DNA of 64,000 nt, taken from IMG/VR virus record IMGVR_UViG_3300035390_000009, positions 6,318 through 70,317 of that record; one strand, given 5' to 3'. Source of the DNA: a virus. How positions within the stretch are numbered: the first letter of the stretch is position 1; the number at the start of each line of letters is the position of its first letter. The translations under genes were made by a program, and so were the position numbers. This document shows positions 1 to 64,000 of the stretch, piece by piece. The notes under the pieces were generated by a model, which ran no database searches, was not told the origin of the DNA, and saw only the letters and a list, made by a program, of their open reading frames with translations.

Positions 1-1
1 A

Positions 2-406
2 ACTATTACTAATTTAGAACAAGATGATTTAATGATTACTAATATTGATAGTCTTGAAGCATATAAATCTAGATATAGAACTATAGGAAAACATCTATTA
101 AAACAATATTGTGATTTTACATTGCAATTTGATTTCTTTGAATTTTCTATTTTAAATAACAAATTAATAGATGCTGGTTATATTATTACTGATATTAATA
201 GGGAAGAAAAATATCTTGAAATCATTAATACTGGAGATAGTGTTTTAATTAGTAATTTAGAAACATATCTCGAAGTTAAAGATAGGATTTCTATTCATAC
301 ACATCACTATAACAATTATATTACTTATAAAGATAATGTTAATTTATGTTCTAGTGCAATTGAAGTTGATGCCGCATATTCTGTGTATTCTTCTCTATAT
401 CAATAA
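2..406 (+). CDS. 5'-truncated hypothetical protein of the modification operon
   Basis: Frame is open from position 2 (TITNLEQDDL-MITNIDS...), so the track start at 32 is probably internal; stop at 404-406 is followed closely by the next gene. Confidence 0.7.
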   Translation, partial: TITNLEQDDLMITNIDSLEAYKSRYRTIGKHLLKQYCDFTLQFDFFEFSILNNKLIDAGYIITDINREEKYLEIINTGDSVLISNLETYLEVKDRISIHTHHYNNYITYKDNVNLCSSAIEVDAAYSVYSSLYQ

Positions 407-409
407 ACA

Positions 410-1303
410 TTGAAAAAATATTTATTAATTGCTCATAATTATGAATATCTAAAAAGAGGCGCTCATCTTACTTCAATAAGATTAGCAAAACAATATCCTG
501 AGTATCTAGATTATAAAATTGATCTAGATGCTCAGAATCTTGAAGAATTAAATGAACAATATAAAAGATTGATATTCATAACACAAGTGCCTAGTTGTTA
601 TAATTTAAATTTAAAATTTAATCGCTTAAAAAATTTAAATTATATATTCATGTTAAGAGGTACCAGGAATCCGTTAATTTACAATTCTAGTAATAATGGA
701 TTTCATTATTATAGATCTTATAAAAATATAAAATATTTTATTCCTTTCATTACAGATTTTCAAATTCCTAATGAAACTAAAAAAACATGTATTGGTTTTT
801 ATGTTCGTAGAAATATAACACCAGATTCATTAGCGTATACCAAAGACTTCTTAAATAATTTAAAATATCCAACTGATATATATGTAATGGGGGATCCTAC
901 TCCAGAATTTGAAAAAATAAAAAATGTCAAAAGTTATACTCACACATATGATCAATTTAAATTTTTCTCTAATATTAGTCATTATATTTATCCAACATCT
1001 ATAGTACATAATGATCCGTTTCCAAATAGTGTGTTGGAGGCAGTTCAATGTAATAAACAAATTATATTTCCAGCTCTTCCTAATAGAGTTCATAAAGATG
1101 GTATAGATGATATTAAGGATTGTATTAAATGGCATGAAACATATACCCCAGACAAAGAATTTGATAACTCAAAATGTATATTGATTAGTTCTAATTTTAA
1201 AAAATTTTATTTAAAATTATTTGATAATAATTTTGAATATAGTTTTGATAGAACTAAATATAATAAATTTGATAAATGGATTGAAAAAGAAGGAGATATA
1301 TAA
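410..1303 (+). CDS. Glycosyltransferase-like protein (GT-B-like), paralog 1
   Basis: C-terminal DPFPNSVLEAVQCNKQIIF resembles the GT-B E-x-F-x4-LEA-x3-G-x-P-I donor-binding motif; TTG start. Confidence 0.6.
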   Translation: MKKYLLIAHNYEYLKRGAHLTSIRLAKQYPEYLDYKIDLDAQNLEELNEQYKRLIFITQVPSCYNLNLKFNRLKNLNYIFMLRGTRNPLIYNSSNNGFHYYRSYKNIKYFIPFITDFQIPNETKKTCIGFYVRRNITPDSLAYTKDFLNNLKYPTDIYVMGDPTPEFEKIKNVKSYTHTYDQFKFFSNISHYIYPTSIVHNDPFPNSVLEAVQCNKQIIFPALPNRVHKDGIDDIKDCIKWHETYTPDKEFDNSKCILISSNFKKFYLKLFDNNFEYSFDRTKYNKFDKWIEKEGDI

Positions 1304-1305
1304 AA

Positions 1306-2286
1306 TTGTTAAATAAAGATATAGTGTTATACACTAAGACTAATAATGTTTTTTCTAACGATTGTTTAACCATATTTTGGACAATGACTAATGCATGTAA
1401 TTATAATTGTTTTTATTGTTCAGCAAATCCAAGAAATTTATTTCATCCTAAAGAAAAACTTATTTATAATATTATTGATTTTATTTTTAAATTACCAAAT
1501 AAAAATATAGAACTAACTTTAAGTGGAGGAGAAATAACAGCAATTCCAAATATTTTAGAATATTTTAAATATATAGTTAAAAAAACAAAATCAACAAATA
1601 AAAAAATATCTATAAGTATGCTTTCAAATTTTAAAAAATCTAATAAATTTTATGAAGATATATTTGAAATAACAAAACCTCTTGAAATTGTTAGAATGTA
1701 TTTTAGTTTTCATAGAGAATTTGTTTCATCTGATATTTTTATGCCAAAATATATTGAAATTGAATCTAAATATAAAGATAATATATTGCCCATGGGGTAT
1801 ATGATTCATAACAAAAATTGCATTGGTATTTTTAGAGATAATATAAAAAAATACCCAGAAATAAAATATAAAATAATGCCTATATTTGGATCAAATTTAT
1901 TAGAAAATGAAAATTTACCAATGACAAATAATCCAATTTCTAACATAGTTTATGTTTATTACAAAAATAATCAATATTATTACAAATTAAATAATGACCC
2001 CAAAATTATAACACGGGGATTAATATGTCCATCATTTTCAAAAGTTTTTTCAATTGATTTTAAGGGTTATATAAATAATTGTATAACAATGGAAAATAAA
2101 AAAAATTTACATTTTTTAAAAAAAGATATATTTGAAATATTAAAAAATAAAAAATATATAATATGTAATGAGAATAATTGTTTATGTCATCCAGAAATTC
2201 CAAAGATAAAAAATGATCCAATTCATAAGTTTTTATTAGATGTTGATTTTAACTATATTAAAAATAATTTTACAGAAATAAAATGA
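1306..2286 (+). CDS. Radical SAM enzyme
   Basis: CNYNCFYC (CxxxCxxC), LSGGE motif, Cys-rich C-terminus. Confidence 0.9.
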   Translation: MLNKDIVLYTKTNNVFSNDCLTIFWTMTNACNYNCFYCSANPRNLFHPKEKLIYNIIDFIFKLPNKNIELTLSGGEITAIPNILEYFKYIVKKTKSTNKKISISMLSNFKKSNKFYEDIFEITKPLEIVRMYFSFHREFVSSDIFMPKYIEIESKYKDNILPMGYMIHNKNCIGIFRDNIKKYPEIKYKIMPIFGSNLLENENLPMTNNPISNIVYVYYKNNQYYYKLNNDPKIITRGLICPSFSKVFSIDFKGYINNCITMENKKNLHFLKKDIFEILKNKKYIICNENNCLCHPEIPKIKNDPIHKFLLDVDFNYIKNNFTEIK

Positions 2287-2367
2287 ACTCAATAATTTAT
2301 TACAATATAAAAAATTATATAAATGGTTCCATTATAGATATTTAAAATAATAAGGAAACTAATATGA
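2283..2367 (+). pseudogene. Internally deleted remnant of the 3119-3919 gene
   Basis: First ~57 nt nearly identical to 3119-3175, joined at TAGAT to sequence matching 3874-3919; encodes only MNSIIYYNIKNYINGSIIDI*. Confidence 0.85.
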
Positions 2368-3056
2368 TTGAAGGTACTTATTTAAACATAGGCCCAGCAA
2401 AAAATGGAACAACTAGTTTTTTTAAAATGTTGAGTAATCATCCTCAAATACATCCTTCTAAAGTTAAAGAACCTGGGTGGTTTGGTTATAATATAAATGA
2501 AAATTATAATAAGTTTTTAGAGCTTTGGGATTTTAATAATATAAACTATTCTAGGAATTATATATTATTTACTGGTGAAGTTATGAGATTGAAATATTTA
2601 AAAAGTGATTATTTAAAATTACCTAATATAAAAAAATTTAAATTTATATTTATATTAAGAAATTTTAATGATTATCTTTTATCATTCATATTTCACAATT
2701 ATGTACTAACTAATATAATAGATGTAGATTGGTATATAAAAAAAAATATTTTTTACTATGAATATTTAGAAAATATATCAAAAAAAATTGGAAAAGAAAA
2801 TATTCTAATCATACATCTTAATGAAATTGAATCCAACCAAACTAAAATTTATGATTTTTTAGAAATTGACAATCACTACAAATTTAAATTAGAACACATA
2901 AACCCAAATTCAGAGAGTACCGTGTTATATAAAAAAGAATTGGTGAGGTATTATATAAATAAAAAACATGATATATTATCAAAAATTTATTTAGATGAAT
3001 TTTATAAAATACAAGAATTCTTTAATATTGATCTTGATAAAAAATTAATAATATAA
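2364..3056 (+). CDS. Sulfotransferase-family protein, copy 1
   Basis: 5'-PSB-like GPAKNGTTS, HPQI..KEP and ILRN..D..LS (3'-PB-like) motifs. Confidence 0.8.
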   Translation: MIEGTYLNIGPAKNGTTSFFKMLSNHPQIHPSKVKEPGWFGYNINENYNKFLELWDFNNINYSRNYILFTGEVMRLKYLKSDYLKLPNIKKFKFIFILRNFNDYLLSFIFHNYVLTNIIDVDWYIKKNIFYYEYLENISKKIGKENILIIHLNEIESNQTKIYDFLEIDNHYKFKLEHINPNSESTVLYKKELVRYYINKKHDILSKIYLDEFYKIQEFFNIDLDKKLII

Positions 3057-3065
3057 AGGAAAGAT

Positions 3066-3122
3066 ATGAAAGTAATTTATTGTGGACCTTTAAAAAGTAT
3101 TGATAATTATAAAATAAAATGA
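3066..3122 (+). pseudogene. 5' remnant of the 4618 radical SAM gene
   Basis: MKVIYCGPLKSIDNYKIK* matches MKVVYCGPIKYVDNYEIQ at 4618 in both protein and DNA sequence. Confidence 0.85.
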
Positions 3123-3919
3123 ACTCAATAATTTATTACATTATAAAAAATTATATAAATGGTTCTATTATAGATGCATTTGAATATTTTATTACTGCAT
3201 TTGAATATAATCCAAAATTAAATTTTATTTTAATTTCACCAGTAAAAATATCTATTGATTTTTTTGTTAATATTATAAACAATAGATATGATTTAAATCC
3301 TGGTTGGGAAAAAAATATTATTTTAATTAAACTACCAGAATTACTTCAATATAAATTTAATAAAGTTTTAGTATTAGATTACTGGACTATAAAAAATACC
3401 AGGGGTTTAATTAGATGTAATGAGTTAATTGTTATTAGTGAAAAACATACGGATGATTCACATTATATGTATTCAAAGTTATATACTAATGTAACATATT
3501 ATGGTGAAATGCCTTTTGAATATAGAGATGAAAAATATAATATTAAGTTAATGTTTTCTAAGTTTAAAAAATTAAATAATGTTGACTCTGGTATTTATAT
3601 AAACTCTCCTTATAATGATGATTATAGTTTTTTAGAAAAATTAAATTTGCCAGATAAACCATTATTATTTAAATCTGATAATCATATAGAAAATTTATTT
3701 GAGAAATTTGATACATATGTTTATTATCATGCTAATAAATGGTTTGATCCGCATCCAAGATTATTATTAGAATGTGCATATTATAATAAAACTATTTTAT
3801 ATTATAATGAACATAATATTATAGACGGTAGTTATTATAGATATCATGATCTTTTAAAAAATGGTTTAAAGAATAGATATTTAAATAAGAATGATAAAAT
3901 AATAAGGAAACTAATATGA
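3119..3919 (+). CDS. Glycosyltransferase-like protein, paralog 2
   Basis: C-terminal DPHPRLLLECAYYNKTI aligns with the motif of the 410, 6098 and 7033 proteins. Confidence 0.55.
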   Translation: MNSIIYYIIKNYINGSIIDAFEYFITAFEYNPKLNFILISPVKISIDFFVNIINNRYDLNPGWEKNIILIKLPELLQYKFNKVLVLDYWTIKNTRGLIRCNELIVISEKHTDDSHYMYSKLYTNVTYYGEMPFEYRDEKYNIKLMFSKFKKLNNVDSGIYINSPYNDDYSFLEKLNLPDKPLLFKSDNHIENLFEKFDTYVYYHANKWFDPHPRLLLECAYYNKTILYYNEHNIIDGSYYRYHDLLKNGLKNRYLNKNDKIIRKLI

Positions 3920-4608
3920 TTGAAGGTACTTATTTAAGTGTTGGTCCTGCAAAAAATGGAACATCTAGTTTTTTTAAAATGTTAAGTCAGCATCCTCAAA
4001 TGTATCCTTCTAAATATAAAGACCCATGTTTTGAAGGATACATTATATATGAAGACTATAATAAATTTTTAAATCTTTGGGATTTTAAAAAAATAGATTA
4101 TTCAAAGAAACATATATTATTTTCAGGGGAAGTTAAAAGAGATATATATTTAAAAAGTGATTATTTAAAATTACCTAATATAAAAAAAACTAAATATATA
4201 TTTATATTAAGAAAATTTATTGATAATTTTATTTCATTATTATTTCATGATTATATATTAACTAATAAAATAGATGTAGATTATTATATTAAAAAGAATT
4301 TTTTTTATTTTGATTATTTAAAAAATATATCAAAAAAAATTGGTAAAGAAAATATTTTTTTTATACGGTTTGATGAAATTGAATCTAAACAATCTGAAAT
4401 CTATGATTTTTTAGAAATTGATAATCAATATAAATTTACTTATCCATTTGTACAATCAAATCCAGGAAGTAAAGAAATATTTAAACGAAATCTAACAAAA
4501 CACTATTTTAATAAAAAATGTGATATTTTATTAAAAATTTTTTTAAATGAACTATATAAAATACAAAAAGAATTTAATATAGATTTAGATGATGAATCTT
4601 TAATTTAG
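3916..4608 (+). CDS. Sulfotransferase-family protein, copy 2
   Basis: GPAKNGTSS motif; same length (230 aa) as, and colinear with, the 2364 protein. Confidence 0.8.
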   Translation: MIEGTYLSVGPAKNGTSSFFKMLSQHPQMYPSKYKDPCFEGYIIYEDYNKFLNLWDFKKIDYSKKHILFSGEVKRDIYLKSDYLKLPNIKKTKYIFILRKFIDNFISLLFHDYILTNKIDVDYYIKKNFFYFDYLKNISKKIGKENIFFIRFDEIESKQSEIYDFLEIDNQYKFTYPFVQSNPGSKEIFKRNLTKHYFNKKCDILLKIFLNELYKIQKEFNIDLDDESLI

Positions 4609-4617
4609 GAAAAAAAT

Positions 4618-5529
4618 ATGAAAGTAGTTTATTGTGGACCTATAAAATATGTTGACAATTATGAAATCCAATGGTCTTTAACAAATAGATGTAATTATAA
4701 TTGTTCATATTGTGGCATTGTTACTAAAAATGAAAAATTTTCTTCATTAGAAAATATGAAAAAAAATTTAAATTTTTTATACTATTTAAATAATAAGAAA
4801 GAAGTTAAGTTAACTTTATTTGGTGGGGAACCAACCCATCATCCAGAATTTTTAAATCTACTAAAAATTATTGAATTACAAAATCTATCTATATTTACTA
4901 ATTTATCTAAAGATAAAAATTTTTTAAAAAAAGTTTTAGATATAAAACCAACCATAAGAATTAAAACATCCTTCCATAAAGAATATGCAAATCTCAATGA
5001 TTATATAGATAAGATTAAATTTATCGCTGAGCATGGAAATGAAATTTATTTATGTTTATTATGTAAAGATAAAAATAAAGAAACAATCGAAAATTATAAT
5101 AAAGTTAAAAATGCAACCAAAATGTATACTAATGTAATAGTTGATGTTATTAGTATTCATCCTAATATGAACGAAGAAGTTGTTAAATGGGGGGATGAAG
5201 TTAATAGTGATAGATTTAAAATAAAATATGATAATGGAAATGAAAATGAAGTTACTCTATCTAATATAATATATAATAATTTAAATTGCTTTGGACTATT
5301 TAAATGTTATTGTGGAATTAATAATCTTTTTATAGACTATAACTTTGATGTTCATTATTGTCAAACTTATAGAAATCATCATATAAAACCAATTTTTAAT
5401 CTTATAAATGATAACTATAAAGATTATGAAAATATATTTTCTAATGCAATGTTATGCAAACTTGAAAAGTGTTATTGTGAGGGTTTTATAAAAAAAGAAA
5501 AAGTTTTTAATAGAATAAAAAAATTATGA
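4618..5529 (+). CDS. Radical SAM enzyme with Cys-rich C-terminal (SPASM/twitch-like) region
   Basis: CNYNCSYC, FGGEP, C-terminal CYCG...YC...C...CYC. Confidence 0.9.
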   Translation: MKVVYCGPIKYVDNYEIQWSLTNRCNYNCSYCGIVTKNEKFSSLENMKKNLNFLYYLNNKKEVKLTLFGGEPTHHPEFLNLLKIIELQNLSIFTNLSKDKNFLKKVLDIKPTIRIKTSFHKEYANLNDYIDKIKFIAEHGNEIYLCLLCKDKNKETIENYNKVKNATKMYTNVIVDVISIHPNMNEEVVKWGDEVNSDRFKIKYDNGNENEVTLSNIIYNNLNCFGLFKCYCGINNLFIDYNFDVHYCQTYRNHHIKPIFNLINDNYKDYENIFSNAMLCKLEKCYCEGFIKKEKVFNRIKKL

Positions 5530-6101
5530 AAACATTAATGTTACATGATATAAAACCAATATATTTAAATTATGATTTAAAAAATTATGATTTGACTTTT
5601 GATGATGGTTTGTTTAGTCAGTTTTATTATTGGCCAATAATAAAAAAAATAAATACTAGTAAAATTTTTTTTATATGTTGTGATTTAATATCATTAGAGA
5701 ATAAAGTTAGACCCAATTTTAGAAATACTTTTATAGAATATCCAACATGTTTTCAATCTATGGATAAATACAAAAAGTTAAATATTAAATCAGATTATAT
5801 GACTATTGATGAATTAAAAATATTAAGTAAAGATGTAATGATAGGAGCTCATAGTTTTAGTCATAAAAAAATTAATATGAATGATAGTTTTTATAATATA
5901 AGTCAACAAATAAAACAAGATACTGAATTAATGTTAGAGTGGTTTAAAAAACATTTGAATCTTACCCCATTACATTACTGTTTTCCTTTTAATGAGAAAC
6001 ACTACTTACATGATTTATTATTACCATATTATGGGTTTAAACATTTTTACGGAAAAGAACGAATTGATATTGAATCTTTAGATATGGGAGAGTCTGAATG
6101 A
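5526..6101 (+). CDS. Polysaccharide deacetylase (NodB/CE4-like)
   Basis: LTFDDG, HSFSH metal-binding and YCFPF motifs. Confidence 0.85.
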   Translation: MKTLMLHDIKPIYLNYDLKNYDLTFDDGLFSQFYYWPIIKKINTSKIFFICCDLISLENKVRPNFRNTFIEYPTCFQSMDKYKKLNIKSDYMTIDELKILSKDVMIGAHSFSHKKINMNDSFYNISQQIKQDTELMLEWFKKHLNLTPLHYCFPFNEKHYLHDLLLPYYGFKHFYGKERIDIESLDMGESE

Positions 6102-7036
6102 AATTTATGAAAAAATATGATGTTTGTTTTATGCATCTTTTTACGTATTATATATGTGGAGATTTATTTCAAAGTTTTGAACATTTTTATTTATCAAGAA
6201 AAAATAAAATTAATGCCTGTTTATTTTTATCCATACATGTAGATAAAGAAAGAATAGAGCAATGCTTCAAACAAAAATATAATTTTGATGAATCAGAATT
6301 TGAGGAAATATTTTCCCATATTTATATTATTCCAATTAAAGAATTTATTAAAAAAAGAATGTATCAAACTTCTTTTAAAATAATATGTTTTCCAGGTATA
6401 CATCAATTATATCAATTATATACTGGAATTATTATACAACATCAAAAAGCTGTTGCCTTCGCTTGTATGCCTGTAGATGAAAGTAGGACAATATTTAATC
6501 TAGAAGTTTTTCAAGATTATAGAATTTATGGAGATACATTTTTAAACAATAAAACCTATAATTATGTAAGAAAATTATTACTAGATAAATATAAAAAACC
6601 AGAAAGTAATACAGAAGATACTGCTTTAATATATATTAAAAATTTTGTTAAAAATCATACTATTGAAAATACCATTAGGATGATGAAAGAATATAAATTT
6701 AAAAAATATTTAATATGTGTAGATAAACCTTTCTACCCTACTTTTTCAAAATTAAAAAATGCTCAAGTAGAAGTTATTACTTTACCAATTGATGATATCT
6801 TTTCTAAATTTTCAACTTATATATATTCTTTAATTAAAGATAATACTGATAAAGTTATTGATTGTTCTTCTAGATTTTTAATTGAATGTAAATATTTTAA
6901 TAAAGATATTATTTTTGATGGAGATATTAAAGATAAAGGATTATACTTCAGGAAACAAGATTTAGAAAATGATATAGAATGTTTAAATTTAAAAGATAAT
7001 GATTATTTTATTACTTATTTAAAGGATAATTTATGA
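6098..7036 (+). CDS. Glycosyltransferase-like protein, paralog 3
   Basis: N-terminal CGDLFQSFEHF similar to NGSIIDAFEYF of 3119; C-terminal DCSSRFLIECKYFNKDI. Confidence 0.55.
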   Translation: MKFMKKYDVCFMHLFTYYICGDLFQSFEHFYLSRKNKINACLFLSIHVDKERIEQCFKQKYNFDESEFEEIFSHIYIIPIKEFIKKRMYQTSFKIICFPGIHQLYQLYTGIIIQHQKAVAFACMPVDESRTIFNLEVFQDYRIYGDTFLNNKTYNYVRKLLLDKYKKPESNTEDTALIYIKNFVKNHTIENTIRMMKEYKFKKYLICVDKPFYPTFSKLKNAQVEVITLPIDDIFSKFSTYIYSLIKDNTDKVIDCSSRFLIECKYFNKDIIFDGDIKDKGLYFRKQDLENDIECLNLKDNDYFITYLKDNL

Positions 7037-7830
7037 TAACATTTATTGATCATTTAGATGATTATTTATGTGGAACTAATATTACATTATTAGATTGTTA
7101 TAAAAATTTATTAAAACTAAATATAGATTGCGAATTAAAAATACATTATACCAATTTAACAGTTGCCTCTAAATATACAAAACTCTTTAAATTAGTATCC
7201 TTTATAAAACAAATATCTAAAGAAAATATGATAGTTAAAGATGATATTATAATAACAACCCTATATACTTTAAAACAAAAATCTTACAAAATTAAATGTG
7301 ATAAATTAATAATATTAGATAGTTTAGATTTTTTAATGTGTCATAATCAAAACATTTTAGATGATTTATATTATGAAATAAGCAAAACATCTAATGAAAT
7401 AATTGTGTTAGCGAATCCATTCAATTTCCAATTTATTAAATATGATGTTATTGAGTATTATCATAAATTTGATTTTGATAGAATTAAAAAATTAGCAACC
7501 ACACGTGAGGTAGGCCCCGAATATATTCAAAATAGAGAACAAATTATAAATCCCTTTATGTATAAAAAATTTAATTATGAAAGATATTTTAAAGTTGGGG
7601 ATGGGTATTATGAAAACATATGTAAGATAATATATGAGTTTAATTATTTAAACAAAATAATTTCTTATTCTCCAAAAAATAAAACTTGTGATGATGGTTT
7701 AACTTATTATTTAAAATTATTTGATATTGATGATAATAAAGAGCAATTAATTAAAATAGAAAAAGAATTAATAATTGATAAGTTAGGTTTTTTTAAAAAT
7801 GATAATCTTATAGAGCTGGTGAATTTATGA
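7033..7830 (+). CDS. Glycosyltransferase-like protein, paralog 4 (degenerate)
   Basis: N-terminal LCGTNITLLDCY and C-terminal ENICKIIYEFNYLNKII...DDGL match the paralog pattern (DDG/DGS/DKG at the same place). Confidence 0.45.
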   Translation: MITFIDHLDDYLCGTNITLLDCYKNLLKLNIDCELKIHYTNLTVASKYTKLFKLVSFIKQISKENMIVKDDIIITTLYTLKQKSYKIKCDKLIILDSLDFLMCHNQNILDDLYYEISKTSNEIIVLANPFNFQFIKYDVIEYYHKFDFDRIKKLATTREVGPEYIQNREQIINPFMYKKFNYERYFKVGDGYYENICKIIYEFNYLNKIISYSPKNKTCDDGLTYYLKLFDIDDNKEQLIKIEKELIIDKLGFFKNDNLIELVNL

Positions 7831-8747
7831 AAATTTTAGAATTAGGATTAAAAGAATATATTCCGGATGAGATATTTTTTAGTCATTGGGCAGTAACTAA
7901 TAATTGTAATTATAAATGTGATTATTGTGTTTTATCAAAATGTGAAAAATATAGTAATGAAGAAACCTGTAATAAAATAATAGAATTTTATAATTATATA
8001 AATAAAACTAAAAAATTAATTTTAGTTTTGTTTGGTGGAGAACCAACCATACATCCTTTATTTTTAGATATTTTAAATAAACTAAATGCAGCCCCTAAAA
8101 TTTTTACTAATCTTAGTAAAAATATATCTTTTTTAGAAAATATTGTTAATATAAATAATAATGTTGAAATAATAACATCTTATCATCATAGAATAACTAA
8201 TATAAATAATTTTATAGATAAGATAAAATTCTTAGTAGAAAATGTTAAATTTGTTAGAATAAAAATTATGTATGAATTAGAATTTGCTAAAGAAATTGAA
8301 AATATATTTTATGAAGTTAAAGAATTAGATAAAGTATATGACAATTGTTTGACTACCCTTGACATGGTTTATAAACCAAATCAAAATATTACTACTGATG
8401 AATTAAATAATTTTTTATTATTACAAACCGATAAACAATATTATGTTAAATATAGATTAAATAATAAAATAATAGAAGAAGATATATCATATAATCAAAT
8501 TCGAGCTTTGGGTAATACTTCTTTTAAATATTATAGATGTATGAGTGGGAGAAAAAATATTTTCGTTGACTTTAATGGAGATGTATTCTTTTGTCAAACC
8601 ATGAGAAACATGAAAAGAAAGCCAATTTTTAATTTAATGATAGACGATTTTAAAAATCATTTAAATATTTTTAAAAGTGACATTATATGTTTTGAAGATG
8701 ATTGTTGTTCTGAGGTATCAGTACCTAAATATTGGACAAGAAAGTAA
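7827..8747 (+). CDS. Radical SAM enzyme, paralog of 4618
   Basis: CNYKCDYC, FGGEPTIHP, C-terminal CMSG..NIFVDFNGDVFFCQT and C..DDCC. Confidence 0.9.
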   Translation: MKILELGLKEYIPDEIFFSHWAVTNNCNYKCDYCVLSKCEKYSNEETCNKIIEFYNYINKTKKLILVLFGGEPTIHPLFLDILNKLNAAPKIFTNLSKNISFLENIVNINNNVEIITSYHHRITNINNFIDKIKFLVENVKFVRIKIMYELEFAKEIENIFYEVKELDKVYDNCLTTLDMVYKPNQNITTDELNNFLLLQTDKQYYVKYRLNNKIIEEDISYNQIRALGNTSFKYYRCMSGRKNIFVDFNGDVFFCQTMRNMKRKPIFNLMIDDFKNHLNIFKSDIICFEDDCCSEVSVPKYWTRK

Positions 8748-9559
8748 TGGAAAAAATTTATGTAGAGATTAGTGGTATATGTAATTTGAATTGTATTTTT
8801 TGTGGTTATAAATATAGACCTCTTAAAGGTATTATGGATTTTGATTTATTTAAAAAATGTATTAATCAAATTGTAATTTCTGGAATTAAAGATATTAGAT
8901 TAACTCCAATGGCTGGAGAAATATTTATGGACCCAAATTGGAAAGAAAAACTTGATTATATAGAATCTATTAAAGAAATTGAAAGTTATGAATTTTTTAC
9001 TAATTTTACTGTTATAAATGATATAGAATATTTATCTACATTGAAAAAATTAAATAGTATTACTATAAGTATATACGGAAATAATTTAGATTCATTTTTA
9101 GAATTGACTAATAGTAAAAAAATATATTATGATCAATTAATAAAAAATTTAAGAATATTAAAAGATATAAAAATCAAAAATTTAAAAATAGTTATTAAAT
9201 CTAAGTTAGATTATTTTGATAATTATTTAAAGGGTGAATTATTTCAAATTTTATATAATTTCAAAGGTAATATAGTACAATATAAAGAACTAGATAATTT
9301 TAATGGATTATCAAATAATTTGAATTTTGATAATTTAAAAACTATAAACAATATTAATTGTAATGTTTTAGAAACAAAAAATATTATATTGTGGAATGGT
9401 GATTTTAATTTATGTGGGTGTAGAGATATATTTCAAAAATCTACAATCGGTAATATCAAAAATACTCCCTTAAAAGAATTATTAGAAAGCAATGATTATG
9501 AAATAATGAAACAAAATAAATTAATAATATGCAAAGATTGTAGTGGGATATACTCATGA
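8732..9559 (+). CDS. Radical SAM/SPASM-domain enzyme
   Basis: CNLNCIFC; SPASM-like C..L..K.IILWNGD..LC.CRD....IGNI....L...CKDC. Confidence 0.9.
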   Translation: MDKKVMEKIYVEISGICNLNCIFCGYKYRPLKGIMDFDLFKKCINQIVISGIKDIRLTPMAGEIFMDPNWKEKLDYIESIKEIESYEFFTNFTVINDIEYLSTLKKLNSITISIYGNNLDSFLELTNSKKIYYDQLIKNLRILKDIKIKNLKIVIKSKLDYFDNYLKGELFQILYNFKGNIVQYKELDNFNGLSNNLNFDNLKTINNINCNVLETKNIILWNGDFNLCGCRDIFQKSTIGNIKNTPLKELLESNDYEIMKQNKLIICKDCSGIYS

Positions 9560-10389
9560 ATAAAAGAATAACATTATCTCTATTAAACACATGTAATGAA
9601 AAATGTTTTTATTGTGATATACCAGAAGCAACTAATTTTAAAAAATTTGTATACAATGAAAATATTTTTAGATTAATTAAAAAATTTGAATCCATATCTT
9701 TTAGTGGTGGAGAAATAGGATTATTAGATGAGGAAGATTTTATTTTTTTATTTGATTATTTTTCTGACAATAAGATAACAGTTTGTACTAATGGTTTGTT
9801 TTTTGAAAAAGGTTTTTATGATCTATTTCATAATAAAATCGACTCCATTGTTTATCATATATTAGAAGAAAATAAAATTATAGATATCAATGATCCAATG
9901 ATAGATAGAGATATTATTATACATAAGAAAAATATAGAAAATGTGTATAATATTATTAGTGACAACCCAGGTTTAAATTTTTATTTAAAATTAGCTCATT
10001 TAAGAACTCCAGATAAATCATTTATTATAGATGATTATGATACATTAAATAAATTTTCAAATCTAAAAAATATAAAAAATTATGAAATGATAAAAGAGTT
10101 TTCTAATATGGATAATAATTTTTATAATAATATATTAAAGTTTTGTAATAGATACCCATATTCATCTTTAATAGATTTAGTGGATTATAAAATTAAACAT
10201 TGTTGTACTAAACATATTAATAATCCAGAAAAAATATTAAATGAAGAAAATATTGAACTCCTATTAAATGATAAATTATTTAAAAACGTTAGTTTAAAAT
10301 ATTGTGATAATTGTAATTTTGTACTATCTATTAAACAAGATTTATTAGATAAAATGTTTTCTATTTTAAAGGATAAAAAGAATGTATGA
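9556..10389 (+). CDS. Radical SAM enzyme
   Basis: CNEKCFYC, FSGGE, VCTNG, C-terminal HCC...CDNC. Confidence 0.88.
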   Translation: MNKRITLSLLNTCNEKCFYCDIPEATNFKKFVYNENIFRLIKKFESISFSGGEIGLLDEEDFIFLFDYFSDNKITVCTNGLFFEKGFYDLFHNKIDSIVYHILEENKIIDINDPMIDRDIIIHKKNIENVYNIISDNPGLNFYLKLAHLRTPDKSFIIDDYDTLNKFSNLKNIKNYEMIKEFSNMDNNFYNNILKFCNRYPYSSLIDLVDYKIKHCCTKHINNPEKILNEENIELLLNDKLFKNVSLKYCDNCNFVLSIKQDLLDKMFSILKDKKNV

Positions 10390-11776
10390 TAAAATAATGT
10401 TTATATCAGTTAACAATGGCACTATAAGTACTGTAAGACATGGGGGAACGTATTATATTAAACAACATTTAAAAAATAATGGTATTGAAAGTTCATGTGT
10501 AGATTATTTCTATTCTATGGCAAATAGATTCAAAGATAAAAATTATACAACATACGTAGCTGAGATGGCTGATATGCCTAGTTTTGTTAAACTTCTAACT
10601 AACTATAAAAAAGGAAAAGATAATTTATTAGATGGGTTAGATGAATTAACCGGGATACAAGAAGAAATTATTAGTCAAATAAATAAGAATTTTAAAAAAA
10701 TAAAAATTACTAATAAATCTATAGTAGGATTTTCAATTAATTATTTAAACTTTTTTGTATGTTCTTATTATGCTTTATTAATTAAAAAAGAATACCCCGA
10801 CATAACAATTGTTTTTGGAGGGTATCAAATGACATTAAGTGAAAAGTCTAGAAAATTTGTCATTGGTACTAAAATAGCAGATTATGTTGTTACAGGTGAT
10901 GGGTGCACACCAATGTTAGATATTATAAATGGTAAGTGTTTACAACCAGAAATTCATGGAGAGTTTCTTGATGATTGTCCATGGCCAGAATATTCTAAAT
11001 TTAATATTAGATTATCTAGTAATACAGTATCATTATATACTTCAATAGGATGTCCAAATAATTGTAGTTTTTGTGCTAGTAAAAGAAAATATAAACTATA
11101 TGATTTAAATAAACTTAAAATATACTTAGATAAAATGCATAAGCTCGGTATAAAGAAAATAGAATTTTGTGATGATAATTTAAATGCTACACTTAAAAGA
11201 GGCCATGATGTCTCAACATTAATGGAAAATTATAAGTTACCCAAAGGATGGAATTTTTTTGGGCATGTAACTAATATTGATACTGATTTGGCAAATCATT
11301 TAAAATATTCTGGTTGTTGTAGTATATTTTTAGGAACAGAAGGATTCACTAATACTGTTACTAAATTAATGCACAAAAATCAAACTGTAGAGCAATCATT
11401 AAATGCAATTGACCTAGTAGCTAGTAGGAAAATTGTAGTTGGGTCAGGTTTAATAATTGGAATGCCTGGCGATACAGAAGAAAGTGTAAATTATCTTGTT
11501 AAAATGTGTGAAAACTTAAAAAATAAATATGGGGAATTTTATAACATAATTCCAACAATTTATAAATGTTACCCTGGATCTGAAATATATAATTACCCAG
11601 AAAGATTTGGAATAACATTAAGTTATTGGGATAAAATTTATGCTGATGAACTTCCTGAAGTTGCAGATTTAATTTTATCTATACCAAAAACATTTAATGT
11701 AGATAAACTTAGTAGAGAATATGCAATTAAAATTTTAAATATGATAAGAAAAAGATGGCCAACTAAAGGAATTTAA
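10382..11776 (+). CDS. Cobalamin-binding radical SAM enzyme (class B methyltransferase-like)
   Basis: N-terminal B12-binding-like region (IVGFSI, IVFGGYQMT, VVTGDG), GCPNNCSFC, FCDDNL, IIGMPGDT. Confidence 0.88.
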   Translation: MYDKIMFISVNNGTISTVRHGGTYYIKQHLKNNGIESSCVDYFYSMANRFKDKNYTTYVAEMADMPSFVKLLTNYKKGKDNLLDGLDELTGIQEEIISQINKNFKKIKITNKSIVGFSINYLNFFVCSYYALLIKKEYPDITIVFGGYQMTLSEKSRKFVIGTKIADYVVTGDGCTPMLDIINGKCLQPEIHGEFLDDCPWPEYSKFNIRLSSNTVSLYTSIGCPNNCSFCASKRKYKLYDLNKLKIYLDKMHKLGIKKIEFCDDNLNATLKRGHDVSTLMENYKLPKGWNFFGHVTNIDTDLANHLKYSGCCSIFLGTEGFTNTVTKLMHKNQTVEQSLNAIDLVASRKIVVGSGLIIGMPGDTEESVNYLVKMCENLKNKYGEFYNIIPTIYKCYPGSEIYNYPERFGITLSYWDKIYADELPEVADLILSIPKTFNVDKLSREYAIKILNMIRKRWPTKGI

Positions 11777-11919
11777 TTTAAATAATTTAGATGAAACAAA
11801 ATATATCTGAAATTTATACTAATAAAATAATATTATTAAAAGTTAAAAATATATTAAAAGGTATATATTAAAAGAAACTATCATAATATAAAATTGGTTG
11901 TTTAATCTAGTAAAAATAT

Positions 11920-11935
11920 TAGAACATATATTAAA
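11920..11935 (+). promoter_or_regulatory. Candidate phage promoter, motif A (TAGAACATATATTAAA)
   Basis: One of about nine intergenic copies, each upstream of a + strand gene. Confidence 0.6.
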
Positions 11936-11972
11936 TACTATTTACTTTTTATAAGATTTTGGGAGTCAGCAT

Positions 11973-12266
11973 ATGTCACACATTTCACACAAAAAAGCTC
12001 AGTTGTTTTTAGAAGGTTTACACAGCAATGTAACTAGTCAAACATTTGAAATGTTACAAGGTTTAATTGAGGTGCTCGAATCTAAAAACGACCCGGATCC
12101 CGCTGAAATTAGATTGGTAGATAGTATCTATAGTTTTGTAGAAAAATTGAATATTTTAGAAAGTAACATTTCTAATTATTCAAAAAAGAATAGTGAGGAT
12201 GCTGGATCAAAGTTAAATTCTTTGTATGAAAATATTTCTTACAATGGTAGTATATATAGGGATTAA
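11973..12266 (+). CDS. Hypothetical protein
   Basis: GGGAG SD, follows motif A. Confidence 0.75.
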   Translation: MSHISHKKAQLFLEGLHSNVTSQTFEMLQGLIEVLESKNDPDPAEIRLVDSIYSFVEKLNILESNISNYSKKNSEDAGSKLNSLYENISYNGSIYRD

Positions 12267-12269
12267 ATT

Positions 12270-13310
12270 ATGAAAACAATACATATAAAACAAAAAGGGT
12301 TTCTTGTACAAGTTGGAAATAAAGTTGTTAGAACTCCTTTGATTATTAAATGTGATCCAGAACAAGAAGCTTTGATATTACAAGAAATTGAAAAATATAA
12401 TATTGTATATTATGAAATTGATGAAGGTGTTGCAAAAATGCCTAAATTAATTGTACCAACAAAATCTACTGCATCATCAAAAAAGGTTTCAGGTACTTTA
12501 TTAAAAAAGTATATTTTAAATTATAAGAAAGATAACGAAGATCTAAAAGATCATAAACCGTTAAAACTTTCAACACCATTGTTAGAAAAAATTCAGGCAA
12601 CTACTAATGTGATAGATTATACCTTAGAAATGAGTGAAGTTAAAAACCAGGGAAGTCTTGGTTCATGTGTTGGATTTGCTGTTGTTTCAATGAAAGAATG
12701 GCAGGAACAACAAGAGCACCTAGAAGAATTAGAAGAAGGTAAATCTTATAAGAGAGCTAAAAAACATTACGACTTGTCTGAGCAATGGTTATATTATAAA
12801 TGTAAAGAAATAGATTATTGGCCAGGTGAAGAAGGAACCTCAATTAGATTTGCTATGAAAATATTAAATCAAGTTGGAGTCCCATGTGAAAAAGCATGGC
12901 CATATAATGCTAGTTATGTAGGAAAACCAAAACGATGGGCAAATTTAGTTTCTAAATGGGCCCTTGGTGGAGAGTATATTAGATTAGAAACTCCAGAAGA
13001 TATAATTAATTCTCTTGGGACTAATGGACCTTTACCAATTGGTGTTGGAGTATTTTTGGAAATGTTTTATACCACAAGTAATGGTATTGTTGCATATCCA
13101 AATGATCCTGATACTTGTTATGGAGGTCATGCTATTTGTTTAGTAGGATGGAATCCTAAAACCCAAATGTTTAAATTCAAAAATTCTTGGGGAATTAGTT
13201 GGGGAGAAAATGGTTATGGGTATTTACCATATAATTATATTAAAGATTTCTGCTGGGACTCATGGGAAATTAAAGACCTTAGTGTGACCAAGGAAATGTT
13301 AAAGGGGTAA
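12270..13310 (+). CDS. Papain-family (C1) cysteine protease with N-terminal extension
   Basis: NQGSLGSCVGFA (catalytic Cys), DLSEQ, GGHAI (His), KNSWG..WGENGYG (Asn). Confidence 0.92.
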   Translation: MKTIHIKQKGFLVQVGNKVVRTPLIIKCDPEQEALILQEIEKYNIVYYEIDEGVAKMPKLIVPTKSTASSKKVSGTLLKKYILNYKKDNEDLKDHKPLKLSTPLLEKIQATTNVIDYTLEMSEVKNQGSLGSCVGFAVVSMKEWQEQQEHLEELEEGKSYKRAKKHYDLSEQWLYYKCKEIDYWPGEEGTSIRFAMKILNQVGVPCEKAWPYNASYVGKPKRWANLVSKWALGGEYIRLETPEDIINSLGTNGPLPIGVGVFLEMFYTTSNGIVAYPNDPDTCYGGHAICLVGWNPKTQMFKFKNSWGISWGENGYGYLPYNYIKDFCWDSWEIKDLSVTKEMLKG

Positions 13311-13311
13311 A

Positions 13312-13704
13312 ATGATTATATGGTTAACTGGCAACAGTGGTTCAGGAAAAACTACTGTTGCTTATACTATAAAAAATATTTTTTTTAATTGGATAGTATT
13401 AGATGGTGATGAAATGAGACATTCTATTTCAAGAGATTTAGGATTATCAAAAAACGACCGAATAAAAAATAATATTATAATTGCTAGATTAGCTAATATT
13501 TTACATAAACAAGGTTTCAATATAATTATATCATCTATTGCTCCATTTCAATGCGGTAGAGAATTGGTAAATAAAATAATTAATTGTATTTGGATATATA
13601 TAGAAGGAGGAAAAACCGGATATAAATATCCATATGAAATACCTGATTGTATAAGATTTAATTCTATACAACAATTGCAAGATATTATTAAGGAGAATTT
13701 ATGA
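13312..13704 (+). CDS. cysC: Adenylylsulfate (APS) kinase-like, compact
   Basis: IWLTGNSGSGKTT P-loop, LDGDEMR..I..DLGLS..DR..N, ISSIAP..R; shorter than typical CysC. Confidence 0.8.
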   Translation: MIIWLTGNSGSGKTTVAYTIKNIFFNWIVLDGDEMRHSISRDLGLSKNDRIKNNIIIARLANILHKQGFNIIISSIAPFQCGRELVNKIINCIWIYIEGGKTGYKYPYEIPDCIRFNSIQQLQDIIKENL

Positions 13705-14192
13705 TGTTAAGAAACTTAAATGCTAAATTACCTATGGCACCAAATTTTAGATATAAAGAATTTATCAGATCTGCTACTGCATTAAGATTAGGCATCAGAA
13801 ATGTTCCCAGTGAATCAGAATGGCAGTCTATTGAAAGAGTAGCAGGTAATATTATACAACCGGTTAGAGATCAATTTGGTCCTATTAGAATTACATCTGG
13901 TTATCGAAGTGTTGAATTATGTTTAAAAGTTGGAAGCTCTCCAAGATCAAATCATGTTAGGGGAGAGGCAGTTGATTTTGAACCTGTTAGTTCAAAAATT
14001 AAATTGATAGATATTGTTAAATGGATACATATGAATTTAGAATATAGAGAATTAATAGCCGAATATTTTCCTGATGGATGGATTCATGTTGCTTATCGTT
14101 TACATAAAAATGTTAGAAAATTAAAACTAAAAGATTCTCAGCATAGTTACTCAGTTGTTTCTATGCCATATATTTTAAATATTTACGGGTAA
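13701..14192 (+). CDS. Peptidase M15 (zinc D-Ala-D-Ala peptidase-like), probable endolysin
   Basis: F...EF..S.TA, ITSGYRS, SNH..GEAVD, WIHV motifs. Confidence 0.85.
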   Translation: MMLRNLNAKLPMAPNFRYKEFIRSATALRLGIRNVPSESEWQSIERVAGNIIQPVRDQFGPIRITSGYRSVELCLKVGSSPRSNHVRGEAVDFEPVSSKIKLIDIVKWIHMNLEYRELIAEYFPDGWIHVAYRLHKNVRKLKLKDSQHSYSVVSMPYILNIYG

Positions 14193-14209
14193 ATCAAAGG
14201 ACTTATATC

Positions 14210-14632
14210 ATGGGAGAAATTCTAAGCAAAGAAGATGTATTCTTAATGATGAAATCTTATGAGAACAATGTTAAATATAATACTCAACTTTATGATAGAC
14301 AAGAAGTATTAGTTAAAGAACAATCGAAAGTAATTGATAATTTAAAGATTATTACAATAGAACAACAAAAAGTTAATTCACAATTAGAAATATTAATTAA
14401 AACTATAACAGATAACAACATACTGTGCAACTCAGGTGTTTCAGATATTAGTAAATCAATAATGGATAGTCATATTAATAATGTAAAAGAACACGGTAGA
14501 TTAAAATATCATTTGATAGGGATTTCTGGTGGTCTCATGGTAGTTATTATTGCTCTTATTACTGCCCTAGAAAAAATTTGGTCTAAAAGCGACATTATTG
14601 ATGCCGTCGCAAAATATATAGGGCTATCATAA
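14210..14632 (+). CDS. Coiled-coil protein with C-terminal TM helix (holin-like candidate)
   Basis: Hydrophobic LIGISGGLMVVIIALITAL near the C-terminus; directly after the M15 peptidase. Confidence 0.5.
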   Translation: MGEILSKEDVFLMMKSYENNVKYNTQLYDRQEVLVKEQSKVIDNLKIITIEQQKVNSQLEILIKTITDNNILCNSGVSDISKSIMDSHINNVKEHGRLKYHLIGISGGLMVVIIALITALEKIWSKSDIIDAVAKYIGLS

Positions 14633-14667
14633 CTATTAAGCGAAAATTTATTTATAGGAGTAATAAG

Positions 14668-15546
14668 ATGAGTAATGACCCTACTAAACAAATAATTTTT
14701 ATAATTGACGATGATAAAAATATAACAAAATTGTTAGATGAATATATTAATAAAAAACTATCTGATATTAATGTTTATACATTTAACACATGTGCTAGTA
14801 TGCTTGATCATCCATTAATTAAGGAATGTAGTTTATTTATTATTGATATTGAGTTAGATGCTAATGCAAAGGGTAATGAAGTCGCTAACGAATTATTTAA
14901 AAATAAATTTAATAAGCCTTATTTATTTATGTCTGGAAAAACATATGATTTTGAATGCTTTCAACAATATGATTATACATATGATTTTATTAAAAAACCT
15001 TTAGACTTAAATAAATTGATGAACAGAATATCAGTTTTATTAAAGGTTAGTGATACTTATAGATTGCATGAAATGGAAGAAAAAAAATTAAAATTTAGTT
15101 TGAAAGAAGTATTTGATTATACAAATATTTATATGGTTATTTTAGATGATAAAATGAATATTAAAACTTGTAGTTTTAAATTAGCTAAAGACCTAGAATA
15201 TAATAATTATAAAGATATTATTGGAATGTCATGGACTGAATTTATAAGAAAAGAAGATCTTAAAAATATAGAAATAGTTCACACTAATATAGTTCAGGAT
15301 ACAGAAAAATATCAAAAATCCTTGAGAGAACTTACCAGCACATTATTAACAAAATCAGGAAAAACAATTTCAGTTAAATGGTTTAATTCAAGAATAAAAA
15401 ATGGACATGTTTCAACATTTAGTATTGGCATTCCATATAATAGAAAAGTAACTGTTGACGATGAAGTTGATTCTATTAGAGCATATTGGAAACATGTTCT
15501 TGACAAAGATGAAACCACTTTAAGAGCTTTAAAAACTTTATCATAA
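14668..15546 (+). CDS. Response-regulator receiver domain fused to a PAS-like domain
   Basis: IFIIDDD, FIIDIEL (phospho-acceptor Asp), FMSG, DFIKKP; then MVILD...C...A..L.Y....DIIGMSWTEFI...D PAS pattern. Confidence 0.82.
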   Translation: MSNDPTKQIIFIIDDDKNITKLLDEYINKKLSDINVYTFNTCASMLDHPLIKECSLFIIDIELDANAKGNEVANELFKNKFNKPYLFMSGKTYDFECFQQYDYTYDFIKKPLDLNKLMNRISVLLKVSDTYRLHEMEEKKLKFSLKEVFDYTNIYMVILDDKMNIKTCSFKLAKDLEYNNYKDIIGMSWTEFIRKEDLKNIEIVHTNIVQDTEKYQKSLRELTSTLLTKSGKTISVKWFNSRIKNGHVSTFSIGIPYNRKVTVDDEVDSIRAYWKHVLDKDETTLRALKTLS

Positions 15547-15556
15547 AGGATAATAA

Positions 15557-16009
15557 ATGTTACGAGATATTATAAGACCTGGTACTCCTTTAATACAAAA
15601 TGTTGATGGGATTCTTATGTTTGAAGATAGTACCCGAAATAAGGTTTTAAGTGTTACTAGAGAAAATTTATCTTTTGGAATTGATCACAGAAACATATCT
15701 GGTAAAAGATGGTTAAAAACTTCGGGTAATGTTGTATCATCATTGGTAGGATATAAAATTCCGAGAGATGCAACAATAACCTCTATAACAATAGAAACAC
15801 AAAATATAGTAACTGATGCTAGATTCAATATAAGAAAAAATAATTCAATATCAAATATACATACTACTAATCTACTATTAGAATCTGAAATAATAGAAGA
15901 TAACTTAAACTATAATATAAACAAAGGTGATTATTTACAATTGTATCTATGGGTTGTATCTGGAAATGTTGATTATCCAGTAGTAACTGTAGAACTAGCT
16001 TGGAGATAA
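15557..16009 (+). CDS. Putative structural protein; stand-alone copy of the C-terminal domain of 16032
   Basis: DSTRNKVLSV..FG...ATITSI...GDYLQ...PVVTVELAWR matches DATRSKWLSV..FG...ATIVSI...GDYIQ...PMVVIEIAWR. Confidence 0.6.
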   Translation: MLRDIIRPGTPLIQNVDGILMFEDSTRNKVLSVTRENLSFGIDHRNISGKRWLKTSGNVVSSLVGYKIPRDATITSITIETQNIVTDARFNIRKNNSISNIHTTNLLLESEIIEDNLNYNINKGDYLQLYLWVVSGNVDYPVVTVELAWR

Positions 16010-16031
16010 TCTATAATTAGGAGATATAAAT

Positions 16032-17477
16032 ATGTCTGTAATGTGGGATGTAATAATTAATAATAATTCTGGGTCAATCGTAACAGTAGAAGATTTAGGA
16101 ATTGAACTTTCTAATGGAGATACTGTAAATTTTAGTCAACAATTTGATTTTGAAGAAATTGCAGGATCTGATGATCTTAGAAGTTTAGTATCTTCAGCAG
16201 ATTTGAGAGTACAAGATCCTTATGATCTCCCAAACTACTGTAGTCCAGCTAATGGAGTTTTATTTCTTAGATTAGATCATCTTTATAATCTAAAGAAAAA
16301 TCATTATACTATTGATGATTTAGAAACAGCTAATAGTGGAGTTGCAATTGACTGGACTAACATCACTAATGCACCTTCTTTTGGTTCCGTTAACTGGAGT
16401 GCTCCAATTATTGCAAGAGTAACAGCTATTGGTTCTGGTAAACCAGCTGCTCCTGTAATTGGTGATATGTGTGTTGATACAGATGATAGCCCAGATAAGC
16501 TATATAAATATAATGGGACTGCTTGGGTAGATCTTGGTGTAGTTCCAGATGCAGGAAGAGTAATTGATTTATCATCAGCAACTGAAAATGTTAAATATTT
16601 TACTGCTGCTGGCGAAACATGGACTGATAATGGCGAGGCACCTGATAATACTGCGGCAATGGTTAATGACGATGGTGATGGTAATCCAGCTCAGTATATT
16701 TATGAAACTACTGCTGATGTATGGATGAAAATTGCTGATGTTGATTTTGCATCACATTTTGATGGTGGTTCTAGTAAACATGATGCATCTGAAATTGATG
16801 TGGAAAATACTTATACTAATATACCTGGAACGCCAACTGATCTAGAAACAACTGTTGGAGCTATTGATACACTTTTAGGAACTATTAGCAGTGCTGTAGA
16901 TGATACTACTTTAGATGGTGCTTATGATCAAGGTGGTGCTGGTGCTGGTAGACTTATAAATGCTACTGATGGTACAGTTAAAATTGATAGAGGTGCTGCT
17001 ACATCTGGATCATTTGAAATTGTTCCAAAATCTAACTTGCCTACTACTGGTCTTTCTGATGGTCAGATTGATATTAAAGATGGTATTCTTTGTATCTATG
17101 ATGCAACTAGATCTAAATGGTTATCAGTCCAGAGACAATTCTTAGTATTTGGTAGAAAAGTTACTACTAGGAATCAGTATCTTGGTTTCTTTGGTTCAAG
17201 ACTTGTTTCTAATAGTTCTGGCCTTAGATTAGCAAGAGCAGCTACTATTGTTTCTATTGCTGGTCAATTAGATGCATCAGGAACATGTACTTTTAATATA
17301 AGAAGAAATGATGTTGCAACTAATGTAGAAAGTTTAACTGTTAGCGCATCTGTTGGTAATGAAGACATTTCTAAAAACACTGATCTAAACGGTGGTGATT
17401 ATATTCAATGTCAATTAGGAGCAACCGTAGCAGTAGAAGACCCAATGGTTGTTATAGAGATCGCCTGGAGATTATAA
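16032..17477 (+). CDS. Putative virion fibre/structural protein
   Basis: Acidic, Gly/Ala/Thr-rich; LYKYNGTAWVDLG fibre-type motif; N-domain shared with 17481 and C-domain shared with 15557. Confidence 0.6.
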   Translation: MSVMWDVIINNNSGSIVTVEDLGIELSNGDTVNFSQQFDFEEIAGSDDLRSLVSSADLRVQDPYDLPNYCSPANGVLFLRLDHLYNLKKNHYTIDDLETANSGVAIDWTNITNAPSFGSVNWSAPIIARVTAIGSGKPAAPVIGDMCVDTDDSPDKLYKYNGTAWVDLGVVPDAGRVIDLSSATENVKYFTAAGETWTDNGEAPDNTAAMVNDDGDGNPAQYIYETTADVWMKIADVDFASHFDGGSSKHDASEIDVENTYTNIPGTPTDLETTVGAIDTLLGTISSAVDDTTLDGAYDQGGAGAGRLINATDGTVKIDRGAATSGSFEIVPKSNLPTTGLSDGQIDIKDGILCIYDATRSKWLSVQRQFLVFGRKVTTRNQYLGFFGSRLVSNSSGLRLARAATIVSIAGQLDASGTCTFNIRRNDVATNVESLTVSASVGNEDISKNTDLNGGDYIQCQLGATVAVEDPMVVIEIAWRL

Positions 17478-17480
17478 TAA

Positions 17481-19559
17481 ATGGCAATAGTAATTGTTAA
17501 AAATACTACAGGGTTGTCTATTTTTATAGACGACCTTGGTATTAGTGTAGATGGTTCTGGACAATTAAATCTATCAGAGTTGTTTGATTTTGAAGATATA
17601 AGCGGCTCTGATGATTTAAAAATTCTTGTTGAGAATGGATCGCTGACAGTAAATGATGATACAATTGATTTATCTATACAAGATGGTTTAAATCATATAT
17701 ATCATCAAACTGTTTATGAAGATTCATTTGAAGACGGTGGTGGTGTTTCTCTATTAGCTAAGCAATTACATAGTGTACAAATAAGAAGAACCACAGATTT
17801 GTCTTTATCCACATCATGGCAGGATATTTATTTTGATACTACTGATATTGAAAATAATAATGAGATTATAGAACATAGTAATATAGATAAAGACAGAATA
17901 TTAATTAAAGATTCTGGATATTATTTAATTCATTATTCTTTTCAAGCAAGATCTTTTGATGCAACCAGAAATTGTTTATCAAGAATAAGAGTTAATGATT
18001 CTACAACAATAGAAGGTAGTTCTATTTTACAAAATTTATATAGAAGTGAAACACATCAACAAGTATCAACAATTGTTAAATATTTATCCAATGGTGATTT
18101 TATATCATTACAAATTTCAGCAGGTTCAACTCCAATTGAAACATATTCTGATTATATATTTGTTGCTATTAAGTTAGAAGGTATTCGTGGAGCACAAGGT
18201 GAACAAGGAATACCTGGTAGTGTATTAGGAGTTTTAGAATTACCGGCAATACAGATAAGAAAAACAACTAATATTACTGAGATACCTTTATCTTGGACTA
18301 ATATAACTTTTGACACAACTGACTTTGAACCAACTCCTACTAAAATAGAACATAACAATATAAATACAGATAGAATTGAAATAAAAGAGAATGGAAATTA
18401 TTTTATAACTTATTCTTGTGAGATTGATGATGAATCATATACAAGATTAAGAATTAATAATTCCCAAACAATTTCTGGTAGTGAAGAGCATGTAGGAAGT
18501 GATGATTCAGCTGGTATGTTTCCAGTAAGTTTGCATCAATCTTGCATTACTTATCTAAACTCTGGAGATTTTATAACATTTCAAATGTATGCATCATCTA
18601 ATTCTGAAGAAGTTTATGCTCCAATAGTTATAACAGTTCATAAATTAGATGGAATTAAAGGAGATACTGGTATTCAAGGTATTCAAGGTATTCAAGGTAT
18701 TCAAGGACCTCCAGGCGAAGCTTCTAGTATTACTTCTTCTGGTGATTTAGACGAAGCTAAAGTTACTGACATTGAAAATAATTCCGGAGCATCACCTACT
18801 GAATTATATTTCTATTTAGTACAGCTTGATTCAAGATCAAATCAATCTTCTCCAATAGGTATTAGTGGAGATATGTCAACTCATGTAGTATTATATGATG
18901 GAACCAGTTGGTCTGATATTGGAGCATTTGTAGGTATTAAAGGAGATACCGGAAGCACTGGTCTTACTGGTCTTCCTGGAGAAGATGGGGTCGACGGAAA
19001 CTCAGTAAAAATTCAATCTAATAATTCTGATATAATGACCAATGTAGCAACTATTAATTTTGAAGGTGATATTTCTGTTACTACAGATCCAGGATCTAAA
19101 GTTAATGTAAATATAGGTTCAACTAAAATATGTCAGGTATATGATAGTTATGGTGGAACTAGTATCAATAATTCTACTCCAGTTGCATTACCATTTAATC
19201 AACAAATGATAAAAGATAGTATATATACTCATTATACTTCATATTATAATACTAGAATATATGTTAATTTATCAGGTTATTATAAAATTACATATTCTAT
19301 TTCTTGGGATGCAAATGAGAAAAGAAATATTCATAGTTATATTAGAAAAGACGGAACAACAAAAGTAATATTATCAGATTCATATGGTGATACAGGCGAT
19401 AAAGCAAATGGCTTTGAAACTACTAATGCTACATTTATTTCTCCATTAACAAATGGTACTTATATTGAATTAATGTCAGAACGAGTTGGAAAGAGTGGTG
19501 ATGTATACGCATTAGCAAATCAAAGTTGGATCATACTTGAATATATTAGAGAGGTTTAA
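17481..19559 (+). CDS. Collagen-like fibre protein with three C1q/BclA-like beta domains
   Basis: GXY runs (GAQGEQGIPG, GDTGIQGIQGIQGIQGPPG, GDTGSTGLTGLPGEDGVDG); three repeats of I.FD..D.......H....DRI.I...G.Y.I.YS. Confidence 0.7.
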   Translation: MAIVIVKNTTGLSIFIDDLGISVDGSGQLNLSELFDFEDISGSDDLKILVENGSLTVNDDTIDLSIQDGLNHIYHQTVYEDSFEDGGGVSLLAKQLHSVQIRRTTDLSLSTSWQDIYFDTTDIENNNEIIEHSNIDKDRILIKDSGYYLIHYSFQARSFDATRNCLSRIRVNDSTTIEGSSILQNLYRSETHQQVSTIVKYLSNGDFISLQISAGSTPIETYSDYIFVAIKLEGIRGAQGEQGIPGSVLGVLELPAIQIRKTTNITEIPLSWTNITFDTTDFEPTPTKIEHNNINTDRIEIKENGNYFITYSCEIDDESYTRLRINNSQTISGSEEHVGSDDSAGMFPVSLHQSCITYLNSGDFITFQMYASSNSEEVYAPIVITVHKLDGIKGDTGIQGIQGIQGIQGPPGEASSITSSGDLDEAKVTDIENNSGASPTELYFYLVQLDSRSNQSSPIGISGDMSTHVVLYDGTSWSDIGAFVGIKGDTGSTGLTGLPGEDGVDGNSVKIQSNNSDIMTNVATINFEGDISVTTDPGSKVNVNIGSTKICQVYDSYGGTSINNSTPVALPFNQQMIKDSIYTHYTSYYNTRIYVNLSGYYKITYSISWDANEKRNIHSYIRKDGTTKVILSDSYGDTGDKANGFETTNATFISPLTNGTYIELMSERVGKSGDVYALANQSWIILEYIREV
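18669..18704 (+). repeat. (GGTATTCAA)x4 encoding collagen GIQ repeats
   Basis: Perfect 9-bp tandem repeat read directly from the sequence. Confidence 0.95.
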
Positions 19560-19561
19560 TT

Positions 19562-19894
19562 ATGGGATTACAAAAACAAATAGAACTTGAAAGTGGAGTT
19601 ATATTACCAGAAGCTTATGCTAAAGTATCCACATTTTATTTTTATAATACTTCAAGCGATAATAGTTATGTGAATATAGAAGTTAATATTTTTAAAGATA
19701 AAGCAGCCAGAGATTCTGGAAAACCAGAAGTTGCTAAATTTATTCATAAGTGTAATGATCCAAATTTCACTGAATACTTTTCATTATCTGTATTAAATGG
19801 TATAGATGTAAATATGATTTCTCAGGCATATGAATGGATGAAGACAATGAGCATATATTCTGGCTCCATTGACATAGTAGATAGTAAGGAGTAA
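19562..19894 (+). CDS. Small putative tail-associated protein
   Basis: Follows the fibre gene; MGLQKQIELESGVILPEAYAKV resembles small proteins often seen beside phage fibres. Confidence 0.5.
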   Translation: MGLQKQIELESGVILPEAYAKVSTFYFYNTSSDNSYVNIEVNIFKDKAARDSGKPEVAKFIHKCNDPNFTEYFSLSVLNGIDVNMISQAYEWMKTMSIYSGSIDIVDSKE

Positions 19895-20862
19895 TGATGA
19901 CAACTTATATAAAAAATATAACTGATACGATAATAACCATCAAAGACATGGGTTATTCAATTCCTCCATTAACTACTGTTAATTCTCAAGATTGTTGTAA
20001 TAATGTTGAATTATCTAAATCTGATGATTTAATTTCTAAAGTATCAATAGGAAGTATTAAAATAAATGATGGTAATAATGATCTTAGTATTAGTGCAGGT
20101 ATAAAACATATTCTTGGTCATAAAATGGATTATATCACTGATATTTCAGGAAAGCAAAGAGTCCATCAAACATCAAGAAAACTTGGTACCAGAATTATGT
20201 GGATAGGTCTTGGAGATGATACATCTGATATGAATAATGTAGGTGGTGGACAGCCATTTGATATTAAACATGATATAGGTGAAGGTGATCCAGAACATGT
20301 TTATATTGACTTCAATATAGCTACTAATGAAACATGGCTTCATGAAGGTTATATGACTTGGAAAGATTGTGATATGGATAGATTAACTCTTGAAATGGTA
20401 AGCAGAGCTACTGCTGGTCAAGCTGGTACTGGTACTAATTATAATCTATATAAAGGATATATGATTATTCCAGCAGCAGGGGATGGAACATTTGATATAA
20501 CTGCTGATATAACAGATCCTAATGCAGGACTAATTTATATGCCTAACAATGATTTAGGTAAGGCGCCAACAGCATTTTGGAATGCTGATTATAATTCAAC
20601 AACTAAATTATATGAAAATATTACTGCAGCTCCATATGGTGATGGAAGATATAATATGTTTCCAATGGAAATTGTTTTTGCCAGATTCTTAAATCATATG
20701 CCATTATTAGGTAGTGGATTTTTAGCATTAAATTCATCTGATACTGATAGAATGGGACAAGGAATGAGATTGAAAATGATTGCTAGTACTAATACAACAG
20801 TGGCAGATCATTCATGGGCAGTTGCCTGTTTAATGTGTATGCATAGAAACGCATCAGTATAA
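19894..20862 (+). CDS. Putative structural protein
   Basis: N-terminus (IKNITDTIITIKDMG...ELSKSDDLISKV) related to the 16032/17481 N-domain. Confidence 0.55.
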   Translation: MMTTYIKNITDTIITIKDMGYSIPPLTTVNSQDCCNNVELSKSDDLISKVSIGSIKINDGNNDLSISAGIKHILGHKMDYITDISGKQRVHQTSRKLGTRIMWIGLGDDTSDMNNVGGGQPFDIKHDIGEGDPEHVYIDFNIATNETWLHEGYMTWKDCDMDRLTLEMVSRATAGQAGTGTNYNLYKGYMIIPAAGDGTFDITADITDPNAGLIYMPNNDLGKAPTAFWNADYNSTTKLYENITAAPYGDGRYNMFPMEIVFARFLNHMPLLGSGFLALNSSDTDRMGQGMRLKMIASTNTTVADHSWAVACLMCMHRNASV

Positions 20863-20874
20863 AGGAGATCTATT

Positions 20875-21435
20875 ATGTGGTATAAAATAAAAAGTTTTAT
20901 TATAAAATGGTTTGGTGATATTCAGATATTTCCTTATCCATTTTTTATAATGTTTGGTCATACTGCTTATGAAATGAAAGGTGGAGATGTACAAGAAGTA
21001 TTAAATATTATTCAACCTGGTGATATTCTATTGAGAAGATATAATCATTATATTAGCGGTTTGTTGATTCCTGGATATTTTACACATTCTGCTATTTATA
21101 TTGGTTCTGGTAAAATAATACATATGTTAGGAGAAGGTATTGATAAACAAGATATTCTAACATTTTGTCGTTGTGATGAAGTAGCAATCATACATTGTAA
21201 TTCAGAACAAATTAATAAAATAGCCATCAAGAAAGCTATTGGTTATTTTAAGGATGAAACAGAATATGATTTTTCATTTGACTTCTTGGATGAAACAAAA
21301 TTTTCATGCACCGAGTTTATTGATACTATATTTGATCACCCAAAAATGGATAGGATAAAAGAAAATTATATAATGCCAGATGATTTTCTAACGCTTGATA
21401 ATTCAATTTTTTCAGTAAGTTATCGAAAAGGATAA
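20875..21435 (+). CDS. YiiX/YebB-like permuted NlpC/P60 papain-like enzyme
   Basis: QPGDILL, YFTHSAIYIG (His), YDFSF, FSCTEFI (Cys) in permuted order. Confidence 0.82.
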   Translation: MWYKIKSFIIKWFGDIQIFPYPFFIMFGHTAYEMKGGDVQEVLNIIQPGDILLRRYNHYISGLLIPGYFTHSAIYIGSGKIIHMLGEGIDKQDILTFCRCDEVAIIHCNSEQINKIAIKKAIGYFKDETEYDFSFDFLDETKFSCTEFIDTIFDHPKMDRIKENYIMPDDFLTLDNSIFSVSYRKG

Positions 21436-21442
21436 TATAATA

Positions 21443-21958
21443 ATGATTCTTGGTAAACTTGGAGAAGAAGTAAAAGAGGATTTCTCTGTTCTAGATATCT
21501 CCAATAATCTAGTTAGCGGAATTTCTTTGAATGAGTTCACCGCTCATTTATTTGATCCTTCTGATAACGAGGTATACGACTCAACATCCGTATCATTTAT
21601 AGAACTTGGTCATGGACATTATAGAGTTTCATATACTCCAAATCAAATTGGTAATTGGATGATGATCGTTTATCATATAACTCATTTTCCTTGGGGCAAA
21701 TCTAATACTATCCAAGTGTTTGCAAATGATTTTGATAGTATAGCTGTAATGTTACAAAAAGTATTAGGATTGGTGCAAGAAAATTTTTCAGTAGATATGA
21801 CTATATATGACGAGAATAATAATTTAACAGCTTCAAGAGTTAGAATTTATAATGATAGTAGTTCAGTAGGATCAGATAATAATGTTTTAGAAACATATTT
21901 AATGACCGCTGAATATAATGGTTTATTAATGACATCTTATAAAATGGAAAAAATATAA
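21443..21958 (+). CDS. Hypothetical, probably structural protein
   Basis: Ig-like pattern (IELGHGHYRVSYTPNQIGNW); overlapping stop/start with the next gene. Confidence 0.55.
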   Translation: MILGKLGEEVKEDFSVLDISNNLVSGISLNEFTAHLFDPSDNEVYDSTSVSFIELGHGHYRVSYTPNQIGNWMMIVYHITHFPWGKSNTIQVFANDFDSIAVMLQKVLGLVQENFSVDMTIYDENNNLTASRVRIYNDSSSVGSDNNVLETYLMTAEYNGLLMTSYKMEKI

Positions 21959-22179
21959 TGGCTGGAATATCACTAGTAACTAAAGGATTTATTTCTCCAG
22001 TTGGAAGTGGCAGTGGTAGTGGAAGCGGTGGTGCTGGATTTGTAAGACCACAAGAAGAGTTGCCAAAACCATTTATTAAGGTTACTGATGTTACCATTAA
22101 AGCTAACGATAGACCCTCAATAACAGAAGATACATTTAAAGTTAAATCTCTTAAAATAATAGTTGATCAAAAGGATTAA
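21958..22179 (+). CDS. Small hypothetical protein with Gly-Ser linker
   Basis: TAATG overlap; GSGSGSGSGGAG. Confidence 0.65.
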   Translation: MAGISLVTKGFISPVGSGSGSGSGGAGFVRPQEELPKPFIKVTDVTIKANDRPSITEDTFKVKSLKIIVDQKD

Positions 22180-22183
22180 AAGT

Positions 22184-23212
22184 ATGCTTAAACTAAATAC
22201 AGATGAGATAAGAAATCTTCAATTTGAGGTTTCTATACAGGGTATAAATTATGATGAATTGCAAGGTTCATTAAAATTTATAATTGAGGATGTAGAATAC
22301 GGAATCCCTGTAAAAATTCAAAGAGATTTAGTATCTGTAGAAGTTCCTCCGTTAGAAGAAATTGTTGCTAGAGGTATGAAAAATGGTGATATAGTTGAAT
22401 GTAAATTAGATATTTTTGGTAATGGATTTTATATTAACCCATGGGGTGGTCAGTTTGAATTATCAACTCCAGTTAAAATGGAAACCAAAAATTTTAATAT
22501 GAATAACAAACAGCCAGATAAAAAAATTGTTGCTGAATTAAAAGACCCAACTACAACATTATCTGAACCTATTGTTGAAGATTCTAAACCAAAAGAAATT
22601 TTAGATAAAGAAGCAATACTTGAAATGCTTTTTGAAAAATTAGAGGAACGAGGGTTTAAAACAGATGGTCATAAAATACCAGAAGCTATAAAAGAAACTA
22701 TTGAACAACCAAAAGAAAATAAATTATCCCGAAAAGAATTAGTTGAACAAAAAATAAGAAGTAAATTTAAAAGAGTTAATAGTCTTGTTAAAGAGGTCAA
22801 ATCATTAACAGAAGGGAAAAAGGTCATATCTAGTATTCAAACTCCTGCTACAGAAATAGTAAGAAACACTAATATTATAAATACTGATATGTCAAGTGTA
22901 ATGCAAAAAGTAGAAGAATTAAAAAGCAGAACTTCTTCAACTGTTGCACAACCAATATTACCAACTCAATTAAATAATCCAATTCAATCTGATCAATCAA
23001 TAGAACATGAAATAACTATTGACTATGAAGATCCTCACGTATTGATGGAATCAGTAGGAATGAAAAATCCTAAGATTCAACAAATCATGCTTGATAAAGC
23101 TATTGAGTTGGGTGGTGATGGAGATTCAGCAATATCACAAACATTAAAGAAATTATTAGGAATTGAAAAACCACAAGGTTATGAGGCATACCAAAATCAA
23201 AATTTTAATTAA
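22184..23212 (+). CDS. Hypothetical protein (N-terminal beta domain plus low-complexity/coiled region)
   Basis: Long ORF; ATG at 22184 preferred over the track TTG start. Confidence 0.75.
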   Translation: MLKLNTDEIRNLQFEVSIQGINYDELQGSLKFIIEDVEYGIPVKIQRDLVSVEVPPLEEIVARGMKNGDIVECKLDIFGNGFYINPWGGQFELSTPVKMETKNFNMNNKQPDKKIVAELKDPTTTLSEPIVEDSKPKEILDKEAILEMLFEKLEERGFKTDGHKIPEAIKETIEQPKENKLSRKELVEQKIRSKFKRVNSLVKEVKSLTEGKKVISSIQTPATEIVRNTNIINTDMSSVMQKVEELKSRTSSTVAQPILPTQLNNPIQSDQSIEHEITIDYEDPHVLMESVGMKNPKIQQIMLDKAIELGGDGDSAISQTLKKLLGIEKPQGYEAYQNQNFN

Positions 23213-23231
23213 TAAAAACAAGTGGGAGAAA

Positions 23232-23498
23232 ATGGCCAGATTAAAGTGTAAGATGTGTAAGGTTAAACGGAAATTGTGGGAGGATGGAAATTTCTTTGGG
23301 GTCAAATGTAAAAAACATTTTGTTCCATTAATTGTTTTAAAAGAACATAGAAATAAATTAACTATATCTGAAAAGAAAGAAGTATTAGAAATTATTAAAA
23401 CTAGATATAAGGGTTTATATATAGATGATACTATATCTGATTCTGACAATCATTGGCATATTCATCTGAGTAAAAAAAATAAATTATCAATGTTATAG
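23232..23498 (+). CDS. Small zinc-binding HIT-like protein
   Basis: CKMC...CKKH and C-terminal HWHIH (HxHxH); GGGAG SD before ATG 23232. Confidence 0.55.
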   Translation: MARLKCKMCKVKRKLWEDGNFFGVKCKKHFVPLIVLKEHRNKLTISEKKEVLEIIKTRYKGLYIDDTISDSDNHWHIHLSKKNKLSML

Positions 23499-23510
23499 GG
23501 AGTGTAGTAT

Positions 23511-24194
23511 ATGAAAAAATTAGTGATTTCGGATATTCATTTAGGAAGCCCTCTAGTTGAGAAAAAGTTAGAAATAATGAATTTAATGGAATCAGACGAA
23601 TATGATACTATAATTTTGAATGGAGATATTTTTGATATTTGGGAAAAATCTTTTAATAAAATCTTATTAGAGAATATAGATTTTGTAAAGTTAGTACATT
23701 CTGTATGTCTAAAAAAGACTGTATATTTTATTATGGGTAATCATGATCCTCATATGTTAGAAGTTATGAAATTATTTCCTGGCATGATAGTTAAAAGAAA
23801 TTTATTAATTCAGGATGATATATTTATAGTTCATGGTGATGAATTTGATTCCTTAGTTACTAAATATTCTCTGTTTGGTAAATTATTATTTATCCCAAAT
23901 TGGATAGCAGAAAGGCTTTTTGGATGGAATTTAAAAGCATCATTTAGAGAGTTTTTTTATTCTATTTCTAATAAAAAGAATAAACCATATTATGATAAAC
24001 TTGTTAATAATATAGAAAAAGAAGCATATAAAAAATATAAAGATCAATGTAGATATCTTATAATGGGACACACTCACACTCCAAAAATTGTTGAGGATGA
24101 AATATGCACTTATATAAATTGTGGTGATATAATTCATAATAAAGTTTGTATAGAGTTTGATAAAGATAAAAACTTCAAATTCATAAAGGTTTAA
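23511..24194 (+). CDS. Metallophosphoesterase (LpxH-like calcineurin fold)
   Basis: ISDIHLG, LNGDIFD, MGNHD, HGDEFD, GHTH motifs. Confidence 0.88.
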   Translation: MKKLVISDIHLGSPLVEKKLEIMNLMESDEYDTIILNGDIFDIWEKSFNKILLENIDFVKLVHSVCLKKTVYFIMGNHDPHMLEVMKLFPGMIVKRNLLIQDDIFIVHGDEFDSLVTKYSLFGKLLFIPNWIAERLFGWNLKASFREFFYSISNKKNKPYYDKLVNNIEKEAYKKYKDQCRYLIMGHTHTPKIVEDEICTYINCGDIIHNKVCIEFDKDKNFKFIKV

Positions 24195-24198
24195 ATAA

Positions 24199-24792
24199 AT
24201 GGCTGATATAATTCTAACTGGTAATTCAAGTGTTTTAAGTATTGTTTCTAATTCACTTATTCTATCGCTTGCAATTAATGGTTCTTCTACTATAGAAGGA
24301 AATGTTGTATCAACCATAGATATAGGTGAGTACACATATGTATCTTCTTCAATAACTATAATGTCTAATATTTTATTAAATAATTTAAATATTGAAATGA
24401 TATTATCTGGTAATTCTATTATAGATACAATTATAACACCTTCTATAAATATTGGAATTATTGAATTATTATCTGGTGATTCTATTATAGATACAATTGT
24501 AACAGCTTCTATAATAGATATTGGCAGTGATGAAATTTTATCTAGTAATTCTATTATAAATACAGTTATAACATCTTCTATATATATTGGTACTAATGAA
24601 TCAATAAATGGAAATGTCCATATTCATTCTAATGCAGAAGCTATTATAATGATTAAATTCAGATGTGTTAACTGTATGTTAAGCAATCTCATTGGAGGTG
24701 TAAAATTTTCTCCAGGTTGCAATAGAACAGTTAGATTTCAAGATCCTAATATTACAACTAGTTGCAATATGTATAAATATAAAGGAAAATAA
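24199..24792 (+). CDS. Short member of the 22-23 aa repeat protein family
   Basis: INIGIIELLSG / IDIGSDEILSS / IYIGTNESING repeats; MADII N-terminus as in 50145. Confidence 0.7.
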   Translation: MADIILTGNSSVLSIVSNSLILSLAINGSSTIEGNVVSTIDIGEYTYVSSSITIMSNILLNNLNIEMILSGNSIIDTIITPSINIGIIELLSGDSIIDTIVTASIIDIGSDEILSSNSIINTVITSSIYIGTNESINGNVHIHSNAEAIIMIKFRCVNCMLSNLIGGVKFSPGCNRTVRFQDPNITTSCNMYKYKGK

Positions 24793-24793
24793 A

Positions 24794-25039
24794 ATGACAC
24801 TGGTAAATGAATATTTAGAATATATACAAGAAGCTAATAGAAAACAAAAATCTAGAACTACCATTAGTAGGCAAACAAAAATTAAAAGATCTCAAGGTCA
24901 ATTATCAACTTCTATGGCAAGAAAGGGAAATGATCCTTTATATAAAATGATGAAAAAATATTGTGATATGTGTAAAAGTTATAGAACAAAAGTTCATAAA
25001 AAATATGCTGGTAGAACTCGATCCCAAGCCAGAAGATAA
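24794..25039 (+). CDS. Small basic protein
   Basis: Overlap-type coupling; K/R-rich. Confidence 0.7.
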   Translation: MTLVNEYLEYIQEANRKQKSRTTISRQTKIKRSQGQLSTSMARKGNDPLYKMMKKYCDMCKSYRTKVHKKYAGRTRSQARR

Positions 25040-25046
25040 TTTATAC

Positions 25047-25088
25047 AAAAAAAAGTTTGGGTCCTATATAAGCGACCCAACTTTTTTT
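25047..25088. terminator. Bidirectional intrinsic terminator
   Basis: AAAAAAAAGTTTGGGTC-loop-GACCCAACTTTTTTT between convergent genes. Confidence 0.8.
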
Positions 25089-25290
25089 AAACACCTTTAC
25101 CGTTTCCAGTAAATGCTTCTTTAAACACCTTAAGCATACCAATAACAACTATAATTCCTGCCCCAAGAAAAAACAAATTCATAATACATTCCTTAATAAC
25201 TTCAGCATTTCCAAAAAATGTTGAAACTCCAAAAAACAGCAATAAACAAAACATAAACACTTTCATATTACACCCTCCCTTTTTTTTCAA
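25087..25290 (-). CDS. Small membrane protein
   Basis: Two hydrophobic segments. Confidence 0.6.
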   Translation of the reverse strand: MKKKGGCNMKVFMFCLLLFFGVSTFFGNAEVIKECIMNLFFLGAGIIVVIGMLKVFKEAFTGNGKGV

Positions 25291-26296
25291 GTTCTATACC
25301 TTTATTAATCAATTGAAGGACTTTAACCATAGCAGTTCCAAGCAATAGAAAAGACTTCCGAAAAAACACAAACATGAAAATATAACATGCCCCTACAACC
25401 AAAGCAACATCAAGACCATACATAAGAAAAGAAACCCAAAGAGACATAAAGAGAAATAGAATAACTATTTTTACTTTAGCAATATCAATCCTCTTTTTAA
25501 GATCAGCTTCATTTTGTTGATTTTGTTGATTTTGTTGATCTTGCTCATGCTGTGATTTTGCCTTGAGTTTGCTATACTCTTTGGTAAAGATTTGATCGAC
25601 TTCTTTTTTATCATCAATCATCACTTCTAATTCAAGTAAATGCTTTTTAAAAAAGTCTACCCTCTTGCAATTTTCAGCTTTAGTTTCCTCTCTAATACCT
25701 GTTACTATGTCGGCAACCACTCTTAAATCACAAATAAAATTATGATTTTCTGTCAAGATGCCTTCAATTCTATCCCTCCAATCTTCAAGACTTTCTTCCT
25801 CATTAAGTCTTGGAAATTCATTAATTATTTTGACCTCAACACCTTTACTAATTTTGTTCTTAATTGATATATAATTTTTCATTCTATCAATAAAAACTTT
25901 AGTAGATTCATTAGACCGTTTAGTAATTATAGTAGATTCATTAGCAATAAATCTAAAATAATGCTGAGTTATAGATTCAGTAAATCTTTTTTCAGACCTA
26001 CGTTCTAACTCTTCATCAAAACAGCCATTGGTTAAAAACTCTTCTAAGTCAGAGATTTCAAGATGCCTTGCTTGAAGAATTGATGGATGCTCGCCATTCC
26101 TGAATCCAACCATATAGCAAACAAACTCAGGAGTCATTTTGTAAGAGTTGAATCTTTCATAATGTGCTATAAAAGATTCACCAGTCTTACGAGTTTTGAT
26201 TTCCTCCCAGTTTTTATCAGTAGCAATTAAAACTCTTTTTAGAAAATCATCTTTACTTTCACCAGGACGTTTATCCATAGTCAATGTATTAATCAT
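25268..26296 (-). CDS. Hypothetical protein with C-terminal TM helices
   Basis: True start likely ATG at 26296 (AGGAGG SD); repeated R.GES.EDF/W..R motifs; two C-terminal hydrophobic segments. Confidence 0.75.
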   Translation of the reverse strand: MINTLTMDKRPGESKDDFLKRVLIATDKNWEEIKTRKTGESFIAHYERFNSYKMTPEFVCYMVGFRNGEHPSILQARHLEISDLEEFLTNGCFDEELERRSEKRFTESITQHYFRFIANESTIITKRSNESTKVFIDRMKNYISIKNKISKGVEVKIINEFPRLNEEESLEDWRDRIEGILTENHNFICDLRVVADIVTGIREETKAENCKRVDFFKKHLLELEVMIDDKKEVDQIFTKEYSKLKAKSQHEQDQQNQQNQQNEADLKKRIDIAKVKIVILFLFMSLWVSFLMYGLDVALVVGACYIFMFVFFRKSFLLLGTAMVKVLQLINKGIELEKKGRV

Positions 26297-26327
26297 AAAA
26301 CCTCCTATATATTTAGTACAAATTTTT

Positions 26328-26356
26328 CTATCTATCTTACCAAATAATATATATAG
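26328..26356 (-). promoter_or_regulatory. Candidate promoter, motif B (CTATCTATCTT..N..TAATATATATAG on the + strand)
   Basis: Near-identical 29-mers at 26328, 26904 and 30284, each just upstream of a minus-strand gene. Confidence 0.6.
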
Positions 26357-26510
26357 CATATTGAACTATATTGAATAGAATTATACTGAACAAACCCTAA
26401 AAATATCACCTAAAAATCTATCCATTAAAGACCAAAATTCTATATATATTATTTAACAATTGTGTTGTGTTGTGTTTGCTTTTTTTATTGTTTAATTGAA
26501 GGAGAATATA

Positions 26511-26765
26511 ATGTTATATTTACACGTACTAGATACCCATGATGATGACTTTCCAATTAAATCAATGTTTGTAGAAAATGAAGACTCATGTAGATTAGCC
26601 CAAATGATCTCATTAGCTGAACTAGATAATATAGTTATAGTTAATAGTATTGAAATTGATAGAGATACTTTAAATAAAAGAATAGTAAAAATTCAACATA
26701 TATTTTTAAATGGAAATGAAGATGTTATATATCCGGAAACATTAAAAGTTGACAAAAAAAATTAA
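26511..26765 (+). CDS. Hypothetical protein
   Basis: GGAG SD before ATG 26511; CTATATATATT motif at 26440. Confidence 0.6.
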   Translation: MLYLHVLDTHDDDFPIKSMFVENEDSCRLAQMISLAELDNIVIVNSIEIDRDTLNKRIVKIQHIFLNGNEDVIYPETLKVDKKN

Positions 26766-26791
26766 GATGTAGAGTCTCAATTTTTTTTGTT

Positions 26792-26878
26792 TTAAATTAT
26801 TACAATGCCAATCAATCCAACAATACTTATCAATGTGGATATAACTACCCATAGACTTGAACTAAAAAAGGTTTTCAT
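26792..26878 (-). CDS. 28-aa hydrophobic peptide (not in track)
   Basis: MKTFFSSSLWVVISTLISIVGLIGIVII*, AGGAGG SD, downstream of motif B. Confidence 0.5.
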   Translation of the reverse strand: MKTFFSSSLWVVISTLISIVGLIGIVII

Positions 26879-26903
26879 TTGACCTCCTAAAAAAGTAATT
26901 TTT

Positions 26904-26932
26904 CTATCTATCTTAGTTATTAATATATATAG
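26904..26932 (-). promoter_or_regulatory. Candidate promoter, motif B
   Basis: CTATCTATCTTAGTTATTAATATATATAG. Confidence 0.6.
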
Positions 26933-26949
26933 ATAGTGGATTTTATAAT

Positions 26950-26965
26950 TAGAACAAAATAAAAA
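26950..26965 (+). promoter_or_regulatory. Candidate promoter, motif A
   Basis: TAGAACAAAATAAAAA upstream of small ORFs at 26974 and 27081. Confidence 0.5.
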
Positions 26966-27080
26966 GGATTATCATGAAAGATTTTATAATATGGTTTTTA
27001 ATAGTTCCTCCTACAACTTGTTGCATATTTTGGGTCATGGTTAAAACTATATTATACATAATTAATAAAGGAAAATTAAT

Positions 27081-27233
27081 ATGAATAAATCAGAGATAAA
27101 AACTAAATTAAATAAAGTATTTGAAATGACTTCTGCCGCCGGTGGTATTGTTGGTATAGAGAATCTCCATGATAAAAAAGTTAAAAAAAAGAAACAACAC
27201 AACGAGGACATATTGGGTCATGACAAGGTTTAG
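27081..27233 (+). CDS. 50-aa basic protein (not in track)
   Basis: MNKSEIKTKLNKVFEMTSAAGGIVGIENLHDKKVKKKKQHNEDILGHDKV*; AAGGA SD. Confidence 0.55.
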   Translation: MNKSEIKTKLNKVFEMTSAAGGIVGIENLHDKKVKKKKQHNEDILGHDKV

Positions 27234-27306
27234 ACGCGATTTAAAGGGGTTTGCCATTATTATAATATCCATATATCATAATAATGGTAACCCCTTATAT
27301 ACGCGT
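27234..27306. terminator. Long inverted repeat between convergent genes
   Basis: AAGGGGTTTGCCATTATTAT...ATAATAATGGTAACCCCTT with outer ACGCG arms. Confidence 0.7.
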
Positions 27307-27323
27307 TTTATTTTTTCCTTCCT

Positions 27324-27743
27324 TTAAATTTTAATATTAAAATTTTTAAATTTTTCCTTCATTAATACACCAGCTGATATGGTATACGCTGTTGCAATTA
27401 GTATAAGAGGTATGTTCCAATTGTAATCCTCTGGATGAAATACCATTTCAAGAGACAGACCAAGTACGGCGCCACCTCCAACTCCAGTTAAAAGACCCCA
27501 AGCCCACCATGCCGCTTTAAATGCAATCTTTCCTGCAATTCCAAAGTTGCCGAAAATGAATGCTATGATAAGCATAATGACAGTTGTTAGTCCAATGCTG
27601 CTCAATGAAACCCACCACTTGGCGAGGAATGATTTTTCCTCAACACAGAAGGTTCCAATGATGGTCATAAGAATAACTGACAAAGTAAAATTAATAACAT
27701 TTGATATTGTCTTTCCTTTTATTGTCAAACCAATTTTTTTCAT
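27324..27743 (-). CDS. Multi-pass membrane protein
   Basis: Four hydrophobic segments. Confidence 0.7.
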   Translation of the reverse strand: MKKIGLTIKGKTISNVINFTLSVILMTIIGTFCVEEKSFLAKWWVSLSSIGLTTVIMLIIAFIFGNFGIAGKIAFKAAWWAWGLLTGVGGGAVLGLSLEMVFHPEDYNWNIPLILIATAYTISAGVLMKEKFKNFNIKI

Positions 27744-27744
27744 T

Positions 27745-28014
27745 TTATTGTTTCCTCCCTTTCCATAAAGTTAAATCCTTTCCACATTTAGGACAGTGGT
27801 ATCCCATGTCAGGAGTTTCACTCTTTCTACAAGTGATATTTGTCCCTACCCCGTCACAGTGAGGATCCCAACATGTAAATTCATAGAGACTCTTTTCACC
27901 AAAAGCTTCTGGTGGAGCATCATGAATCGGGCACCCAACCTGGTCTTCATAGTATGGCAAATCCTCATATGATCTTCCACACTTCCTACATTTAACCCCT
28001 TGTAGTACAGCCAT
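27745..28014 (-). CDS. Zinc-finger protein
   Basis: CRKC, CPIH, C...C, CPKC; AGGAGG SD. Confidence 0.7.
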   Translation of the reverse strand: MAVLQGVKCRKCGRSYEDLPYYEDQVGCPIHDAPPEAFGEKSLYEFTCWDPHCDGVGTNITCRKSETPDMGYHCPKCGKDLTLWKGRKQ

Positions 28015-28025
28015 ATGAAACCTCC

Positions 28026-28475
28026 TTATACAATAAGAAATCCGCCTTTGGATTTTCCATCCTTGGTTAAAAATTTGTCTTTACATCTGCCATTACATTT
28101 GCAAATAACTCGAATCCCATGATCTTCGGCATATGTAGTATCACCGTTTTCATCCAACCATTCGGTTGCCGTCCACACTGCATGATGTTTTCCATCACAC
28201 CCATATGCGAACATCTTACGTTTCAGATCTTTACTCATAGCTCCGTTACGGGAACTAAAAATATCAAACCCTGGCATGATTTCCGAGTAGTATCCTTCCC
28301 AGAAAAGATCAAGATCTTCTACAGAACCTTTATAATGTAATCTCCCACTCTGGGCAATATGATCAGTTACATCCTTGTTATATTCAAGAATTTGACAATT
28401 CAATCCCCACTGGTACCAATCGGTATTGATTGAGGCAATTGATTTTAGTTGTCTTTTTATTTTAGTTATTTCCAT
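28026..28475 (-). CDS. Hypothetical protein
   Basis: ATG at 28475 with GGAGG SD. Confidence 0.7.
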   Translation of the reverse strand: MEITKIKRQLKSIASINTDWYQWGLNCQILEYNKDVTDHIAQSGRLHYKGSVEDLDLFWEGYYSEIMPGFDIFSSRNGAMSKDLKRKMFAYGCDGKHHAVWTATEWLDENGDTTYAEDHGIRVICKCNGRCKDKFLTKDGKSKGGFLIV

Positions 28476-28485
28476 TGAAACCTCC

Positions 28486-28662
28486 TTAATCACATTCACA
28501 ACATTCGTTTGGTTTGTTGCACATCATGCACCAGATATCACCATCATCTGTTAGACATGCCCCCATACCCAATTGTGCTCGCTCTTGATCTGTAATTGGT
28601 TTCTCTAGATCACTTTCGCTGATTTCTCCATCAAGGAGCTTTTGAGCAATTTCTTTTTTCAT
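28486..28662 (-). CDS. 58-aa protein with Cys-rich tail (not in track)
   Basis: MKKEIAQK...GACLTDDGDIWCMMCNKPNECCECD*; fills the gap between neighbours. Confidence 0.65.
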   Translation of the reverse strand: MKKEIAQKLLDGEISESDLEKPITDQERAQLGMGACLTDDGDIWCMMCNKPNECCECD

Positions 28663-28673
28663 TTGAATTTCCT

Positions 28674-28856
28674 TTAATAGAATGGGTTAGGAATATATTT
28701 AAATATAATCATGTATGAAACTATTATATAAACACAAGCAATAAAACCAAATATGGAAGATATATGTTTTCCTTGTATAGCATAATCTGCCACGTTCATA
28801 GCGATATCAAAAATACACATAATTCCTACCAACGCTATAATAATTTCAGGCTTCAT
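28674..28856 (-). CDS. Small two-TM membrane protein
   Basis: GGAGG SD; hydrophobic. Confidence 0.65.
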   Translation of the reverse strand: MKPEIIIALVGIMCIFDIAMNVADYAIQGKHISSIFGFIACVYIIVSYMIIFKYIPNPFY

Positions 28857-28867
28857 ATTTAATCCTC

Positions 28868-29476
28868 CTAGTCTTCTGGAAAAAAGTCAATGTTCTTGGT
28901 TCTCTTTATCCATTCTTTGATAAAGTACTCCGTACCGCCTTGAGAACTATCATTGGTTTTAGCAAGGTCATTCGCCAGATCAACAATGTCCAAGTTACTG
29001 AGAGTAACCGTTTTGGGTTCATGTTTCAGGTTTGAATATTGATTGTTGTAGTATTCAAAAAGATCTGTACAAGTTCTCAATGATATAAGTCGAGCATTAT
29101 TTATCATTGAAGATGATTGGTCATTTGCCATATTACATGCGTGAAACTTAATAGCTTCAACACATTCCATTGGACTTAAAAGACCACCCTTAGTAGGTAT
29201 ATCACAAAACTTAATTTCATCTTTCACCTCTCCCCTTTTATATCCAATATCCATTCCATTTTCCTCAGCAAATTCACCAAGGGATAATTCACCTTTATAC
29301 TCAGGGTACAATCCAAAACATGGAGTATCTCGTTTTGGGTTACTTTTTGATTCAGCCAAATTACAACTTGAATCTTTATAAGAATGCTTGATTCTCTCCC
29401 ATTCTTCCGGAGTATCAATTTGCCCCCATGCTTGATTGCCATCAAAATAAAATGGAATCCATCTTTTATTACTCAT
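28868..29476 (-). CDS. Hypothetical protein
   Basis: Start MSNKRW at 29476 after a GGGGA SD. Confidence 0.7.
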   Translation of the reverse strand: MSNKRWIPFYFDGNQAWGQIDTPEEWERIKHSYKDSSCNLAESKSNPKRDTPCFGLYPEYKGELSLGEFAEENGMDIGYKRGEVKDEIKFCDIPTKGGLLSPMECVEAIKFHACNMANDQSSSMINNARLISLRTCTDLFEYYNNQYSNLKHEPKTVTLSNLDIVDLANDLAKTNDSSQGGTEYFIKEWIKRTKNIDFFPED

Positions 29477-29909
29477 TTTTATTCCCCCTGTCATTAAGTT
29501 TCAAAATCAACATTTGAATATATTTATTACTTTTAACTTGAATTGCCTCGTATGTTTCTATTTCGGCATCACGTCTTTTAACACCAGCTTCAAGAGTTTT
29601 AACATCAGCTTTGCATCTCTGCATTTGTTGAAGGATCTCCAATTGTCTGCTAGTTGGTAATTTAAGTTTTCTCAGCTTTTTCATCTCTTTGTCTACATAC
29701 TCAACCTCAGCAGTCTTTCGTACAACCTCATTCCTAAGCATTGAAATTGTATTGTCTTTGTCGAATATGGAATCCCTATGTTGGTTTATAACAGAGTTTG
29801 CATAACAATATAATGAAAGCAAACCGCAAACCAAAACAAAACACAATGTAGCAAAGAATGCAGAGCTTGATGATTGTGACATATCTTCATCATTGATATT
29901 TCTTTTCAT
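29469..29909 (-). CDS. Single-pass membrane coiled-coil protein
   Basis: N-terminal TM (AFFATLCFVLVCGLLSLYCY) followed by heptad-rich sequence. Confidence 0.7.
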   Translation of the reverse strand: MKRNINDEDMSQSSSSAFFATLCFVLVCGLLSLYCYANSVINQHRDSIFDKDNTISMLRNEVVRKTAEVEYVDKEMKKLRKLKLPTSRQLEILQQMQRCKADVKTLEAGVKRRDAEIETYEAIQVKSNKYIQMLILKLNDRGNKNE

Positions 29910-29921
29910 TTTTTCTCCTTT

Positions 29922-29960
29922 AAAAAAAAAGGGTTGTTAATAATATACAACCCTTTTTTT
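29922..29960. terminator. Bidirectional intrinsic terminator
   Basis: A9-GGGTTG-loop-CAACCC-T7. Confidence 0.7.
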
Positions 29961-29966
29961 ATTTTA

Positions 29967-30248
29967 TTACATTTTATTAAGTTTATCTACCAAGTCCAAT
30001 ATAGGACTATTTTCATCTATCTTACTAACGCTGATAGATTCATTGTTGATAGTGGTTGTAACATTTAGTTTGCCTGCAGGTACAGTTGAATTGCTTTCAA
30101 CATGATAACCAGGCAAATTGATATCATTGTTAAACATATCTTCGTCTACATTCATATAAATGAGTGTACCCACAACCAATATAATTGTAAGTGCCCCAGA
30201 TAAAGTTTTGGATGTTTTTACAAAATCATCCCAATATTTTTTAAACAT
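29967..30248 (-). CDS. Single-pass membrane protein
   Basis: ATG at 30248 with GGAGG SD; one TM segment. Confidence 0.65.
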   Translation of the reverse strand: MFKKYWDDFVKTSKTLSGALTIILVVGTLIYMNVDEDMFNNDINLPGYHVESNSTVPAGKLNVTTTINNESISVSKIDENSPILDLVDKLNKM

Positions 30249-30283
30249 AACATATCCTCCTGTTAAAATTAAATACAAATAAT

Positions 30284-30312
30284 CTATCTATCTTACTTAA
30301 TAATATATATAG
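30284..30312 (-). promoter_or_regulatory. Candidate promoter, motif B
   Basis: CTATCTATCTTACTTAATAATATATATAG between divergent genes. Confidence 0.6.
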
Positions 30313-30359
30313 TCATGACCTATATAATGGAACATACTATAAATAGTAAAGGAGCTAAT

Positions 30360-30539
30360 ATGATAGAATTATTAAGCCTTATAATTTTTTTAATTTGTAT
30401 TATTTGGGGCGCTGAGTATATGAGAAAAAATAACTCCAGTAAAAAGATTTTATTATTAAATTTAATAATATACATAATAGCATTTTCAATATGGACATCA
30501 TTAATATTAAGTTGGTTATGTCATTTTATAAATAAATAA
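30360..30539 (+). CDS. Small two-TM membrane protein
   Basis: AAGGAG SD before ATG 30360. Confidence 0.6.
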   Translation: MIELLSLIIFLICIIWGAEYMRKNNSSKKILLLNLIIYIIAFSIWTSLILSWLCHFINK

Positions 30540-30608
30540 TATAAAGTTAAAGCATCCCGATCGAGTAGTTATACTCAAAAGTTCCTATATGTAAAGGAGT
30601 AGCAAATC

Positions 30609-30863
30609 ATGGACAAATCATTATTAAATGAAGTATTTATAAAAAAGAATGGGCCAGTAACCCCTGCACAAGCTAATCGTACACAGGATAGAAAAGCTGC
30701 TCGCTTACCAGATGATAAAAATGCTCACATAGCCAAGATAGATAATCAAATAAATAAGCTAATCCATCATGCAAAAATCAAAGGTAACTCTCCAAAGATA
30801 CAACGCATGATAAGAAGAGCTAAATTAAGCAGAAATAAAATTGCTAAAAAGTTAAATAATTAA
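30609..30863 (+). CDS. Small basic protein
   Basis: AAGGAG SD; K/R-rich. Confidence 0.7.
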   Translation: MDKSLLNEVFIKKNGPVTPAQANRTQDRKAARLPDDKNAHIAKIDNQINKLIHHAKIKGNSPKIQRMIRRAKLSRNKIAKKLNN

Positions 30864-30877
30864 AGGAGTATAATAAA

Positions 30878-31267
30878 ATGGATAAAAAATGTAAAGAAGG
30901 TCAACGCTGGTGCCCAATAGAAAAGAAATGCGTCCCTATGGATGATAAGAAACAACAAGGAAAAGGATTGGGTCATGGAAAAGGTAATGGTCCTATTGGG
31001 ATTCCAAAAAAGGATATAGTCGAAGGATTAAATCAAGTAATGGAAAGAGAAGCAACTTTGTATGGAGTAGAACGTGGTTATTATGAAGCAGGTGATAGAC
31101 TTGCTAAACAAAGAAAACAAAAAAGAAGTGACAAAAAGAATAGAACATTAGGAAAAGTTTATACTAAAAAAAGAGATCCCTTACTACTTCATAAAAAACA
31201 AAAACAAAAATTAAATAATTGGAATGATGCTGAGAAATATTTTGGCACTTCAAAAGATTCAATGTAA
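30878..31267 (+). CDS. Basic protein with N-terminal CKEGQRWCPIEKKCVP motif
   Basis: AAGGAG SD; very K-rich. Confidence 0.7.
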   Translation: MDKKCKEGQRWCPIEKKCVPMDDKKQQGKGLGHGKGNGPIGIPKKDIVEGLNQVMEREATLYGVERGYYEAGDRLAKQRKQKRSDKKNRTLGKVYTKKRDPLLLHKKQKQKLNNWNDAEKYFGTSKDSM

Positions 31268-31292
31268 AGAAAGGATATTATTTATATACAAA

Positions 31293-31307
31293 AGAACATA
31301 TTATAAA
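31293..31307 (+). promoter_or_regulatory. Candidate promoter, motif A
   Basis: AGAACATATTATAAA upstream of 31333. Confidence 0.55.
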
Positions 31308-31332
31308 ATGAATAATCATACAGGAGAATTAA

Positions 31333-31659
31333 ATGGAAAATTTTAGACCTAATAGTGATATGAATGTAGGAAAAGGAAATTTTTTAATATTAGAATTTGA
31401 TGCATATAAAGAATATCATAGCAAAGTTACTATAACTAATTGTGGTAGAGTATTAATAATTGATAAACATTTAACATCCGAAGCATATAATATGAAAAAT
31501 ATTGGATCCATAGTATATAAAACCTTAGACACAGCTCAAATAATTAACATTAAATTCAAACACCCTAATGTTTCTGTACCCATTTATTGTGAATTAAAAA
31601 ATGACTTGTTTGTTGAGCAATACAATGAGCTGATTGATTGGTGGAACAAGGCACTATAA
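31333..31659 (+). CDS. Hypothetical protein
   Basis: AGGAG SD. Confidence 0.7.
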   Translation: MENFRPNSDMNVGKGNFLILEFDAYKEYHSKVTITNCGRVLIIDKHLTSEAYNMKNIGSIVYKTLDTAQIINIKFKHPNVSVPIYCELKNDLFVEQYNELIDWWNKAL

Positions 31660-31802
31660 TGTATTCTGAAAGTAGAGCCATAGTATTTGCTTCTTGTGTT
31701 GGGTTAGCTTTGGTTTGTCAATGGTTATTAGGATTGGATTGGACTATGATATTTGACAGAGCAATTGAATTATGGTTTGATTTAATATTCATTATTAGAT
31801 AG
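31659..31802 (+). CDS. 47-aa hydrophobic peptide (not in track)
   Basis: TAATG overlap with 31333; MYSESRAIVFASCVGLALVCQWLLGLDW... Confidence 0.4.
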   Translation: MYSESRAIVFASCVGLALVCQWLLGLDWTMIFDRAIELWFDLIFIIR

Positions 31803-32157
31803 TGTCTGGGTTTGAAATAGGACGGTTGGGTTTGAATTGATACTAGTATATAGGATTGGATGAATAGCTTTAATTGTTCTGGATTGTTAGTTGGTAGGTG
31901 TCTTAGGTGCTGGTTGATTAGGTTAGTGATTAGGGTTGGAGGGGATTTATATAAAAGGAATGTTTGTTTGCAATTAATATCCTAGTAAGTATTCAAGGAT
32001 AGTTATTAATGCTTTGAGTATATTGCATATTTCATATAACATGAGCGACTCCTTGGCTGGGGTTGCTCCACTCCAACCATTATATGACTTAGTGGAGTAT
32101 CATTAATATGTTCCAGAATTTGGTTTGTTAACGATCGAGTGAATAGGAGATTTAATT

Positions 32158-32295
32158 ATGAAAAAAGAACATCCATATGATATTGTGGAAGTTGCAGATG
32201 GATCCATTACAAGAGATGTAATGAGAGGCACCGCTATTAGAAAGAATCTATATATTATTAAGACTGTTAAATATTATAAGGAAGAATATAAATAA
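32158..32295 (+). CDS. 45-aa hypothetical protein (not in track)
   Basis: AGGAGA SD; MKKEHPYDIVEVADGSITRDVMRG... Confidence 0.55.
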   Translation: MKKEHPYDIVEVADGSITRDVMRGTAIRKNLYIIKTVKYYKEEYK

Positions 32296-32422
32296 TAATA
32301 TGTTTTAGTTTGTTAGCTGCTAAGTGTTTTACTTTTTGTACAGGAAAAAGTGAAACTATTTGTCCAGGAGGAAAAATGAGTATTTTATTTTTTTTGCCAT
32401 CTTTTTATATAGGAGGTTCTGT

Positions 32423-32497
32423 ATGGTTGACTTTGGCATAGCGGTTATTATCGTGGTAGTTTGTTTGATTTATGTATGGAATGTTAGAAGGAAGTAA
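32423..32497 (+). CDS. 24-aa single-TM peptide (not in track)
   Basis: AGGAGG SD; MVDFGIAVIIVVVCLIYVWNVRRK*. Confidence 0.5.
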   Translation: MVDFGIAVIIVVVCLIYVWNVRRK

Positions 32498-32748
32498 TAG
32501 AGTTTATATATGTACTATGCTAAAGCGAATTACCCTATATGGTGAAAAATTGGTTTATTACCCGAGAGGGGTTGCTGTCGCTTGTTTGTACCAGTGAGGT
32601 ATAGAAAAAAGCAATCAGTGATAGTACCAAGATAGTATACCCCACCATAAATATAGAAGTGAGATTGATACAAACTAACTAGTCAGACAGACCGTCAATT
32701 TTGCAGCAGATACATGCCAGATACCACTCATACACATTACTACTATGC

Positions 32749-32902
32749 ATCCAAACTAATTAACTAAACATAATCCAAACTAATTAACTAAACATAATCC
32801 AAAACATAATCCAAAACATAATCCAAAACATAATCCAAAACATAATCCAAAACATAATCCAAAACATAATCCAAAACATAATCCAAAACATAATCCAAAA
32901 CA
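32749..32902 (+). repeat. Tandem repeat: 2 x 24-mer ATCCAAACTAATTAACTAAACATA, then ~8.8 x 12-mer ATCCAAAACATA
   Basis: Counted directly; perfect units starting at 32797. Confidence 0.95.
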
Positions 32903-33087
32903 ATTAGCAAGATATAATAAAGAATGTATATTCTATGTTTGCCTACTAATATATACATAGATAGCATAAAGTACATATAGCCATTCATAAGCTATTACAC
33001 CATACCAAATCTATACCATATTGCATAGGCAAACATAGAACAGGATATAATCTAAAACATAAACCGACTTATATAGGAGCTATAACA

Positions 33088-33378
33088 ATGAATAATGACT
33101 ATGTCAAACCTGGATATAAAACAACAGAGTTTTGGACAATGATAGTATCTGCCTTCTTTGGTATATTAATACTGTTTGGGATAATAACAAATTTTGAGTC
33201 TAACAGTATGTTAGCATATGTAAACAATATCTCAGGTAGTTTGTTAACAGTTAGCTCAGTAGTATCTTACATATGGTCAAGAGGAAAGAGTAAGACCAAT
33301 GCTAACATTGACTATACTAAGCTATTAGCTGATATAGAAACCTTAGTAAACAAAGCTAATATAGACAAGGGTATATAA
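33088..33378 (+). CDS. Holin-like two-TM protein
   Basis: KPGYKTTEFW followed by two hydrophobic helices and a basic tail; AGGAG SD. Confidence 0.6.
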   Translation: MNNDYVKPGYKTTEFWTMIVSAFFGILILFGIITNFESNSMLAYVNNISGSLLTVSSVVSYIWSRGKSKTNANIDYTKLLADIETLVNKANIDKGI

Positions 33379-33425
33379 CCGGTTATATAAACGGGTATAT
33401 AGTAAGTCATATAACCGTTTATATA
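33372..33425. repeat. Overlapping palindromes
   Basis: Perfect 18-bp TATATAACCGGTTATATA; TATATAAACGG...CCGTTTATATA inverted pair. Confidence 0.85.
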
Positions 33426-33540
33426 GAAAAGATTACAAAAAAAAAGTTAGCAGGATAGTGTTTAGTACAGTTAGCATATGCAAAAGCCTTTTTACTGAGT
33501 AAAAACCTTTTAGTTGTCTTAGTTCTTTCTTGATATTGTG

Positions 33541-33581
33541 TTGGATTGTGTATTGGATTGTTGGATTGGATTGTTGGATTG
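33541..33581 (-). repeat. Five TTGGATTG copies (CAATCCAA on the minus strand)
   Basis: Copies at 33541, 33553, 33561, 33566, 33574; inverse of the AATCCAA core of the 32749 array. Confidence 0.8.
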
Positions 33582-34035
33582 TATGTGTGCTCAAAGATTT
33601 TATCCATAACTACCGGTAGGTGTCTAACATTATGAAATTGCCTCTAAGAAACTAACTCATATTCTCAATTACTACCTTTTTATTTACTACTAATTCAATT
33701 CTAACATAAAAATGCCCTCATAATACCCAAACAGTATCCCTGATATACCCAACCTACACATTACTAACATAATACTCAGTTTACTACATACAAACTACAC
33801 AAAAATAGCTAGTAAACCTCCCACTGAATATTAAAGAAACATACTTAATCCCATTAAGAATAAAACTAACCTCAAGAAACCAACTAAAAGATAGTTTAAG
33901 AAACAAACTCATTTAACTCATTCTTATTATACACTATAGGCTATACTATGATACTCTTATACATTCTTTATACAATATACCTCATACTTATCCTATACTT
34001 AATACTCTTATATAAAATAGATAAATAATTAATAC

Positions 34036-34080
34036 AAAAAAAAGGGATAAGATATTAGCTATTTACCTTATTCCTTTTTT
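34036..34080. terminator. Intrinsic terminator for the minus-strand array
   Basis: A8-GGGATAAG-loop-CTTATTCC-T6. Confidence 0.6.
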
Positions 34081-34209
34081 ATATTACTATAATACTTATT
34101 TACTGAATGTTTATATTAATCCTTTATTATTATTATGTTTGTTTTTTCTTGAGTTTTATATCCGACTTAATTACTTTGGTTTGTTTTTTCTGGGGTTTTA
34201 TATCCTGAC

Positions 34210-34434
34210 TTACTTGATATCTTTAATCTCTTTAACTATTGTTAGCCAATGCTCTTTACTTATTTTAGCATTACTATATTCAACAAAGTTATAACTCTTA
34301 CTCCATTCAAGATATTCATTAACTAACTTGATTCTCTTTGTATTTGTTGAAAGTTGTTCTATTAACTCATTGTTTAAGTCTTGATAACATTTGAGTTTAG
34401 CATTTAACAACTTAGTCATTATCTCTACTTTCAC
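34210..34434 (-). CDS. Hypothetical coiled-coil protein
   Basis: AAGGAG SD; GTG start. Confidence 0.65.
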   Translation of the reverse strand: MKVEIMTKLLNAKLKCYQDLNNELIEQLSTNTKRIKLVNEYLEWSKSYNFVEYSNAKISKEHWLTIVKEIKDIK

Positions 34435-34471
34435 TTTAATCTCCTTAACTTAACTTTGGTGTTTGGTTAAA

Positions 34472-35041
34472 TCAAATAGTGAATGTTTGATTCTTTAGTA
34501 TATGCATCTGACTTGCTCTAAAGATATATCCATGTTTGATTAAGTGTTTAACATGAAATATTGAGTCTTCTTTATCATCAATATTATGATAGTATTGATT
34601 AATCATCAATTTTGTTATTGACTCATACTTTTCAATTGTCTTTAATAACTCAAATTTAAATGACTTATGAACATGTCTCCCATTTTCTATAAGAAATACT
34701 AAGTTCATTATCTTCTGAGCATATTCCTGTCTATCATAACCTCCCATGTTTACTTGAAGTTTACCATCAAGGAAGTGATTAAGATATTCAATCCTTTCAA
34801 GTGTCTCTTCTCTAACTCTTGGGTAATCTGATAAAGAATTACTATCCATTGGGTTGTTAGCTCTAAACCATCTATAACTATTGTTTATTAATACAATGAC
34901 TCTTCCTTTAGTTATATTAAGTTTCTTAGCTATATAATCATTACTTAATCCCAATAACCTAAACCTGATTAACTCTTTACTATATAATGCTATAGTCGGG
35001 TAATACCTTTGTTTCATTGTTTTATACTCCTTTAAATTCAA
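34472..35041 (-). CDS. Protein with N-terminal HTH (sigma region 4/LuxR-like)
   Basis: LIRFRLLGLSNDYIAKKLNITKGRVIVLINN HTH pattern. Confidence 0.55.
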   Translation of the reverse strand: MNLKEYKTMKQRYYPTIALYSKELIRFRLLGLSNDYIAKKLNITKGRVIVLINNSYRWFRANNPMDSNSLSDYPRVREETLERIEYLNHFLDGKLQVNMGGYDRQEYAQKIMNLVFLIENGRHVHKSFKFELLKTIEKYESITKLMINQYYHNIDDKEDSIFHVKHLIKHGYIFRASQMHILKNQTFTI

Positions 35042-35210
35042 GATAGTTGAGAGACTCTAATGCTACAATGATATCATCTATTGTTTCTTCTGATATAATG
35101 TTATCACTTACTCTTTCTATAGCAATCATTATCTCTTTTCTTACAGTCTTATCAACCTTCCATTGATCCTTATCATCAAAGGTATCACTCTTTTTTATTT
35201 TCCTGGTCAT
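35022..35210 (-). CDS. Small hypothetical protein
   Basis: Coupled to neighbours; AGGA SD. Confidence 0.65.
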   Translation of the reverse strand: MTRKIKKSDTFDDKDQWKVDKTVRKEIMIAIERVSDNIISEETIDDIIVALESLNYLEFKGV

Positions 35211-35599
35211 ATATTATCCTTTTTCTTTAGTATTGAAATAAAGTTATCATTATCATCATAATATCCAATTGGTATTAAGGATGCATCTCTTAACCTTACA
35301 TGGATATATTCAATTGATTTATCAGCCTTACGATAATCAACCATAATGTTAGCATTCGTTAAGTCCTCTAATGTGAATTGAGTAAGGACTTGCATTAAGG
35401 CATTCCGGACTGCTGCTTTATTTCTTAAAGTATTTATTTGATCCATACTATCATATCTTGTTTCAGTAATAGAATCAACTGGTTGTTCCTTATAACTTGA
35501 TGTTAAACATAAGGATGTGATTAATGATATTGCAAGAAGAGACATAGTCAATATGAGTAGTGATTTGAATTGATTCTTTGGACTTTGTTTTGTTTTCAT
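35207..35599 (-). CDS. Single-pass membrane protein
   Basis: N-terminal TM segment. Confidence 0.7.
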   Translation of the reverse strand: MKTKQSPKNQFKSLLILTMSLLAISLITSLCLTSSYKEQPVDSITETRYDSMDQINTLRNKAAVRNALMQVLTQFTLEDLTNANIMVDYRKADKSIEYIHVRLRDASLIPIGYYDDNDNFISILKKKDNI

Positions 35600-35611
35600 T
35601 GCTTTAATCCT

Positions 35612-35929
35612 TTAATGATGCTTTATATTAATAAACTCATGAACCATGTTGATTAACTCGAGTGATATTCCTTTTGTTTTGTCATGGTAACAAAGGAATG
35701 TTTCAATGATGGAATCGTCAGTATACTTATTATGTTTTTCAACCTGGCACATCACATGGAATAAACCTTGGATAGTTGTATCAACCTTTATAGCAGCTAA
35801 CTGATTCATCAAGTTAATCAAGACTGTGTTTAAAGGGTCTTCCTTATAATGTTTTTCAATTACTACAATAGCTAGTGTATTTAGTATATCTTCTGCATAT
35901 TCATCTGCTATTAATTCAAATAGAATCAA
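35612..35929 (-). CDS. Hypothetical protein
   Basis: AGGGG SD; TTG start. Confidence 0.6.
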   Translation of the reverse strand: MILFELIADEYAEDILNTLAIVVIEKHYKEDPLNTVLINLMNQLAAIKVDTTIQGLFHVMCQVEKHNKYTDDSIIETFLCYHDKTKGISLELINMVHEFINIKHH

Positions 35930-35953
35930 TTGTTAGTCCCCTTTATTATATGT

Positions 35954-36355
35954 TTAATATCCTATCTCTTCTTGGTGCCTTATGTATCTTACTAACTCAT
36001 GTGTATCTATAACTCTACACTTATCAATTAATCCACCTTGTGATGGACCTATCATAGTTAGCTTAACCTCCTTACTATGGTTTTGTCTTGATAAATTAAA
36101 ATGAGTTCTACAGAATAGACATTCAAAAGCAGTATGGTGATGACTCCTCATTGCCTGAGTTTGAAAATAGACTTGATCATGATGACATACTGGGCATACA
36201 TGATATTCTTTTATAAAATCAAATGTTTCAATAAAATCCTTTTGACTATTTAGTCTATTATGTTGAATTAAATCATTAACATCATCACATTTTTTACTAC
36301 AATGTGCTATGACTATACATTGAGGATTGACTATATTACATAGATACTTATTCAT
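35954..36355 (-). CDS. Cys-rich zinc-binding protein
   Basis: C...PQCIV..HCSKKC, CPVC, CLFC. Confidence 0.65.
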   Translation of the reverse strand: MNKYLCNIVNPQCIVIAHCSKKCDDVNDLIQHNRLNSQKDFIETFDFIKEYHVCPVCHHDQVYFQTQAMRSHHHTAFECLFCRTHFNLSRQNHSKEVKLTMIGPSQGGLIDKCRVIDTHELVRYIRHQEEIGY

Positions 36356-36680
36356 CTCCTCTACACTCTTTCAGTTTAGTTTCAAGGTTAGTTAATTTAA
36401 GCTCATATTCATTGAGTTGATATGCTTGTTCTTCAATTATGATCTTATTAGTTTTAATCACCTTTTCCATAAGACCATCCTTAATCTTATAACCTTCAAT
36501 GATCTTAGACCTTAGTTGATTACCTCTCTTTAATTCAGTTGTTACGTCTGATTCACCTTTACTAAATCCCACGAATGCACCAAGTATCAATACAACAGCC
36601 ATTATAGAAAAGAATAGTATTAACTCTTTGGTATTATTCTGAATGAACTGTGTGATATTGTTTGTTGTTTTATCGCTCAT
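36348..36680 (-). CDS. Single-pass membrane coiled-coil protein
   Basis: TM LILFFSIMAVVLILGAFVGF followed by coiled coil. Confidence 0.7.
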   Translation of the reverse strand: MSDKTTNNITQFIQNNTKELILFFSIMAVVLILGAFVGFSKGESDVTTELKRGNQLRSKIIEGYKIKDGLMEKVIKTNKIIIEEQAYQLNEYELKLTNLETKLKECRGDE

Positions 36681-36879
36681 CTTTATTCTCCTTAAGTGAT
36701 TGCTCATATTCTTTTCTAAACTTTTCCTTTATCTTAGCTCTATAAGCATCATTCAACTCATACCTATCAATCTTAGCCTGTTGTATTGAAATCTTTGATT
36801 CCAACATAATAATTTTATATATGACAAAGATTAAAGCTCCAGTTAATATCATAGTCATAGTGACAAAGAATATTGTCAT
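36670..36879 (-). CDS. Single-pass membrane coiled-coil protein
   Basis: N-terminal TM; AGGAGA SD. Confidence 0.7.
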   Translation of the reverse strand: MTIFFVTMTMILTGALIFVIYKIIMLESKISIQQAKIDRYELNDAYRAKIKEKFRKEYEQSLKENKDER

Positions 36880-36881
36880 TG

Positions 36882-37274
36882 TTAATCTCCTATGCCATTG
36901 ATGATAACATTAAGTTTTTCTTTGATTTGGTTAAGTTTAGCTTCACCTGCAAGCTTAGTATATTTCAAATCAGCTTTAAGGATTTCATTACGAACCTCAA
37001 GCTTTACTATTTTAACCTCCATTTCCATCTTTTTAACTTGACCTTTCTTTATCATCAAGGCTATTTCATTTTCAAACTCATGTATTACGATGAATTGTTT
37101 TGATCTGAGTTCAGTAAGTTTTTGTTGAGATGCTATATATTTCTTACTGAATTGTTCATTAATAATTGTCGCATCCTTATACTTCTCTGTCATTATTACA
37201 GATACAATAATAAACAATACTGCTGCTAAGGATGAAACTATAGTTAATACTTTCCAATGTTTTAATTCAGTCAT
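36882..37274 (-). CDS. Single-pass membrane coiled-coil protein
   Basis: N-terminal TM; GAGG SD. Confidence 0.7.
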   Translation of the reverse strand: MTELKHWKVLTIVSSLAAVLFIIVSVIMTEKYKDATIINEQFSKKYIASQQKLTELRSKQFIVIHEFENEIALMIKKGQVKKMEMEVKIVKLEVRNEILKADLKYTKLAGEAKLNQIKEKLNVIINGIGD

Positions 37275-37276
37275 GG

Positions 37277-37522
37277 TTAACCTCTTTTAATTTCATTGAT
37301 ATTAAATTGTAGGTATTCTTCTTTATACCTATTTCGATTAATCAAGAACCTATCTCTTTCCAATTGCTCATGTGTTTTAAACTTAGAGATAGTTATATTG
37401 AGATCATCTATTATATCTTCTTGATCACTGATCTTATTCATAGCCTTATGATTGAATAATAAAAGGACTATAATGATTAGGATCATGAAGATTAAGAAAT
37501 AGAAATGAAACATATGTAGCAT
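37277..37522 (-). CDS. Single-pass membrane coiled-coil protein, similar to 36670
   Basis: NKISDQEDIID vs SKISIQQAKID; RYKEEYLQ vs KFRKEYEQ. Confidence 0.65.
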   Translation of the reverse strand: MLHMFHFYFLIFMILIIIVLLLFNHKAMNKISDQEDIIDDLNITISKFKTHEQLERDRFLINRNRYKEEYLQFNINEIKRG

Positions 37523-37523
37523 A

Positions 37524-37886
37524 TCAATCACCATTTAATAGTTTAACTGCTGCTTTCATCAATCTGTCCCTTACTTGACATTCAGCATCATACTTAGAAA
37601 TTGTTTGTTTAAGGGAAGATTCCATGTCATAAAACCTTTTAGCGGATACATAGTTTTCATTATCCTTAGGATCAACAACCGCCTCTTCCAATTTATTGAT
37701 CTTTGTTTTTAATCTATCAATAATTACATCCTGGTTGTTAAAGTTTGAATTGACTACTCTCAAGTTAGATATCATATGTTTTGCTTGGAATAAACTTAAT
37801 GTTAATCCAATTATAATAAACCCAGCTATTATTAATCCAACTGTCAACAACATAATTCTTCTATAATCTGATTCATCATGATTCAT
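37524..37886 (-). CDS. Single-pass membrane coiled-coil protein
   Basis: N-terminal TM followed by heptads. Confidence 0.7.
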   Translation of the reverse strand: MNHDESDYRRIMLLTVGLIIAGFIIIGLTLSLFQAKHMISNLRVVNSNFNNQDVIIDRLKTKINKLEEAVVDPKDNENYVSAKRFYDMESSLKQTISKYDAECQVRDRLMKAAVKLLNGD

Positions 37887-38143
37887 CTGAATTTCCCCTT
37901 TGGTATTGTTACTGGTTCTATTGTAATATTTGCTATTGAATTTATGATTTCTTGATATTCATCGCTAGACATTTCAAAGTCCTTATATTTCTTATAAGAA
38001 TTTAATGATAACTCTTTGAGATGTTCTTCACATTTCTTTATTTTACCCATAGCCATTAGAGCATCGTTTAAAGCTTTTTCATAATTATCTATGTTAGCTT
38101 TATGTATTGATCTAATAGCTATCATTGCCTTTGGCACTTTCAT
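37883..38143 (-). CDS. Small coiled-coil protein
   Basis: AGGAG SD; coupled to neighbours. Confidence 0.7.
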   Translation of the reverse strand: MKVPKAMIAIRSIHKANIDNYEKALNDALMAMGKIKKCEEHLKELSLNSYKKYKDFEMSSDEYQEIINSIANITIEPVTIPKGKFR

Positions 38144-38146
38144 ACA

Positions 38147-38494
38147 CTACTCCTTTAGTTTATTAAGGAATTCATTGTTAGTTTCTAATACCTTTTCAAC
38201 ACCTTCTGTTATATCAGATTTAAACAATAATGATTTATCTACTTCAGATTGTAATTTAACTTCCAATACTCTAATGGTACCATTAAGATTAGCTTGTTCA
38301 ATGAGTGATTGATTCAACTCATTCTTATATTTCCAAGCTAAGTCATAGTTAGTGTCATCCATAGATTTAGCATTACTCCACTTATCTCTGTAATCAACAC
38401 AACCATGAATAGAAAACATCCATAAGGTAAACATAACAGCAATAATAATTAGGGAAATCCATTCTGTTGTAGTAGTAGTACTTCTCTGGTTCAT
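38147..38494 (-). CDS. Single-pass membrane coiled-coil protein
   Basis: AAGGAG SD; first gene after motif B; N-terminal TM. Confidence 0.7.
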   Translation of the reverse strand: MNQRSTTTTTEWISLIIIAVMFTLWMFSIHGCVDYRDKWSNAKSMDDTNYDLAWKYKNELNQSLIEQANLNGTIRVLEVKLQSEVDKSLLFKSDITEGVEKVLETNNEFLNKLKE

Positions 38495-38533
38495 CTTTAA
38501 TACTCCTTTAAAATTAATTACAATTAAACTTCT

Positions 38534-38609
38534 TTATAGTTATTAATATATATAGATGAATTTTCCTTCTCTTATATAATGGATTGACTATATATATTAA
38601 TAACTATAA
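38534..38609. promoter_or_regulatory. Divergent control region: perfect 22-bp inverted repeat of motif B
   Basis: TTATAGTTATTAATATATATAG (38534-38555) and CTATATATATTAATAACTATAA (38588-38609) between divergent genes. Confidence 0.75.
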
Positions 38610-38614
38610 CATAA

Positions 38615-39274
38615 ATGAGTTTGTTTAATTATTATAACCTTAATACAGGAGAATGTAGAATGGACCACCTATCAAAAACTGGAGCCATAGACAAAATTGA
38701 AAACCTTATTGCTTTTATGTCAGCCAATGCAGAGTTTAATAAAAGTATAGTTAGTCTTGCTAAATCTCTTGATGCCAAAGATGATTCAGTGTCTATCATA
38801 ATGTCGGCATTATTATCTTCAACAATCAGATCAATAATTGATCCAAATGATAAAAACAATACACCTGAAATGGTGGAGGCAATTGAGATGGACAGTCTGT
38901 TAGGAAGTGTTGATGATATAGATAAAATGAAAAAGTCAGTTAAACTATTGGATCAAAGTTTTAACAATAAACATAATAGAATCTATAAGCTTCTTAAAAC
39001 ATTGGAAGACAATTCAACTATATCAGAGGAAGATTATAACTATAGTATATCTCATGAACATAAGGAAGTTAATACTATAGTAAACAAATACCTTGAGGAA
39101 TTGGATAAGGTATCTTTTGGTGGTGATAAAAATGATCCTTTAAATACTGTGGTCGCTTTATCATTGTATGCTATAAATGTTATTAGAATGTCAGTGTATA
39201 GTCATGGTGTTATGGTTAATCCTAATCAAGATACAATGACAGAGATACTGGGATTATGTGATGATATGGAATAA
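38615..39274 (+). CDS. Hypothetical helical protein
   Basis: 219-aa ORF; an alternative start at 38659 (AGGAGA SD) is possible. Confidence 0.7.
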   Translation: MSLFNYYNLNTGECRMDHLSKTGAIDKIENLIAFMSANAEFNKSIVSLAKSLDAKDDSVSIIMSALLSSTIRSIIDPNDKNNTPEMVEAIEMDSLLGSVDDIDKMKKSVKLLDQSFNNKHNRIYKLLKTLEDNSTISEEDYNYSISHEHKEVNTIVNKYLEELDKVSFGGDKNDPLNTVVALSLYAINVIRMSVYSHGVMVNPNQDTMTEILGLCDDME

Positions 39275-39362
39275 AGATATTCCATTATATCAGGATTAAC
39301 TATATATATTATAATTTAATATAGAAGTTTGTTTTAATTAATCTTAGCTTAGGAGATTTAAA

Positions 39363-40490
39363 ATGTCAAGAAAAAAGAATACAAGTACTGTCCAAATTCA
39401 AAACTGTGTTTTTGAAGTTATAGCAACCAACCCGTTAAAGGAATTTACAACTCCTGCTGTTATGGCGGATTTAAAAACTGTCTATGGTATTAACCCTCCG
39501 GAAATTGTGGTATGGAGAGCAATCAATAGGCTGAAGAAGGATGGACTGATATCACTTCAATCCAAAGTTAGTCGGATTAAACATTACTCTGTTGTATCAA
39601 GTACTGATATTAGTAATTTGATTGACATTGTAATTGGATTTCCGACAGTTTTTATTTCTTCAATTAATGATTCTATTGGTGCTTCAACTGATGACACTAC
39701 ATCTGATGAATTTACTGTTGACTCTGTTGATAAAGTCATCGGGAAAATTAAGGATCAAGATTTTGATCCTTTGGATTATGTAGACGAAAGATACTACAAC
39801 CGGATCATCCATGCACTCTATAAGAACAATGTTGAAGAGTCAAAAGAGATGGTAATAGTTGTTTTGGCCATCATGGGATATTGTTCTGCAGAAGATACTA
39901 CTAGGTTTAAGAGTAGAGAGATATTTACTGCTCTCAACTTTTTGAGCAAGATGACCATCCTCTGTAAGCTCGAAATTCTTTGCAACTCTTTCTACATGAT
40001 AAGGGCGGAAGAGAATAATTCTGGTGCTGAGGTGTTATATCGAATCACTATGAAACCAATTGATTTTGGTTTGAATCTAGACGTCAGTGGAGTATTGAGA
40101 CCTTTGGTAATATCAACTGGGTCCTTAACTGAGGATGAAGTTACAGAATTGGTTTCTGGTCTTGATACCCCGGAAGAAAAGGTTGCAGGTATGACCTTAA
40201 CCCATGAAGAAATTGGCTATGGCTTTATTGCCATATACAAAAGGGTTGAGGATGATAATGCGAGGATGCTTCGAAGAATTGAACAACTGGAAAAGGAGAA
40301 TGTTCAGTTGATGGATGAAAGAAACAGTTTTCATCTAGCATTGAAAAAAGCCAATAAGGATCTGGTCGATCTGTCTTCAAAGAATGATGAATTGAAGATA
40401 GTGAAAAAGAATACTCCAAAGACTGAGATCACATTAAGAAGTATGGCTGATCTTAAGAATATTAATGTTAGTAAGAAACTCGGGTTATAA
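39363..40490 (+). CDS. Putative DNA-binding protein with two winged-HTH-like segments and a C-terminal coiled coil
   Basis: FTTPAVMADL...VVWRAINRLKKDGLI....KHY and FKSREIF...ILCKLEILC...Y......YRIT patterns; AGGAGA SD; CTATATATATT at 39300. Confidence 0.55.
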   Translation: MSRKKNTSTVQIQNCVFEVIATNPLKEFTTPAVMADLKTVYGINPPEIVVWRAINRLKKDGLISLQSKVSRIKHYSVVSSTDISNLIDIVIGFPTVFISSINDSIGASTDDTTSDEFTVDSVDKVIGKIKDQDFDPLDYVDERYYNRIIHALYKNNVEESKEMVIVVLAIMGYCSAEDTTRFKSREIFTALNFLSKMTILCKLEILCNSFYMIRAEENNSGAEVLYRITMKPIDFGLNLDVSGVLRPLVISTGSLTEDEVTELVSGLDTPEEKVAGMTLTHEEIGYGFIAIYKRVEDDNARMLRRIEQLEKENVQLMDERNSFHLALKKANKDLVDLSSKNDELKIVKKNTPKTEITLRSMADLKNINVSKKLGL

Positions 40491-40498
40491 CCGACGAT

Positions 40499-40538
40499 AA
40501 AAAAGGAGCAAGCTAATAATATGCTTGCTCCTTTTTTT
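40499..40538. terminator. Bidirectional intrinsic terminator
   Basis: AAAAAAGGAGCAAGC-loop-GCTTGCTCCTTTTTTT between convergent genes. Confidence 0.85.
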
Positions 40539-40547
40539 GTCATCTTT

Positions 40548-40778
40548 TTATCTCCATGTTATATTATTTGGGTTACCAAGATCTAACTCTTTACCCTCAC
40601 CATATATCTCATGGTATCTTAATGATAACCCACAATTAGGACACTCTAATCCATAATATCCATCTGGGATTAAAGAAGTATCGGTTCTATCTATCTCTGT
40701 GTTACAATTCCAACATTCAGTTATTTCAGAGAAAGGGTGCTCACCTATTGCTCCTATTGATGATATCTTATCTTTCAT
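40548..40778 (-). CDS. Zinc-ribbon protein
   Basis: CWNC...CPNC; AGGAG SD. Confidence 0.7.
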   Translation of the reverse strand: MKDKISSIGAIGEHPFSEITECWNCNTEIDRTDTSLIPDGYYGLECPNCGLSLRYHEIYGEGKELDLGNPNNITWR

Positions 40779-40801
40779 TTCAGTTTCTCCTTTATATTAA
40801 T

Positions 40802-40817
40802 TAGAACATATTATAAA
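40802..40817 (+). promoter_or_regulatory. Candidate promoter, motif A
   Basis: TAGAACATATTATAAA upstream of 40837. Confidence 0.6.
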
Positions 40818-40836
40818 TATTATATAGGGGGTTTAT

Positions 40837-41157
40837 ATGACTTTTAGAATTATAGAAGGTGGCTCGCCAGAATCTCCTACTCAAAAGAAAAAACAACTAT
40901 CCGATAAAGTAGAACAATTGAAAATCTTTGTGTCTCATATGAGATCTTTAGAGAAGTCAATTGCCTCTATTAAATCTATGGCGCATCAAATTGAGTGGGA
41001 TGATTTAGATAAAAGATTAACTTCATGTCATGATCAAATTTTAGATACCCTTTCCTTTGTTAAAAAATCTACAAATGATAAAAAGCAAGATAGGTTGAAT
41101 TTAGACAAACCTATAAAGACTAAGTTGAAGATTGTCAAGTTAAAGGATAAAGAATAA
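40837..41157 (+). CDS. Hypothetical coiled-coil protein
   Basis: GGGGG SD. Confidence 0.7.
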   Translation: MTFRIIEGGSPESPTQKKKQLSDKVEQLKIFVSHMRSLEKSIASIKSMAHQIEWDDLDKRLTSCHDQILDTLSFVKKSTNDKKQDRLNLDKPIKTKLKIVKLKDKE

Positions 41158-41209
41158 TTTCTTTTATAATATGTTCATACTAATATAATAAGTTTCTTAT
41201 ATATAGAAA

Positions 41210-41225
41210 TAGAACATATAATAAA
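41210..41225 (+). promoter_or_regulatory. Candidate promoter, motif A
   Basis: TAGAACATATAATAAA upstream of 41253. Confidence 0.6.
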
Positions 41226-41252
41226 GGTTATATAGAAATAGTGAGGTGAACT

Positions 41253-42200
41253 ATGAGCATGGAAAAAATATGGTTTGGTATAAAATCAACTTCAATGATA
41301 GCAGTATTAATCGCTGGGTTTATAATTCTTGCTCCTATGGCTAAAGCTGTTATTGGTTATTTTGAATCCAAGGAGTTGTTATACAATGAGCAGATGATAA
41401 GGTTATCTGATTCAGGTGACCTGGCAAGTAAGAGAGTAGAGTTTAATAATAAACTTCTACAAACTCAAATAGAAACACTAAGAGATGAGATTAAGATTCA
41501 AGCTAAGGCAAGGAACCAAGAGATTGTTGCATTTGGTGAAGTTATCGCTGAGCTTAAACAAGACTTTAGTGAACAGATAGGTAATGTATATAAGGATAGT
41601 CAAGATAGTACTAAGGATTATGTTGAAACAGTTATAAGAAAGAATATGGCTGATGGATCAGAAATGCCATGGAGTTGGGCAATGTATAGTCCTAATATTT
41701 CAGGAGATGAGAAATGGACTACTGGGACATATCCTGCTAAACTCCATACTAAGATTGCCCTTGGCCAGGATAAAAAGACTGGTGGTAGAAAAGATGCATA
41801 TGTTGAAAGTTATATGACTAGTGAAATATTTGAAGCTGATAAAGGGAAGAAGTTTCCTGTTGAGATTGCCAGTATTGAATGGGTTGAGAAACCACCTGAT
41901 CCATATTCTTTTATGTTTAATCCAAGACTATCATTGGGATTTGGATTTACTGATGAAGCATTTGGATCTGTTGAAATGAGTTTCTTTAGCTATGGACAAA
42001 CCAAAGGTGATATGGATTGGAGAATTTTAAGCTTAGGTTTTGGAATAGGTAATGATGATAGATTCTTATATGTTGCACCTGTAGAATATAATATAGGCAA
42101 ACCTTTACCATTCATGGAGAATTTATTCATAGCTCCATTTGTAGGGCTTGATGATGATTCAAATACAATATGGGGCGGTCAGTTACAGATTCCATTTTAA
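41253..42200 (+). CDS. Envelope protein: N-terminal TM, coiled coil, C-terminal amphipathic beta-strands
   Basis: TM at residues ~14-33, coiled coil, C-terminal ...IWGGQLQIPF ending in Phe. Confidence 0.6.
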   Translation: MSMEKIWFGIKSTSMIAVLIAGFIILAPMAKAVIGYFESKELLYNEQMIRLSDSGDLASKRVEFNNKLLQTQIETLRDEIKIQAKARNQEIVAFGEVIAELKQDFSEQIGNVYKDSQDSTKDYVETVIRKNMADGSEMPWSWAMYSPNISGDEKWTTGTYPAKLHTKIALGQDKKTGGRKDAYVESYMTSEIFEADKGKKFPVEIASIEWVEKPPDPYSFMFNPRLSLGFGFTDEAFGSVEMSFFSYGQTKGDMDWRILSLGFGIGNDDRFLYVAPVEYNIGKPLPFMENLFIAPFVGLDDDSNTIWGGQLQIPF

Positions 42201-42212
42201 AGGAGAAATGTT

Positions 42213-42563
42213 ATGGCTAATTCACAAGAAGTAATAACAGCATTAGAGCAAATACAAAAGACTAATATTGATTCTATTATAGTAAGCTTCTTAATAGCAG
42301 CAGTAGCATTAATGTTATTAAAGATAGTAGCAGAAGCAATAACTGGATGGGTTCAATTAAGATTGGATCAACATATAGCGATTGGAACAACTGTTGAGGT
42401 ATATGGCAAGAAGGGTAGAATTAAAGAGATTAGTGTATTCACTATTACTATTGAAAGTCAATGTGGTTATATCAGAGTTCCTACTAAGGCATGGAGAGCA
42501 AGTAGATTTTTAATATTAAAGGATACACAAAAATTACATAATAGAAGAAAAGAAGATAAATAA
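42213..42563 (+). CDS. Minimal MscS-like mechanosensitive channel domain protein
   Basis: TM followed by IAIGTTVEVYGKKGRIKEISVFTITIE...IRVPT, the MscS middle beta-domain pattern. Confidence 0.65.
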   Translation: MANSQEVITALEQIQKTNIDSIIVSFLIAAVALMLLKIVAEAITGWVQLRLDQHIAIGTTVEVYGKKGRIKEISVFTITIESQCGYIRVPTKAWRASRFLILKDTQKLHNRRKEDK

Positions 42564-42577
42564 TTAAAGGAGAAGGA

Positions 42578-42985
42578 ATGAAAATTACAGAGAAATCAGA
42601 AGCCTATGGTGTTGACTTGGATGGTACATTAGCTGAATATCATGGATGGACTGGTGATAGGTCAGTTGGTAAGGCTATACCTAAAATGTTATCCAAAGTT
42701 AAACAGTGGATTGAAGAAGGAACAAGAGTTGTTATCTTTACTGCTAGAGCTGAGGACCCAGAAAATATACCGCCAATAGTTGAATGGTTAGAATATAATG
42801 GAATTGGTGGGTTAGAAATAACTAATATGAAAACTCCTGACATATCAAGAATATATGATGACAGGGCTATTCAAGTGAAAAGAAATGAAGGTGATATACT
42901 TGGTGACGAATCTTTAATGATAGAATGGAAAACAAGATTAGGCCCAGGTATAAAATTAAATGAATTATATAATAGGGAGGATTAG
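42578..42985 (+). CDS. HAD-superfamily phosphatase
   Basis: VDLDGTLA, IFTAR, IYDDRA motifs. Confidence 0.8.
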   Translation: MKITEKSEAYGVDLDGTLAEYHGWTGDRSVGKAIPKMLSKVKQWIEEGTRVVIFTARAEDPENIPPIVEWLEYNGIGGLEITNMKTPDISRIYDDRAIQVKRNEGDILGDESLMIEWKTRLGPGIKLNELYNRED

Positions 42986-42988
42986 ATT

Positions 42989-44089
42989 ATGAAAGCTTTT
43001 TGGATTTGGTTATTAGGAATATTTGGAATGGCTCCGGTTAAAATACCAGAGGAAATATTGGATGATACTACTGCTCATGTTGAACCAGATAATTATGTTC
43101 CAGGAGAGATTATAGATGATTATGTTCCAGAAGAATACCCTGATGTTATAATTCCACCCGGTGATTCAGATGATCTCTTTGATGATGATACTTTAATGGA
43201 TGAACTTGAAGATATAGATGAACCATATGTTGATCCAGATCAAAGGGCACCTGGAAAATTTGCAGTTCTAATTGGTATTAATAAATATGATCCATCTCTT
43301 AATTCTAATCTGAATGGTTGTGTTAATGATGTTGAAGGTATGTATGATATACTAGTAAATACATATGGGTTTCTTCCTGATAATATTAGAGTGTTAACTG
43401 ATTATAGAGCAACACAGGAGATGATGCTTGAAAGGATTAGTTGGTTATTGGATCATGATGTTTATGGTGATGAATTAGTCTTACACTACTCTGGTCATGG
43501 TTCACAAATAAGAGATAGAGATGGGGATGAACTGAATGATTACTTAGATGAAATATTATGCCCAACTGATTTAGATTGGGATGATCCATTAACTGATGAT
43601 GATATTAAATGGATATTTAATATGAAAGAGGATGGAGTATTCCTTACATTCATATGTGATTCATGTCATAGTGGATCAATAACTAAAACCATTCAAAATA
43701 ATCCAGAAGGTATAGAGTTTGCACCTCTTGAATACCCAAGATTTATTAGTCCTCCACTTGATATTAAAATAAGAGAAGGATCTAATTCTATTGCTAGTCA
43801 TAAATTTGGTGGATTAAATATAAATGAAAAGGAATTGTTTGAACAACAACATGTGTTATTGTCAGGATGCAGAGATAACCAAACATCTGCTGATGCTTAC
43901 ATTGATGGTAAGTGGCAAGGAGCAATGACTTCTAGTTTAATTTCTGCTATTAGAAAGAATCCTAATAGAGATTGGAATTCTATACATGCTGATGTTATTT
44001 CAATATTGAATGTAGGTGGGTATGCTCAGAAGCCTCAATTGAGTGGAGAGGATTCATTGATAAAAGGTCGTAACATATTTGGGTCATGA
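42989..44089 (+). CDS. Metacaspase (peptidase C14) with hydrophobic N-terminus and acidic linker
   Basis: AVLIGINKY, LNGCVND, HYSGHG (His), DSCHSG (Cys), LLSGCRDNQTSAD, QKPQL. Confidence 0.92.
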   Translation: MKAFWIWLLGIFGMAPVKIPEEILDDTTAHVEPDNYVPGEIIDDYVPEEYPDVIIPPGDSDDLFDDDTLMDELEDIDEPYVDPDQRAPGKFAVLIGINKYDPSLNSNLNGCVNDVEGMYDILVNTYGFLPDNIRVLTDYRATQEMMLERISWLLDHDVYGDELVLHYSGHGSQIRDRDGDELNDYLDEILCPTDLDWDDPLTDDDIKWIFNMKEDGVFLTFICDSCHSGSITKTIQNNPEGIEFAPLEYPRFISPPLDIKIREGSNSIASHKFGGLNINEKELFEQQHVLLSGCRDNQTSADAYIDGKWQGAMTSSLISAIRKNPNRDWNSIHADVISILNVGGYAQKPQLSGEDSLIKGRNIFGS

Positions 44090-44109
44090 TTCTCCTCGAA
44101 AGGGAAACC

Positions 44110-44131
44110 CTATAGTTAATAATATATATAG
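44110..44131. promoter_or_regulatory. Motif B copy
   Basis: CTATAGTTAATAATATATATAG followed by TTATAATGG upstream of 44162. Confidence 0.45.
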
Positions 44132-44161
44132 AAAAACGTTTTATAATGGAGGGAAATTTAA

Positions 44162-44728
44162 GTGAATTACAAAGATAAAGTTAATGAATTACTAGAAAAG
44201 AATATGACTGAGAAAGGGTATAAACTATGGTTAGGTATCAACACAATGGTTGTTGATATATGGAATAGACCTTCATCTAGTTCTGGTAAATATCATAAGA
44301 AAAGCGATGGTAGAGTCCATGATATAGCTGAGCATACATATGAAATGTTATATAATGCCATGAAGATTATTAGACTATTTGATATTACTTCAAATACTAG
44401 TAGATGTGATGCTATGTTATTTGCTATTGGACTCCATGATATATTAAAGTATGGTGAGCATGGAGAATTGAAGCATACTACAGGCAAGCATGATCAGTTG
44501 GCTGGTGATTTAATATCAGGCAACTTTGATACCTTTAGAAAAGTTATGGGTGACAATGATGTTTTGATTATGGCTGAGGCTGCAAGATATCATAGTGGTC
44601 GTTGGAGTACTGACGTTAAGGTTAGGAATGCATTTGATTGGAAAACCTTTAACCCTGAAACCTTATTTGTTCATATAATGGATATGCTTAGTACTGGCGA
44701 TTGTTTGAATCTACCGGAGGAAAAATGA
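44162..44728 (+). CDS. HD-domain phosphohydrolase
   Basis: SGKYH, EH, GLHDILKYG, H, RYHSGRW, VHIMDML. Confidence 0.8.
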   Translation: MNYKDKVNELLEKNMTEKGYKLWLGINTMVVDIWNRPSSSSGKYHKKSDGRVHDIAEHTYEMLYNAMKIIRLFDITSNTSRCDAMLFAIGLHDILKYGEHGELKHTTGKHDQLAGDLISGNFDTFRKVMGDNDVLIMAEAARYHSGRWSTDVKVRNAFDWKTFNPETLFVHIMDMLSTGDCLNLPEEK

Positions 44729-45183
44729 TTATAGAAGAATTGAAAGAAGATATATTGAAAGTCTCTGTTAGACTAATTGGTGAAGGACATAAGGTTGTGC
44801 TATTGCATGGGTGTAATTGTTTCCATACAATGGGTGGTGGTATTGCTTTATACCTAAAGAATAAATACCCAGAAATATATGAGGCAGACTTAATAACTAA
44901 GTATGGTGATAGAGAAAAACTTGGTGGTTTTTCTTATGAAGAAATTAATAACAATTTAACAATTGCTAATTGTTATACACAACATGGATATGGTAACGAT
45001 AGGGTATATGTAGAGTCAGATGCTATTTTCAATAGTGTTTCAAGAGTATGTGAATATTATCCAAATCATTATATTCTAATGCCTAAGATTGGGTGCGGGT
45101 TAGCTGGTGGTGATTGGAAAGAAATAAAACCAATTATTAATTCAGCTTTGAAAAATAAAGATGCTGTAGTGTGTTATATATAA
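44725..45183 (+). CDS. Macrodomain (ADP-ribose processing) protein
   Basis: HGCNCFHTMGGGIA, NCYTQ, MPKIGCGLAGGDW; ATG 44725 with GGAGG SD. Confidence 0.88.
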   Translation: MIIEELKEDILKVSVRLIGEGHKVVLLHGCNCFHTMGGGIALYLKNKYPEIYEADLITKYGDREKLGGFSYEEINNNLTIANCYTQHGYGNDRVYVESDAIFNSVSRVCEYYPNHYILMPKIGCGLAGGDWKEIKPIINSALKNKDAVVCYI

Positions 45184-45285
45184 AGAATGAATGGTGATCT
45201 TAAGATTTGAATTTTAAATGAATAGTGTACCCAGAAACAAACTCATTTTTTTTGTATGAATTTGTATCTAAACTTGAACGTAATA

Positions 45286-45301
45286 TAGAACATATTTAAA
45301 A
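45286..45301 (+). promoter_or_regulatory. Candidate promoter, motif A
   Basis: TAGAACATATTTAAAA upstream of 45367. Confidence 0.6.
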
Positions 45302-45366
45302 GGTAAATATTATATTTATGCTAATATTATATTTTAGTTTAATTTAACACTAAGGAGGAATCTACC

Positions 45367-46149
45367 ATGGGTTCACTATCAAATTATGTCGAAGACGAAG
45401 TCCTGGATCATGTATTAAAAACAGGTGACTGGGCACAACCTGCTGCACTATATGTAGCACTTTCAACTGCAGATCCTACAGATGATGCATCTGGAATTTT
45501 AGAGCCTGTTGGAAATGGCTATGCAAGAGTAAGTCATGCAGCATGGGATGTAGCAGCTTCAAGAGCTACTGAGAATACTGGAACTATCAGTTTCCCAGAA
45601 GCAAGTGGTGCTTGGGGAACTATTACCCATTTCTTTATTTCTGATGCTTCTACAGCTGGAAATATGATAGCACATGGCGCATTGTCTGCATCCAAAACTA
45701 TTGGTGCTGGCGATAATGCATCTTTCCAAGATGGCGCTATTGATGTATCTTTTAACACTGGTGGTATTGCTACATTCTTAGCTAATGCTGTTCTTGATCA
45801 TATCTTTGGTAACACTGCATATGATACTACAGCTACTATTTATGTTGCTCTTTCATTAGCTAATCCTACAGATGATGGTTCAGCAGTTGATGAGCATTCT
45901 GGTGATGCTTATGCCAGAGTTGCTCATAATACTTGGGACGTTTCAAGTGGTGGTGCTACTGAGAATGATGGCGCTATTACATTCCCTCAAGCATCTGCAG
46001 CATGGGGTACTGTCACACATTTTGCAATGTTTGATGCTGCTACTGCTGGTAATATGTTGTTTTATGGTTCTCTCGATAATGCTAGAAACATTGGACAGAA
46101 TGATACACCTTCATTTGCTGATGGCGCATTAGATATTACTATGGACTAA
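45367..46149 (+). CDS. Phage tail-associated protein with two tandem copies of one ~130-aa domain
   Basis: LYVALSTADP..GYARV..FPEASGAWGTITHF..DA..AGN is repeated as IYVALSLANP..AYARV..FPQASAAWGTVTHF..DA..AGN; AAGGAGG SD. Confidence 0.75.
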   Translation: MGSLSNYVEDEVLDHVLKTGDWAQPAALYVALSTADPTDDASGILEPVGNGYARVSHAAWDVAASRATENTGTISFPEASGAWGTITHFFISDASTAGNMIAHGALSASKTIGAGDNASFQDGAIDVSFNTGGIATFLANAVLDHIFGNTAYDTTATIYVALSLANPTDDGSAVDEHSGDAYARVAHNTWDVSSGGATENDGAITFPQASAAWGTVTHFAMFDAATAGNMLFYGSLDNARNIGQNDTPSFADGALDITMD

Positions 46150-46185
46150 TCTTTACCAGATTAAGAAATAGTTTTAAGAACATTT

Positions 46186-46240
46186 CCCTCTCATTGAGAA
46201 CATATTATAAATATTAATCAATGAGAGGGTTTTTTCCGTC
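46186..46240 (+). promoter_or_regulatory. Hairpin with motif A in its loop and the SD in its 3' arm
   Basis: CCCTCTCATTGA (46186-46197) pairs with TCAATGAGAGGG (46218-46229); GAGAACATATTATAAA at 46196; TTTTTTCCGTC directly before ATG 46241. Confidence 0.75.
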
Positions 46241-47035
46241 ATGAAAATAAGTGAAACTAAATCATTAATAAGAAAAAATGAATATAAACATTATGTATAT
46301 GGTATAATATCACCATCAGGCAAACCATTTTATATAGGTAAAGGCCAAGATTATAGATTTCAACTTCATTTAGCTGAAGCTATTAACACAGATAATAAAA
46401 ATTTAAAATTGAGTATAATCAGAGGGATTATAAAATCTAACAAAAGATTAAACTATAAAATTTATGGATTTTATAAAACAGATGAAATTGCATTGGTAGT
46501 TGAAAAATTTTTAATATTATATTATGGTAGGATTGATTTAAAAACTGGAATACTAACTAATCTAACTGATGGTGGTGGTCCAAGAAATTGTGCTGAGGAA
46601 TCATTAAAAAAATTAAGTGATTCAATTAAAAATTATGTTTTAACACATCCAATAGAACATAAATCTTATCAAAAAAATGCAACAAAAGTTAAACAATTAC
46701 CTGAAGTAAGAAATAAATATAGAAAAGCCCAATTAGATTATATGAAATCATTTCCAGATGAACATGTTGATACTATGGCTAAAACACATAAGACTAGAAG
46801 AAAACCAGAGAATAGAAAAGCTAATAGTAAACGTTTGAAAGAATATTTTAAAGATCCTAAAGCGAGAAAGAAAAATAGTGAAGCCCAAAAATTAGCTCAT
46901 AAAAGAAAAAGATTAGTTATAGATAGATGTAAAAATTTAATAGATTCTAACTTTTTAAATATTCAGTTACCATCAACTACTAAGAGTATTAAAGTTTTTG
47001 AAGAATTAGAAAAGAAATTACTTGAATTAATTTAA
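46241..47035 (+). mobile_element. Free-standing GIY-YIG homing endonuclease gene
   Basis: YVYG...PFYIGKG...R, E..LI..YGR.D...GILTNLTDGG, basic repetitive C-terminus; K-rich composition unlike the flanking tail genes. Confidence 0.8.
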
Positions 47036-47040
47036 GTTTC

Positions 47041-47083
47041 AAACCCTCTCACTATTTTATTAGGTGAGAGGGTTTTTTCCGTC
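47041..47083 (+). terminator. Terminator hairpin, near-copy of the 46186 element
   Basis: AAACCCTCTCAC-loop-GTGAGAGGGTTTTTTCCGTC. Confidence 0.8.
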
Positions 47084-47112
47084 AGCATTTTATACTGAAT
47101 CATACTAAGTTT

Positions 47113-47128
47113 TAGAACAAATTAAAAA
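47113..47128 (+). promoter_or_regulatory. Candidate promoter, motif A
   Basis: TAGAACAAATTAAAAA upstream of 47183. Confidence 0.55.
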
Positions 47129-47182
47129 ATATAGAGTTTGGAAATACAAATATTAATTTTAGATTTATAAAGGGGTTAAGCT

Positions 47183-49621
47183 ATGGCGAATTATATATAC
47201 GGAGCTGTTGCTTTAAATGGTGGGGTTACAGGTTCATTAGATTCTATTGATGGAACTGACCTTGCTCAAGGCGATGCAGCAATTGTTTTTACATCAGATG
47301 CTACATATATTTATACATTAGATGAATCAAGTGGTGGTACTGAAAGTTCGCCTGATTTAATCTCACCAGATGCAAATGAAGAAAACAAGAGATGGATTTT
47401 AGTTTCAAGTAGAGCTGCTGAGTCAGCATTAGATGTCACTACATTTAATGGTATACTTGATGCTAACGATGATGATGTTCAAAAAGCATTGATAACAATT
47501 GATGATATGTTTGATAGTGGAGATTTTACTATTGCACCTGGATCAGTTACATTAGTTGATACTGTAGTAAAAGTAATTACTACTGATAATGGTACAGTAG
47601 GTGTTGTTGGTCATTCATTGGCTATTAATGGTACTGGTAAAGTTAATACCACAGGATCAGGATCAGCAGTATCAATTGCAGTTGATGATCTTAAAGTTGT
47701 AACTAAAACAGCTGCTTATTCTATTACTACTGCCGATGATATTGTTATTGGTGATTGTTCTGGTGGAGATATTGAATTAACATTACCTCAAGCAGCAACT
47801 AAATCATCTATTTCAATTTTTAAGAAATCATCTTCTAATACATTAACAGTTAGTTGTTATGGATCAGAAACTATTGAAGCTAATACCTCATATACTATAG
47901 ATGACGAGTATGGTTGTTTAAGACTAATTTCTGATGGTGTTAATACATGGGTAAGAAGTGCTGAGATGTATGATCTACCAACTGCTTCTTCATCATTATT
48001 AGGTGGTGTTAAGATTGGTGATTCCCTTAAGATTGCCGCTGGTATTGTTGATGTTGATTATTCAGCAGTTGATGTTGATATTATTCCTGACGTTGATATT
48101 ACTAGATCATTAGGTAGTGCATCTAAACAATGGAAAGATGTTTTCGTTGGACCTGGATCTTTATATGTAAATGGTCAACAAGTTTTATCAGATGAATCAG
48201 GAACAATTGTTTGTAGTGCTGATCCAGATCAAAACCTTCAATTTAAAACTCTTGGTTCTGGTGAACTTCAATTGTTACCTGCTGGTACTGGTTCAATTCA
48301 AATGAAAGGTAATTTCTCAATTTTAGCTGGTAAAAATATAATGTCAAGTGATGGTAATGCTATTAATTATAGTGATGGCATTGATATGAATGGAAATTCA
48401 ATTACTGGATTACCGTTACCATCTGCTGGAGGTGATGTAGCTACAAGAGATTATGTAAATACCTATTCTTCTAATGCAAGTAATCTTTCTACTGGAACTA
48501 TACCAACTTCAGTGTTACCACCTATTGCTATTACAACTACACAAACTGCTGTTTCAGAAATTGCTATGTTAGCATTAGTTACTCAAGAAGGTGATGTTGT
48601 AGTTAGAACAGATGAAAGCAGATCTTATATTAGAAATGCTGGTGTCTCTGGAACTATGTCAGACTTCAATGAACTTGCAACACCTACTGATTCAGTTCTT
48701 AGTGTTAATGGTGAAACAGGAGCAGTTACAATAAATCAAGATGAGGTTCTTGATGGTTCAACATATGTAAGAACAGCTAATGACTTTACTGATATTCTTA
48801 AAATTAAACTTGATGGAGTTGAGGCAGGTGCTGATGTTAACATGACTCCAGCAGAACTATTGACTGCTATTAAAACAGTTGATGGTCCTGGTTCTGGATT
48901 AAATGCTGATCAATTAGATAATATGGATTCAGCTAATGCAGCTACTGGTAATACAATTGTTGCAAGAGATTCTAATGGTGATGCTACATTTAGATATATG
49001 AATTGTAATGCTATAAATACTAGTATAGCTCAATCTGCTAATAATGCTCATACTATATTTTATTCTTCAACTGATGCTTTTATTAGAAAAAATACTGCTG
49101 CAGGATTTAAAGCTTCTCTTGATTTAGATCAAGTAGAAAACTTACCAGCATCTACTGGCTCAGTTGGTAATAACTTAGTACTAAGAGATGCAAGTGGAAA
49201 TTTTGCTGCTAATATTATTACTGCTACTGTTACTACTGCTAGATATGCTGATTTAGCTGAAAAACATACATGTGCGAATAAAACACTTATTACTGGTACT
49301 GTTATTTGTGCTTGTACTCAAGGTGAGTATGAAGTAGAAGAATGTTCAGATGAAAAGGCATCAAATGTTGTTGGTGTTGTTTCAGAAAAAGCTGGTTATA
49401 TAATGAATGAAGGACTAGAAGATAGTATAATTGTTGGTCTTACTGGTAAAGTCCCAGTTAGAATTATTGGTGAAGTTAAGAAAGGTGAACCAATTGTTTC
49501 AGCTGGAAATGGATGTGCAAGACAAGCAATTACTGAAATGGAACTTCTGTATAAGATGGGAGTTGCATTAGAAGATAATAGTGACATAAATGAAAAATTA
49601 GTTTATTGTGCTATAAAATAA
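47183..49621 (+). CDS. Tail fibre-like protein
   Basis: Modular Gly/Ala/Thr/Ser-rich sequence; LPTASSSLLGGVKIG, GSGLNADQLD, C-terminal ARYADLAE...VGVVS...VGLTGKVPVRI..V.KG..IVS fibre tail domain. Confidence 0.78.
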   Translation: MANYIYGAVALNGGVTGSLDSIDGTDLAQGDAAIVFTSDATYIYTLDESSGGTESSPDLISPDANEENKRWILVSSRAAESALDVTTFNGILDANDDDVQKALITIDDMFDSGDFTIAPGSVTLVDTVVKVITTDNGTVGVVGHSLAINGTGKVNTTGSGSAVSIAVDDLKVVTKTAAYSITTADDIVIGDCSGGDIELTLPQAATKSSISIFKKSSSNTLTVSCYGSETIEANTSYTIDDEYGCLRLISDGVNTWVRSAEMYDLPTASSSLLGGVKIGDSLKIAAGIVDVDYSAVDVDIIPDVDITRSLGSASKQWKDVFVGPGSLYVNGQQVLSDESGTIVCSADPDQNLQFKTLGSGELQLLPAGTGSIQMKGNFSILAGKNIMSSDGNAINYSDGIDMNGNSITGLPLPSAGGDVATRDYVNTYSSNASNLSTGTIPTSVLPPIAITTTQTAVSEIAMLALVTQEGDVVVRTDESRSYIRNAGVSGTMSDFNELATPTDSVLSVNGETGAVTINQDEVLDGSTYVRTANDFTDILKIKLDGVEAGADVNMTPAELLTAIKTVDGPGSGLNADQLDNMDSANAATGNTIVARDSNGDATFRYMNCNAINTSIAQSANNAHTIFYSSTDAFIRKNTAAGFKASLDLDQVENLPASTGSVGNNLVLRDASGNFAANIITATVTTARYADLAEKHTCANKTLITGTVICACTQGEYEVEECSDEKASNVVGVVSEKAGYIMNEGLEDSIIVGLTGKVPVRIIGEVKKGEPIVSAGNGCARQAITEMELLYKMGVALEDNSDINEKLVYCAIK

Positions 49622-49629
49622 TATAAGAA

Positions 49630-49675
49630 ACAAACTCCCTCAGTCAATATACCGATTGAGGGAGTTTGTTCCGTC
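49630..49675 (+). terminator. Terminator hairpin ending in TTCCGTC
   Basis: ACAAACTCCCTCAGTC-loop-GATTGAGGGAGTTTGT-TCCGTC. Confidence 0.78.
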
Positions 49676-49703
49676 GGAATATTTTCTTAATACTATAAAT
49701 ATT

Positions 49704-49719
49704 TAGAACAAATATAAAA
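49704..49719 (+). promoter_or_regulatory. Candidate promoter, motif A
   Basis: TAGAACAAATATAAAA upstream of 49748. Confidence 0.58.
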
Positions 49720-49747
49720 TTAATACCATCTTAAAAATGGAGGAATA

Positions 49748-50116
49748 ATGGCTGACTTAATTATACGGAAACGAAACCTAGTAGTATCAATGGGTGGAGC
49801 TTCTTCCGTAAGGTCAGTGAGCAGATATTCAGATTTTGCTCTGTTGATGTTCTTTGGTGGAACCGCTAAAGTATCAACAATTATTCAAACTGTAAATACT
49901 ATAGTAATTGAATCAGTCTCTCATGTAGCTATTGAAACTGATTGCGTTTCCTTATCTACTAACGTCTGTATTGGTACGTCAATACAAACCCATGGTCCTC
50001 CTATGGTAGATATTAAATCGTTCCTCCATTCTTTTACTGTATTTACAGTTATTTCAAGTACCTACCATGACTATAAAACAAATAATTTTTTAAAAAATAT
50101 AAGTAGATGCGGTTAG
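49748..50116 (+). CDS. Hypothetical beta-rich protein (MADLI N-terminus)
   Basis: GGAGG SD; directly precedes the giant repeat genes. Confidence 0.65.
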   Translation: MADLIIRKRNLVVSMGGASSVRSVSRYSDFALLMFFGGTAKVSTIIQTVNTIVIESVSHVAIETDCVSLSTNVCIGTSIQTHGPPMVDIKSFLHSFTVFTVISSTYHDYKTNNFLKNISRCG

Positions 50117-50144
50117 TCCGTAATTAGAATAGGAGATAAATAGT

Positions 50145-53100
50145 ATGGCTGATATTATTTTTATAAATAGAAGTAGTGTAAAATGGAATGATACATATGA
50201 TAGTTATATGGTTAATTCAGTTGTTGGTGGGGATACTATAGCAGGAGCTCAAATGACTTTAGGTAGTAATGAAACATTATCTGCTTCCTCTGTATCTGTT
50301 AGTTTAGTTGATGTTATTATGACTGCCGGTATTGCTGAATTACTAGCCTCATCTAATACAATTACTACTAGTACACCATCTGCGATTTTAACTATAGGTG
50401 TAATTGAAGTATTAACTTCTGTAAGCGATAGTTTAGTTAATATTTCTGCATGGATTACAATGGGTGTAGCTACTGACGTTGCTGGATCTCTTTCTTTCAC
50501 ATCAAATATAATTGATACTGAGTTAACTATTGGTGTAGTTGAAATTGTATCTTCAACTGTTGCATATACATCAGTTACTGCTGGTCCATTACTTGCTATT
50601 GGTAGAGATGAATTATTAACATCTAGTCAAACATCAACTGCATTTGTAACCGGTTTGTTAGATCTTGGTGTAACAGAGTTACTTGCCTCATCATCATCAA
50701 ATGCCTCAACTACAGATGCTTGGTTGCAAATAGGTATTCTTGAACCATTGAGCTCTACTGCTACTTGTGTTGTTAATGAAACTGATAAAGAATTAACAAT
50801 GGGAGAAGAAGTTGAATTATCTAACGGTATTATTATTCAATCAAACTCTGTTTCCTTATTAGACTTAGGGGTTTCTGAATTATTAGCATCTACTGGTCCT
50901 ATTAGTTCTACTGTTTCAGCCGCAGTTATTACAATGGGTATTGATGAAGATTTATCTTCAACTATAAATATTGATTCTATTGTTTCCATTGTGAACCTTA
51001 TTAAAGGACATGTAGAAGTTCTTACTGCTACTATTGTTTTAGTTAGTCCTGTAAGTTCTCCAGATATTGTTACAGGGATTCAAGAAGCTACAGCTTCAAC
51101 TGGATCAATTGTTTCAACTATATTAAATACTGAATTAACAATGGGTTTGGAGACATTGATATCATCATCTATTAACTTAGAATCACAAGTTAGTTCATTC
51201 TTGAACTTAGGTGTTACTGAGGTATTAGAAGGAACTATCAATTTCACTAGTTCTATAAGAGAAGGTGGACAATATCTTGATCTTATCATAGGTATTCAAG
51301 AATTACTTGCATCGACTTCAGTTGATACATCTAATGCTATTGCTGAATTAACTCTTGGTAGTAATGAACCATTGAGTCATAGACTTAATAATCCAGAATT
51401 TACCAGCGATGGTGTAACAAGATTATTATATAATTTTAATAGTCTACCTATAGTTGATGAATCTCTTTATAACCATAACGCATCTGCTTACCCCGCTTCT
51501 TTATCAGGTACTCCTATATTTGGCGCTGATTCTTTAAATCCGGAAATAGGTTCAGTTGAAGTAGGTAATATTAATACTACTTTAAATTATGGCACTGGGA
51601 ATTTTTGTATAGAATTTTGGTTAAAAGATCCTGGCATTAAAGAAACTGGAGATGGTTATAGTATTCTTGATAGATTAAAATTTACTGGAGATGCAGGAAC
51701 TCAAGGTGTATATGATGCTAGTGCATATGATTCAGAAGTATTTCTTTATACTAAACTATCTAATGGAACATTAAGATTTAGTTATAGAAGTCAAGAATTT
51801 CAATATTGGTTAGGTGCTGGATATGATCATGTATATTATGGAGCATCTATCTATGTTGATCTTCCTGGAGATACTTTAGACGAAAATACTCATATTGCTA
51901 TATTTAGATATGATGGTAATATTTATTTATCTGTAAATGGTGTAATTCATGGAAATTCTATATATGATGGTTGCCCAAATCTTTCAGGCGGTACATTCGA
52001 TATTGGTAATAAACTTGGAACATATACTAACCCTGAATTAAGTATAGATTCTTATAGAATTAGTTCTGCATCAAGATATACACCTGAGACATTTGAGCCT
52101 TTAAATTATTTAAAACATATTGAATCTAATATTACTTCTGATATTACATTGGGTCTTGCAGAATTACTTGCATCAACTACAGCTAATACATCTGATGCTA
52201 TTGCTGATATAGGATTTGGTGGGTTTGAACCATTAGCTCATACTACTTCAGATGTAATTAGTAATGCTAGTGCTGTAACAATTGTATTTGGTGTTACTGA
52301 AGTATTATCAGCTTCATCCAATATAACTTCTAATTCTAACTCTACTTTAACATTAGGTATAACAGAATTAGTAGCATCAACAATTATAAATACTTCATCA
52401 GCATCTGCCACATATATAATATTCGGTGGGTTTGAAATATTAACTTCAACTTCTTTAGTGACTACTACAGTTTCATGTAATACTATTGATTTTGGTGGGT
52501 TTGAACCATTAGCTCATACATTAATTCCATCTGGTTATGTTGGTGATTGGAATGATTTATTTCAAACACCAGATGATCATTTTGTAGCTTCAATAATTAC
52601 ATCAGTATTACTTAAAGGTGTTGATGAAATTTTAACTGCAACAAGTGATACTACTACAGATGTTCAGGTCTATATTAACCTTGGTCAGAACGAGAATATG
52701 ACTTCAACAGCAAATATTGTATCAGTTGTAGATTCAGCTATAACATTAGGTGTAACAGAAGATTTAACTGCTACTATTGGACCTATCTCTACAATTTCTA
52801 ATAGTTTATTAACTATAGGTATTGATGAATTATTAGGTGATGTTGACAATGCTCTTTCATCTTCAGTAACTGCTAGTTTATCATTTGGTGTTGCAGAAGA
52901 ATTATCTCATACATTATATGAATTTTCATCTGGTCCTGTTGATCCTTATGTTATTACAGTAGCTTCTAATGCAGTATTAGATCTTGGTGTTGATGAAATA
53001 TTAGCTTTATCTGAATCTTCTACTAGTTCAACAAATGCTAGTTTAGTAATTGGTATTACTGAAGCATTAAGTTCTACTCAGTCTATTATTAGTACTATTG

Positions 53101-56100
53101 GATCTGGTGATTTAATTCTTGGTGTTGAAGAAGAATTATCAGATGAATGTGTATGTTGGACTTCTATCTCTGGCACATTAACGTCAGGATTAGTAGAAAT
53201 ATTATCATCATCAGTAGCTTCTAATTCAGTAGCAGACGCTGAATTAACATTGGGCCTTGATACACCATTATCTCATTCAATAACATTTACTCCTGGTGAA
53301 TCATTAGAAACAGGTAAATTATTTATTGATGGTGAAAGTGTAATACAAGATGAAAATGCAACATATACAATTACTACCATTGGTAATACTGCAGTTGATA
53401 CAAATGAGTATTGTCCAAAAGGTGACAGTTTAAGCTCAATTTATTTTGATGGAGATGGTGATGAATTAACAATTCCTTCAAGTTCTGATTGGGATTTAAA
53501 TAAAGATTACTTTACTGCTGACCTATGGGAAAAACCAACATTTGAGGATTCAGTTGGAACATGGATGGCTCACGAAGATCAATGGTCTATAGGCATTGGA
53601 TCAGATAATACTTTACGTGTACAGATTTATGATATTTCTGGTGTTATGTATTCTCCAAATAATATTAGTGCTTTAGTTGAAGATGCATGGGTTCATGTTG
53701 CTATAGTTAAAAATTTAAATGTTGTTAAAATTTATATTAATGGTTTACATACATCTACTATAAATATTACAAATGGTATAAAAAATGTAAATACTATACT
53801 ATCAATAGGTAAAGATAGTCATGGTTATATGGATAATATCAGAATAGATGATACAATACTTTGGACATCTGACTTTAATGTTGCATCTAATGAAAACTTA
53901 TTATATGAAACACAAAGTATTCCTGAACCTTATATAGTAATAGATACTATTGCTGCATTAACTCTTGGTATTGATACACCAATAAGTTCTACACAAGGAG
54001 TTATATCTACAACATCAATTTCCTTATTAGATCTTGGTGTTGATGTAATAAATGCTGGTGCTGTATTTAGTGTATCTGTTACTAGTGCTGATTTAATTAT
54101 TGGTCAAGATGAAATATTAACAGCAAGTGTTACTGCTCAATCTAATATAAGTTCTAATATTTCATTTGGTCAAGATGAACCTTTAAGCGCCTCTTCTGAA
54201 TTGGTTACTTCATTTGTTGCCCCATTATACTTAGGTGATACAGAGTATATGGGAATGTCAATTTCCACACAGTCTGTAACATATGCTAGTTTAGTATTAG
54301 GTGCAACAGAGTTATTAAGTGCTACAAGTGCCACAAGTCAATCAGCAATTGCTTTAATAAGTTTTGGTATTGTTGAAACTGCAAGTGTTAGTACATCATT
54401 CACTTCATCCTCAGCGGCTGACTTAACTATAGGTCATGTTGAGGAATTATCATCTACTCTGGATAGTGTTACATTAACTAATGATGTTGAAATGGATCTT
54501 GGTGGTCCAGTAGTATTAATAGGAAATACATTAGTTCAATCATATGCTATTTCAAGTACTTTAGTATTTGGTGTATCGGAATTAATGGCATCAACTATTA
54601 TATCAGCTTCAATAACTGATGCTACACTTGTATTAGGTATTGATGAACTAATGACTGCTACTGGAATAGTTACTTCTAATCCAGTTGGTTGGTTAACTAT
54701 GGGTATTGTTGAATCTTTAAGCGCGACTCAGGAATTTATTTCAACTAGTGATGCCATTGCTATTCTTGGTCTTGATGAAGTATTAGAAGCGGGTTCTATT
54801 ATTCAATCATTGGTTAATGGTGATGTTGGTCTTGGTACAATGGAAATGATGACATCAACTATTGGTCCTATATCTACTACAGGAGTTGCACTATTAGATT
54901 TAGGTGTAACAACAATTGTTGCATCAACAGGATCAATTGTTTCTAATCTTGGATCTAATTTAACTCTTGGTGCTCCAGAAGATTTATCATTTACTTGCGT
55001 TACTAATATTATAGGAGAAACTGGAGAATTATTCATTGATGGTGAAGGAATAATAGAGGATGAAAATGGAAATCATACTATAACAAATTATGGCATTCCA
55101 TCAATTGATCCATCTGAATCAGTTCAAGGTGAGTCAAGTATTTACTTCAATGGAGGTTCATATTTAGAAATAGCAGATAGTGAGGCTTGGAATTTTGGAG
55201 ATGATAATCTTACTATTGATTTCTGGATTAAACTTGAGAATTTAATAAATCCTCAATATATAATAAATCAATATGAGTCTGCAACTGAAAGATGGGATAT
55301 TTCTTATAATCCTACTAATGGAATTAGTTTTAATTTTAGAACTGCAGGGTCATTGGCATTACAATTAACTACAGGTGTTTCATCAAATACTACTGAGTGG
55401 CAACATATTGCATTAGTTAGAAATGTAAATGATTGGAGTATATATAAAGATAGTGTTTTAAAAGATTCTGAAACTCTTGATGTTACAATTCCAAATTATG
55501 CTAGTCCTTTATATATAGCATATAGACCTAACTATGCTTATAAAATGTCTGGTAATATGGATAATATAAGAGTAGTAAATGGTGATGCTCTTTGGACTTC
55601 TGAATTTGATATAGAAACTGATTTACAATATTCAGGTATTTCTGTTAATACTCATATAGCTGCTTCAGAAACTATTCCTGTATTAACTATGGGTATTGTT
55701 GAGGAATTATCATCAACTATTAATTTTACTACAGAGTCTGATGGTTCTATAGTTACTGGTATCATTGAAGTTCTTGCCACATTAGGATTTGGAATAGCTA
55801 TCACTAGTGCTGATATTACTATGGGTGTTGATGAACCATTAGCTCATACTGAAGTTGGGATAACTGGTCAATCTAATGTTGTTGCCGATCTTGGTATTCC
55901 AGGAAATTTAGAAGAATTATCATCAAGTATTTCTATTGAATTATATGCAGAGGCTACATCTCTTGATACTGGTGTAACTGAGTTAGTATCAGCATTTAAA
56001 ATGATATGGTCTCAAATTCACACTCCTGTAATTACATTTGGTGTAACTGAACTATTCAGTGGGTCTGTTTCAGTTAGTACAGTAGTTGGGACACCAGATA

Positions 56101-56504
56101 TGATTATTGGTATGCTTGAGATAATGTCAAGTACCTCATTCTCTGTAGTTGCTAATATAGTCGAGTTATCAATGGGTATTGGTGAATATGTATCATCAAC
56201 AGTAAATATTTCTTCTACTAGTGATGCATTATTAAGTACTGGCGATGATGAATTACTTGCCTCAACTATTATAACAACAGGTGCTGTTGCTGGTGAAATT
56301 ATCTTTGGTTTGATAGAGATGATTTCAGCTACAAGAATTGTCAACACAGTAACAATTGGACAAATCTTTGCAGGTATAGAAGAAATTCAAGAAGGTACTG
56401 TTGTATGTTCATCTAATACAACTGCCTTATTAGGATTAGATACTTGTTCTCTGGTACATAACAGAAGAAGATCAAGAAACGGTGGTATATTCATAACAAC
56501 ATAA
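50145..56504 (+). CDS. Giant 22-23 aa repeat protein (2119 aa) with three LamG/ConA-like domains
   Basis: Repeat [LIM]x[LIM]GxxExL[SA][ST]; LamG-like inserts near 51390-52130, 53290-53940 and 55010-55660 (F.IEFW, WVHVAIVK, KIYING, GYMDNIRI). Confidence 0.85.
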   Translation: MADIIFINRSSVKWNDTYDSYMVNSVVGGDTIAGAQMTLGSNETLSASSVSVSLVDVIMTAGIAELLASSNTITTSTPSAILTIGVIEVLTSVSDSLVNISAWITMGVATDVAGSLSFTSNIIDTELTIGVVEIVSSTVAYTSVTAGPLLAIGRDELLTSSQTSTAFVTGLLDLGVTELLASSSSNASTTDAWLQIGILEPLSSTATCVVNETDKELTMGEEVELSNGIIIQSNSVSLLDLGVSELLASTGPISSTVSAAVITMGIDEDLSSTINIDSIVSIVNLIKGHVEVLTATIVLVSPVSSPDIVTGIQEATASTGSIVSTILNTELTMGLETLISSSINLESQVSSFLNLGVTEVLEGTINFTSSIREGGQYLDLIIGIQELLASTSVDTSNAIAELTLGSNEPLSHRLNNPEFTSDGVTRLLYNFNSLPIVDESLYNHNASAYPASLSGTPIFGADSLNPEIGSVEVGNINTTLNYGTGNFCIEFWLKDPGIKETGDGYSILDRLKFTGDAGTQGVYDASAYDSEVFLYTKLSNGTLRFSYRSQEFQYWLGAGYDHVYYGASIYVDLPGDTLDENTHIAIFRYDGNIYLSVNGVIHGNSIYDGCPNLSGGTFDIGNKLGTYTNPELSIDSYRISSASRYTPETFEPLNYLKHIESNITSDITLGLAELLASTTANTSDAIADIGFGGFEPLAHTTSDVISNASAVTIVFGVTEVLSASSNITSNSNSTLTLGITELVASTIINTSSASATYIIFGGFEILTSTSLVTTTVSCNTIDFGGFEPLAHTLIPSGYVGDWNDLFQTPDDHFVASIITSVLLKGVDEILTATSDTTTDVQVYINLGQNENMTSTANIVSVVDSAITLGVTEDLTATIGPISTISNSLLTIGIDELLGDVDNALSSSVTASLSFGVAEELSHTLYEFSSGPVDPYVITVASNAVLDLGVDEILALSESSTSSTNASLVIGITEALSSTQSIISTIGSGDLILGVEEELSDECVCWTSISGTLTSGLVEILSSSVASNSVADAELTLGLDTPLSHSITFTPGESLETGKLFIDGESVIQDENATYTITTIGNTAVDTNEYCPKGDSLSSIYFDGDGDELTIPSSSDWDLNKDYFTADLWEKPTFEDSVGTWMAHEDQWSIGIGSDNTLRVQIYDISGVMYSPNNISALVEDAWVHVAIVKNLNVVKIYINGLHTSTINITNGIKNVNTILSIGKDSHGYMDNIRIDDTILWTSDFNVASNENLLYETQSIPEPYIVIDTIAALTLGIDTPISSTQGVISTTSISLLDLGVDVINAGAVFSVSVTSADLIIGQDEILTASVTAQSNISSNISFGQDEPLSASSELVTSFVAPLYLGDTEYMGMSISTQSVTYASLVLGATELLSATSATSQSAIALISFGIVETASVSTSFTSSSAADLTIGHVEELSSTLDSVTLTNDVEMDLGGPVVLIGNTLVQSYAISSTLVFGVSELMASTIISASITDATLVLGIDELMTATGIVTSNPVGWLTMGIVESLSATQEFISTSDAIAILGLDEVLEAGSIIQSLVNGDVGLGTMEMMTSTIGPISTTGVALLDLGVTTIVASTGSIVSNLGSNLTLGAPEDLSFTCVTNIIGETGELFIDGEGIIEDENGNHTITNYGIPSIDPSESVQGESSIYFNGGSYLEIADSEAWNFGDDNLTIDFWIKLENLINPQYIINQYESATERWDISYNPTNGISFNFRTAGSLALQLTTGVSSNTTEWQHIALVRNVNDWSIYKDSVLKDSETLDVTIPNYASPLYIAYRPNYAYKMSGNMDNIRVVNGDALWTSEFDIETDLQYSGISVNTHIAASETIPVLTMGIVEELSSTINFTTESDGSIVTGIIEVLATLGFGIAITSADITMGVDEPLAHTEVGITGQSNVVADLGIPGNLEELSSSISIELYAEATSLDTGVTELVSAFKMIWSQIHTPVITFGVTELFSGSVSVSTVVGTPDMIIGMLEIMSSTSFSVVANIVELSMGIGEYVSSTVNISSTSDALLSTGDDELLASTIITTGAVAGEIIFGLIEMISATRIVNTVTIGQIFAGIEEIQEGTVVCSSNTTALLGLDTCSLVHNRRRSRNGGIFITT

Positions 56505-56542
56505 AATGTTCTATTAACTAATTCTCAAAGGAAATAATACTT

Positions 56543-59500
56543 ATGAGTGATATAGTTTTTATAAATAGGGCAGATGTAAAATGGAATGATTCATATGAAT
56601 CTTATTTTATTAATTCTAATGTAAGTGGTGATACTTTAAGTGGTGCATCACTTATATTAGGATCAAGCGAAGTATTAGCAGGAAAATCTTTTTCAGTAAC
56701 ATCTGCAATTTCAATATTATCATTAGGGCTTGTAGAGATTTTAGCGTCTACTATTCCTACAACTTCTATCAGTGAAAATATTGAATTGTTTATAGGTGTA
56801 GCAGAAGAAATTTCATCTGGAACTATTATAGGAACAGTAGTTGATTCATTTTTAACAATGGGTTTAGCGGAAGGTGTTTCATCTACTAGTTCATGTCAAG
56901 TTATTATAACATCTAATTTAGATCTTGGTGTCGTTGAATTATTAGGTAGCTCAACATCTGTTGTTTCAAATACTGCATCTGAAATGACTATGGGTGCTGT
57001 TGAATTAGTAACTAGTAACATTCATGTTAATAGTACTACCACTACACCTCAATTATCGTCTGGTCGAATAGAACATTTAGTAGGATCAACATCTATAATT
57101 GAGAGCATAGTTTCTGGATTTATAATTCTTGGTACAGAAGAAGTTGTATTTGCTAGTTTTAATATAGATTCAAATGTCGATGCAGAATTAACTTTAGGAG
57201 TTGAAGTACCTTTATTCGCCACAGTTAACTTACAATCATTTGGCGAAGCTTTAATTACTATTGGTATATCAGAATTATTAGCTGTTTCATCTATTTCAAT
57301 AAGTTTAGCGACAGGATTATCAATTGATCTTGGTCAAGATGAACCATTAGATTCAACTACTTTAATTAATTCTATTACATCTGCTGAATTAATCCTTGGT
57401 CAATCTGAAATATTAAGCTCAAGCATTGATATAACAAATGATGTTGATAGTTTACTTACCCTTGGTGTTCATGTAATACTTGGTAGTATTATACCCACAA
57501 CATCTATTGTAGAACCAGAACTTACAATAGGACATATAGAACCTTTAGAATCAACATCATCAGTTGTATCATCAATTAGTTCATTCTTAATACTTGGTTT
57601 AACTGAACCATTATCCTCTGCAATACACCTACAAAGTTTTATAAGACAAGGTGGTGAATGGTCTAATCTTATAATTGGGCATACTGAGTTATTAACTCAT
57701 ACAGTTAATATTATATCTAGTATTGATCTAACTACTCTTGACTTGGGTGGTGGTATAGAAGAATTATCTCATACTAATATTATACCAGAAGATGTAATAT
57801 TCAGGAATACCCAAGATGTTCATTGGTATATTCCATACAATAATTATTTGGCTCAGTCTAATACATTTGTTGAGTTGACTTTAGGTCATGTTGAATTATT
57901 AGCAACATCTATTGCATATGCATCTGTATCTAATATTGCTGAATTAGAGATTGGAATAGATGAACCATTATCAGCTACAAATGATATAGAAACTGCTGCT
58001 AGTGCATTTATATTAATGGGAACAACTGAACAATTATCAGCTTCTATTAACACAGAGGTTATTCAAAATTCTTTATTAGTTATTGGTCAAATTGAATTAT
58101 TATCAAGTACTGTATTGTCTATTTCTATTACTGACTCTGATTTATTAATTGGTAATAGTGAAATTCAAACAGCAACTGCTTTAGCTCAATCTAATACATA
58201 TGCTGTATTATTAACAGGTTCTGATGAAAGCTTGAGTGGTTCTCTTAGTTTCTCTTCTAATGTGGAAGGAATTTTCTCATTTGGTATTATTGAATTTCTA
58301 TCTTCTTCATCATTAAATTTAAGTGTAGTTGATGTTGATTTAGAGATAGGAATAACAGAACCATTAGAATCTACAGATTTAATTCATACTTCATCTATTT
58401 CTGTTTTAACATTAGGTGTTGCTGAAATTTTAAGAGTTACTTCAAGTGTAATATCAACAACATCTAATTCAAACTTAACATTAGGTATTGTTGAATCTTT
58501 GAATGTTAATCAATTAATTAACTCCAATGCTTCTGCTATATTATCAACTGGTTTTTCTGAGGAACTATCAGCAACCATACTTATAAGTAGTAATATTCTT
58601 AATGATTTAACCATAGGTCATACTGAAATATTATTATCAACAGCTACTTCTATAAGTTCTGCTTTTAGTGGTCTCTTACTTACTGGTGAATTAGAAATAT
58701 TAGCTTCTTCAACATTTAGTGTTTCTATAACTGAATCTGAATTATCATTAGGGGTTTTAGAACCATTAACATCAACTATAGAGATAGAATCTCAAACTAG
58801 TGGCTTTATTATTAAAGGTGCAATTGAATCTATAAGTAGTTCTATTGATGTTCAAAGTTATATTAGAAAAGGTGGTAGATATAGTGAATTAACTCTTGGA
58901 ATAATTGAGGTATTAGAATATACAAAAACAATTGAAACAACTGTTTTAGAAACTGATTTAATTCTTGGTTCTGATGAATCTTTATCATTTACATATTATT
59001 TTATGGGTAGTTCTGAGGCAGATGCTTTATTGACTACAGGTAAGATTGAAATATTGGGTTCATCATCTATTAGTCAAACAGTAGTAGCAACAAATTTGAC
59101 TATTGGTCATGTTGAGGAATTAAGTGGGTTAACTATTTCTATTGTTAAGGTTGAGCCTATATTAACCTTAGGTGTTTCAGAAGAATTATCATCATCTATT
59201 GATATAGTGAGCGTTGTTGATGCTGATATTATAATAGGTGTCTTAGAGTTGTTAGCGTCTACAATTGCTACAACATCTAAAGTTACACTTGATATGGTTC
59301 TTGGTCTTGATGAACCATTATCAACTGGAGCTATTGTAGTAAGTAATGTTAATACATTTTTATTACTTGGTAGAGCAGAACAATTAGATGCCTCAATTCA
59401 TATCACTACTTCTATTTTGACTGATGTATACTTAGGAGTTGGCGAGCAATTATCAACACCAATAGATATTACATCTAATGTAAGTCTTCCAAATCTTGAG

Positions 59501-62500
59501 ATAGGTATTGTTGAATTATTAACTGGTAATCCATCTCTATCTGTAGATATTACAGCAGTATTAGGTTTAGGTATATTAGAAGTAGTAGCAGCAACATCTA
59601 TAACACAATCTAATTTGCCTGGAGATTTAACTTTAGGTGTGTCTGAACCATTAGAAGTTAATAATTTAATTCAATCAACTGTTAATGCTGACTTAGAGTT
59701 AGGTGCCGCTACACCATTATCAGCAACTACTAATATTATATCTTATAGTATAAGTTTATTGACTGTTGGTAAGGCAGAGTTACTTGCTTCATCAAATTTT
59801 TCTATATCAATAACAGATGCCACAATAACATTGGGTATTGATGAACCTCTATCTCACACAAGTGTAATAGAAACATCATCAGATGCCAACATTACAATGG
59901 GTATTGACACACCTCTATCTAACAGTACCACTTTATCAAGTCTTGTTGGTACTGGCAATTTAGTAGTTGGTGCATCTGAGTTATTAGCTTCAACAAATTT
60001 CTCTATATCAATAACAGATGCCACAATATCATTTGGATCTGATGAACCATTATCAAGTTCAATTTTAGTACAAAGTTATACTAATGATGGTCCTTTAATT
60101 ATAGGTATAGATGAACTATTAGCTTCTGCTAATGCATCGGTTACTAGGTTCCCACCAGCTGAGTTAGATCTTGGTGCTCCTGAACCTCTTACATCTACAG
60201 CTATTGTTCAAGCATATGTTGCAGATGTATTAGATCTTGGTATATATGAACCATTATCAAGTACTATTTCTATTAGTCATTTAGTTGAAAATACTATTGA
60301 TATAGTTATTGGTGGTCCTGTACCAGTTGATGCGACAATTGAAATTGAATCTAAAGCTTATGGGTCTTGGTTATATGTACCAGGTAATTTAGAAGAATTA
60401 GAATCTACTATCAACATTATATCTAACATTCAACCTAATTTAATTACTGATAATGAATTATTAGAATCTACTGATAATATTATAACAACAGCCTATGGTA
60501 GTGCATTAAGTATTGGAGTTATAGAAATTGTAGCTGGTACTAACTTTGCTATATCAGTTACAGGATCTGAGTTAAAACTTGGTGTTTCTAGCATACTTGA
60601 TTCAAGAACTAATGAAATTGTTAGTAATATATATAATACTGAATTAACACTTGGTAGAAATGAACCTTTAGATGGGGTAATTGTAGTTGAAATTATATCT
60701 AATATTTATGCTGATTTAGTTATCGGTGTAGTTGAATTGTTATCAAATTCAGTATTTAGTATTTCAATTATAGATGCAGATTTATTAATTGGTAGAGTAG
60801 AAATATTATCTGCAACAATTAATAGCACAAGTAAGACTAAAGCTTTCTTAGGAATTCCTGGTGTATTAGAAACATTAGAAGTAACAGATAATGTAATTTC
60901 AAATGTATCTACTACTGGATTGGTTATTGGTAATGTTGAAGTAAATGGTAGTGTTTCTAATATTATTTCATTTGCAATAGCAGATCTTAGACTTGGTGAT
61001 AGTACAGATTTAAGTGGTCGTGTACATATCCCATCTTTTATATATACTAAACAAGATTTAATGTTTGGTGTTATAGAAGAATTATCTGGAGAAACTAGTA
61101 CCATATCTAATATAATTGGTTCTATTGATAGTCCATGTATACTTGAAAGTACTGTTATTATATCATCATATGTAACTGTTGACACATTTATATTTGGACA
61201 AGATGAAGATCTTAGTTCTTCAATTGATATAACAACAGAATCTGATGCATTAATGGTAACTGGTGATCTTACAGAATTATCTGGACATATTCAACTTGCT
61301 AAATCATTTGCCTTAGGTTATCTTACTAACCCAACTATATACTTAAATTCAGACAAATATTCTGCATGGAATAAACCAACATCATATGTTAGAGCTAGTT
61401 TTATTGATATAGATGGTATTATTGAAGTTGATACTAATATTGGTATAGTTTCTATTGTTGGTGATGTTGAAATAACAATGGGTCTTCCAGATGAATTAAA
61501 TGGTACAGCCACAATAGAATCATTGATAAATAATGCTGAGTTATTCATTGGACATACAGAATTAGTTGCAACTACAAACTTTTCTATCTCTATAACTGAT
61601 GCCTATTTAACACATCCTGTAATTTATGTATCTTCAAATATAAACATTCAATCTAATGTATTAGATACTGTAGTTACTGGACCAGAACATCTTTATGGTT
61701 CATCTTTTATAGTTAGTATTGTTGATGGTAATATTGTTGATGGTAGAGTTGAATTAGTTTCAGCTCATGAAAGTATAATTAGTAATATCAATGTTGAATT
61801 AACGATTGGTATTATAGAAGAATTAAGCTCTAGAATTAATTCAATTACTTCTATATCTATACCAGAAATAATTTACAATGTATACTTAGAATCAGATGAA
61901 ACATCTCTATGGAATAAAGTTATATCAAATGTAACTGATTCATATCTAAGAGTTCTTTCTGGATATTATACATCATTATGTACAGTCAATACACAGGGAC
62001 TCCCAAAAGTTCTAACATTAGGTATTGTTGAAGAGTTAGACACAACTATTTTAGCTGAATCTAATGTTGTTGCTGAATTAACAACAGGTTATGCTACTCA
62101 TTTATCTTCAACTATTTTATTTAGATCTAATTCTAATGCAGTAATTACTAGATCAGATTATATTGGTTCTTCTCACTCAGAAACTGAATCATGGGCAGTT
62201 CTAACATTAGGTGTTGCTGAGCACTTTGAAAGTGGTTCAATTAATATACAATCTAATATTAGTAATGACGGTTTAATAATTGGTGCAATTGATCTATATG
62301 TTGACTACAATATTATTTCAAATGTTGATTCTGAATTAGATTTACAATATGCAATAAAAAGTACTGCGACTATTCAATCATTAGTTGATGTAGAACTATC
62401 AGTTGGTACAGTTACATCTTTAGAACATTCATCAGTTATTACTACTAATGTATCTAATTCTGAATTAGAGATGGGAGCTCTTGTATCATTAACAGCAGAT

Positions 62501-64000
62501 TTATTTGTTGAATCTCATGTTGATGGTTTTATCTATACTGGAATGGAATATGGTATTAGATCAGATATTCATATACAAAGTTTAGTTAATGAATCCGAAT
62601 TATTTATTGGAGATGCAGCATCATTATTTGGACAGGCTAATGCTCAATCATTAATTATAACACCATATATGTTTAGAGGAAGATTTGAAAGTCTATCTGC
62701 TTCTAATGTTGTAATTACTTCTTATGCTGGTTTAGATATTATAATTGGTGTTGTTGAATTACTAACAAGCATTATTGCAACACATTCAGTTACAGATGCT
62801 GAGTTAACTATTGGTATTGAAACTGATCTTACCGCAACATCTATTATAGAGTCAGCTTCAAGTGGACATATAATAATAGGAACCACTGAGATACTGTCAT
62901 CAACGGGTCTAATTACTTCTTATACTGGTTTAAGCGATGAACTATATATAAGTATTGCTATTGATGGAACGATAGTAAATACCTCATATACACCAGTTGC
63001 TGATGTTGTTATTGGAACACAAGAATCTATATCAGCAAGTATTGTTATAGGATCATCTGCTAATGTTGAATATATTGATGGAGCTATTGAACCTCTATTT
63101 GCTACTGTATCACTTACTACTAATGCCGGTTGTATTATAGATGTTGGTTTAGCTACAGCCTTAGCTGGATCAGCTATTTTTAGTATTAATATTTATGACA
63201 TAGATTGTTGGGGAATTGTTGAGGTATTAACAAGTTCTATTAATATTAAAACAAAGTCTGATACATTCTTGAACTTAGGTGTTGCTAATCAATTAGCAAG
63301 CTCAGTTAATATTGTTCAAACTACTACATCATCTGATTTAATTATTGGTTTAGTAGAAGTATTATCAGCTACAACTACTCCTTGGGTTGAGTCTAATTCG
63401 GATACATTATGGTTGGACATAGAGCATAGAGCAAGTGCTATTAGTCAGTCTATCATACCAGATGTTAGTATAACAATGGGTCATCTTGATAACTCGGTAT
63501 CAAGTTCAGTTGTTATTAGTACTGAATGTACAATTGATCCAATGTATTTTGGTGAAGATGAAATCCTATCAGCTAAATCATTTACTAAGGTTAATGTTGC
63601 AATTGAATTAACTCTTGGTGTTAGTAATGAATATCTTGAATCTTCAATTGAATGTAGTACTGTTATTGGTACTGCCACTGAATTAGAAAGTGAAACAATT
63701 GATAGACTTAATAGAAGAATTACTGCTGATTTACAATATTGGTATGATCATTTCGTTGTAAATAACAAATCATTAAACTTACATCAAATAGGTTTTCCAT
63801 CAAGAGATCATGTTTATGAACAATCATTTATAGAGTTATTATTTAATGATGAATATGATAAAACAAGCTATAGATATATGTATAGAGAAATTTTAGATAA
63901 ATCATCATGGCCAGATGCTATTAGACAAAGAATGATGTTAGATCCTGAAACTGCTCACTATTATATAGCAGATGGAGATAATCCAAAAGAATATAATATA
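56543..64000 (+). CDS. Second giant repeat protein, over 2486 aa, 3'-truncated by the window (absent from track)
   Basis: ATG 56543 MSDIVFINRADVKWNDSYESY matches MADIIFINRSSVKWNDTYDSY of 50145; in frame at all spot checks (57.6, 58.9, 61.3, 61.8, 63.9 kb) and open at the window end (...IADGDNPKEYNI). Confidence 0.88.
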   Translation, partial: MSDIVFINRADVKWNDSYESYFINSNVSGDTLSGASLILGSSEVLAGKSFSVTSAISILSLGLVEILASTIPTTSISENIELFIGVAEEISSGTIIGTVVDSFLTMGLAEGVSSTSSCQVIITSNLDLGVVELLGSSTSVVSNTASEMTMGAVELVTSNIHVNSTTTTPQLSSGRIEHLVGSTSIIESIVSGFIILGTEEVVFASFNIDSNVDAELTLGVEVPLFATVNLQSFGEALITIGISELLAVSSISISLATGLSIDLGQDEPLDSTTLINSITSAELILGQSEILSSSIDITNDVDSLLTLGVHVILGSIIPTTSIVEPELTIGHIEPLESTSSVVSSISSFLILGLTEPLSSAIHLQSFIRQGGEWSNLIIGHTELLTHTVNIISSIDLTTLDLGGGIEELSHTNIIPEDVIFRNTQDVHWYIPYNNYLAQSNTFVELTLGHVELLATSIAYASVSNIAELEIGIDEPLSATNDIETAASAFILMGTTEQLSASINTEVIQNSLLVIGQIELLSSTVLSISITDSDLLIGNSEIQTATALAQSNTYAVLLTGSDESLSGSLSFSSNVEGIFSFGIIEFLSSSSLNLSVVDVDLEIGITEPLESTDLIHTSSISVLTLGVAEILRVTSSVISTTSNSNLTLGIVESLNVNQLINSNASAILSTGFSEELSATILISSNILNDLTIGHTEILLSTATSISSAFSGLLLTGELEILASSTFSVSITESELSLGVLEPLTSTIEIESQTSGFIIKGAIESISSSIDVQSYIRKGGRYSELTLGIIEVLEYTKTIETTVLETDLILGSDESLSFTYYFMGSSEADALLTTGKIEILGSSSISQTVVATNLTIGHVEELSGLTISIVKVEPILTLGVSEELSSSIDIVSVVDADIIIGVLELLASTIATTSKVTLDMVLGLDEPLSTGAIVVSNVNTFLLLGRAEQLDASIHITTSILTDVYLGVGEQLSTPIDITSNVSLPNLEIGIVELLTGNPSLSVDITAVLGLGILEVVAATSITQSNLPGDLTLGVSEPLEVNNLIQSTVNADLELGAATPLSATTNIISYSISLLTVGKAELLASSNFSISITDATITLGIDEPLSHTSVIETSSDANITMGIDTPLSNSTTLSSLVGTGNLVVGASELLASTNFSISITDATISFGSDEPLSSSILVQSYTNDGPLIIGIDELLASANASVTRFPPAELDLGAPEPLTSTAIVQAYVADVLDLGIYEPLSSTISISHLVENTIDIVIGGPVPVDATIEIESKAYGSWLYVPGNLEELESTINIISNIQPNLITDNELLESTDNIITTAYGSALSIGVIEIVAGTNFAISVTGSELKLGVSSILDSRTNEIVSNIYNTELTLGRNEPLDGVIVVEIISNIYADLVIGVVELLSNSVFSISIIDADLLIGRVEILSATINSTSKTKAFLGIPGVLETLEVTDNVISNVSTTGLVIGNVEVNGSVSNIISFAIADLRLGDSTDLSGRVHIPSFIYTKQDLMFGVIEELSGETSTISNIIGSIDSPCILESTVIISSYVTVDTFIFGQDEDLSSSIDITTESDALMVTGDLTELSGHIQLAKSFALGYLTNPTIYLNSDKYSAWNKPTSYVRASFIDIDGIIEVDTNIGIVSIVGDVEITMGLPDELNGTATIESLINNAELFIGHTELVATTNFSISITDAYLTHPVIYVSSNINIQSNVLDTVVTGPEHLYGSSFIVSIVDGNIVDGRVELVSAHESIISNINVELTIGIIEELSSRINSITSISIPEIIYNVYLESDETSLWNKVISNVTDSYLRVLSGYYTSLCTVNTQGLPKVLTLGIVEELDTTILAESNVVAELTTGYATHLSSTILFRSNSNAVITRSDYIGSSHSETESWAVLTLGVAEHFESGSINIQSNISNDGLIIGAIDLYVDYNIISNVDSELDLQYAIKSTATIQSLVDVELSVGTVTSLEHSSVITTNVSNSELEMGALVSLTADLFVESHVDGFIYTGMEYGIRSDIHIQSLVNESELFIGDAASLFGQANAQSLIITPYMFRGRFESLSASNVVITSYAGLDIIIGVVELLTSIIATHSVTDAELTIGIETDLTATSIIESASSGHIIIGTTEILSSTGLITSYTGLSDELYISIAIDGTIVNTSYTPVADVVIGTQESISASIVIGSSANVEYIDGAIEPLFATVSLTTNAGCIIDVGLATALAGSAIFSINIYDIDCWGIVEVLTSSINIKTKSDTFLNLGVANQLASSVNIVQTTTSSDLIIGLVEVLSATTTPWVESNSDTLWLDIEHRASAISQSIIPDVSITMGHLDNSVSSSVVISTECTIDPMYFGEDEILSAKSFTKVNVAIELTLGVSNEYLESSIECSTVIGTATELESETIDRLNRRITADLQYWYDHFVVNNKSLNLHQIGFPSRDHVYEQSFIELLFNDEYDKTSYRYMYREILDKSSWPDAIRQRMMLDPETAHYYIADGDNPKEYNI

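Follow-up and report, generated by a model that had tools for sequence, protein, structure and literature searches.

In mycobacteriophages, phage glycosyltransferases encoded beside structural genes O-glycosylate capsid and tail proteins. The locus described here resembles that system in having soluble glycosyltransferases within a structural module, no export machinery and a proposed virion acceptor, but it adds KdsA/KdsB-like activation, de-N-acetylation, sulfation with an APS kinase and at least six radical SAM enzymes, and the acceptor it would modify is a fibre with Cys repeats and an S74 chaperone. Pelagimyophages and cyanomyophages carry a "host recognition cluster", a hypervariable tail-fibre region with glycosyltransferases, LPS-type sugar genes and radical SAM cassettes (PMC7029224), and cyanophage S-SCSM2R encodes cell-wall synthesis genes including kdsA and kdsB (PMC12801897). 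Our locus shares the tail-fibre-associated, hypervariable set of glycosyltransferase, sugar and radical SAM genes; however, those phages are T4-like, whereas no similarity to any cultured phage could be detected for the contig studied here, and accounts of the cluster contain no enzyme-level analysis, sulfotransferases or Cys-repeat protein and assume the host O-chain as target.

Among the Campylobacter group II phages, CP220 and CPt10 (Firehammervirus) encode 11-12 radical SAM enzymes without an assigned role (PMC2853527, PMC3322345) and are comparable in their low GC content and many radical SAM and carbohydrate genes, although in CP220 these are scattered and do not form one module. CP220 gp140 contains the same repeat as the Cys-repeat fibre protein, in the form (CxCDCNY)n, but with a period of 7 aa and without a visible S74 split. 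Two further systems concern the radical SAM enzymes: at NxxC motifs, NxxcB joins Cys to Asn through a beta-thioether (PMC9389541), and CrpC, a radical SAM/SPASM enzyme, cross-links the entire Cys-rich protein encoded beside it, CrpA (PMC13692751). Here, too, a repeat protein rich in Cys and in NxxC motifs is encoded beside several radical SAM enzymes, some with SPASM-like Cys clusters, but the putative substrate is a phage structural protein, and these enzymes have no detected RiPP recognition element (RRE) and reach no family threshold. Finally, the joint encoding of a GlcNAc-type transferase, a CE4 deacetylase and a sulfotransferase recalls the logic of heparan sulfate NDST and PgaB. By E-value, the best solved relative of the CE4 profile is PgaB, and those of the sulfotransferase profile are one bacterial sulfotransferase followed by heparan sulfate 3-OST/NDST; with separate small proteins and 10-15% identity to the solved enzymes, this is an analogy of logic and not family membership.

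The window, a stretch of 64,000 nucleotides of DNA of an uncultured sediment phage (IMG/VR record IMGVR_UViG_3300035390_000009, positions 6,318 to 70,317), contains 14 contiguous open reading frames on the plus strand between positions 2 and 11776, of which the 13 from position 410 onward form one co-directional block with six radical SAM enzymes, four glycosyltransferases (labelled GT-A to GT-D, not to be confused with the GT-B fold), two sulfotransferases and one CE4 de-N-acetylase (Table 1). The original prediction of such an assembly line, made from the letters alone, was confirmed by the reading frames, Pfam scores, folds and upstream genes, including its location on a single strand and its continuation upstream of the window. 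Its statement that almost every junction is an ATGA-type overlap was a mild overstatement, as seven 4-nt ATGA overlaps are accompanied by one 8-nt overlap, one possible 16-nt overlap (the real start of the radical SAM/SPASM gene is probably the ATG at 8747, MEKIY...) and gaps of 2-77 nt at the remaining junctions. The GC content of the block is 19-20% compared to about 30% in the rest of the contig, and the neighbouring genes are fibre or structural genes. The N-terminal half of the 304-aa protein truncated at the window start is Ser/Thr-rich and looks structural.

Table 1. Coordinates in the window of the genes of the block and of associated features.
Positions	Strand	Feature	Basis or remark
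2..406	+	134-aa C-terminal part of 304-aa protein (full gene L006:5809-6723)	phrog_25260
410..1303	+	GT-A, compact GT-B-fold (GT4-like) glycosyltransferase	model, Foldseek, D-x7-E motif
1306..2286	+	radical SAM enzyme 1, CNYNCFYC motif	PF04055 30.9 bits
2364..3056	+	sulfotransferase 1, PAPS-type	5'-PSB PAKNGTTS, 3'-PB LRNFNDYLLS
3066..3119	+	radical SAM gene N-terminus remnant, 18 codons (MKVIYCGPLKSIDNYKIK)	marks tandem duplication
3119..3919	+	GT-B, GT4-like glycosyltransferase, phrog_14526	Atlas model, TM 0.63-0.66 to GT4
3916..4608	+	sulfotransferase 2, paralog of sulfotransferase 1	motifs, profile
4618..5529	+	radical SAM enzyme 2, Cys-rich C-terminal region	PF04055 36.8 bits
5526..6101	+	CE4-type de-N-acetylase	phrog_26430 5e-9
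6098..7036	+	GT-C, putative diverged relative of the GT-B (3119-3919) family	BLASTP 1e-7, D-x7-E...NK motif
7033..7830	+	GT-D, GT-B-fold glycosyltransferase, E-x7-E motif	model, VIA
7827..8747	+	radical SAM enzyme 3, SPASM/twitch-like Cys-rich C-terminus	PF04055 30.7 bits
8732..9559	+	radical SAM/SPASM enzyme	PF04055 52.1 bits, PF13186 33.9 bits
9556..10389	+	radical SAM enzyme 4	PF04055 31.5 bits
10382..11776	+	large radical SAM enzyme, ~200-aa N-terminal domain then core	PF04055 58.6 bits
13312..13704	+	APS kinase, short (130 aa)	PF01583 78.2 bits

None of the four glycosyltransferases has a match in Pfam, but all share a [D/E]-x7-E...NK motif. The model of GT-A (pLDDT 94) matches GT4 enzymes in the PDB by Foldseek (probability 1.0, E about 3e-5), and in the VIA search with the GT-D model (pLDDT 83) all 50 top matches are GT-B-fold enzymes (Z 13.4 to BshA, 13.3 to PimA). 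Together with the GT-B model and the homology of GT-C, for which relatives give full-length matches, this bears out the four predicted glycosyltransferases: the proteins model to a GT-B fold, and the assignment therefore withstood the possibility of a non-glycosyltransferase fold. GT-A, with 75 metagenomic homologs, is the enzyme that consistently opens the module and a candidate priming transferase. Neither it nor the sulfotransferases have a match in GenBank phages. The only cultured-phage homolog of GT-B is the distantly related gp116 of Campylobacter phage CP220 (27% identity).

The two predicted sulfotransferases share 65% identity as well as the PAKNGT[TS]S and LRNxxDxxxS motifs for PAPS. 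In an alignment of both with their HMMER relatives, 33 of the 45 sequences are Pfam Sulfotransfer_1, the relatives being classed as Sulfotransfer_1/3, and the profile matches solved sulfotransferases at 1e-34 to 1e-21 (3rnl 1e-34, heparan sulfate 3-OST/NDST 1e-24 to 1e-21); judged by sequence, both resemble carbohydrate (heparan-sulfate-type) enzymes. The APS kinase gene 1.5 kb downstream of the block (TIGR00455 3.9e-22, with an alignment restricted to model positions up to ~110 of 184) probably supplies their PAPS. The Pfam score of the CE4 protein is below threshold (18.5 bits, cut-off 23.1), yet besides its phrog assignment the match of its family profile to PgaB (1.1e-5) and the invariant TFDD and HxxxH (HSxxH) motifs uphold the predicted deacetylase, which resembles PNAG de-N-acetylases.

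All six predicted radical SAM enzymes score above threshold for PF04055 (30.7-58.6 bits, cut-off 29.5) and carry a CxxxCxxC motif, and the single SPASM enzyme was recovered as well (PF13186 cut-off 21.5). None of them reaches the threshold of a curated radical SAM family. Enzyme 1 weakly matches the HxsB/C, viperin and PapB families and has homologs in L013 and L016, two of the related loci described below; enzymes 2 and 3 are paralogs (35% identity, BLASTP 1.4e-47), with matches of enzyme 3 to the STM4011 family (3.5e-13) and the SPASM region of a nif11 maturase (5.5e-7). The family of enzyme 4 is the most repeated radical SAM family in the related loci, with up to four paralogs per locus. 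The predicted cobalamin dependence of the large enzyme is plausible: its best matches are B12-radical-SAM families (PhpK family 1.5e-33), but only the radical SAM core aligns with these and with PDB 9ccb, AprD4, OxsB, TsrM and TokK, and Pfam finds no B12-binding domain. It has the architecture of class B, and its activity may be that of a methyltransferase or of a sugar dehydratase like AprD4; a homolog in L023 is 42% identical.

Directly upstream, before the window begins, six genes form a cassette of KdsA (255.9 bits, equivalog cut-off 242), a radical SAM/SPASM enzyme, an FSA-type aldolase, a KdsB-like cytidylyltransferase and two unknown proteins. Homologs of the four named proteins and of one unknown, unk266, recur in L009 at 38-55% identity, where the unknown genes are in a different order and the insertion point differs. 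Considering this Kdo cassette upstream and the APS kinase downstream, the most likely products of the pathway are a Kdo-type sugar in activated form and a glycan carrying sulfate. In the proposed sequence, a CMP-activated Kdo-type sugar would be produced, the transferases would assemble a short oligosaccharide, and an N-acetyl-hexosamine would lose its acetyl group before receiving N- or O-sulfate, with deacetylase and sulfotransferase acting in the order known from heparan sulfate. The radical SAM enzymes would modify sugars further, whether by oxidation, epimerisation, deoxygenation or C-methylation. Of the sulfated and methylated glycan that had been predicted, the sulfated part is supported by the GT-B folds, the sulfotransferases, the CE4 and APS kinase genes and the KdsA/KdsB cassette, but the methylated part is not.

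The gene neighbourhood was conserved in about 13 related metagenomic loci. GT-A of independent loci is 36-67% identical to that of the window. The module follows a fibre protein of 150-430 aa that consists in part of (CxCxCNYx)n repeats and whose S74 chaperone is split; the recurring order is radical SAM, small gene, two radical SAM genes, Cys-repeat protein and S74 remainder, followed by a ~200-aa protein, GT-A, the conserved adjoining GT-B, usually soon thereafter CE4, and then variable glycosyltransferase, radical SAM and sugar genes (including DegT aminotransferase, epimerase, GT2, PIG-L and carbamoyltransferase). The ~200-aa protein belongs to the phrog_25260 family and precedes GT-A wherever its position was fetched in relatives, two fetched loci having no detectable match. 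All 9 loci for which enough upstream DNA was fetched have a trio of radical SAM genes a short distance upstream of GT-A, mostly directly before the fibre gene, and phages of this group have 8-18 radical SAM genes. A lookup from the fibre side, made for three Cys-repeat homologs, gave the same architecture each time, whereas L012 and L023 have no Cys-repeat open reading frame adjoining GT-A. Our contig ends within the Cys-repeat gene, and no upstream radical SAM trio is visible in it. The octapeptide repeats, which read C-N-Y-A-C, end at the S74 chaperone cleavage motif.

Since the module lies beside the Cys-repeat fibre protein, the phage may decorate its own fibre. With moderate confidence we regard the block as the variable half of a phage glycan and post-translational-modification module in the tail-fibre cluster, and gene order suggests that the virion fibre is probably the target of this hypervariable cassette. 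The most likely acceptor would be the adjacent trimeric Cys-repeat fibre protein, whose repeats, should they fold as a beta-helix, would present Thr, Asn and Gln at intervals of eight residues. The genes downstream of GT-A, GT-B and CE4 vary among phages as in an O-antigen locus, which would mean a distinct fibre coat for each phage. Furthermore, the Cys-repeat protein opens a second role for some radical SAM enzymes, above all the conserved trio before the fibre gene in relatives, which may cross-link the Cys repeats. A phage decorating its own fibre with such a kit has not been described before. The original interpretation is thus partly supported, namely for the sulfated glycan and for virion fibres, which gain from the location in the fibre module, the synteny and the lack of a flippase, polymerase or ligase, but not for methylation or for phage DNA.

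The main rival, a serious one that the prediction did not propose, is remodelling of the host envelope, in which soluble enzymes of a seroconversion-type island would act on lipid-linked LPS or capsule intermediates and use the flippase, polymerase and ligase of the host, so that a sulfated Kdo glycan blocks superinfection or alters recognition. KdsA, KdsB-like, GT4, epimerase and DegT/aminotransferase genes are typical of O-antigen, LPS and capsule loci, low GC content and locus-to-locus variability resemble cell-surface glycan islands, and glycosyltransferase and radical SAM cassettes of pelagimyophages and marine myophages were read as O-chain modifiers (PMC7029224), as was a cyanomyophage with kdsA/kdsB (PMC12801897). 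We consider it less likely than the fibre reading: the module encodes no membrane-associated step (none of the 13 block enzymes or the upstream cassette has a hydrophobic segment, the maximal Kyte-Doolittle 19-residue mean being <=1.58), even in diverged phages it stays tied to one particular fibre protein with its chaperone, it lies in an apparently structural, presumably late, gene block, and 6-14 radical SAM genes are not normal for O-antigen loci.

A mainly protein-cross-linking, RiPP-like system, in which most radical SAM enzymes make thioether or other links in the fibre and the glycosyltransferase, sulfotransferase and CE4 genes are secondary decoration or unrelated, would account for the constant upstream trio, the 8-19% Cys and repeated NxxC motifs of the fibre proteins and the weak matches of several window enzymes to PapB, HxsB/C, SCIFF-type and nif11 maturase families, and has precedents in NxxcB (PMC9389541) and CrpC/CrpA (PMC13692751). 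It appears improbable, as the radical SAM genes of the block are interleaved with sugar enzymes and not with the fibre gene, the enzymes are short (275-326 aa), have no recognisable RRE and stay below every curated threshold, and CxCxC could equally bind metal or form disulfides in the core of a triple beta-helix, for which no enzyme would be required. Hypermodification of phage DNA to evade restriction, with the GT-B-fold enzymes glycosylating modified bases like the T4 alpha-/beta-glucosyltransferases and the others tailoring the sugar, is very improbable. In its favour, the T4 alpha-glucosyltransferase is among the structural matches (Z 11.3), and the gene for CP220 gp116 adjoins those for DNA polymerase and QueC in a phage whose DNA contains deazaguanine. 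Against it, the T4 enzyme ranks below dozens of other GT-B-fold enzymes, the fibre-module location is constant, the block has no nucleotide- or DNA-directed gene, and no thymidylate-synthase-like hydroxymethylase was found in this and four related records.

The block also contains a repetition in its DNA: positions 2343-3121 and 3895-4673, each spanning one of the sulfotransferase genes, form a tandem duplication with 82% DNA identity.

The enzyme block forms part of a module that recurs in other phage contigs. As originally predicted, its genes are co-directional, with 14 contiguous ORFs on the plus strand (2-11776). The ATGA-type overlap proposed for almost every junction holds for seven of them, which share 4 nt; two further junctions overlap by 8 and possibly 16 nt and the others are gaps of 2-77 nt. 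The same gene set was found in recurring order in about 13 loci, with 36-67% identity between their GT-A and that of the window, and the module was recovered from the GT-A side and, independently, from the side of a Cys-repeat protein. Its first part consists of a radical SAM gene, a small gene, two further radical SAM genes, one to three copies of the Cys-repeat gene and the remainder of an S74 domain, followed by a protein of about 200 aa (the family of the first ORF of the window), GT-A, GT-B, CE4 and a variable set. This set contains GT-C/GT-D-like transferases and radical SAM paralogs, with up to four copies per locus of one family, together with sugar enzymes (DegT aminotransferase, NDP-sugar epimerase/dehydratase, GT2, PIG-L deacetylase, carbamoyltransferase and transketolase), and it also takes in a Kdo cassette and the sulfotransferases. 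The Cys-rich gene adjoins radical SAM genes in relatives, and in two of the related loci no Cys-repeat ORF was detectable. A single-protein search of genome contigs gave no match. With a narrower alignment, two contigs (L022 and L023) carrying GT-A, GT-B, CE4 and a B12-type radical SAM gene were retrieved from Candidatus Woesearchaeota and Candidatus Heimdallarchaeota MAGs. As relatives encode peptidoglycan hydrolases, these are probably viral contigs mis-binned by composition; an archaeal host is the less likely reading.

Upstream of the window, the contig of this phage (locus L006) starts with a 5'-truncated ORF that carries about 11 tandem C-T-C-Q/N-C-N-Y-A octapeptides near its end, followed by SDRRLKTEIEYM and a stop codon. 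SDRRLKTEIEYM is the beginning of an S74 intramolecular chaperone, a type of domain that serves trimeric fibres or spikes, and the ORF ends 12 residues past the predicted S74 cleavage serine. The remainder of the chaperone is a separate ORF about 5 kb downstream, past the Kdo cassette. In relatives this remainder (about 85-100 aa) adjoins the fibre ORF; its frame differs from that of the fibre ORF in loci L008 and L013, and in L009 it follows the stop in the same frame. The split Peptidase_S74 could be a trans-acting chaperone or a case of recoding. Full-length Cys-repeat homologs have 150-430 aa and 8-19% Cys, start with MACTGH and CxxH repeats and continue with a conserved central domain (WTD..PL..IK..HxNELRxAI) and a (CxCxC[N/D]Yx)n block. 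The family comprises more than 300 metagenomic proteins, and most of the 53 homologs examined end in SDxRLKxxIxY[LIM]. The numbers of N-terminal CxxH and C-terminal CxCxC repeats are correlated (r = 0.63) and equal in one of 38 parsable homologs with a MAC start. An octapeptide period whose first, third and fifth residues are Cys would fit a triple beta-helix that has Cys in the core and Thr, Asn and Gln outside. The protein is a candidate for a metal-binding or radical-SAM-cross-linked fibre of this fold. A homotrimer prediction (score 0.01) counts neither way.

The original prediction that four related GT-like proteins are encoded in the block was confirmed with regard to the fold, for three of them by structure comparison and for GT-C by homology alone. 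No Pfam family, including Glycos_transf_1, matched any of the four at E <=0.01. The GT-A model, built from 38 homologs (pLDDT 94), resembles GT4 enzymes (WaaG-type LPS GT, BshA, HepE and SenB) with a Foldseek probability of 1.0; PDB searches with the single sequence and with a profile gave no match, and fold comparison alone succeeded. For GT-D (model pLDDT 83), VIA-align over residues 1-265 gave Z-scores of 13.4 for BshA and 13.3 for PimA, with GT-B-fold enzymes in each of the first 50 places. This fold call is that of VIA-align, as Foldseek on the same model did not settle the fold. A helicase-like reading of GT-D, which came from misleading feature matches on a poor Atlas model, was discarded in favour of the GT-B fold. 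The Atlas model of the GT-B gene product reached TM values of 0.63-0.66 to GT4 families, and GT-C is its diverged paralog. Where GT4 enzymes have their E-x7-E signature, all four proteins have a [D/E]-x7-E...NK motif; the signature is exact in GT-D and reads D-x7-E in the other three. They are therefore related by fold and motif, and homology at the sequence level was detectable between the GT-B gene product and GT-C only; hhalign of the GT-A family against the other three gave weak probabilities of 0.4-13%.

Coordinates of the features of the enzyme block, its surroundings and related loci (window positions unless a locus is named)
Feature	Position	Details
Member of the ~200-aa protein family	2-406	
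GT-A	410-1303	
Tandemly duplicated unit	2343-3121 and 3895-4673	82% DNA identity across 765 nt
Sulfotransferases	2364-3056 and 3916-4608	65% identity
Remnant peptide	3066-3119	MKVIYCGPLKSIDNYKIK
GT-B gene	3119-3919	
CE4 deacetylase	5526-6101	
GT-C	6098-7036	
GT-D	7033-7830	
Radical SAM enzyme, nif11-like match	7827-8747	
SPASM enzyme	8732-9559	PF13186 33.9 bits, cut-off 21.5
Radical SAM family with up to four copies per locus	9556-10389	
Radical SAM enzyme with N-terminal extension	10382-11776	
Papain-family (C1) cysteine peptidase	12270-13310	346 aa
APS kinase	13312-13704	130 aa; PF01583 78.2 bits, profile positions 3-97 of 152 (~two thirds) covered
Collagen-like fibre	17481-19559	PHROG match
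Radical SAM gene, minus strand	L007:3881-4639 (contig of this phage)	
Cys-repeat fibre ORF	L006:1-519 (contig 1-519)	5'-truncated
S74 part within the fibre ORF	L006:505-519	
Cassette protein	L006:2667-3413	248 aa
Cassette protein	L006:4726-5526	266 aa
S74 remainder	L006:5529-5798	89 aa
S74 remainder in relatives	L008:9097-9354, L013:5234-5488, L009:8820-9332	
CP220 gp140	L025:6933-8537	534 aa, hypothetical protein
CP220 gp116	L024:13995-14726	

The two predicted sulfotransferases proved to be of the PAPS type, with a 5'-PSB loop (PAKNGT[TS]S) and a 3'-PB motif (LRN-x2-D-x3-S) that are both kept in relatives. An exhaustive HMMER search with a sulfotransferase retrieved 447 relatives, compared with the paralog only in a word-indexed search. 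Taken alone, the two window proteins had no Pfam match; in an alignment of the pair with 43 relatives, 33 of the 45 sequences were assigned to Sulfotransfer_1. Their joint profile matched a bacterial PDB entry (3rnl, 1e-34) as well as heparan-sulfate 3-O- and N-sulfotransferases (1e-24 to 1e-21). Both genes lie in a tandem duplication whose unit comprises the sulfotransferase and the opening 18 codons of the radical SAM gene that follows, and a remnant peptide persists immediately ahead of the GT-B gene. The CE4 assignment is likewise upheld, with TFDD and H-S/T-x-x-H motifs invariant in nine homologs. The single sequence scored 18.5 bits in Pfam, under the cut-off of 23.1, and matched phrog_26430 (5e-9); the family profile matched PgaB (1.1e-5) and IcaB (2.6e-4). 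With an APS kinase downstream of the block and a Kdo cassette upstream, both PAPS supply and sugar activation are probably phage-encoded. The stop codon of the APS kinase gene overlaps the start of an M15 peptidase gene (ATGA).

The upstream cassette on L006 encodes KdsA, a radical SAM/SPASM enzyme, a 248-aa protein, an FSA/TalC-type aldolase, a KdsB-like cytidylyltransferase and a 266-aa protein. KdsA scored 255.9 bits, over the equivalog cut-off of 242, and the cytidylyltransferase 148.9 bits (1e-43), under its cut-off of 193. Neither KdsC nor KdsD was recognised in the cassette, where the FSA-type aldolase and the radical SAM/SPASM enzyme stand in their place, and a complete four-enzyme CMP-Kdo pathway (KdsA, KdsB, KdsC and KdsD) was therefore discarded. 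With this incomplete set the product may be a Kdo derivative, or the missing steps may be supplied by the host. The cassette genes, minus one of the 248- and 266-aa proteins, recur in locus L009 with 38-55% identity, at another insertion point of the module and in slightly altered order, so that the cassette appears to be mobile as a unit. The 248- and 266-aa proteins are weak paralogs that share an N-terminal SGK[ST] P-loop, an RDPR-type motif and an FE.L...(N)P motif. Their matches to the sulfotransferase profile (P-loop fold) are sub-significant but co-linear, and by these sequence features the two may be additional enzymes of a sulfotransferase- or kinase-like kind.

The count of six radical SAM enzymes stands, since all scored over the PF04055 cut-off of 29.5 bits (30.7-58.6 bits) and contain CxxxCxxC. 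The single SPASM enzyme was also verified, and one further enzyme shows a weak match to a nif11 maturase in its SPASM region. All six fell short of the cut-offs of curated NCBIfam families, with peptide maturases (HxsB/C, PapB and nif11), MoaA or a tungsten-cofactor maturase, viperin and the STM4011 family as the strongest of the weak matches. The product of the last gene of the block has an architecture resembling class B, with an N-terminal extension of about 200 aa ahead of the radical SAM core. Its best NCBIfam matches are B12-radical-SAM families (PhpK 1.5e-33, far under the cut-off of 600), and a B12-binding Pfam domain was not matched. In the PDB profile search the core alone aligned, with the sugar diol-dehydratase AprD4 and the B12 enzymes OxsB, TsrM and TokK. 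AprD4 has the same N-terminal-extension architecture yet is not known to use cobalamin. Methylation by the enzyme of the block hinges on a putative cobalamin dependence. In total, this 79-kb record contains eight radical SAM genes, one of them on the minus strand, and the four related incomplete records (G001-G004) contain 16, 18, 9 and 10.

The original interpretation is partly supported: the glycan pathway holds and a fibre is favoured over DNA as its destination, with methylation and the target both putative. In the proposed pathway a CMP-Kdo-type donor would be synthesised, with the FSA-type aldolase perhaps substituting for KdsD in the formation of arabinose-5-phosphate, in keeping with FSA chemistry. 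GT-A would prime the acceptor, and GT-B, GT-C and GT-D would extend it. By analogy with heparan sulfate, CE4 might expose an amine for N-sulfation by a sulfotransferase, and radical SAM enzymes would tailor the sugars. We infer that the acceptor is most probably the neighbouring Cys-repeat fibre. The standard reading of such genes is remodelling of the host envelope by the cassette (PMC7029224, PMC12801897), which agrees with the low GC and with the genes present. However, this leaves the fixed linkage to one fibre family unexplained, and also the absence of a membrane step, as hydrophobic segments are absent from all pathway enzymes and genes for a flippase, polymerase or ligase from the module; we regard it as less likely, but as a serious rival. 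DNA glycosylation in the manner of T4-type hypermodification has little support: the general GT-B resemblance to T4 alpha-glucosyltransferase and the location of gp116, a distant homolog in Campylobacter phage CP220, near DNA polymerase speak for it, whereas no hydroxymethylase (thymidylate-synthase homolog, PF00303) scored over the cut-off in any of five records, a weak negative as all are incomplete (19-66%).

With the fibre as acceptor, part of the radical SAM complement may also act on protein. NxxcB forms Cys-Asn beta-thioethers at NxxC motifs (PMC9389541), and for a radical SAM/SPASM enzyme, cross-linking of an entire Cys-rich protein from the neighbouring gene has been demonstrated (PMC13692751). 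By analogy, the NxxC motif contained in the C-N-Y-A-C repeats would be open to such chemistry. Taken to its full extent, this would give a trimeric, Cys-lined beta-helix fibre with covalent staples made by radical SAM enzymes and, at every eighth residue, a sulfated and N-deacetylated oligosaccharide that contains Kdo, differs between strains and comes from a hypervariable phage cassette, a combination that we consider unlikely as a whole. If true, it would be a categorically new, RiPP-like and glycosaminoglycan-mimicking receptor-binding organelle of large anaerobe-infecting phages, and it would explain the 8-18 radical SAM genes here and in Campylobacter phages such as CP220.

Systems of this kind, in which phages encode the synthesis of glycans and glycosylation in linkage with structural genes, are already known. 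In the literature searched we found no description of a phage module with sulfotransferases, Kdo and radical SAM genes or of the Cys-repeat fibre, so that a fibre-linked module uniting phage-encoded sulfation, a cassette for a Kdo-type sugar and dense tailoring by radical SAM enzymes is undescribed there. A glycan on the virion would add a much more elaborate system, variable like O-antigens, to the virion glycosylation of mycobacteriophages and would bear on how host range and the evasion of immunity and defence are encoded. Among cultured phages, parts of the system have their nearest relatives in the Campylobacter group II phages. CP220 gp140 contains (CxCDCNY)7 and further scattered CxC motifs, and is encoded in the structural region near an 'RNA ligase and tail fiber protein attachment catalyst' and a radical SAM gene; its repeat was formerly recorded only as a 21-bp intragenic repeat (PMC2853527). 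Elsewhere in this genome, gp116 is 27% identical to the product of the GT-B gene. CP220 has 11 radical SAM genes without known role (PMC2853527, PMC3322345) and is a possible experimental handle. The module offers a testable answer to the question, open since 2010, why some phages hold at least a dozen radical SAM genes (PMC2853527). Furthermore, it offers in compact form new sulfotransferases for carbohydrates, GT-B transferases of minimal size (265-312 aa) and radical SAM chemistry directed at sugars or proteins.

The window spans bases 6318-70317 of its parent IMG/VR virus record, which has 79,155 bp with an estimated completeness of 49%, and near-identical DNA is present in three sediment metagenomes. 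The phage identity of the record is based on tail-fibre PHROG matches, the S74 fibre chaperone, the M15 endolysin-type peptidase and the IMG/VR classification. Among GenBank phages no match was obtained by megablast, run with the block and with 20 kb from the structural region, or by tblastn, run with GT-A, one sulfotransferase and one Cys-repeat protein. Helicase and tail-protein searches yielded no usable taxonomic placement, so that pelagimyophage or T4-like status is not demonstrable, and tRNAs were not found. The GC content of the block is 18-23% (26% in the last gene) with a GC3 of about 10% (6.5-14% over most of it), compared with about 30% GC in the remainder of the contig, where it climbs from roughly 12 kb onward. 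This suggests that the low-GC enzyme block is an island of different history or under different mutational pressure. Between the block and the APS kinase lies a papain-family cysteine peptidase, for which fibre processing or lysis are candidate roles.

Follow-up and report, generated by a model that had tools for sequence, protein, structure and literature searches.

A phage-encoded receiver-PAS protein and a tail-anchored coiled-coil membrane protein form a two-gene module, recurrently linked to endolysin genes, in uncultured large phages

The timing of lysis determines the burst size of a phage and its fitness. To our knowledge, the only signal-responsive lysis controls that are well understood are T-even lysis inhibition and a few quorum-sensing switches that operate at the level of transcription. 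Lysis inhibition in T4 involves the holin T and the antiholins RI, which is periplasmic, and RIII, which is cytoplasmic (PMC8385771, PMC11413866), and the TeaA/ArrA lysis system of ICP1 is comparable to it (PMC7182436). Vibriophage VP882 encodes VqmA-Phi, a PAS-HTH quorum-sensing receptor that triggers lysis (PMC10426928). In PBSX of Bacillus subtilis, vesicles are reported to form only when xhlA, xhlB and xlyA are all present, which agrees with earlier results on cell lysis; the membrane protein XhlA is thus needed alongside the holin XhlB and the lysin (PMC5589764). Receiver-fold domains are also described from jumbo phages, where the divergent cRec domains never occur in histidine-kinase signalling and are tied to NAD+/cyclic-nucleotide and RNA-repair systems (PMC7824862). 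Searches of the literature for lysis control by phage proteins with PAS or receiver domains turned up no description of the family reported here.

The DNA analysed here (hereafter the window) is a stretch of 64,000 nucleotides taken from IMG/VR virus record IMGVR_UViG_3300035390_000009. Three consecutive plus-strand genes within it encode an M15 endolysin candidate of 163 aa (13701-14192), a tail-anchored coiled-coil membrane protein of 140 aa that we call CC-TM (14210-14632), and a protein of 292 aa with a receiver, a PAS domain and a C-terminal tail (REC-PAS; 14668-15546), which amounts to an orphan response regulator. A preliminary description, made from the sequence alone, had called for a domain search and structure prediction, and the two together place the M15, CC-TM, receiver and PAS elements at the coordinates given here. 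The CC-TM and REC-PAS genes carry SD sequences, the spacers along the run measure 18, 36 and 11 nt, and no terminator was found from the M15 gene through to the fibre genes that follow; a sigma-70 promoter scan of this AT-rich DNA returned 89 candidates against 88.8 expected. The fibre block begins directly 3′ of the REC-PAS gene with a 150-aa protein (15557-16009, plus strand), whose position is conserved in the clade of the window. This protein and the 481-aa fibre-like protein after it (16032-17477) have a C-terminal domain in common that is visible in their translations, and a 692-aa collagen/BclA_C protein completes the fibre-like set. Marker proteins from the window gave only distant and mixed matches, and the window contains no tRNAs.

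The real unit at this locus is a two-gene module consisting of CC-TM and the PAS-tail protein. In all 34 informative related loci, which represent 23 lineages, a profile HMM search finds the CC-TM gene directly 5′ of the PAS-tail gene; the pairing is kept down to 27-31% identity, and the two families have source contigs in common in the database lists. The conserved partner of the PAS-tail protein is thus CC-TM, not the lysin. The module amounts to about 430 aa in total and is self-contained. A frequent upstream companion is p97 (11973-12266, plus strand), an all-helical protein of 97 aa with a conserved DPDP motif and no family in Pfam or PHROG, whose homologs lie just 5′ of the CC-TM gene in 13 loci and directly adjoin it in the clade with degenerate receivers. 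The PAS-tail family comprises 270 representative clusters at 50% identity and is common in uncultured large phages. Among 50,697 records of cultured phages, tblastn with the window protein and with a stand-alone family member returned no true homolog and only generic receiver matches with E above 1e-4; a pattern scan of bacteria, with one genome for each of 185,579 GTDB species, found no relative. The arrangement had been called unusual for the late region of a phage, and so it is when set against cultured phages, where its count is zero, but not against uncultured large phages.

The 13701-14192 product had been named an M15 peptidase, and matches to PF08291 (Peptidase_M15_3, 1.1e-13) and to the endolysin family phrog_894 (4.9e-27) confirm this, together with the Zn-ligand motifs SNHVRGEAVD and WIHVAY and an SGYR motif in the translation. 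It has neither a signal nor a transmembrane (TM) segment. Judging from these features, it is likely a soluble, single-domain peptidoglycan hydrolase of the VanY/L-Ala-D-Glu peptidase type and the endolysin of the phage. In seven of the eight informative lineages of the window's clade, an M15 gene lies 13-24 nt 5′ of the CC-TM gene. Elsewhere the lysin is of another kind: in a distant clade, an Amidase_3 gene abuts or overlaps the CC-TM gene (L032, L033, L037) or is parted from it only by an inserted HNH-type gene (L010, L034-36), and a GH19-type lysin (phrog_181, 1e-79) stands at -2.8 kb in L003 and at -4.6 kb in L024; small membrane genes of spanin-like and holin-like type lie between it and the module. 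In nine of the 23 lineages (L004, L021-23, L028, L005, L007, L009, L020), no recognisable lysin lies within 6 kb, and the neighbours are tail fibres, chaperones, clamp-loader-like genes, PhoH and head-closure genes. L020 has a 279-aa gene upstream of the module. A 196-aa protein downstream in L008/L009 resembles a permuted papain amidase by eye and is not counted as a lysin, having no Pfam, PHROG, PDB or BLAST support. Endolysin linkage of the module is therefore recurrent, not universal: the proposed link to lysis genes among homologs extends to three unrelated lysin families and is not seen within 6 kb in these nine lineages.

This distribution bears directly on whether the module acts in lysis at all. 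Its lysin neighbours could be a positional coincidence of the late region, with the membrane-tethered signalling module having some other output, such as superinfection exclusion, envelope remodelling, assembly of virions or fibres at the membrane, or host takeover. Such a reading would accommodate the nine lineages and their varied neighbours, the fibre genes that follow the module in the window's clade and in L005, L007 and L010, the lack of any holin-family signal in CC-TM, and the fact that the sole invariant association is the CC-TM/PAS-tail pair, joined by p97 in several clades. It has more difficulty with the same-strand abutment of the module to two unrelated lysin families in two deeply separated clades, which is hard to obtain by chance (a lysin as immediate neighbour would be expected about once in 250 per clade for a genome of some 250 genes, as a rough estimate and not a computed test), and with the third lysin family within 5 kb. 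We regard a non-lysis output as rather unlikely, and we note that the lysin and the module may be linked because both lie at the border of the late region and not because they have a function in common.

CC-TM itself had been described as a coiled-coil/TM protein and as holin-like, and the first of these labels stands, while CC-TM is not a recognisable holin. Its AlphaFold2 (AF2) model is one unbroken helix over residues 7-136 (pLDDT 90), with a hydrophobic segment at about residues 102-120, near the C-terminus, that forms the TM and is followed by a 20-aa tail. The motif conserved at the N-terminus of the family is LSKxDLxxLMxSYxNN, within which D9 and Y17 are invariant; members also have a coiled-coil stalk that varies, a KEHxxL motif and the C-terminal TM. 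None of the 106 database clusters of the family carries a Pfam domain, Pfam and PHROG scans of the window protein gave no family match, and the L008 homolog matches, only weakly, PHROGs that have no assigned function or coiled-coil families of a generic kind. Like a holin, CC-TM is small (140 aa), has one TM and adjoins M15 or Amidase_3 in two clades, and it is the sole credible membrane protein near the soluble M15 enzyme (plus strand, 9.5-25 kb); it belongs to no described holin family in Pfam or PHROG, and the nine lineages noted above have no lysin beside it. The K/R/H residues preceding the TM indicate an N-in topology, and this predicted arrangement, a large cytoplasmic N-terminus with a C-terminal anchor, fits no established class of holin. 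Models of holins, spanins and XhlA did not match CC-TM. Identity with XhlA was rejected since PF10779, run against five records at E<=10, did not match the CC-TM gene in any of them, and identity with an i-spanin (Rz-like) since the TM is C-terminal and not N-terminal; no o-spanin lipoprotein gene adjoins CC-TM or is embedded in it among the listed ORFs. Many small genes with one or two TMs, possibly including a true holin, lie at 25-38 kb of the window, and the PAS-PAS clade has a more conventional 2-TM holin candidate 5′ of its amidase.

The REC-PAS protein was expected to have a complete receiver, a PAS-like domain and a short tail lacking a DNA-binding output, and all three elements are present. 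Its AF2 model (pLDDT 89.9) consists of a receiver, a helix at residues 114-151, a PAS fold and two terminal helices. The receiver (residues 10-121; 14695-15030, plus strand) scores 36.8 bits with PF00072 against a cut-off of 30.2, the family profile matches the PhoP receiver of B. subtilis in PDB at 5.1e-18, and the strands and helices of a (beta-alpha)5 fold are modelled with pLDDT above 90; Foldseek aligns the domain with the receivers of PhoP, VicR, CpxR and BfmR at TM-scores of 0.8-0.85 (normalised to the target). D14, D15, the phospho-acceptor D60, S89, the switch residue F107, K110 and P111 are all in place, and these catalytic and switch residues are invariant in a 13-sequence alignment of the window's clade. 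The long linker helix (residues 114-151; 15007-15120, plus strand) extends alpha-5 of the receiver into the PAS domain in the AF2 model, and the top Foldseek match, aligned over the full length, is DgcR, a REC-helix-output protein. FixL, HIF/ARNT and other PAS and receiver domains are matched at probability 1.0.

The PAS domain (about residues 152-262; 15121-15453, plus strand) is a five-stranded antiparallel sheet with flanking helices, modelled over residues 155-256 at pLDDT 89-98. PAS-specific Foldseek matches, again at probability 1.0, include FixL, HIF2a/ARNT, SO_1695 and an HTR-like PAS; structural neighbours in the Atlas are PAS proteins without exception, and the weak PDB profile matches are to PAS proteins exclusively. 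Pfam finds no PAS in the window protein itself at E<=0.1, and finds PAS families in members of an 80-sequence set (PAS_9 in 33, PAS_4 in 17, PAS in 16 and PAS_3 in 13). W238 and G254 are invariant in the family, with E221 and F239 nearly so. The LOV Cys motif is absent. On the F-alpha helix, H205 hardly varies within the window's clade, but its conservation across the family is only about 55%, and heme binding through this residue may be taken as a lead for the PAS domain. The conserved C-terminal tail, IDSIRAYWKHVLDKDETTLRALK (15454-15543, plus strand), is defined by the alignment of 80 sequences, in which R271 and D281 are near-invariant, and by two short AF2 helices (residues 267-280 and 282-291, pLDDT about 60); it also occurs in the stand-alone family members of 150-200 aa. 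We found no DNA-binding domain in the 292-aa protein, the tail having no DNA-binding fold, and likewise no enzymatic output domain. The two-helix tail is presumably an output or docking element.

The genes that follow the REC-PAS gene raise the question of whether these folds signal at all. A part in the structure or assembly of the fibre/baseplate block, with REC-like and PAS-like folds that do no signalling, would suit a gene that stands directly 5′ of fibre-like genes, but the phospho-chemistry residues are all kept under selection in the window's clade, the PAS sequence homology is genuine, the obligate partner is a membrane protein, and fibre genes are not conserved beside the pair in other clades. 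We consider a purely structural role very improbable.

The absence of a histidine kinase from the window, noted in the preliminary description, extends to the whole 79-kb record, which contains neither HATPase_c nor HisKA, and in relatives of 207 kb and 269 kb the HATPase_c matches are only to GyrB/topoisomerase II. All phage records examined are incomplete (10-74%), and the absence of a kinase applies to the sequence present in them; within the same incomplete records, no cognate histidine kinase or phosphodonor for the receiver was found. An intact receiver with no kinase of its own invites the proposal, made earlier, of a phosphate sink. As such a sink, or as a decoy, the protein would drain or titrate a host histidine kinase and so silence a host two-component pathway, with the PAS-tail serving only dimerisation or localisation. 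The catalytic quintet is indeed intact and conserved throughout the window's clade, no phage kinase appears in the records examined, and the protein has neither an enzymatic nor a DNA-binding output. Across the family, in contrast, the PAS-tail is the constant core, and it is the N-terminal head that varies, being an intact receiver, a degenerate receiver, an extra PAS domain (as in L010) or nothing, so that the family falls into stand-alone forms of 150-200 aa, REC forms and forms of 400-570 aa. Many members lack the receiver, and where one is present the catalytic set is kept in 50 of 64 representatives and degenerate in the other 14, with loss of the PF00072 score. Since family members can do without the receiver but never without the PAS-tail core, and since the PAS-tail and CC-TM, neither of which a sink needs, are always kept, we think the phosphate sink improbable.

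We tentatively favour, with slightly less than even confidence, a reading of the 292-aa protein as a cytoplasmic sensor adaptor that takes its input from host phosphorylation and acts on a membrane protein of lysis, the tail-anchored CC-TM. It would supply the sensing, cytoplasmic half of a two-protein module specific to phages, with CC-TM as its partner; the PAS domain and two-helix tail would be its working part and the N-terminal head an exchangeable input, which in the phage of the window would be, by its residues, a fully competent receiver. As no phage kinase appears in these records, the phosphate on D60 would come from a histidine kinase of the host or from acetyl phosphate. The signal would then travel along the linker helix, possibly together with that of a ligand in the PAS pocket, and alter the grip of the PAS-tail on the cytoplasmic stalk of CC-TM. 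CC-TM stands at the end of a lysis cassette and would share a transcript with the M15 endolysin, a soluble enzyme that can get to the wall only through a lesion in the membrane. The module would therefore adjust the moment of the membrane step of lysis, or decide whether that step occurs at all, acting as a cytoplasmic antiholin-like or holin-accessory regulator that reads the physiological state of the host. The physical contact between CC-TM and the PAS-tail, the source of the phosphate and the effect on lysis are what we infer here, and the phage may in this way time the bursting of its host by reading host signals. More broadly, and with more doubt, the family could be an undescribed and widespread class of lysis switch, in which a PAS-tail adaptor with plug-in heads grips the cytoplasmic stalk of CC-TM and sets burst time from the two-component, redox or metabolic state of the host.

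If the sensor-adaptor reading is right, the physiology of the host would act on lysis, or on some other event at the membrane, directly and post-translationally, through interchangeable bacterial sensor domains coupled to a dedicated membrane protein beside the endolysin, and host two-component kinases would be open to exploitation by phage-encoded orphan receivers. That so large a family is confined to uncultured phages also points to a gap in present phage annotation resources.

Compared with bacterial REC-PAS regulators and orphan receivers, the window protein has the same canonical receiver, in which a (beta-alpha)5 fold carries the D-D, D, S, F/Y and K-P residues, and the same continuation of alpha-5 into a signalling helix and then a PAS domain with no DNA-binding output; given this build, its action must be through protein-protein contacts. 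It differs from them in being phage-encoded and without a cognate kinase, in its family-specific two-helix tail and constant tail-anchored membrane partner, and in a receiver whose place may be taken by a PAS domain or a dead receiver, or left empty. With cRec it has in common a receiver-fold domain in a large phage, but identity with cRec can be rejected, the domain here being a conventional PF00072 receiver above the gathering threshold in a different context. The PBSX cassette of XhlA, XhlB and XlyA is alike in placing a small non-holin membrane protein beside a lysin, and XhlA, too, combines a coiled coil at the N-terminus with a TM at the C-terminus; CC-TM family members are longer (about 140-170 aa against the 67 positions of the XhlA model, PF10779) and are paired with a dedicated sensor protein, which is not known for XhlA. 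The lysis cassette of phage WBeta holds only a holin and PlyG. VqmA-Phi, too, is a PAS sensor encoded by a phage, through which the decision on lysis is tied to a signal from the host or the population, but it is a DNA-binding transcription factor at the lysis-lysogeny switch, whereas the window protein has no DNA-binding domain, is paired with a membrane protein and is encoded in the late region. The likeness to T4 and ICP1 is one of concept only: there, as may be the case here, a soluble regulator made by the phage targets a membrane protein of lysis, so that an external or physiological signal shifts the time of lysis. RIII of T4 shows that such a regulator can be cytoplasmic. In T4 the signal is superinfection, perceived in the periplasm, whereas the inputs here would be a phospho-receiver and/or a PAS domain, and the predicted topology of CC-TM is opposite to that of the T4 holin T. 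If the class of lysis switch outlined above is real, large environmental phages would have a counterpart to the lysis inhibition of T4 that is cytoplasmic and gated by signals.

The anatomy and pairing of a two-gene module, in which the gene for a 140-aa membrane protein (14210-14632) directly precedes that for a 292-aa receiver-PAS protein (14668-15546), are well supported; the function of the module is unproven. The window has a G+C content of 19-34% and no tRNA genes, and the 79-kb IMG/VR record that contains it is about 49% complete by CheckV estimate. All genes between 410 and 24792 lie on the + strand, in the order of a radical-SAM/tailoring block, a 97-aa protein (p97, 11973-12266), a C1 papain-like peptidase, an APS-kinase-like P-loop protein, an M15 peptidase (13701-14192), the module, and fibre-like proteins of 150, 481 and 692 aa, the last carrying collagen and BclA_C domains. 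Both module genes have a Shine-Dalgarno site, with spacers of 18-36 nt, and no terminator-like sites were found between the M15 and fibre genes. The C1 peptidase (346 aa), which keeps its position in the window's clade (L002, L013, L014, L017 and L018), and the truncated, 130-aa P-loop protein occupy 12270-13704. The 150-aa (15557-16009) and 481-aa (16032-17477) proteins have a common C-terminal domain (...VVTVELAWR / ...VVIEIAWRL), also present in two fibre-like proteins of the related loci L005 and L006. A caspase-family protein (Peptidase_C14, 2.2e-29) is encoded at 42989-44089, downstream of a HAD-like gene.

The receiver domain of the 292-aa protein scores above the Pfam receiver threshold and has the full residue set (D14/D15, D60, S89, F107 and K110-P111), and a profile built from 80 relatives matches the PhoP receiver at 5e-18. 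In the AlphaFold2 model (pLDDT 89.9), the receiver is followed by a 38-residue helix extending alpha-5, a PAS fold and two short terminal helices, which are the lower-confidence part. Foldseek matched the model to receivers and PAS domains (FixL, HIF/ARNT and others) with probability 1.0, the best full-length match being the REC-helix-output protein DgcR; in sequence, PAS_9 is matched by 33 of the 80 relatives and PAS_4, PAS_3 or PAS by others. No DNA-binding domain was found in the protein, nor any HATPase_c or HisKA domain in the 79-kb record, and the only HATPase_c matches in relatives of 207 kb and 269 kb were GyrB-type topoisomerase subunits. Pfam, PHROG, AlphaFold2 and Foldseek together bear out the preliminary description, which had reported an M15 peptidase, a membrane protein and a receiver-PAS protein in that order, with a complete receiver, no DNA-binding output and no kinase. 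H205, on the F-alpha helix of the PAS domain, is conserved in the window's clade and not family-wide, and heme ligation by this residue is therefore only a lead.

An exhaustive HMMER search recovered 270 representative clusters (50% identity) at E<=1e-3, 121 of these at E<=1e-10; no member occurs among 50,697 cultured-phage records, and a pattern scan covering GTDB at one genome for each species yielded no relatives. Common to all members are residues 135-290, comprising the PAS domain and tail, in which W238 and G254 are invariant and E221, F239, R271 and D281 nearly so. This PAS-tail stands alone (150-200 aa), after a receiver (~290-300 aa), after an extra PAS domain, or in forms of 400-570 aa. 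The whole catalytic set is retained in 50 of the 64 receiver-bearing representatives; the remaining 14 are degenerate, with the acidic pair, Ser/Thr or Lys missing, and PF00072 no longer scores on such heads. Since the PAS-tail is shared by all while the heads vary or degenerate, the former is the constant element and the receiver one of several interchangeable inputs. A phosphate sink had been proposed as one of the possible roles; we disfavour it because the receiver is the dispensable part of the family.

The 140-aa partner matched no family in Pfam or PHROG, and its own family (106 clusters, from the same contigs as the PAS-tail family) contains no Pfam domain. AlphaFold2, with a 49-sequence alignment, models it as one unbroken helix (residues 7-136, pLDDT 90). 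Because its only hydrophobic segment (~102-120) lies near the C-terminus of this helix, after K/R/H residues, the partner is predicted to be tail-anchored, its coiled-coil stalk extending over about 100 residues in the cytoplasm. An identity as XhlA was rejected for lack of detectable membership, and one as i-spanin because the anchor is at the wrong end. In a neighbourhood set of 35 loci (9 viral, 25 metagenomic and the window; 23 lineages at 80% identity), a search with a tail-anchored-protein HMM placed a homolog directly before the PAS-tail gene in 34, and the only other locus begins 158 nt before its PAS gene. The pairing is seen with every head type, down to 27-31% identity. The partner's N-terminal segment is strongly conserved, with D9 and Y17 invariant, and among close relatives the partner is 79-86% identical, against 61-65% for the sensor. 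The 292-aa protein might instead be purely structural, a reading disfavoured by the conserved phospho-chemistry and by the membrane nature of its partner.

Five loci carry one extra gene of ~100 aa between the two module genes. This gene (100-116 aa; L004:7647-7967, L021:4896-5186, L022:7653-7955, L024:7390-7740 and L028:4661-4969) is conserved, and the five lineages belong to the degenerate-receiver clade. A helical protein of 97-103 aa with a conserved DPDPxE motif, matching no family, accompanies the module in 13 loci (p97 in the window, L003:7152-7463, L004:6755-7063, L007:7017-7313 and nine more). In the degenerate-receiver clade its gene immediately precedes that of the partner; in the window's clade, insertion of the C1 peptidase, kinase and M15 genes has separated the two. 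The gene for a Cys-rich, zinc-ribbon-like protein of 88-111 aa (CxFCNPKK...CxxCQG; window 23163-23498, L003:8909-9175, L004:9982-10248 and others) follows the PAS-tail gene at once or after a short distance in the degenerate-receiver clade. In the window, the fibre block has pushed this gene ~7.6 kb away, showing that the fibre genes were inserted into an older syntenic core.

The M15 protein (PF08291, 1.1e-13; endolysin PHROG, 4.9e-27) retains its metal-ligand motifs and lacks a signal sequence, and its gene ends 13-24 nt before the partner gene in seven of the eight informative lineages of the window's clade, a ninth (L015) being left out as it ends at the contig end. In the PAS-PAS clade, an Amidase_3 gene (PF01520, 1.9e-22; phrog_435) abuts or overlaps the partner gene in L032, L033 and L037, and only an inserted HNH-type gene separates the two in L010 and L034-36. 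In L003 and L024, GH19-type lysins (phrog_181, ~1e-79) are encoded 2.8 kb and 4.6 kb, respectively, ahead of the partner gene. Three unrelated lysin families thus recur near the same gene pair; for a lysin as immediate neighbour, we would roughly guess, rather than compute, a chance rate of one in about 250 per clade. Evidence on the other side comes from a scan of 136 neighbouring ORFs of ten other loci, in which the L024 GH19 enzyme was the only lysin detected; the neighbours there are fibres, chaperones, clamp-loader-like proteins, PhoH and head-closure proteins. Homologs are thus repeatedly, though not always, linked to lysis genes. That the module serves a membrane function other than lysis is conceivable, if rather unlikely in our estimation; the gene context makes the membrane step of lysis the most likely controlled event.

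In L003, genes for small membrane proteins, some of them spanin-like, separate the GH19 lysin from the module. This run of six genes (L003:4736-6951), an unusually elaborate lysis cassette, includes an i-spanin-like coiled-coil protein with an N-terminal TM segment and another protein that combines a signal peptide, coiled coil and C-terminal TM segment. A 2-TM protein preceding the amidase is a rival holin candidate in the PAS-PAS clade. At 25087-38494 of the window, mostly on the - strand, ~19 small genes encode products of 45-146 aa with one or two predicted TM segments, any of which could be the phage's canonical holin or spanins. The gene inserted exactly between amidase and partner genes (452 aa; L010:5778-7136, also L034-L036, absent in L032, L033 and L037) has an HNH motif and a RuvC-like GIDTGYGTIG motif; judged by eye only, these suggest insertion of a mobile IscB-like or homing-endonuclease gene.

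The simplest model casts the PAS-tail protein as a cytoplasmic adaptor whose target is the stalk of the tail-anchored protein. Candidate contact sites are the terminal helices of the PAS-tail, which are modelled at low confidence but are highly conserved, and, on the partner, its conserved N-terminal segment. In the window's phage the input would be the competent receiver, and as no phage kinase was found, phosphate would come from a host kinase or acetyl phosphate. The receiver change would travel along the long linker helix, and the PAS pocket may supply a second input.

REC-PAS architectures and orphan receivers are already known in bacteria. We found no published account of the PAS-tail family or its membrane partner, nor of any phage lysis protein that takes input from a PAS or receiver domain. 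Jumbo-phage cRec domains occur in a context unrelated to the REC-PAS module, and VqmA-Phi is a phage PAS sensor that acts via transcription (PMC10426928). Precedents for the lysis control proposed for the module are T4 RIII, a cytoplasmic antiholin (PMC8385771), the RI/T complex of lysis inhibition (PMC11413866), ICP1 lysis inhibition (PMC7182436), and PBSX, which requires the non-holin membrane protein XhlA along with its holin and lysin (PMC5589764).

Follow-up and report, generated by a model that had tools for sequence, protein, structure and literature searches.

Fibres built as beads on a rope were first resolved between 2023 and 2026, in three phages with two, five and 11 bead dimers per rope. 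In GP4, Bas63 and A1002, Gp80-like dimers are arranged on a "rope" whose strands complete the incomplete β-sandwiches of the beads (PMC12609058; PMC13730344). Fiber I of the Ralstonia podophage GP4 (PDB 8JOU) consists of gp80 dimers, five per rope, on a rope protein that has its own gene and is docked on the adaptor gp77. In the collar whisker of the Escherichia myophage Bas63 (Felixounavirus), the dimers wrap a rope with room for two of them, which the collar protein provides as a short extension at its N-terminus (PMC12609058). The longest solved rope, that of the Pseudomonas podophage A1002, forms part of the nozzle protein (nozzle-rope gp39), carries a terminal Ig-like domain and holds 11 dimers of two bead proteins (fiber I/II); its fiber-dock of ~268 residues spans ~300 Å, equivalent to ~24 residues and ~27 Å per dimer (PMC13730344).

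The locus described here lies in a window of 64,000 nucleotides, corresponding to bases 6318-70317 of a 79,155-bp linear IMG/VR record with a GC content of ~30%, which is ~49% complete according to CheckV. Coordinates below are those of the window and the genes given with them are on the plus strand, unless stated otherwise. Two tandem genes in this window code for the giant repeat proteins P1 and P2. Our preferred reading, to which we assign a probability of roughly 55%, is that each of the two proteins is a giant rope formed by a single chain, in which every repeat would dock one fused bead and lectin domains are interspersed, and that two further proteins, P3 and a 197-aa protein, would be short ropes of the same kind. 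While GP4 is a podophage, the present virus is a large contractile-tailed phage, a feature it shares with the myophage Bas63, where the genes are likewise found between the modules for head and sheath.

The fused bead gene and its surroundings

A homolog of the GP4 bead protein is encoded 4 kb upstream of the giant pair (45367..46149), a gene which had been overlooked in the initial annotation. The 260-aa product is a fusion of two domains of the Pfam family PF23140, described there as Podophage GP4 fiber I protein gp80 (e-value: 7e-77, in two stretches), each of which alone scores above the cut-off, and it matches gp80 of PDB entry 8JOU (e-value: 4.9e-11). The two halves share 62 of 130 residues (48% identity), and the bead of the present phage differs from GP4 gp80 in being a covalently fused pseudo-dimer. 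The gene is preceded by a consensus Shine-Dalgarno sequence (AAGGAGGA) 7 nt before its ATG and is directly followed by a terminator-like hairpin with a U-run (46186..46235). A second copy of this hairpin (~47041-47081) is found 3′ of an inserted GIY-YIG homing endonuclease gene (46241-47035; identified through PHROG), and folding of the two gave energies of -20 to -22 kcal/mol, with z-scores of -3.3 and -5.0. The combination of a consensus Shine-Dalgarno sequence and a strong terminator-like hairpin fits a high bead-to-rope expression ratio, as predicted from the sequence.

The endonuclease gene is followed by a gene (47183..49621) encoding an 812-aa fibre protein with matches to PHROG tail and tail-fibre families. 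Its C-terminal part is tail-fibre-like and includes a borderline match to the intramolecular chaperone domain Peptidase_G2 (PF11962; 24.1 bits, with the cut-off at 25), while its N-terminal 260 aa (p260) correspond, on the basis of synteny and tblastn comparisons, to a stand-alone gene in related loci. The p260 product was considered as a candidate bead and rejected, as it is not bead-like. A conserved 122-aa protein (p122; 49748..50116) with a MADLII start, similar to the starts of the putative ropes, is encoded next, and its gene is kept directly upstream of every P1-like gene; p122 is possibly an adaptor or a mini-rope. With a tail-fibre-like gene upstream and, in relatives, sheath genes downstream, the giant genes belong to a structural module, which supports the initial proposal that they are components of very long virion fibres.

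Repeats and lectin inserts of P1 and P2

Both giant open reading frames are present as initially annotated, with P1 comprising 2119 aa (50145..56504) and P2 remaining open at the end of the window (56543..64000); the latter gene ends 282 nt beyond it and codes for 2579 aa in total. P1 consists of a 36-aa N-terminal module, a repeat array interrupted three times by a LamG insert, and a C-terminal tail of basic character, and P2 ends in a C-terminal domain of ~200 aa without the repeat. Register-aware counting gave ~57 repeats in P1 and at least 86 in P2, the number for P2 being put at 86-95; the rough estimates made beforehand were ~60 and ~100. With a loose regular expression for the motif, P1 scored 61 and P2 82 sites, compared to means of 12.6 and 14.6 and maxima of 21 and 26 in 200 shuffled sequences. 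The spacing of these sites is overwhelmingly 22 residues (26 times in P1 and 42 times in P2) or 23 residues (14 and 13 times, respectively). Furthermore, the identity autocorrelation is maximal at a lag of 22 residues (0.19-0.22; mean: 0.09). The repeat follows the consensus L-x-[LIM]-G-[VI]-x-E-x-L-[SA]-[SA]-[TS]-x-x-[IV]-x-S-x-[VT]-x-[AS]-[DE], in which the glycine at position 4 is conserved in 100% and the glutamate at position 7 in 77-89% of the copies. There is no DNA-level tandem repeat in the P1/P2 array, which is thus old and diverged rather than an assembly artefact. Two antisense open reading frames (56018-56347 and 60706-61185) were judged spurious, as they lie inside P1 and P2.

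The N-termini of P1 and P2, initially taken to be nearly identical over ~45 aa, are indeed homologous, but near-identity did not hold, with 23 of 36 residues identical and 62.5% identity over 40 aa. The shared module, MADxIFxNRxDVKWNDxYDSY, is common to all giant members of the family and supports P1 and P2 being paralogues with a common N-terminal module. P2 carries an internal second copy at aa 415-440 (e-value: 8e-4), which is the only other occurrence in the 79-kb contig besides weak MADII-type starts. The possibility that P1 and P2 are fused through read-through or a frameshift was ruled out, given that P2 has a complete N-terminal module of its own and the orthologues keep two genes. A marker variant of the repeat (S.IR.GG.[YW]) was confirmed at all three sites reported previously, where it forms a 27-residue unit, once in P1 (51249..51293; aa 369-383; S.IR.GG.Y) and twice in P2 (57635-57679; aa 365-379, and 58856-58900; aa 772-786), and its I, G and G residues are invariant in six homologues.

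The repeats of P1 are interrupted by three Laminin_G_3 domains that the initial annotation did not mention (PF13385; three stretches, scoring 93.4 bits with the cut-off at 27.6), the best-scoring stretch covering residues 1669-1812. Taking the boundaries from the repeat register, these LamG inserts are located at 51384..52112 (~aa 414-656, after ...EPLSH), 53280..53927 (~aa 1046-1261, after ...TPLSH) and 54996..55652 (~aa 1618-1836, after ...EDLSF), the third containing the best stretch. Each domain is placed exactly between positions 12 and 13 of a repeat, and the interrupted repeat resumes afterwards, suggesting that a whole domain is tolerated in one loop of the repeat. Position 11 is occupied by histidine ahead of 22 of 59 large inserts, compared to 16 of 683 regular repeats, across 14 family members. 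In relatives, sites of this kind hold as many as eight LamG domains, along with discoidin domains (F5/8 type C) and further inserts. A PDB search with one of the LamG inserts gave no match. Concanavalin A-like lectins of the PF13385 family also occur in phage adhesins, with which the three P1 domains share their above-cut-off similarity to the Pfam family, but in P1 these domains are situated within a loop of the repeat, at a site that is fixed and His-marked, instead of at a fibre tip. The LamG domains, in combination with the upstream gene for a fused Gp80-like bead, suggest an architecture of beads on a rope, for which solved precedents exist.

The composition of the two proteins is as rich in Ser and Thr (24%) and as poor in Lys and Arg (~2-2.6%) as was initially noted, with a pI of 4.05, although the acidity is not peculiar to them, since the bead protein and the adjoining fibre protein are equally acidic. 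The Ser/Thr content, the strong acidity, the lectin domains, the lack of a confident predicted fold and a large glycan-building operon in the same window (at 1-11.8 kb according to the initial annotation) would all suit an alternative in which P1 and P2 are "hair" decorating the capsid or sheath, or loose, possibly glycosylated adhesins, forming a flexible lectin-bearing brush that has no defined partner and in which the repeat is a mere spacer. The strong conservation of L1, G4, E7 and L9, and a 22/23 spacing that is kept exactly in distant homologues, however, argue for a defined structure rather than a spacer, and a combined Ile, Leu and Val content of ~28-32% is too hydrophobic for a disordered brush, such that we regard this explanation as improbable.

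The repeat is also found outside the giant pair. A profile HMM built from the repeat alignment and compared against 502 ORFs matched a 197-aa protein (24199..24792; e-value: 1.3e-16), which has a MADIIL start, ~6 repeat copies and a Cys-containing C-terminal end and represents a mini-rope candidate. The HMM also matched P3 (e-value: 1e-8), the 751-aa product of the next gene after P2, just outside the window, which has the same repeat at its end; a PDB search with P3 gave no match. The repeat is thus common to four proteins of this phage (P1, P2, P3 and the 197-aa protein), two more than had been seen initially, each with different ends, as would be expected of a docking module.

Relatives and the neighbours of Gp80-like genes

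Relatives of the giant proteins are rare. HMMER, run exhaustively on 1.84 billion representatives, retrieved only 29, and a word-indexed search of 5.8 billion sequences retrieved 14 proteins, all metagenomic. When the region and the N-terminus of P1 were compared with 50,697 phage records by megablast and tblastn, no match was obtained, and a feature search of the ESM Atlas returned only unnamed viral clusters, with values below 0.9. The conserved gene order is bead, [homing endonuclease], p260, p122, a P1-like gene with lectins, a P2-like gene without lectins, a P3-like gene and p274. This order is kept in four independent loci, namely the window itself, L004/L005, L006 and L001 with L015, the last on a contig of 207 kb which includes a sheath gene as well; in each of the four, the bead gene is located 5′ of the giant genes. 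In the window, p260 is fused to the tail-fibre-like C-terminus of the 812-aa gene product.

Twelve deposited phages with Gp80-like genes were surveyed, scoring the periodicity of ORFs at 16-26 residues. A periodic protein (20-22 residues) is encoded beside the bead gene or within ~2 kb of it in 8-9 of the 12. In GP4, C72C1, Bcep22, SP-15, Itty13 and Bane1, the immediate neighbour of the bead gene shows the strongest periodicity of the locus (period 20-21; z-score: 3.2-11.6), while in DB2 (period 22; z-score: 19.9) and KKP_3916 a periodic ORF is found within 2 kb. Periodicity is weak at the CRP-4 locus, and no periodic neighbour was observed at the Gp80 loci of CcrBL9 and ACP17. These last two phages count against the rope reading, as does the lack of sequence similarity between the repeat and any PDB chain. 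Apart from the present phage, a fused bead was seen in a single record, MW202476, where the next gene starts with 20-22-residue repeats and encodes the best non-self match of the repeat HMM (e-value: 6e-4; 502 ORFs).

In GP4, gp79 is encoded after gp80 and has a 20-residue period. It is not among the PDB sequences, so that gp79 is a candidate for the GP4 rope, and the proteins counted in the survey of neighbouring genes are likewise candidate ropes. The present locus resembles GP4 in having a homologous bead protein and, adjoining the bead gene, a separately encoded candidate rope with a short periodic repeat. It differs in the number of sites, with five dimers per rope in GP4 against ~57 and ~90 sites in P1 and P2, and in the lectin domains inserted into the ropes, and the candidate ropes of the two phages have no sequence similarity to each other. 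A phmmer search with the GP4 Ig adaptor gp77 found no gp77-like adaptor in the 79-kb contig, which represents ~49% of the genome (best e-value: 0.2), and homologues of gp79, gp81 and gp82 were not found in the same contig either. Adaptors of the gp77 type diverge fast. The ropes of different phages look mutually unrelated, and as such rope homology may not be a usable criterion.

Fold of the repeat and the proposed rope

The initial annotation could not assign the repeat to a named family, and this holds true, with no matches for P2 in Pfam (e-value up to 1) or PHROG. The profile searches it had suggested brought no match either: neither a single repeat sequence nor a 99-row repeat profile matched any PDB entry at e-values up to 10. 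A match to a characterised family with known structure, which had been named as evidence against the initial reading, was found in part: the architecture is a characterised one, but this likeness does not extend to sequence. The period of 22/23 residues is close to the ~24 residues per dimer of A1002, a correspondence in periodicity only and not in conformation.

Right-handed parallel β-helices typically have 22 residues per turn. The repeats might fold by themselves into a very long β-solenoid, β-helix or trimeric β-fibre shaft, with one coil or rung per 22-23 residues, LamG domains in the loops and the Gp80-like gene encoding a separate accessory fibre. The 22-residue period is that of such a turn, the hydrophobic positions 1, 3, 5, 9, 13/15 and 19 together with the Ser/Thr ladders fit a stacked core, and the regular hydrophobic alternation would suit a β-solenoid equally well. 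Furthermore, a classic fibre with an IMC-like end is encoded just upstream, and phage fibres are usually homotrimers. An AlphaFold2 model of P2 residues 1-445, based on a six-sequence alignment, is all-β with two strands per repeat, which would again be compatible with a shaft, but was of low confidence (pLDDT 37). Eight repeats modelled with the 99-row in-register alignment reached a pLDDT of only 50 and showed no regular coil, even though regular solenoids are usually well predicted, and the self-standing β-solenoid or β-zipper proposed initially finds no support in these models. An ESMFold2 homotrimer of eight repeats scored 0.00, the fold of the repeat itself being uncertain, and is not weighed on either side.

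A shaft of this kind would also have to accommodate a glutamate in every coil with almost no Lys or Arg, amounting to ~90 stacked uncompensated charges, and no similarity to solenoid or fibre families was detected in Pfam, the PDB or PHROG. It leaves unexplained the strict synteny with the bead gene, the match of the period to known ropes and the occurrence of a few repeat copies in short proteins with unrelated ends. We consider a self-folding shaft unlikely, if clearly less so than the flexible brush. Nothing in the analysis indicates the P1-P2 heterodimer or surface lattice that was initially put forward. The low pLDDT of the repeat would fit, though weakly, a chain that needs its partners in order to fold.

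In the rope reading that we prefer, each repeat would contribute two short β-strand segments (positions ~22-5 and ~13-19), which would complete the open β-sandwiches of the beads, in the manner of the ropes in Fiber I of GP4, in the whiskers of Bas63 and in the chain-like fibres of A1002. One copy of the fused two-domain bead would be bound per repeat, the physical docking of beads on P1 and P2 being inferred here. The shared 36-residue N-terminal module may plug the rope into a virion adaptor at a putative attachment point, and the number of repeats would set the length of the fibre. Applying the ~27 Å per site of A1002, P1 and P2 would extend to ~150 nm and ~240 nm, respectively. The lectin domains (LamG and discoidin), held in the fixed His-marked loop between the two half-sites, would project from the beaded shaft and may act as host-glycan binders along it, for adhesion to the host surface.

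P1 and P2 would depart from the solved ropes in several respects. The Bas63 rope is a short extension of another protein, while these are stand-alone proteins of 2100-2600 aa. In A1002, whose period is close to that of P1 and P2, the nozzle protein includes the rope, which is combined with two bead proteins, has no lectin inserts and is ~8 times shorter than P2. A set of P1 and P2 would require ~150 beads, at least 14 times the largest solved case, and with it many bead copies per virion, a demand which counts against the rope reading. We propose more tentatively, and at slightly below even odds, that the two ropes each thread ~60-90 fused-dimer Gp80 beads and would constitute the longest known beads-on-string virion fibres (~0.15-0.25 micrometre and several MDa each), with lectins at the His-marked loop, and that they evolve by the gain and loss of repeats and by cassette insertion.

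The repeat family has no Pfam entry and can be defined from the repeat alignment of this analysis. If P1 and P2 are ropes, the bead-chain design would scale up by an order of magnitude, to proteins of 2100-2600 residues, and would offer a defined position for exchanging receptor-binding domains while the fibre is left undisturbed, which would be useful for the engineering of phage adhesins. The number of repeats would, furthermore, represent a simple and evolvable ruler for fibre length, and ropes of this type would explain a class of giant, unannotatable and fold-less repeat ORFs in large uncultured phages.

Repeat proteins and the architecture of P2

The N-terminal anchor module of P2, the longer (2,579 aa) of two neighbouring giant 22/23-residue-repeat proteins, recurs within the protein as a diverged second copy at residues 415-440 (window about 57785-57862; e-value: 8e-4), with looser resemblances near residues 1600 and 1790. 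The presence of this copy and its look-alikes inside P2 suggests that the gene originated through the end-to-end fusion of shorter genes for ropes, the candidate chains on which fibre beads would thread. A 197 amino acid protein with the repeat of P1 and P2, the mini-rope (window 24199-24792), is encoded downstream of a metallophosphatase-like gene and is followed by an 81-aa ORF (mini-rope and ORF together: 24199-25039) with a weak match to the lambda gpK tail-fibre-assembly family (Caudo_TAP; e-value: 0.014). At this separate site, the genome may encode a second beaded-fibre unit of small size.

Genes flanking the bead gene

Downstream of the bead gene (window 45367-46149, +), a GIY-YIG homing endonuclease gene (46241-47035) is flanked by two near-identical, terminator-like hairpins (CCCUCUCA...UGAGAGGG followed by a U-run), the whole unit spanning 46186-47083. 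It looks as if the endonuclease gene was inserted into the bead-gene terminator, which was thereby duplicated. The gene is present in the relative L006, but absent from the relative L004. The gene at 47183-49621 encodes an 812-aa product that joins the module's conserved 260-aa protein to a tail-fibre-like C-terminus, with a borderline C-terminal match to the Peptidase_G2 intramolecular chaperone (Bitscore: 24.1; cut-off: 25), while relatives encode the two parts separately (490-aa and 269-aa genes in L001).

Just upstream of the bead gene (42989-44728) lie a Peptidase_C14 caspase-like gene (Bitscore: 103), kept at the equivalent place in the relatives' loci L004/L005, and an HD-domain gene. 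Just past the window, a 1,014-aa helicase-like protein (L002:13355-16399; contig 75354-78398, minus strand; ResIII in the L001 relative) contains a tandem array of about nine units, each about 45-50 residues long (type AEKLAK-NGGKLP..WL..NGY...).

Candidate ropes in deposited phages

Very regular repeats also occur in proteins encoded near Gp80-like (bead-homologous) genes of two deposited phages, namely gp11 of Octadecabacter virus DB2 (L023:6232-7758; 22-residue repeats), annotated as "ribonuclease E", and gp30 of Mycobacterium phage Bane1 (L022:2824-3981; 20-residue repeats), annotated as "structural protein". Each is probably a rope protein whose annotation is wrong or missing.
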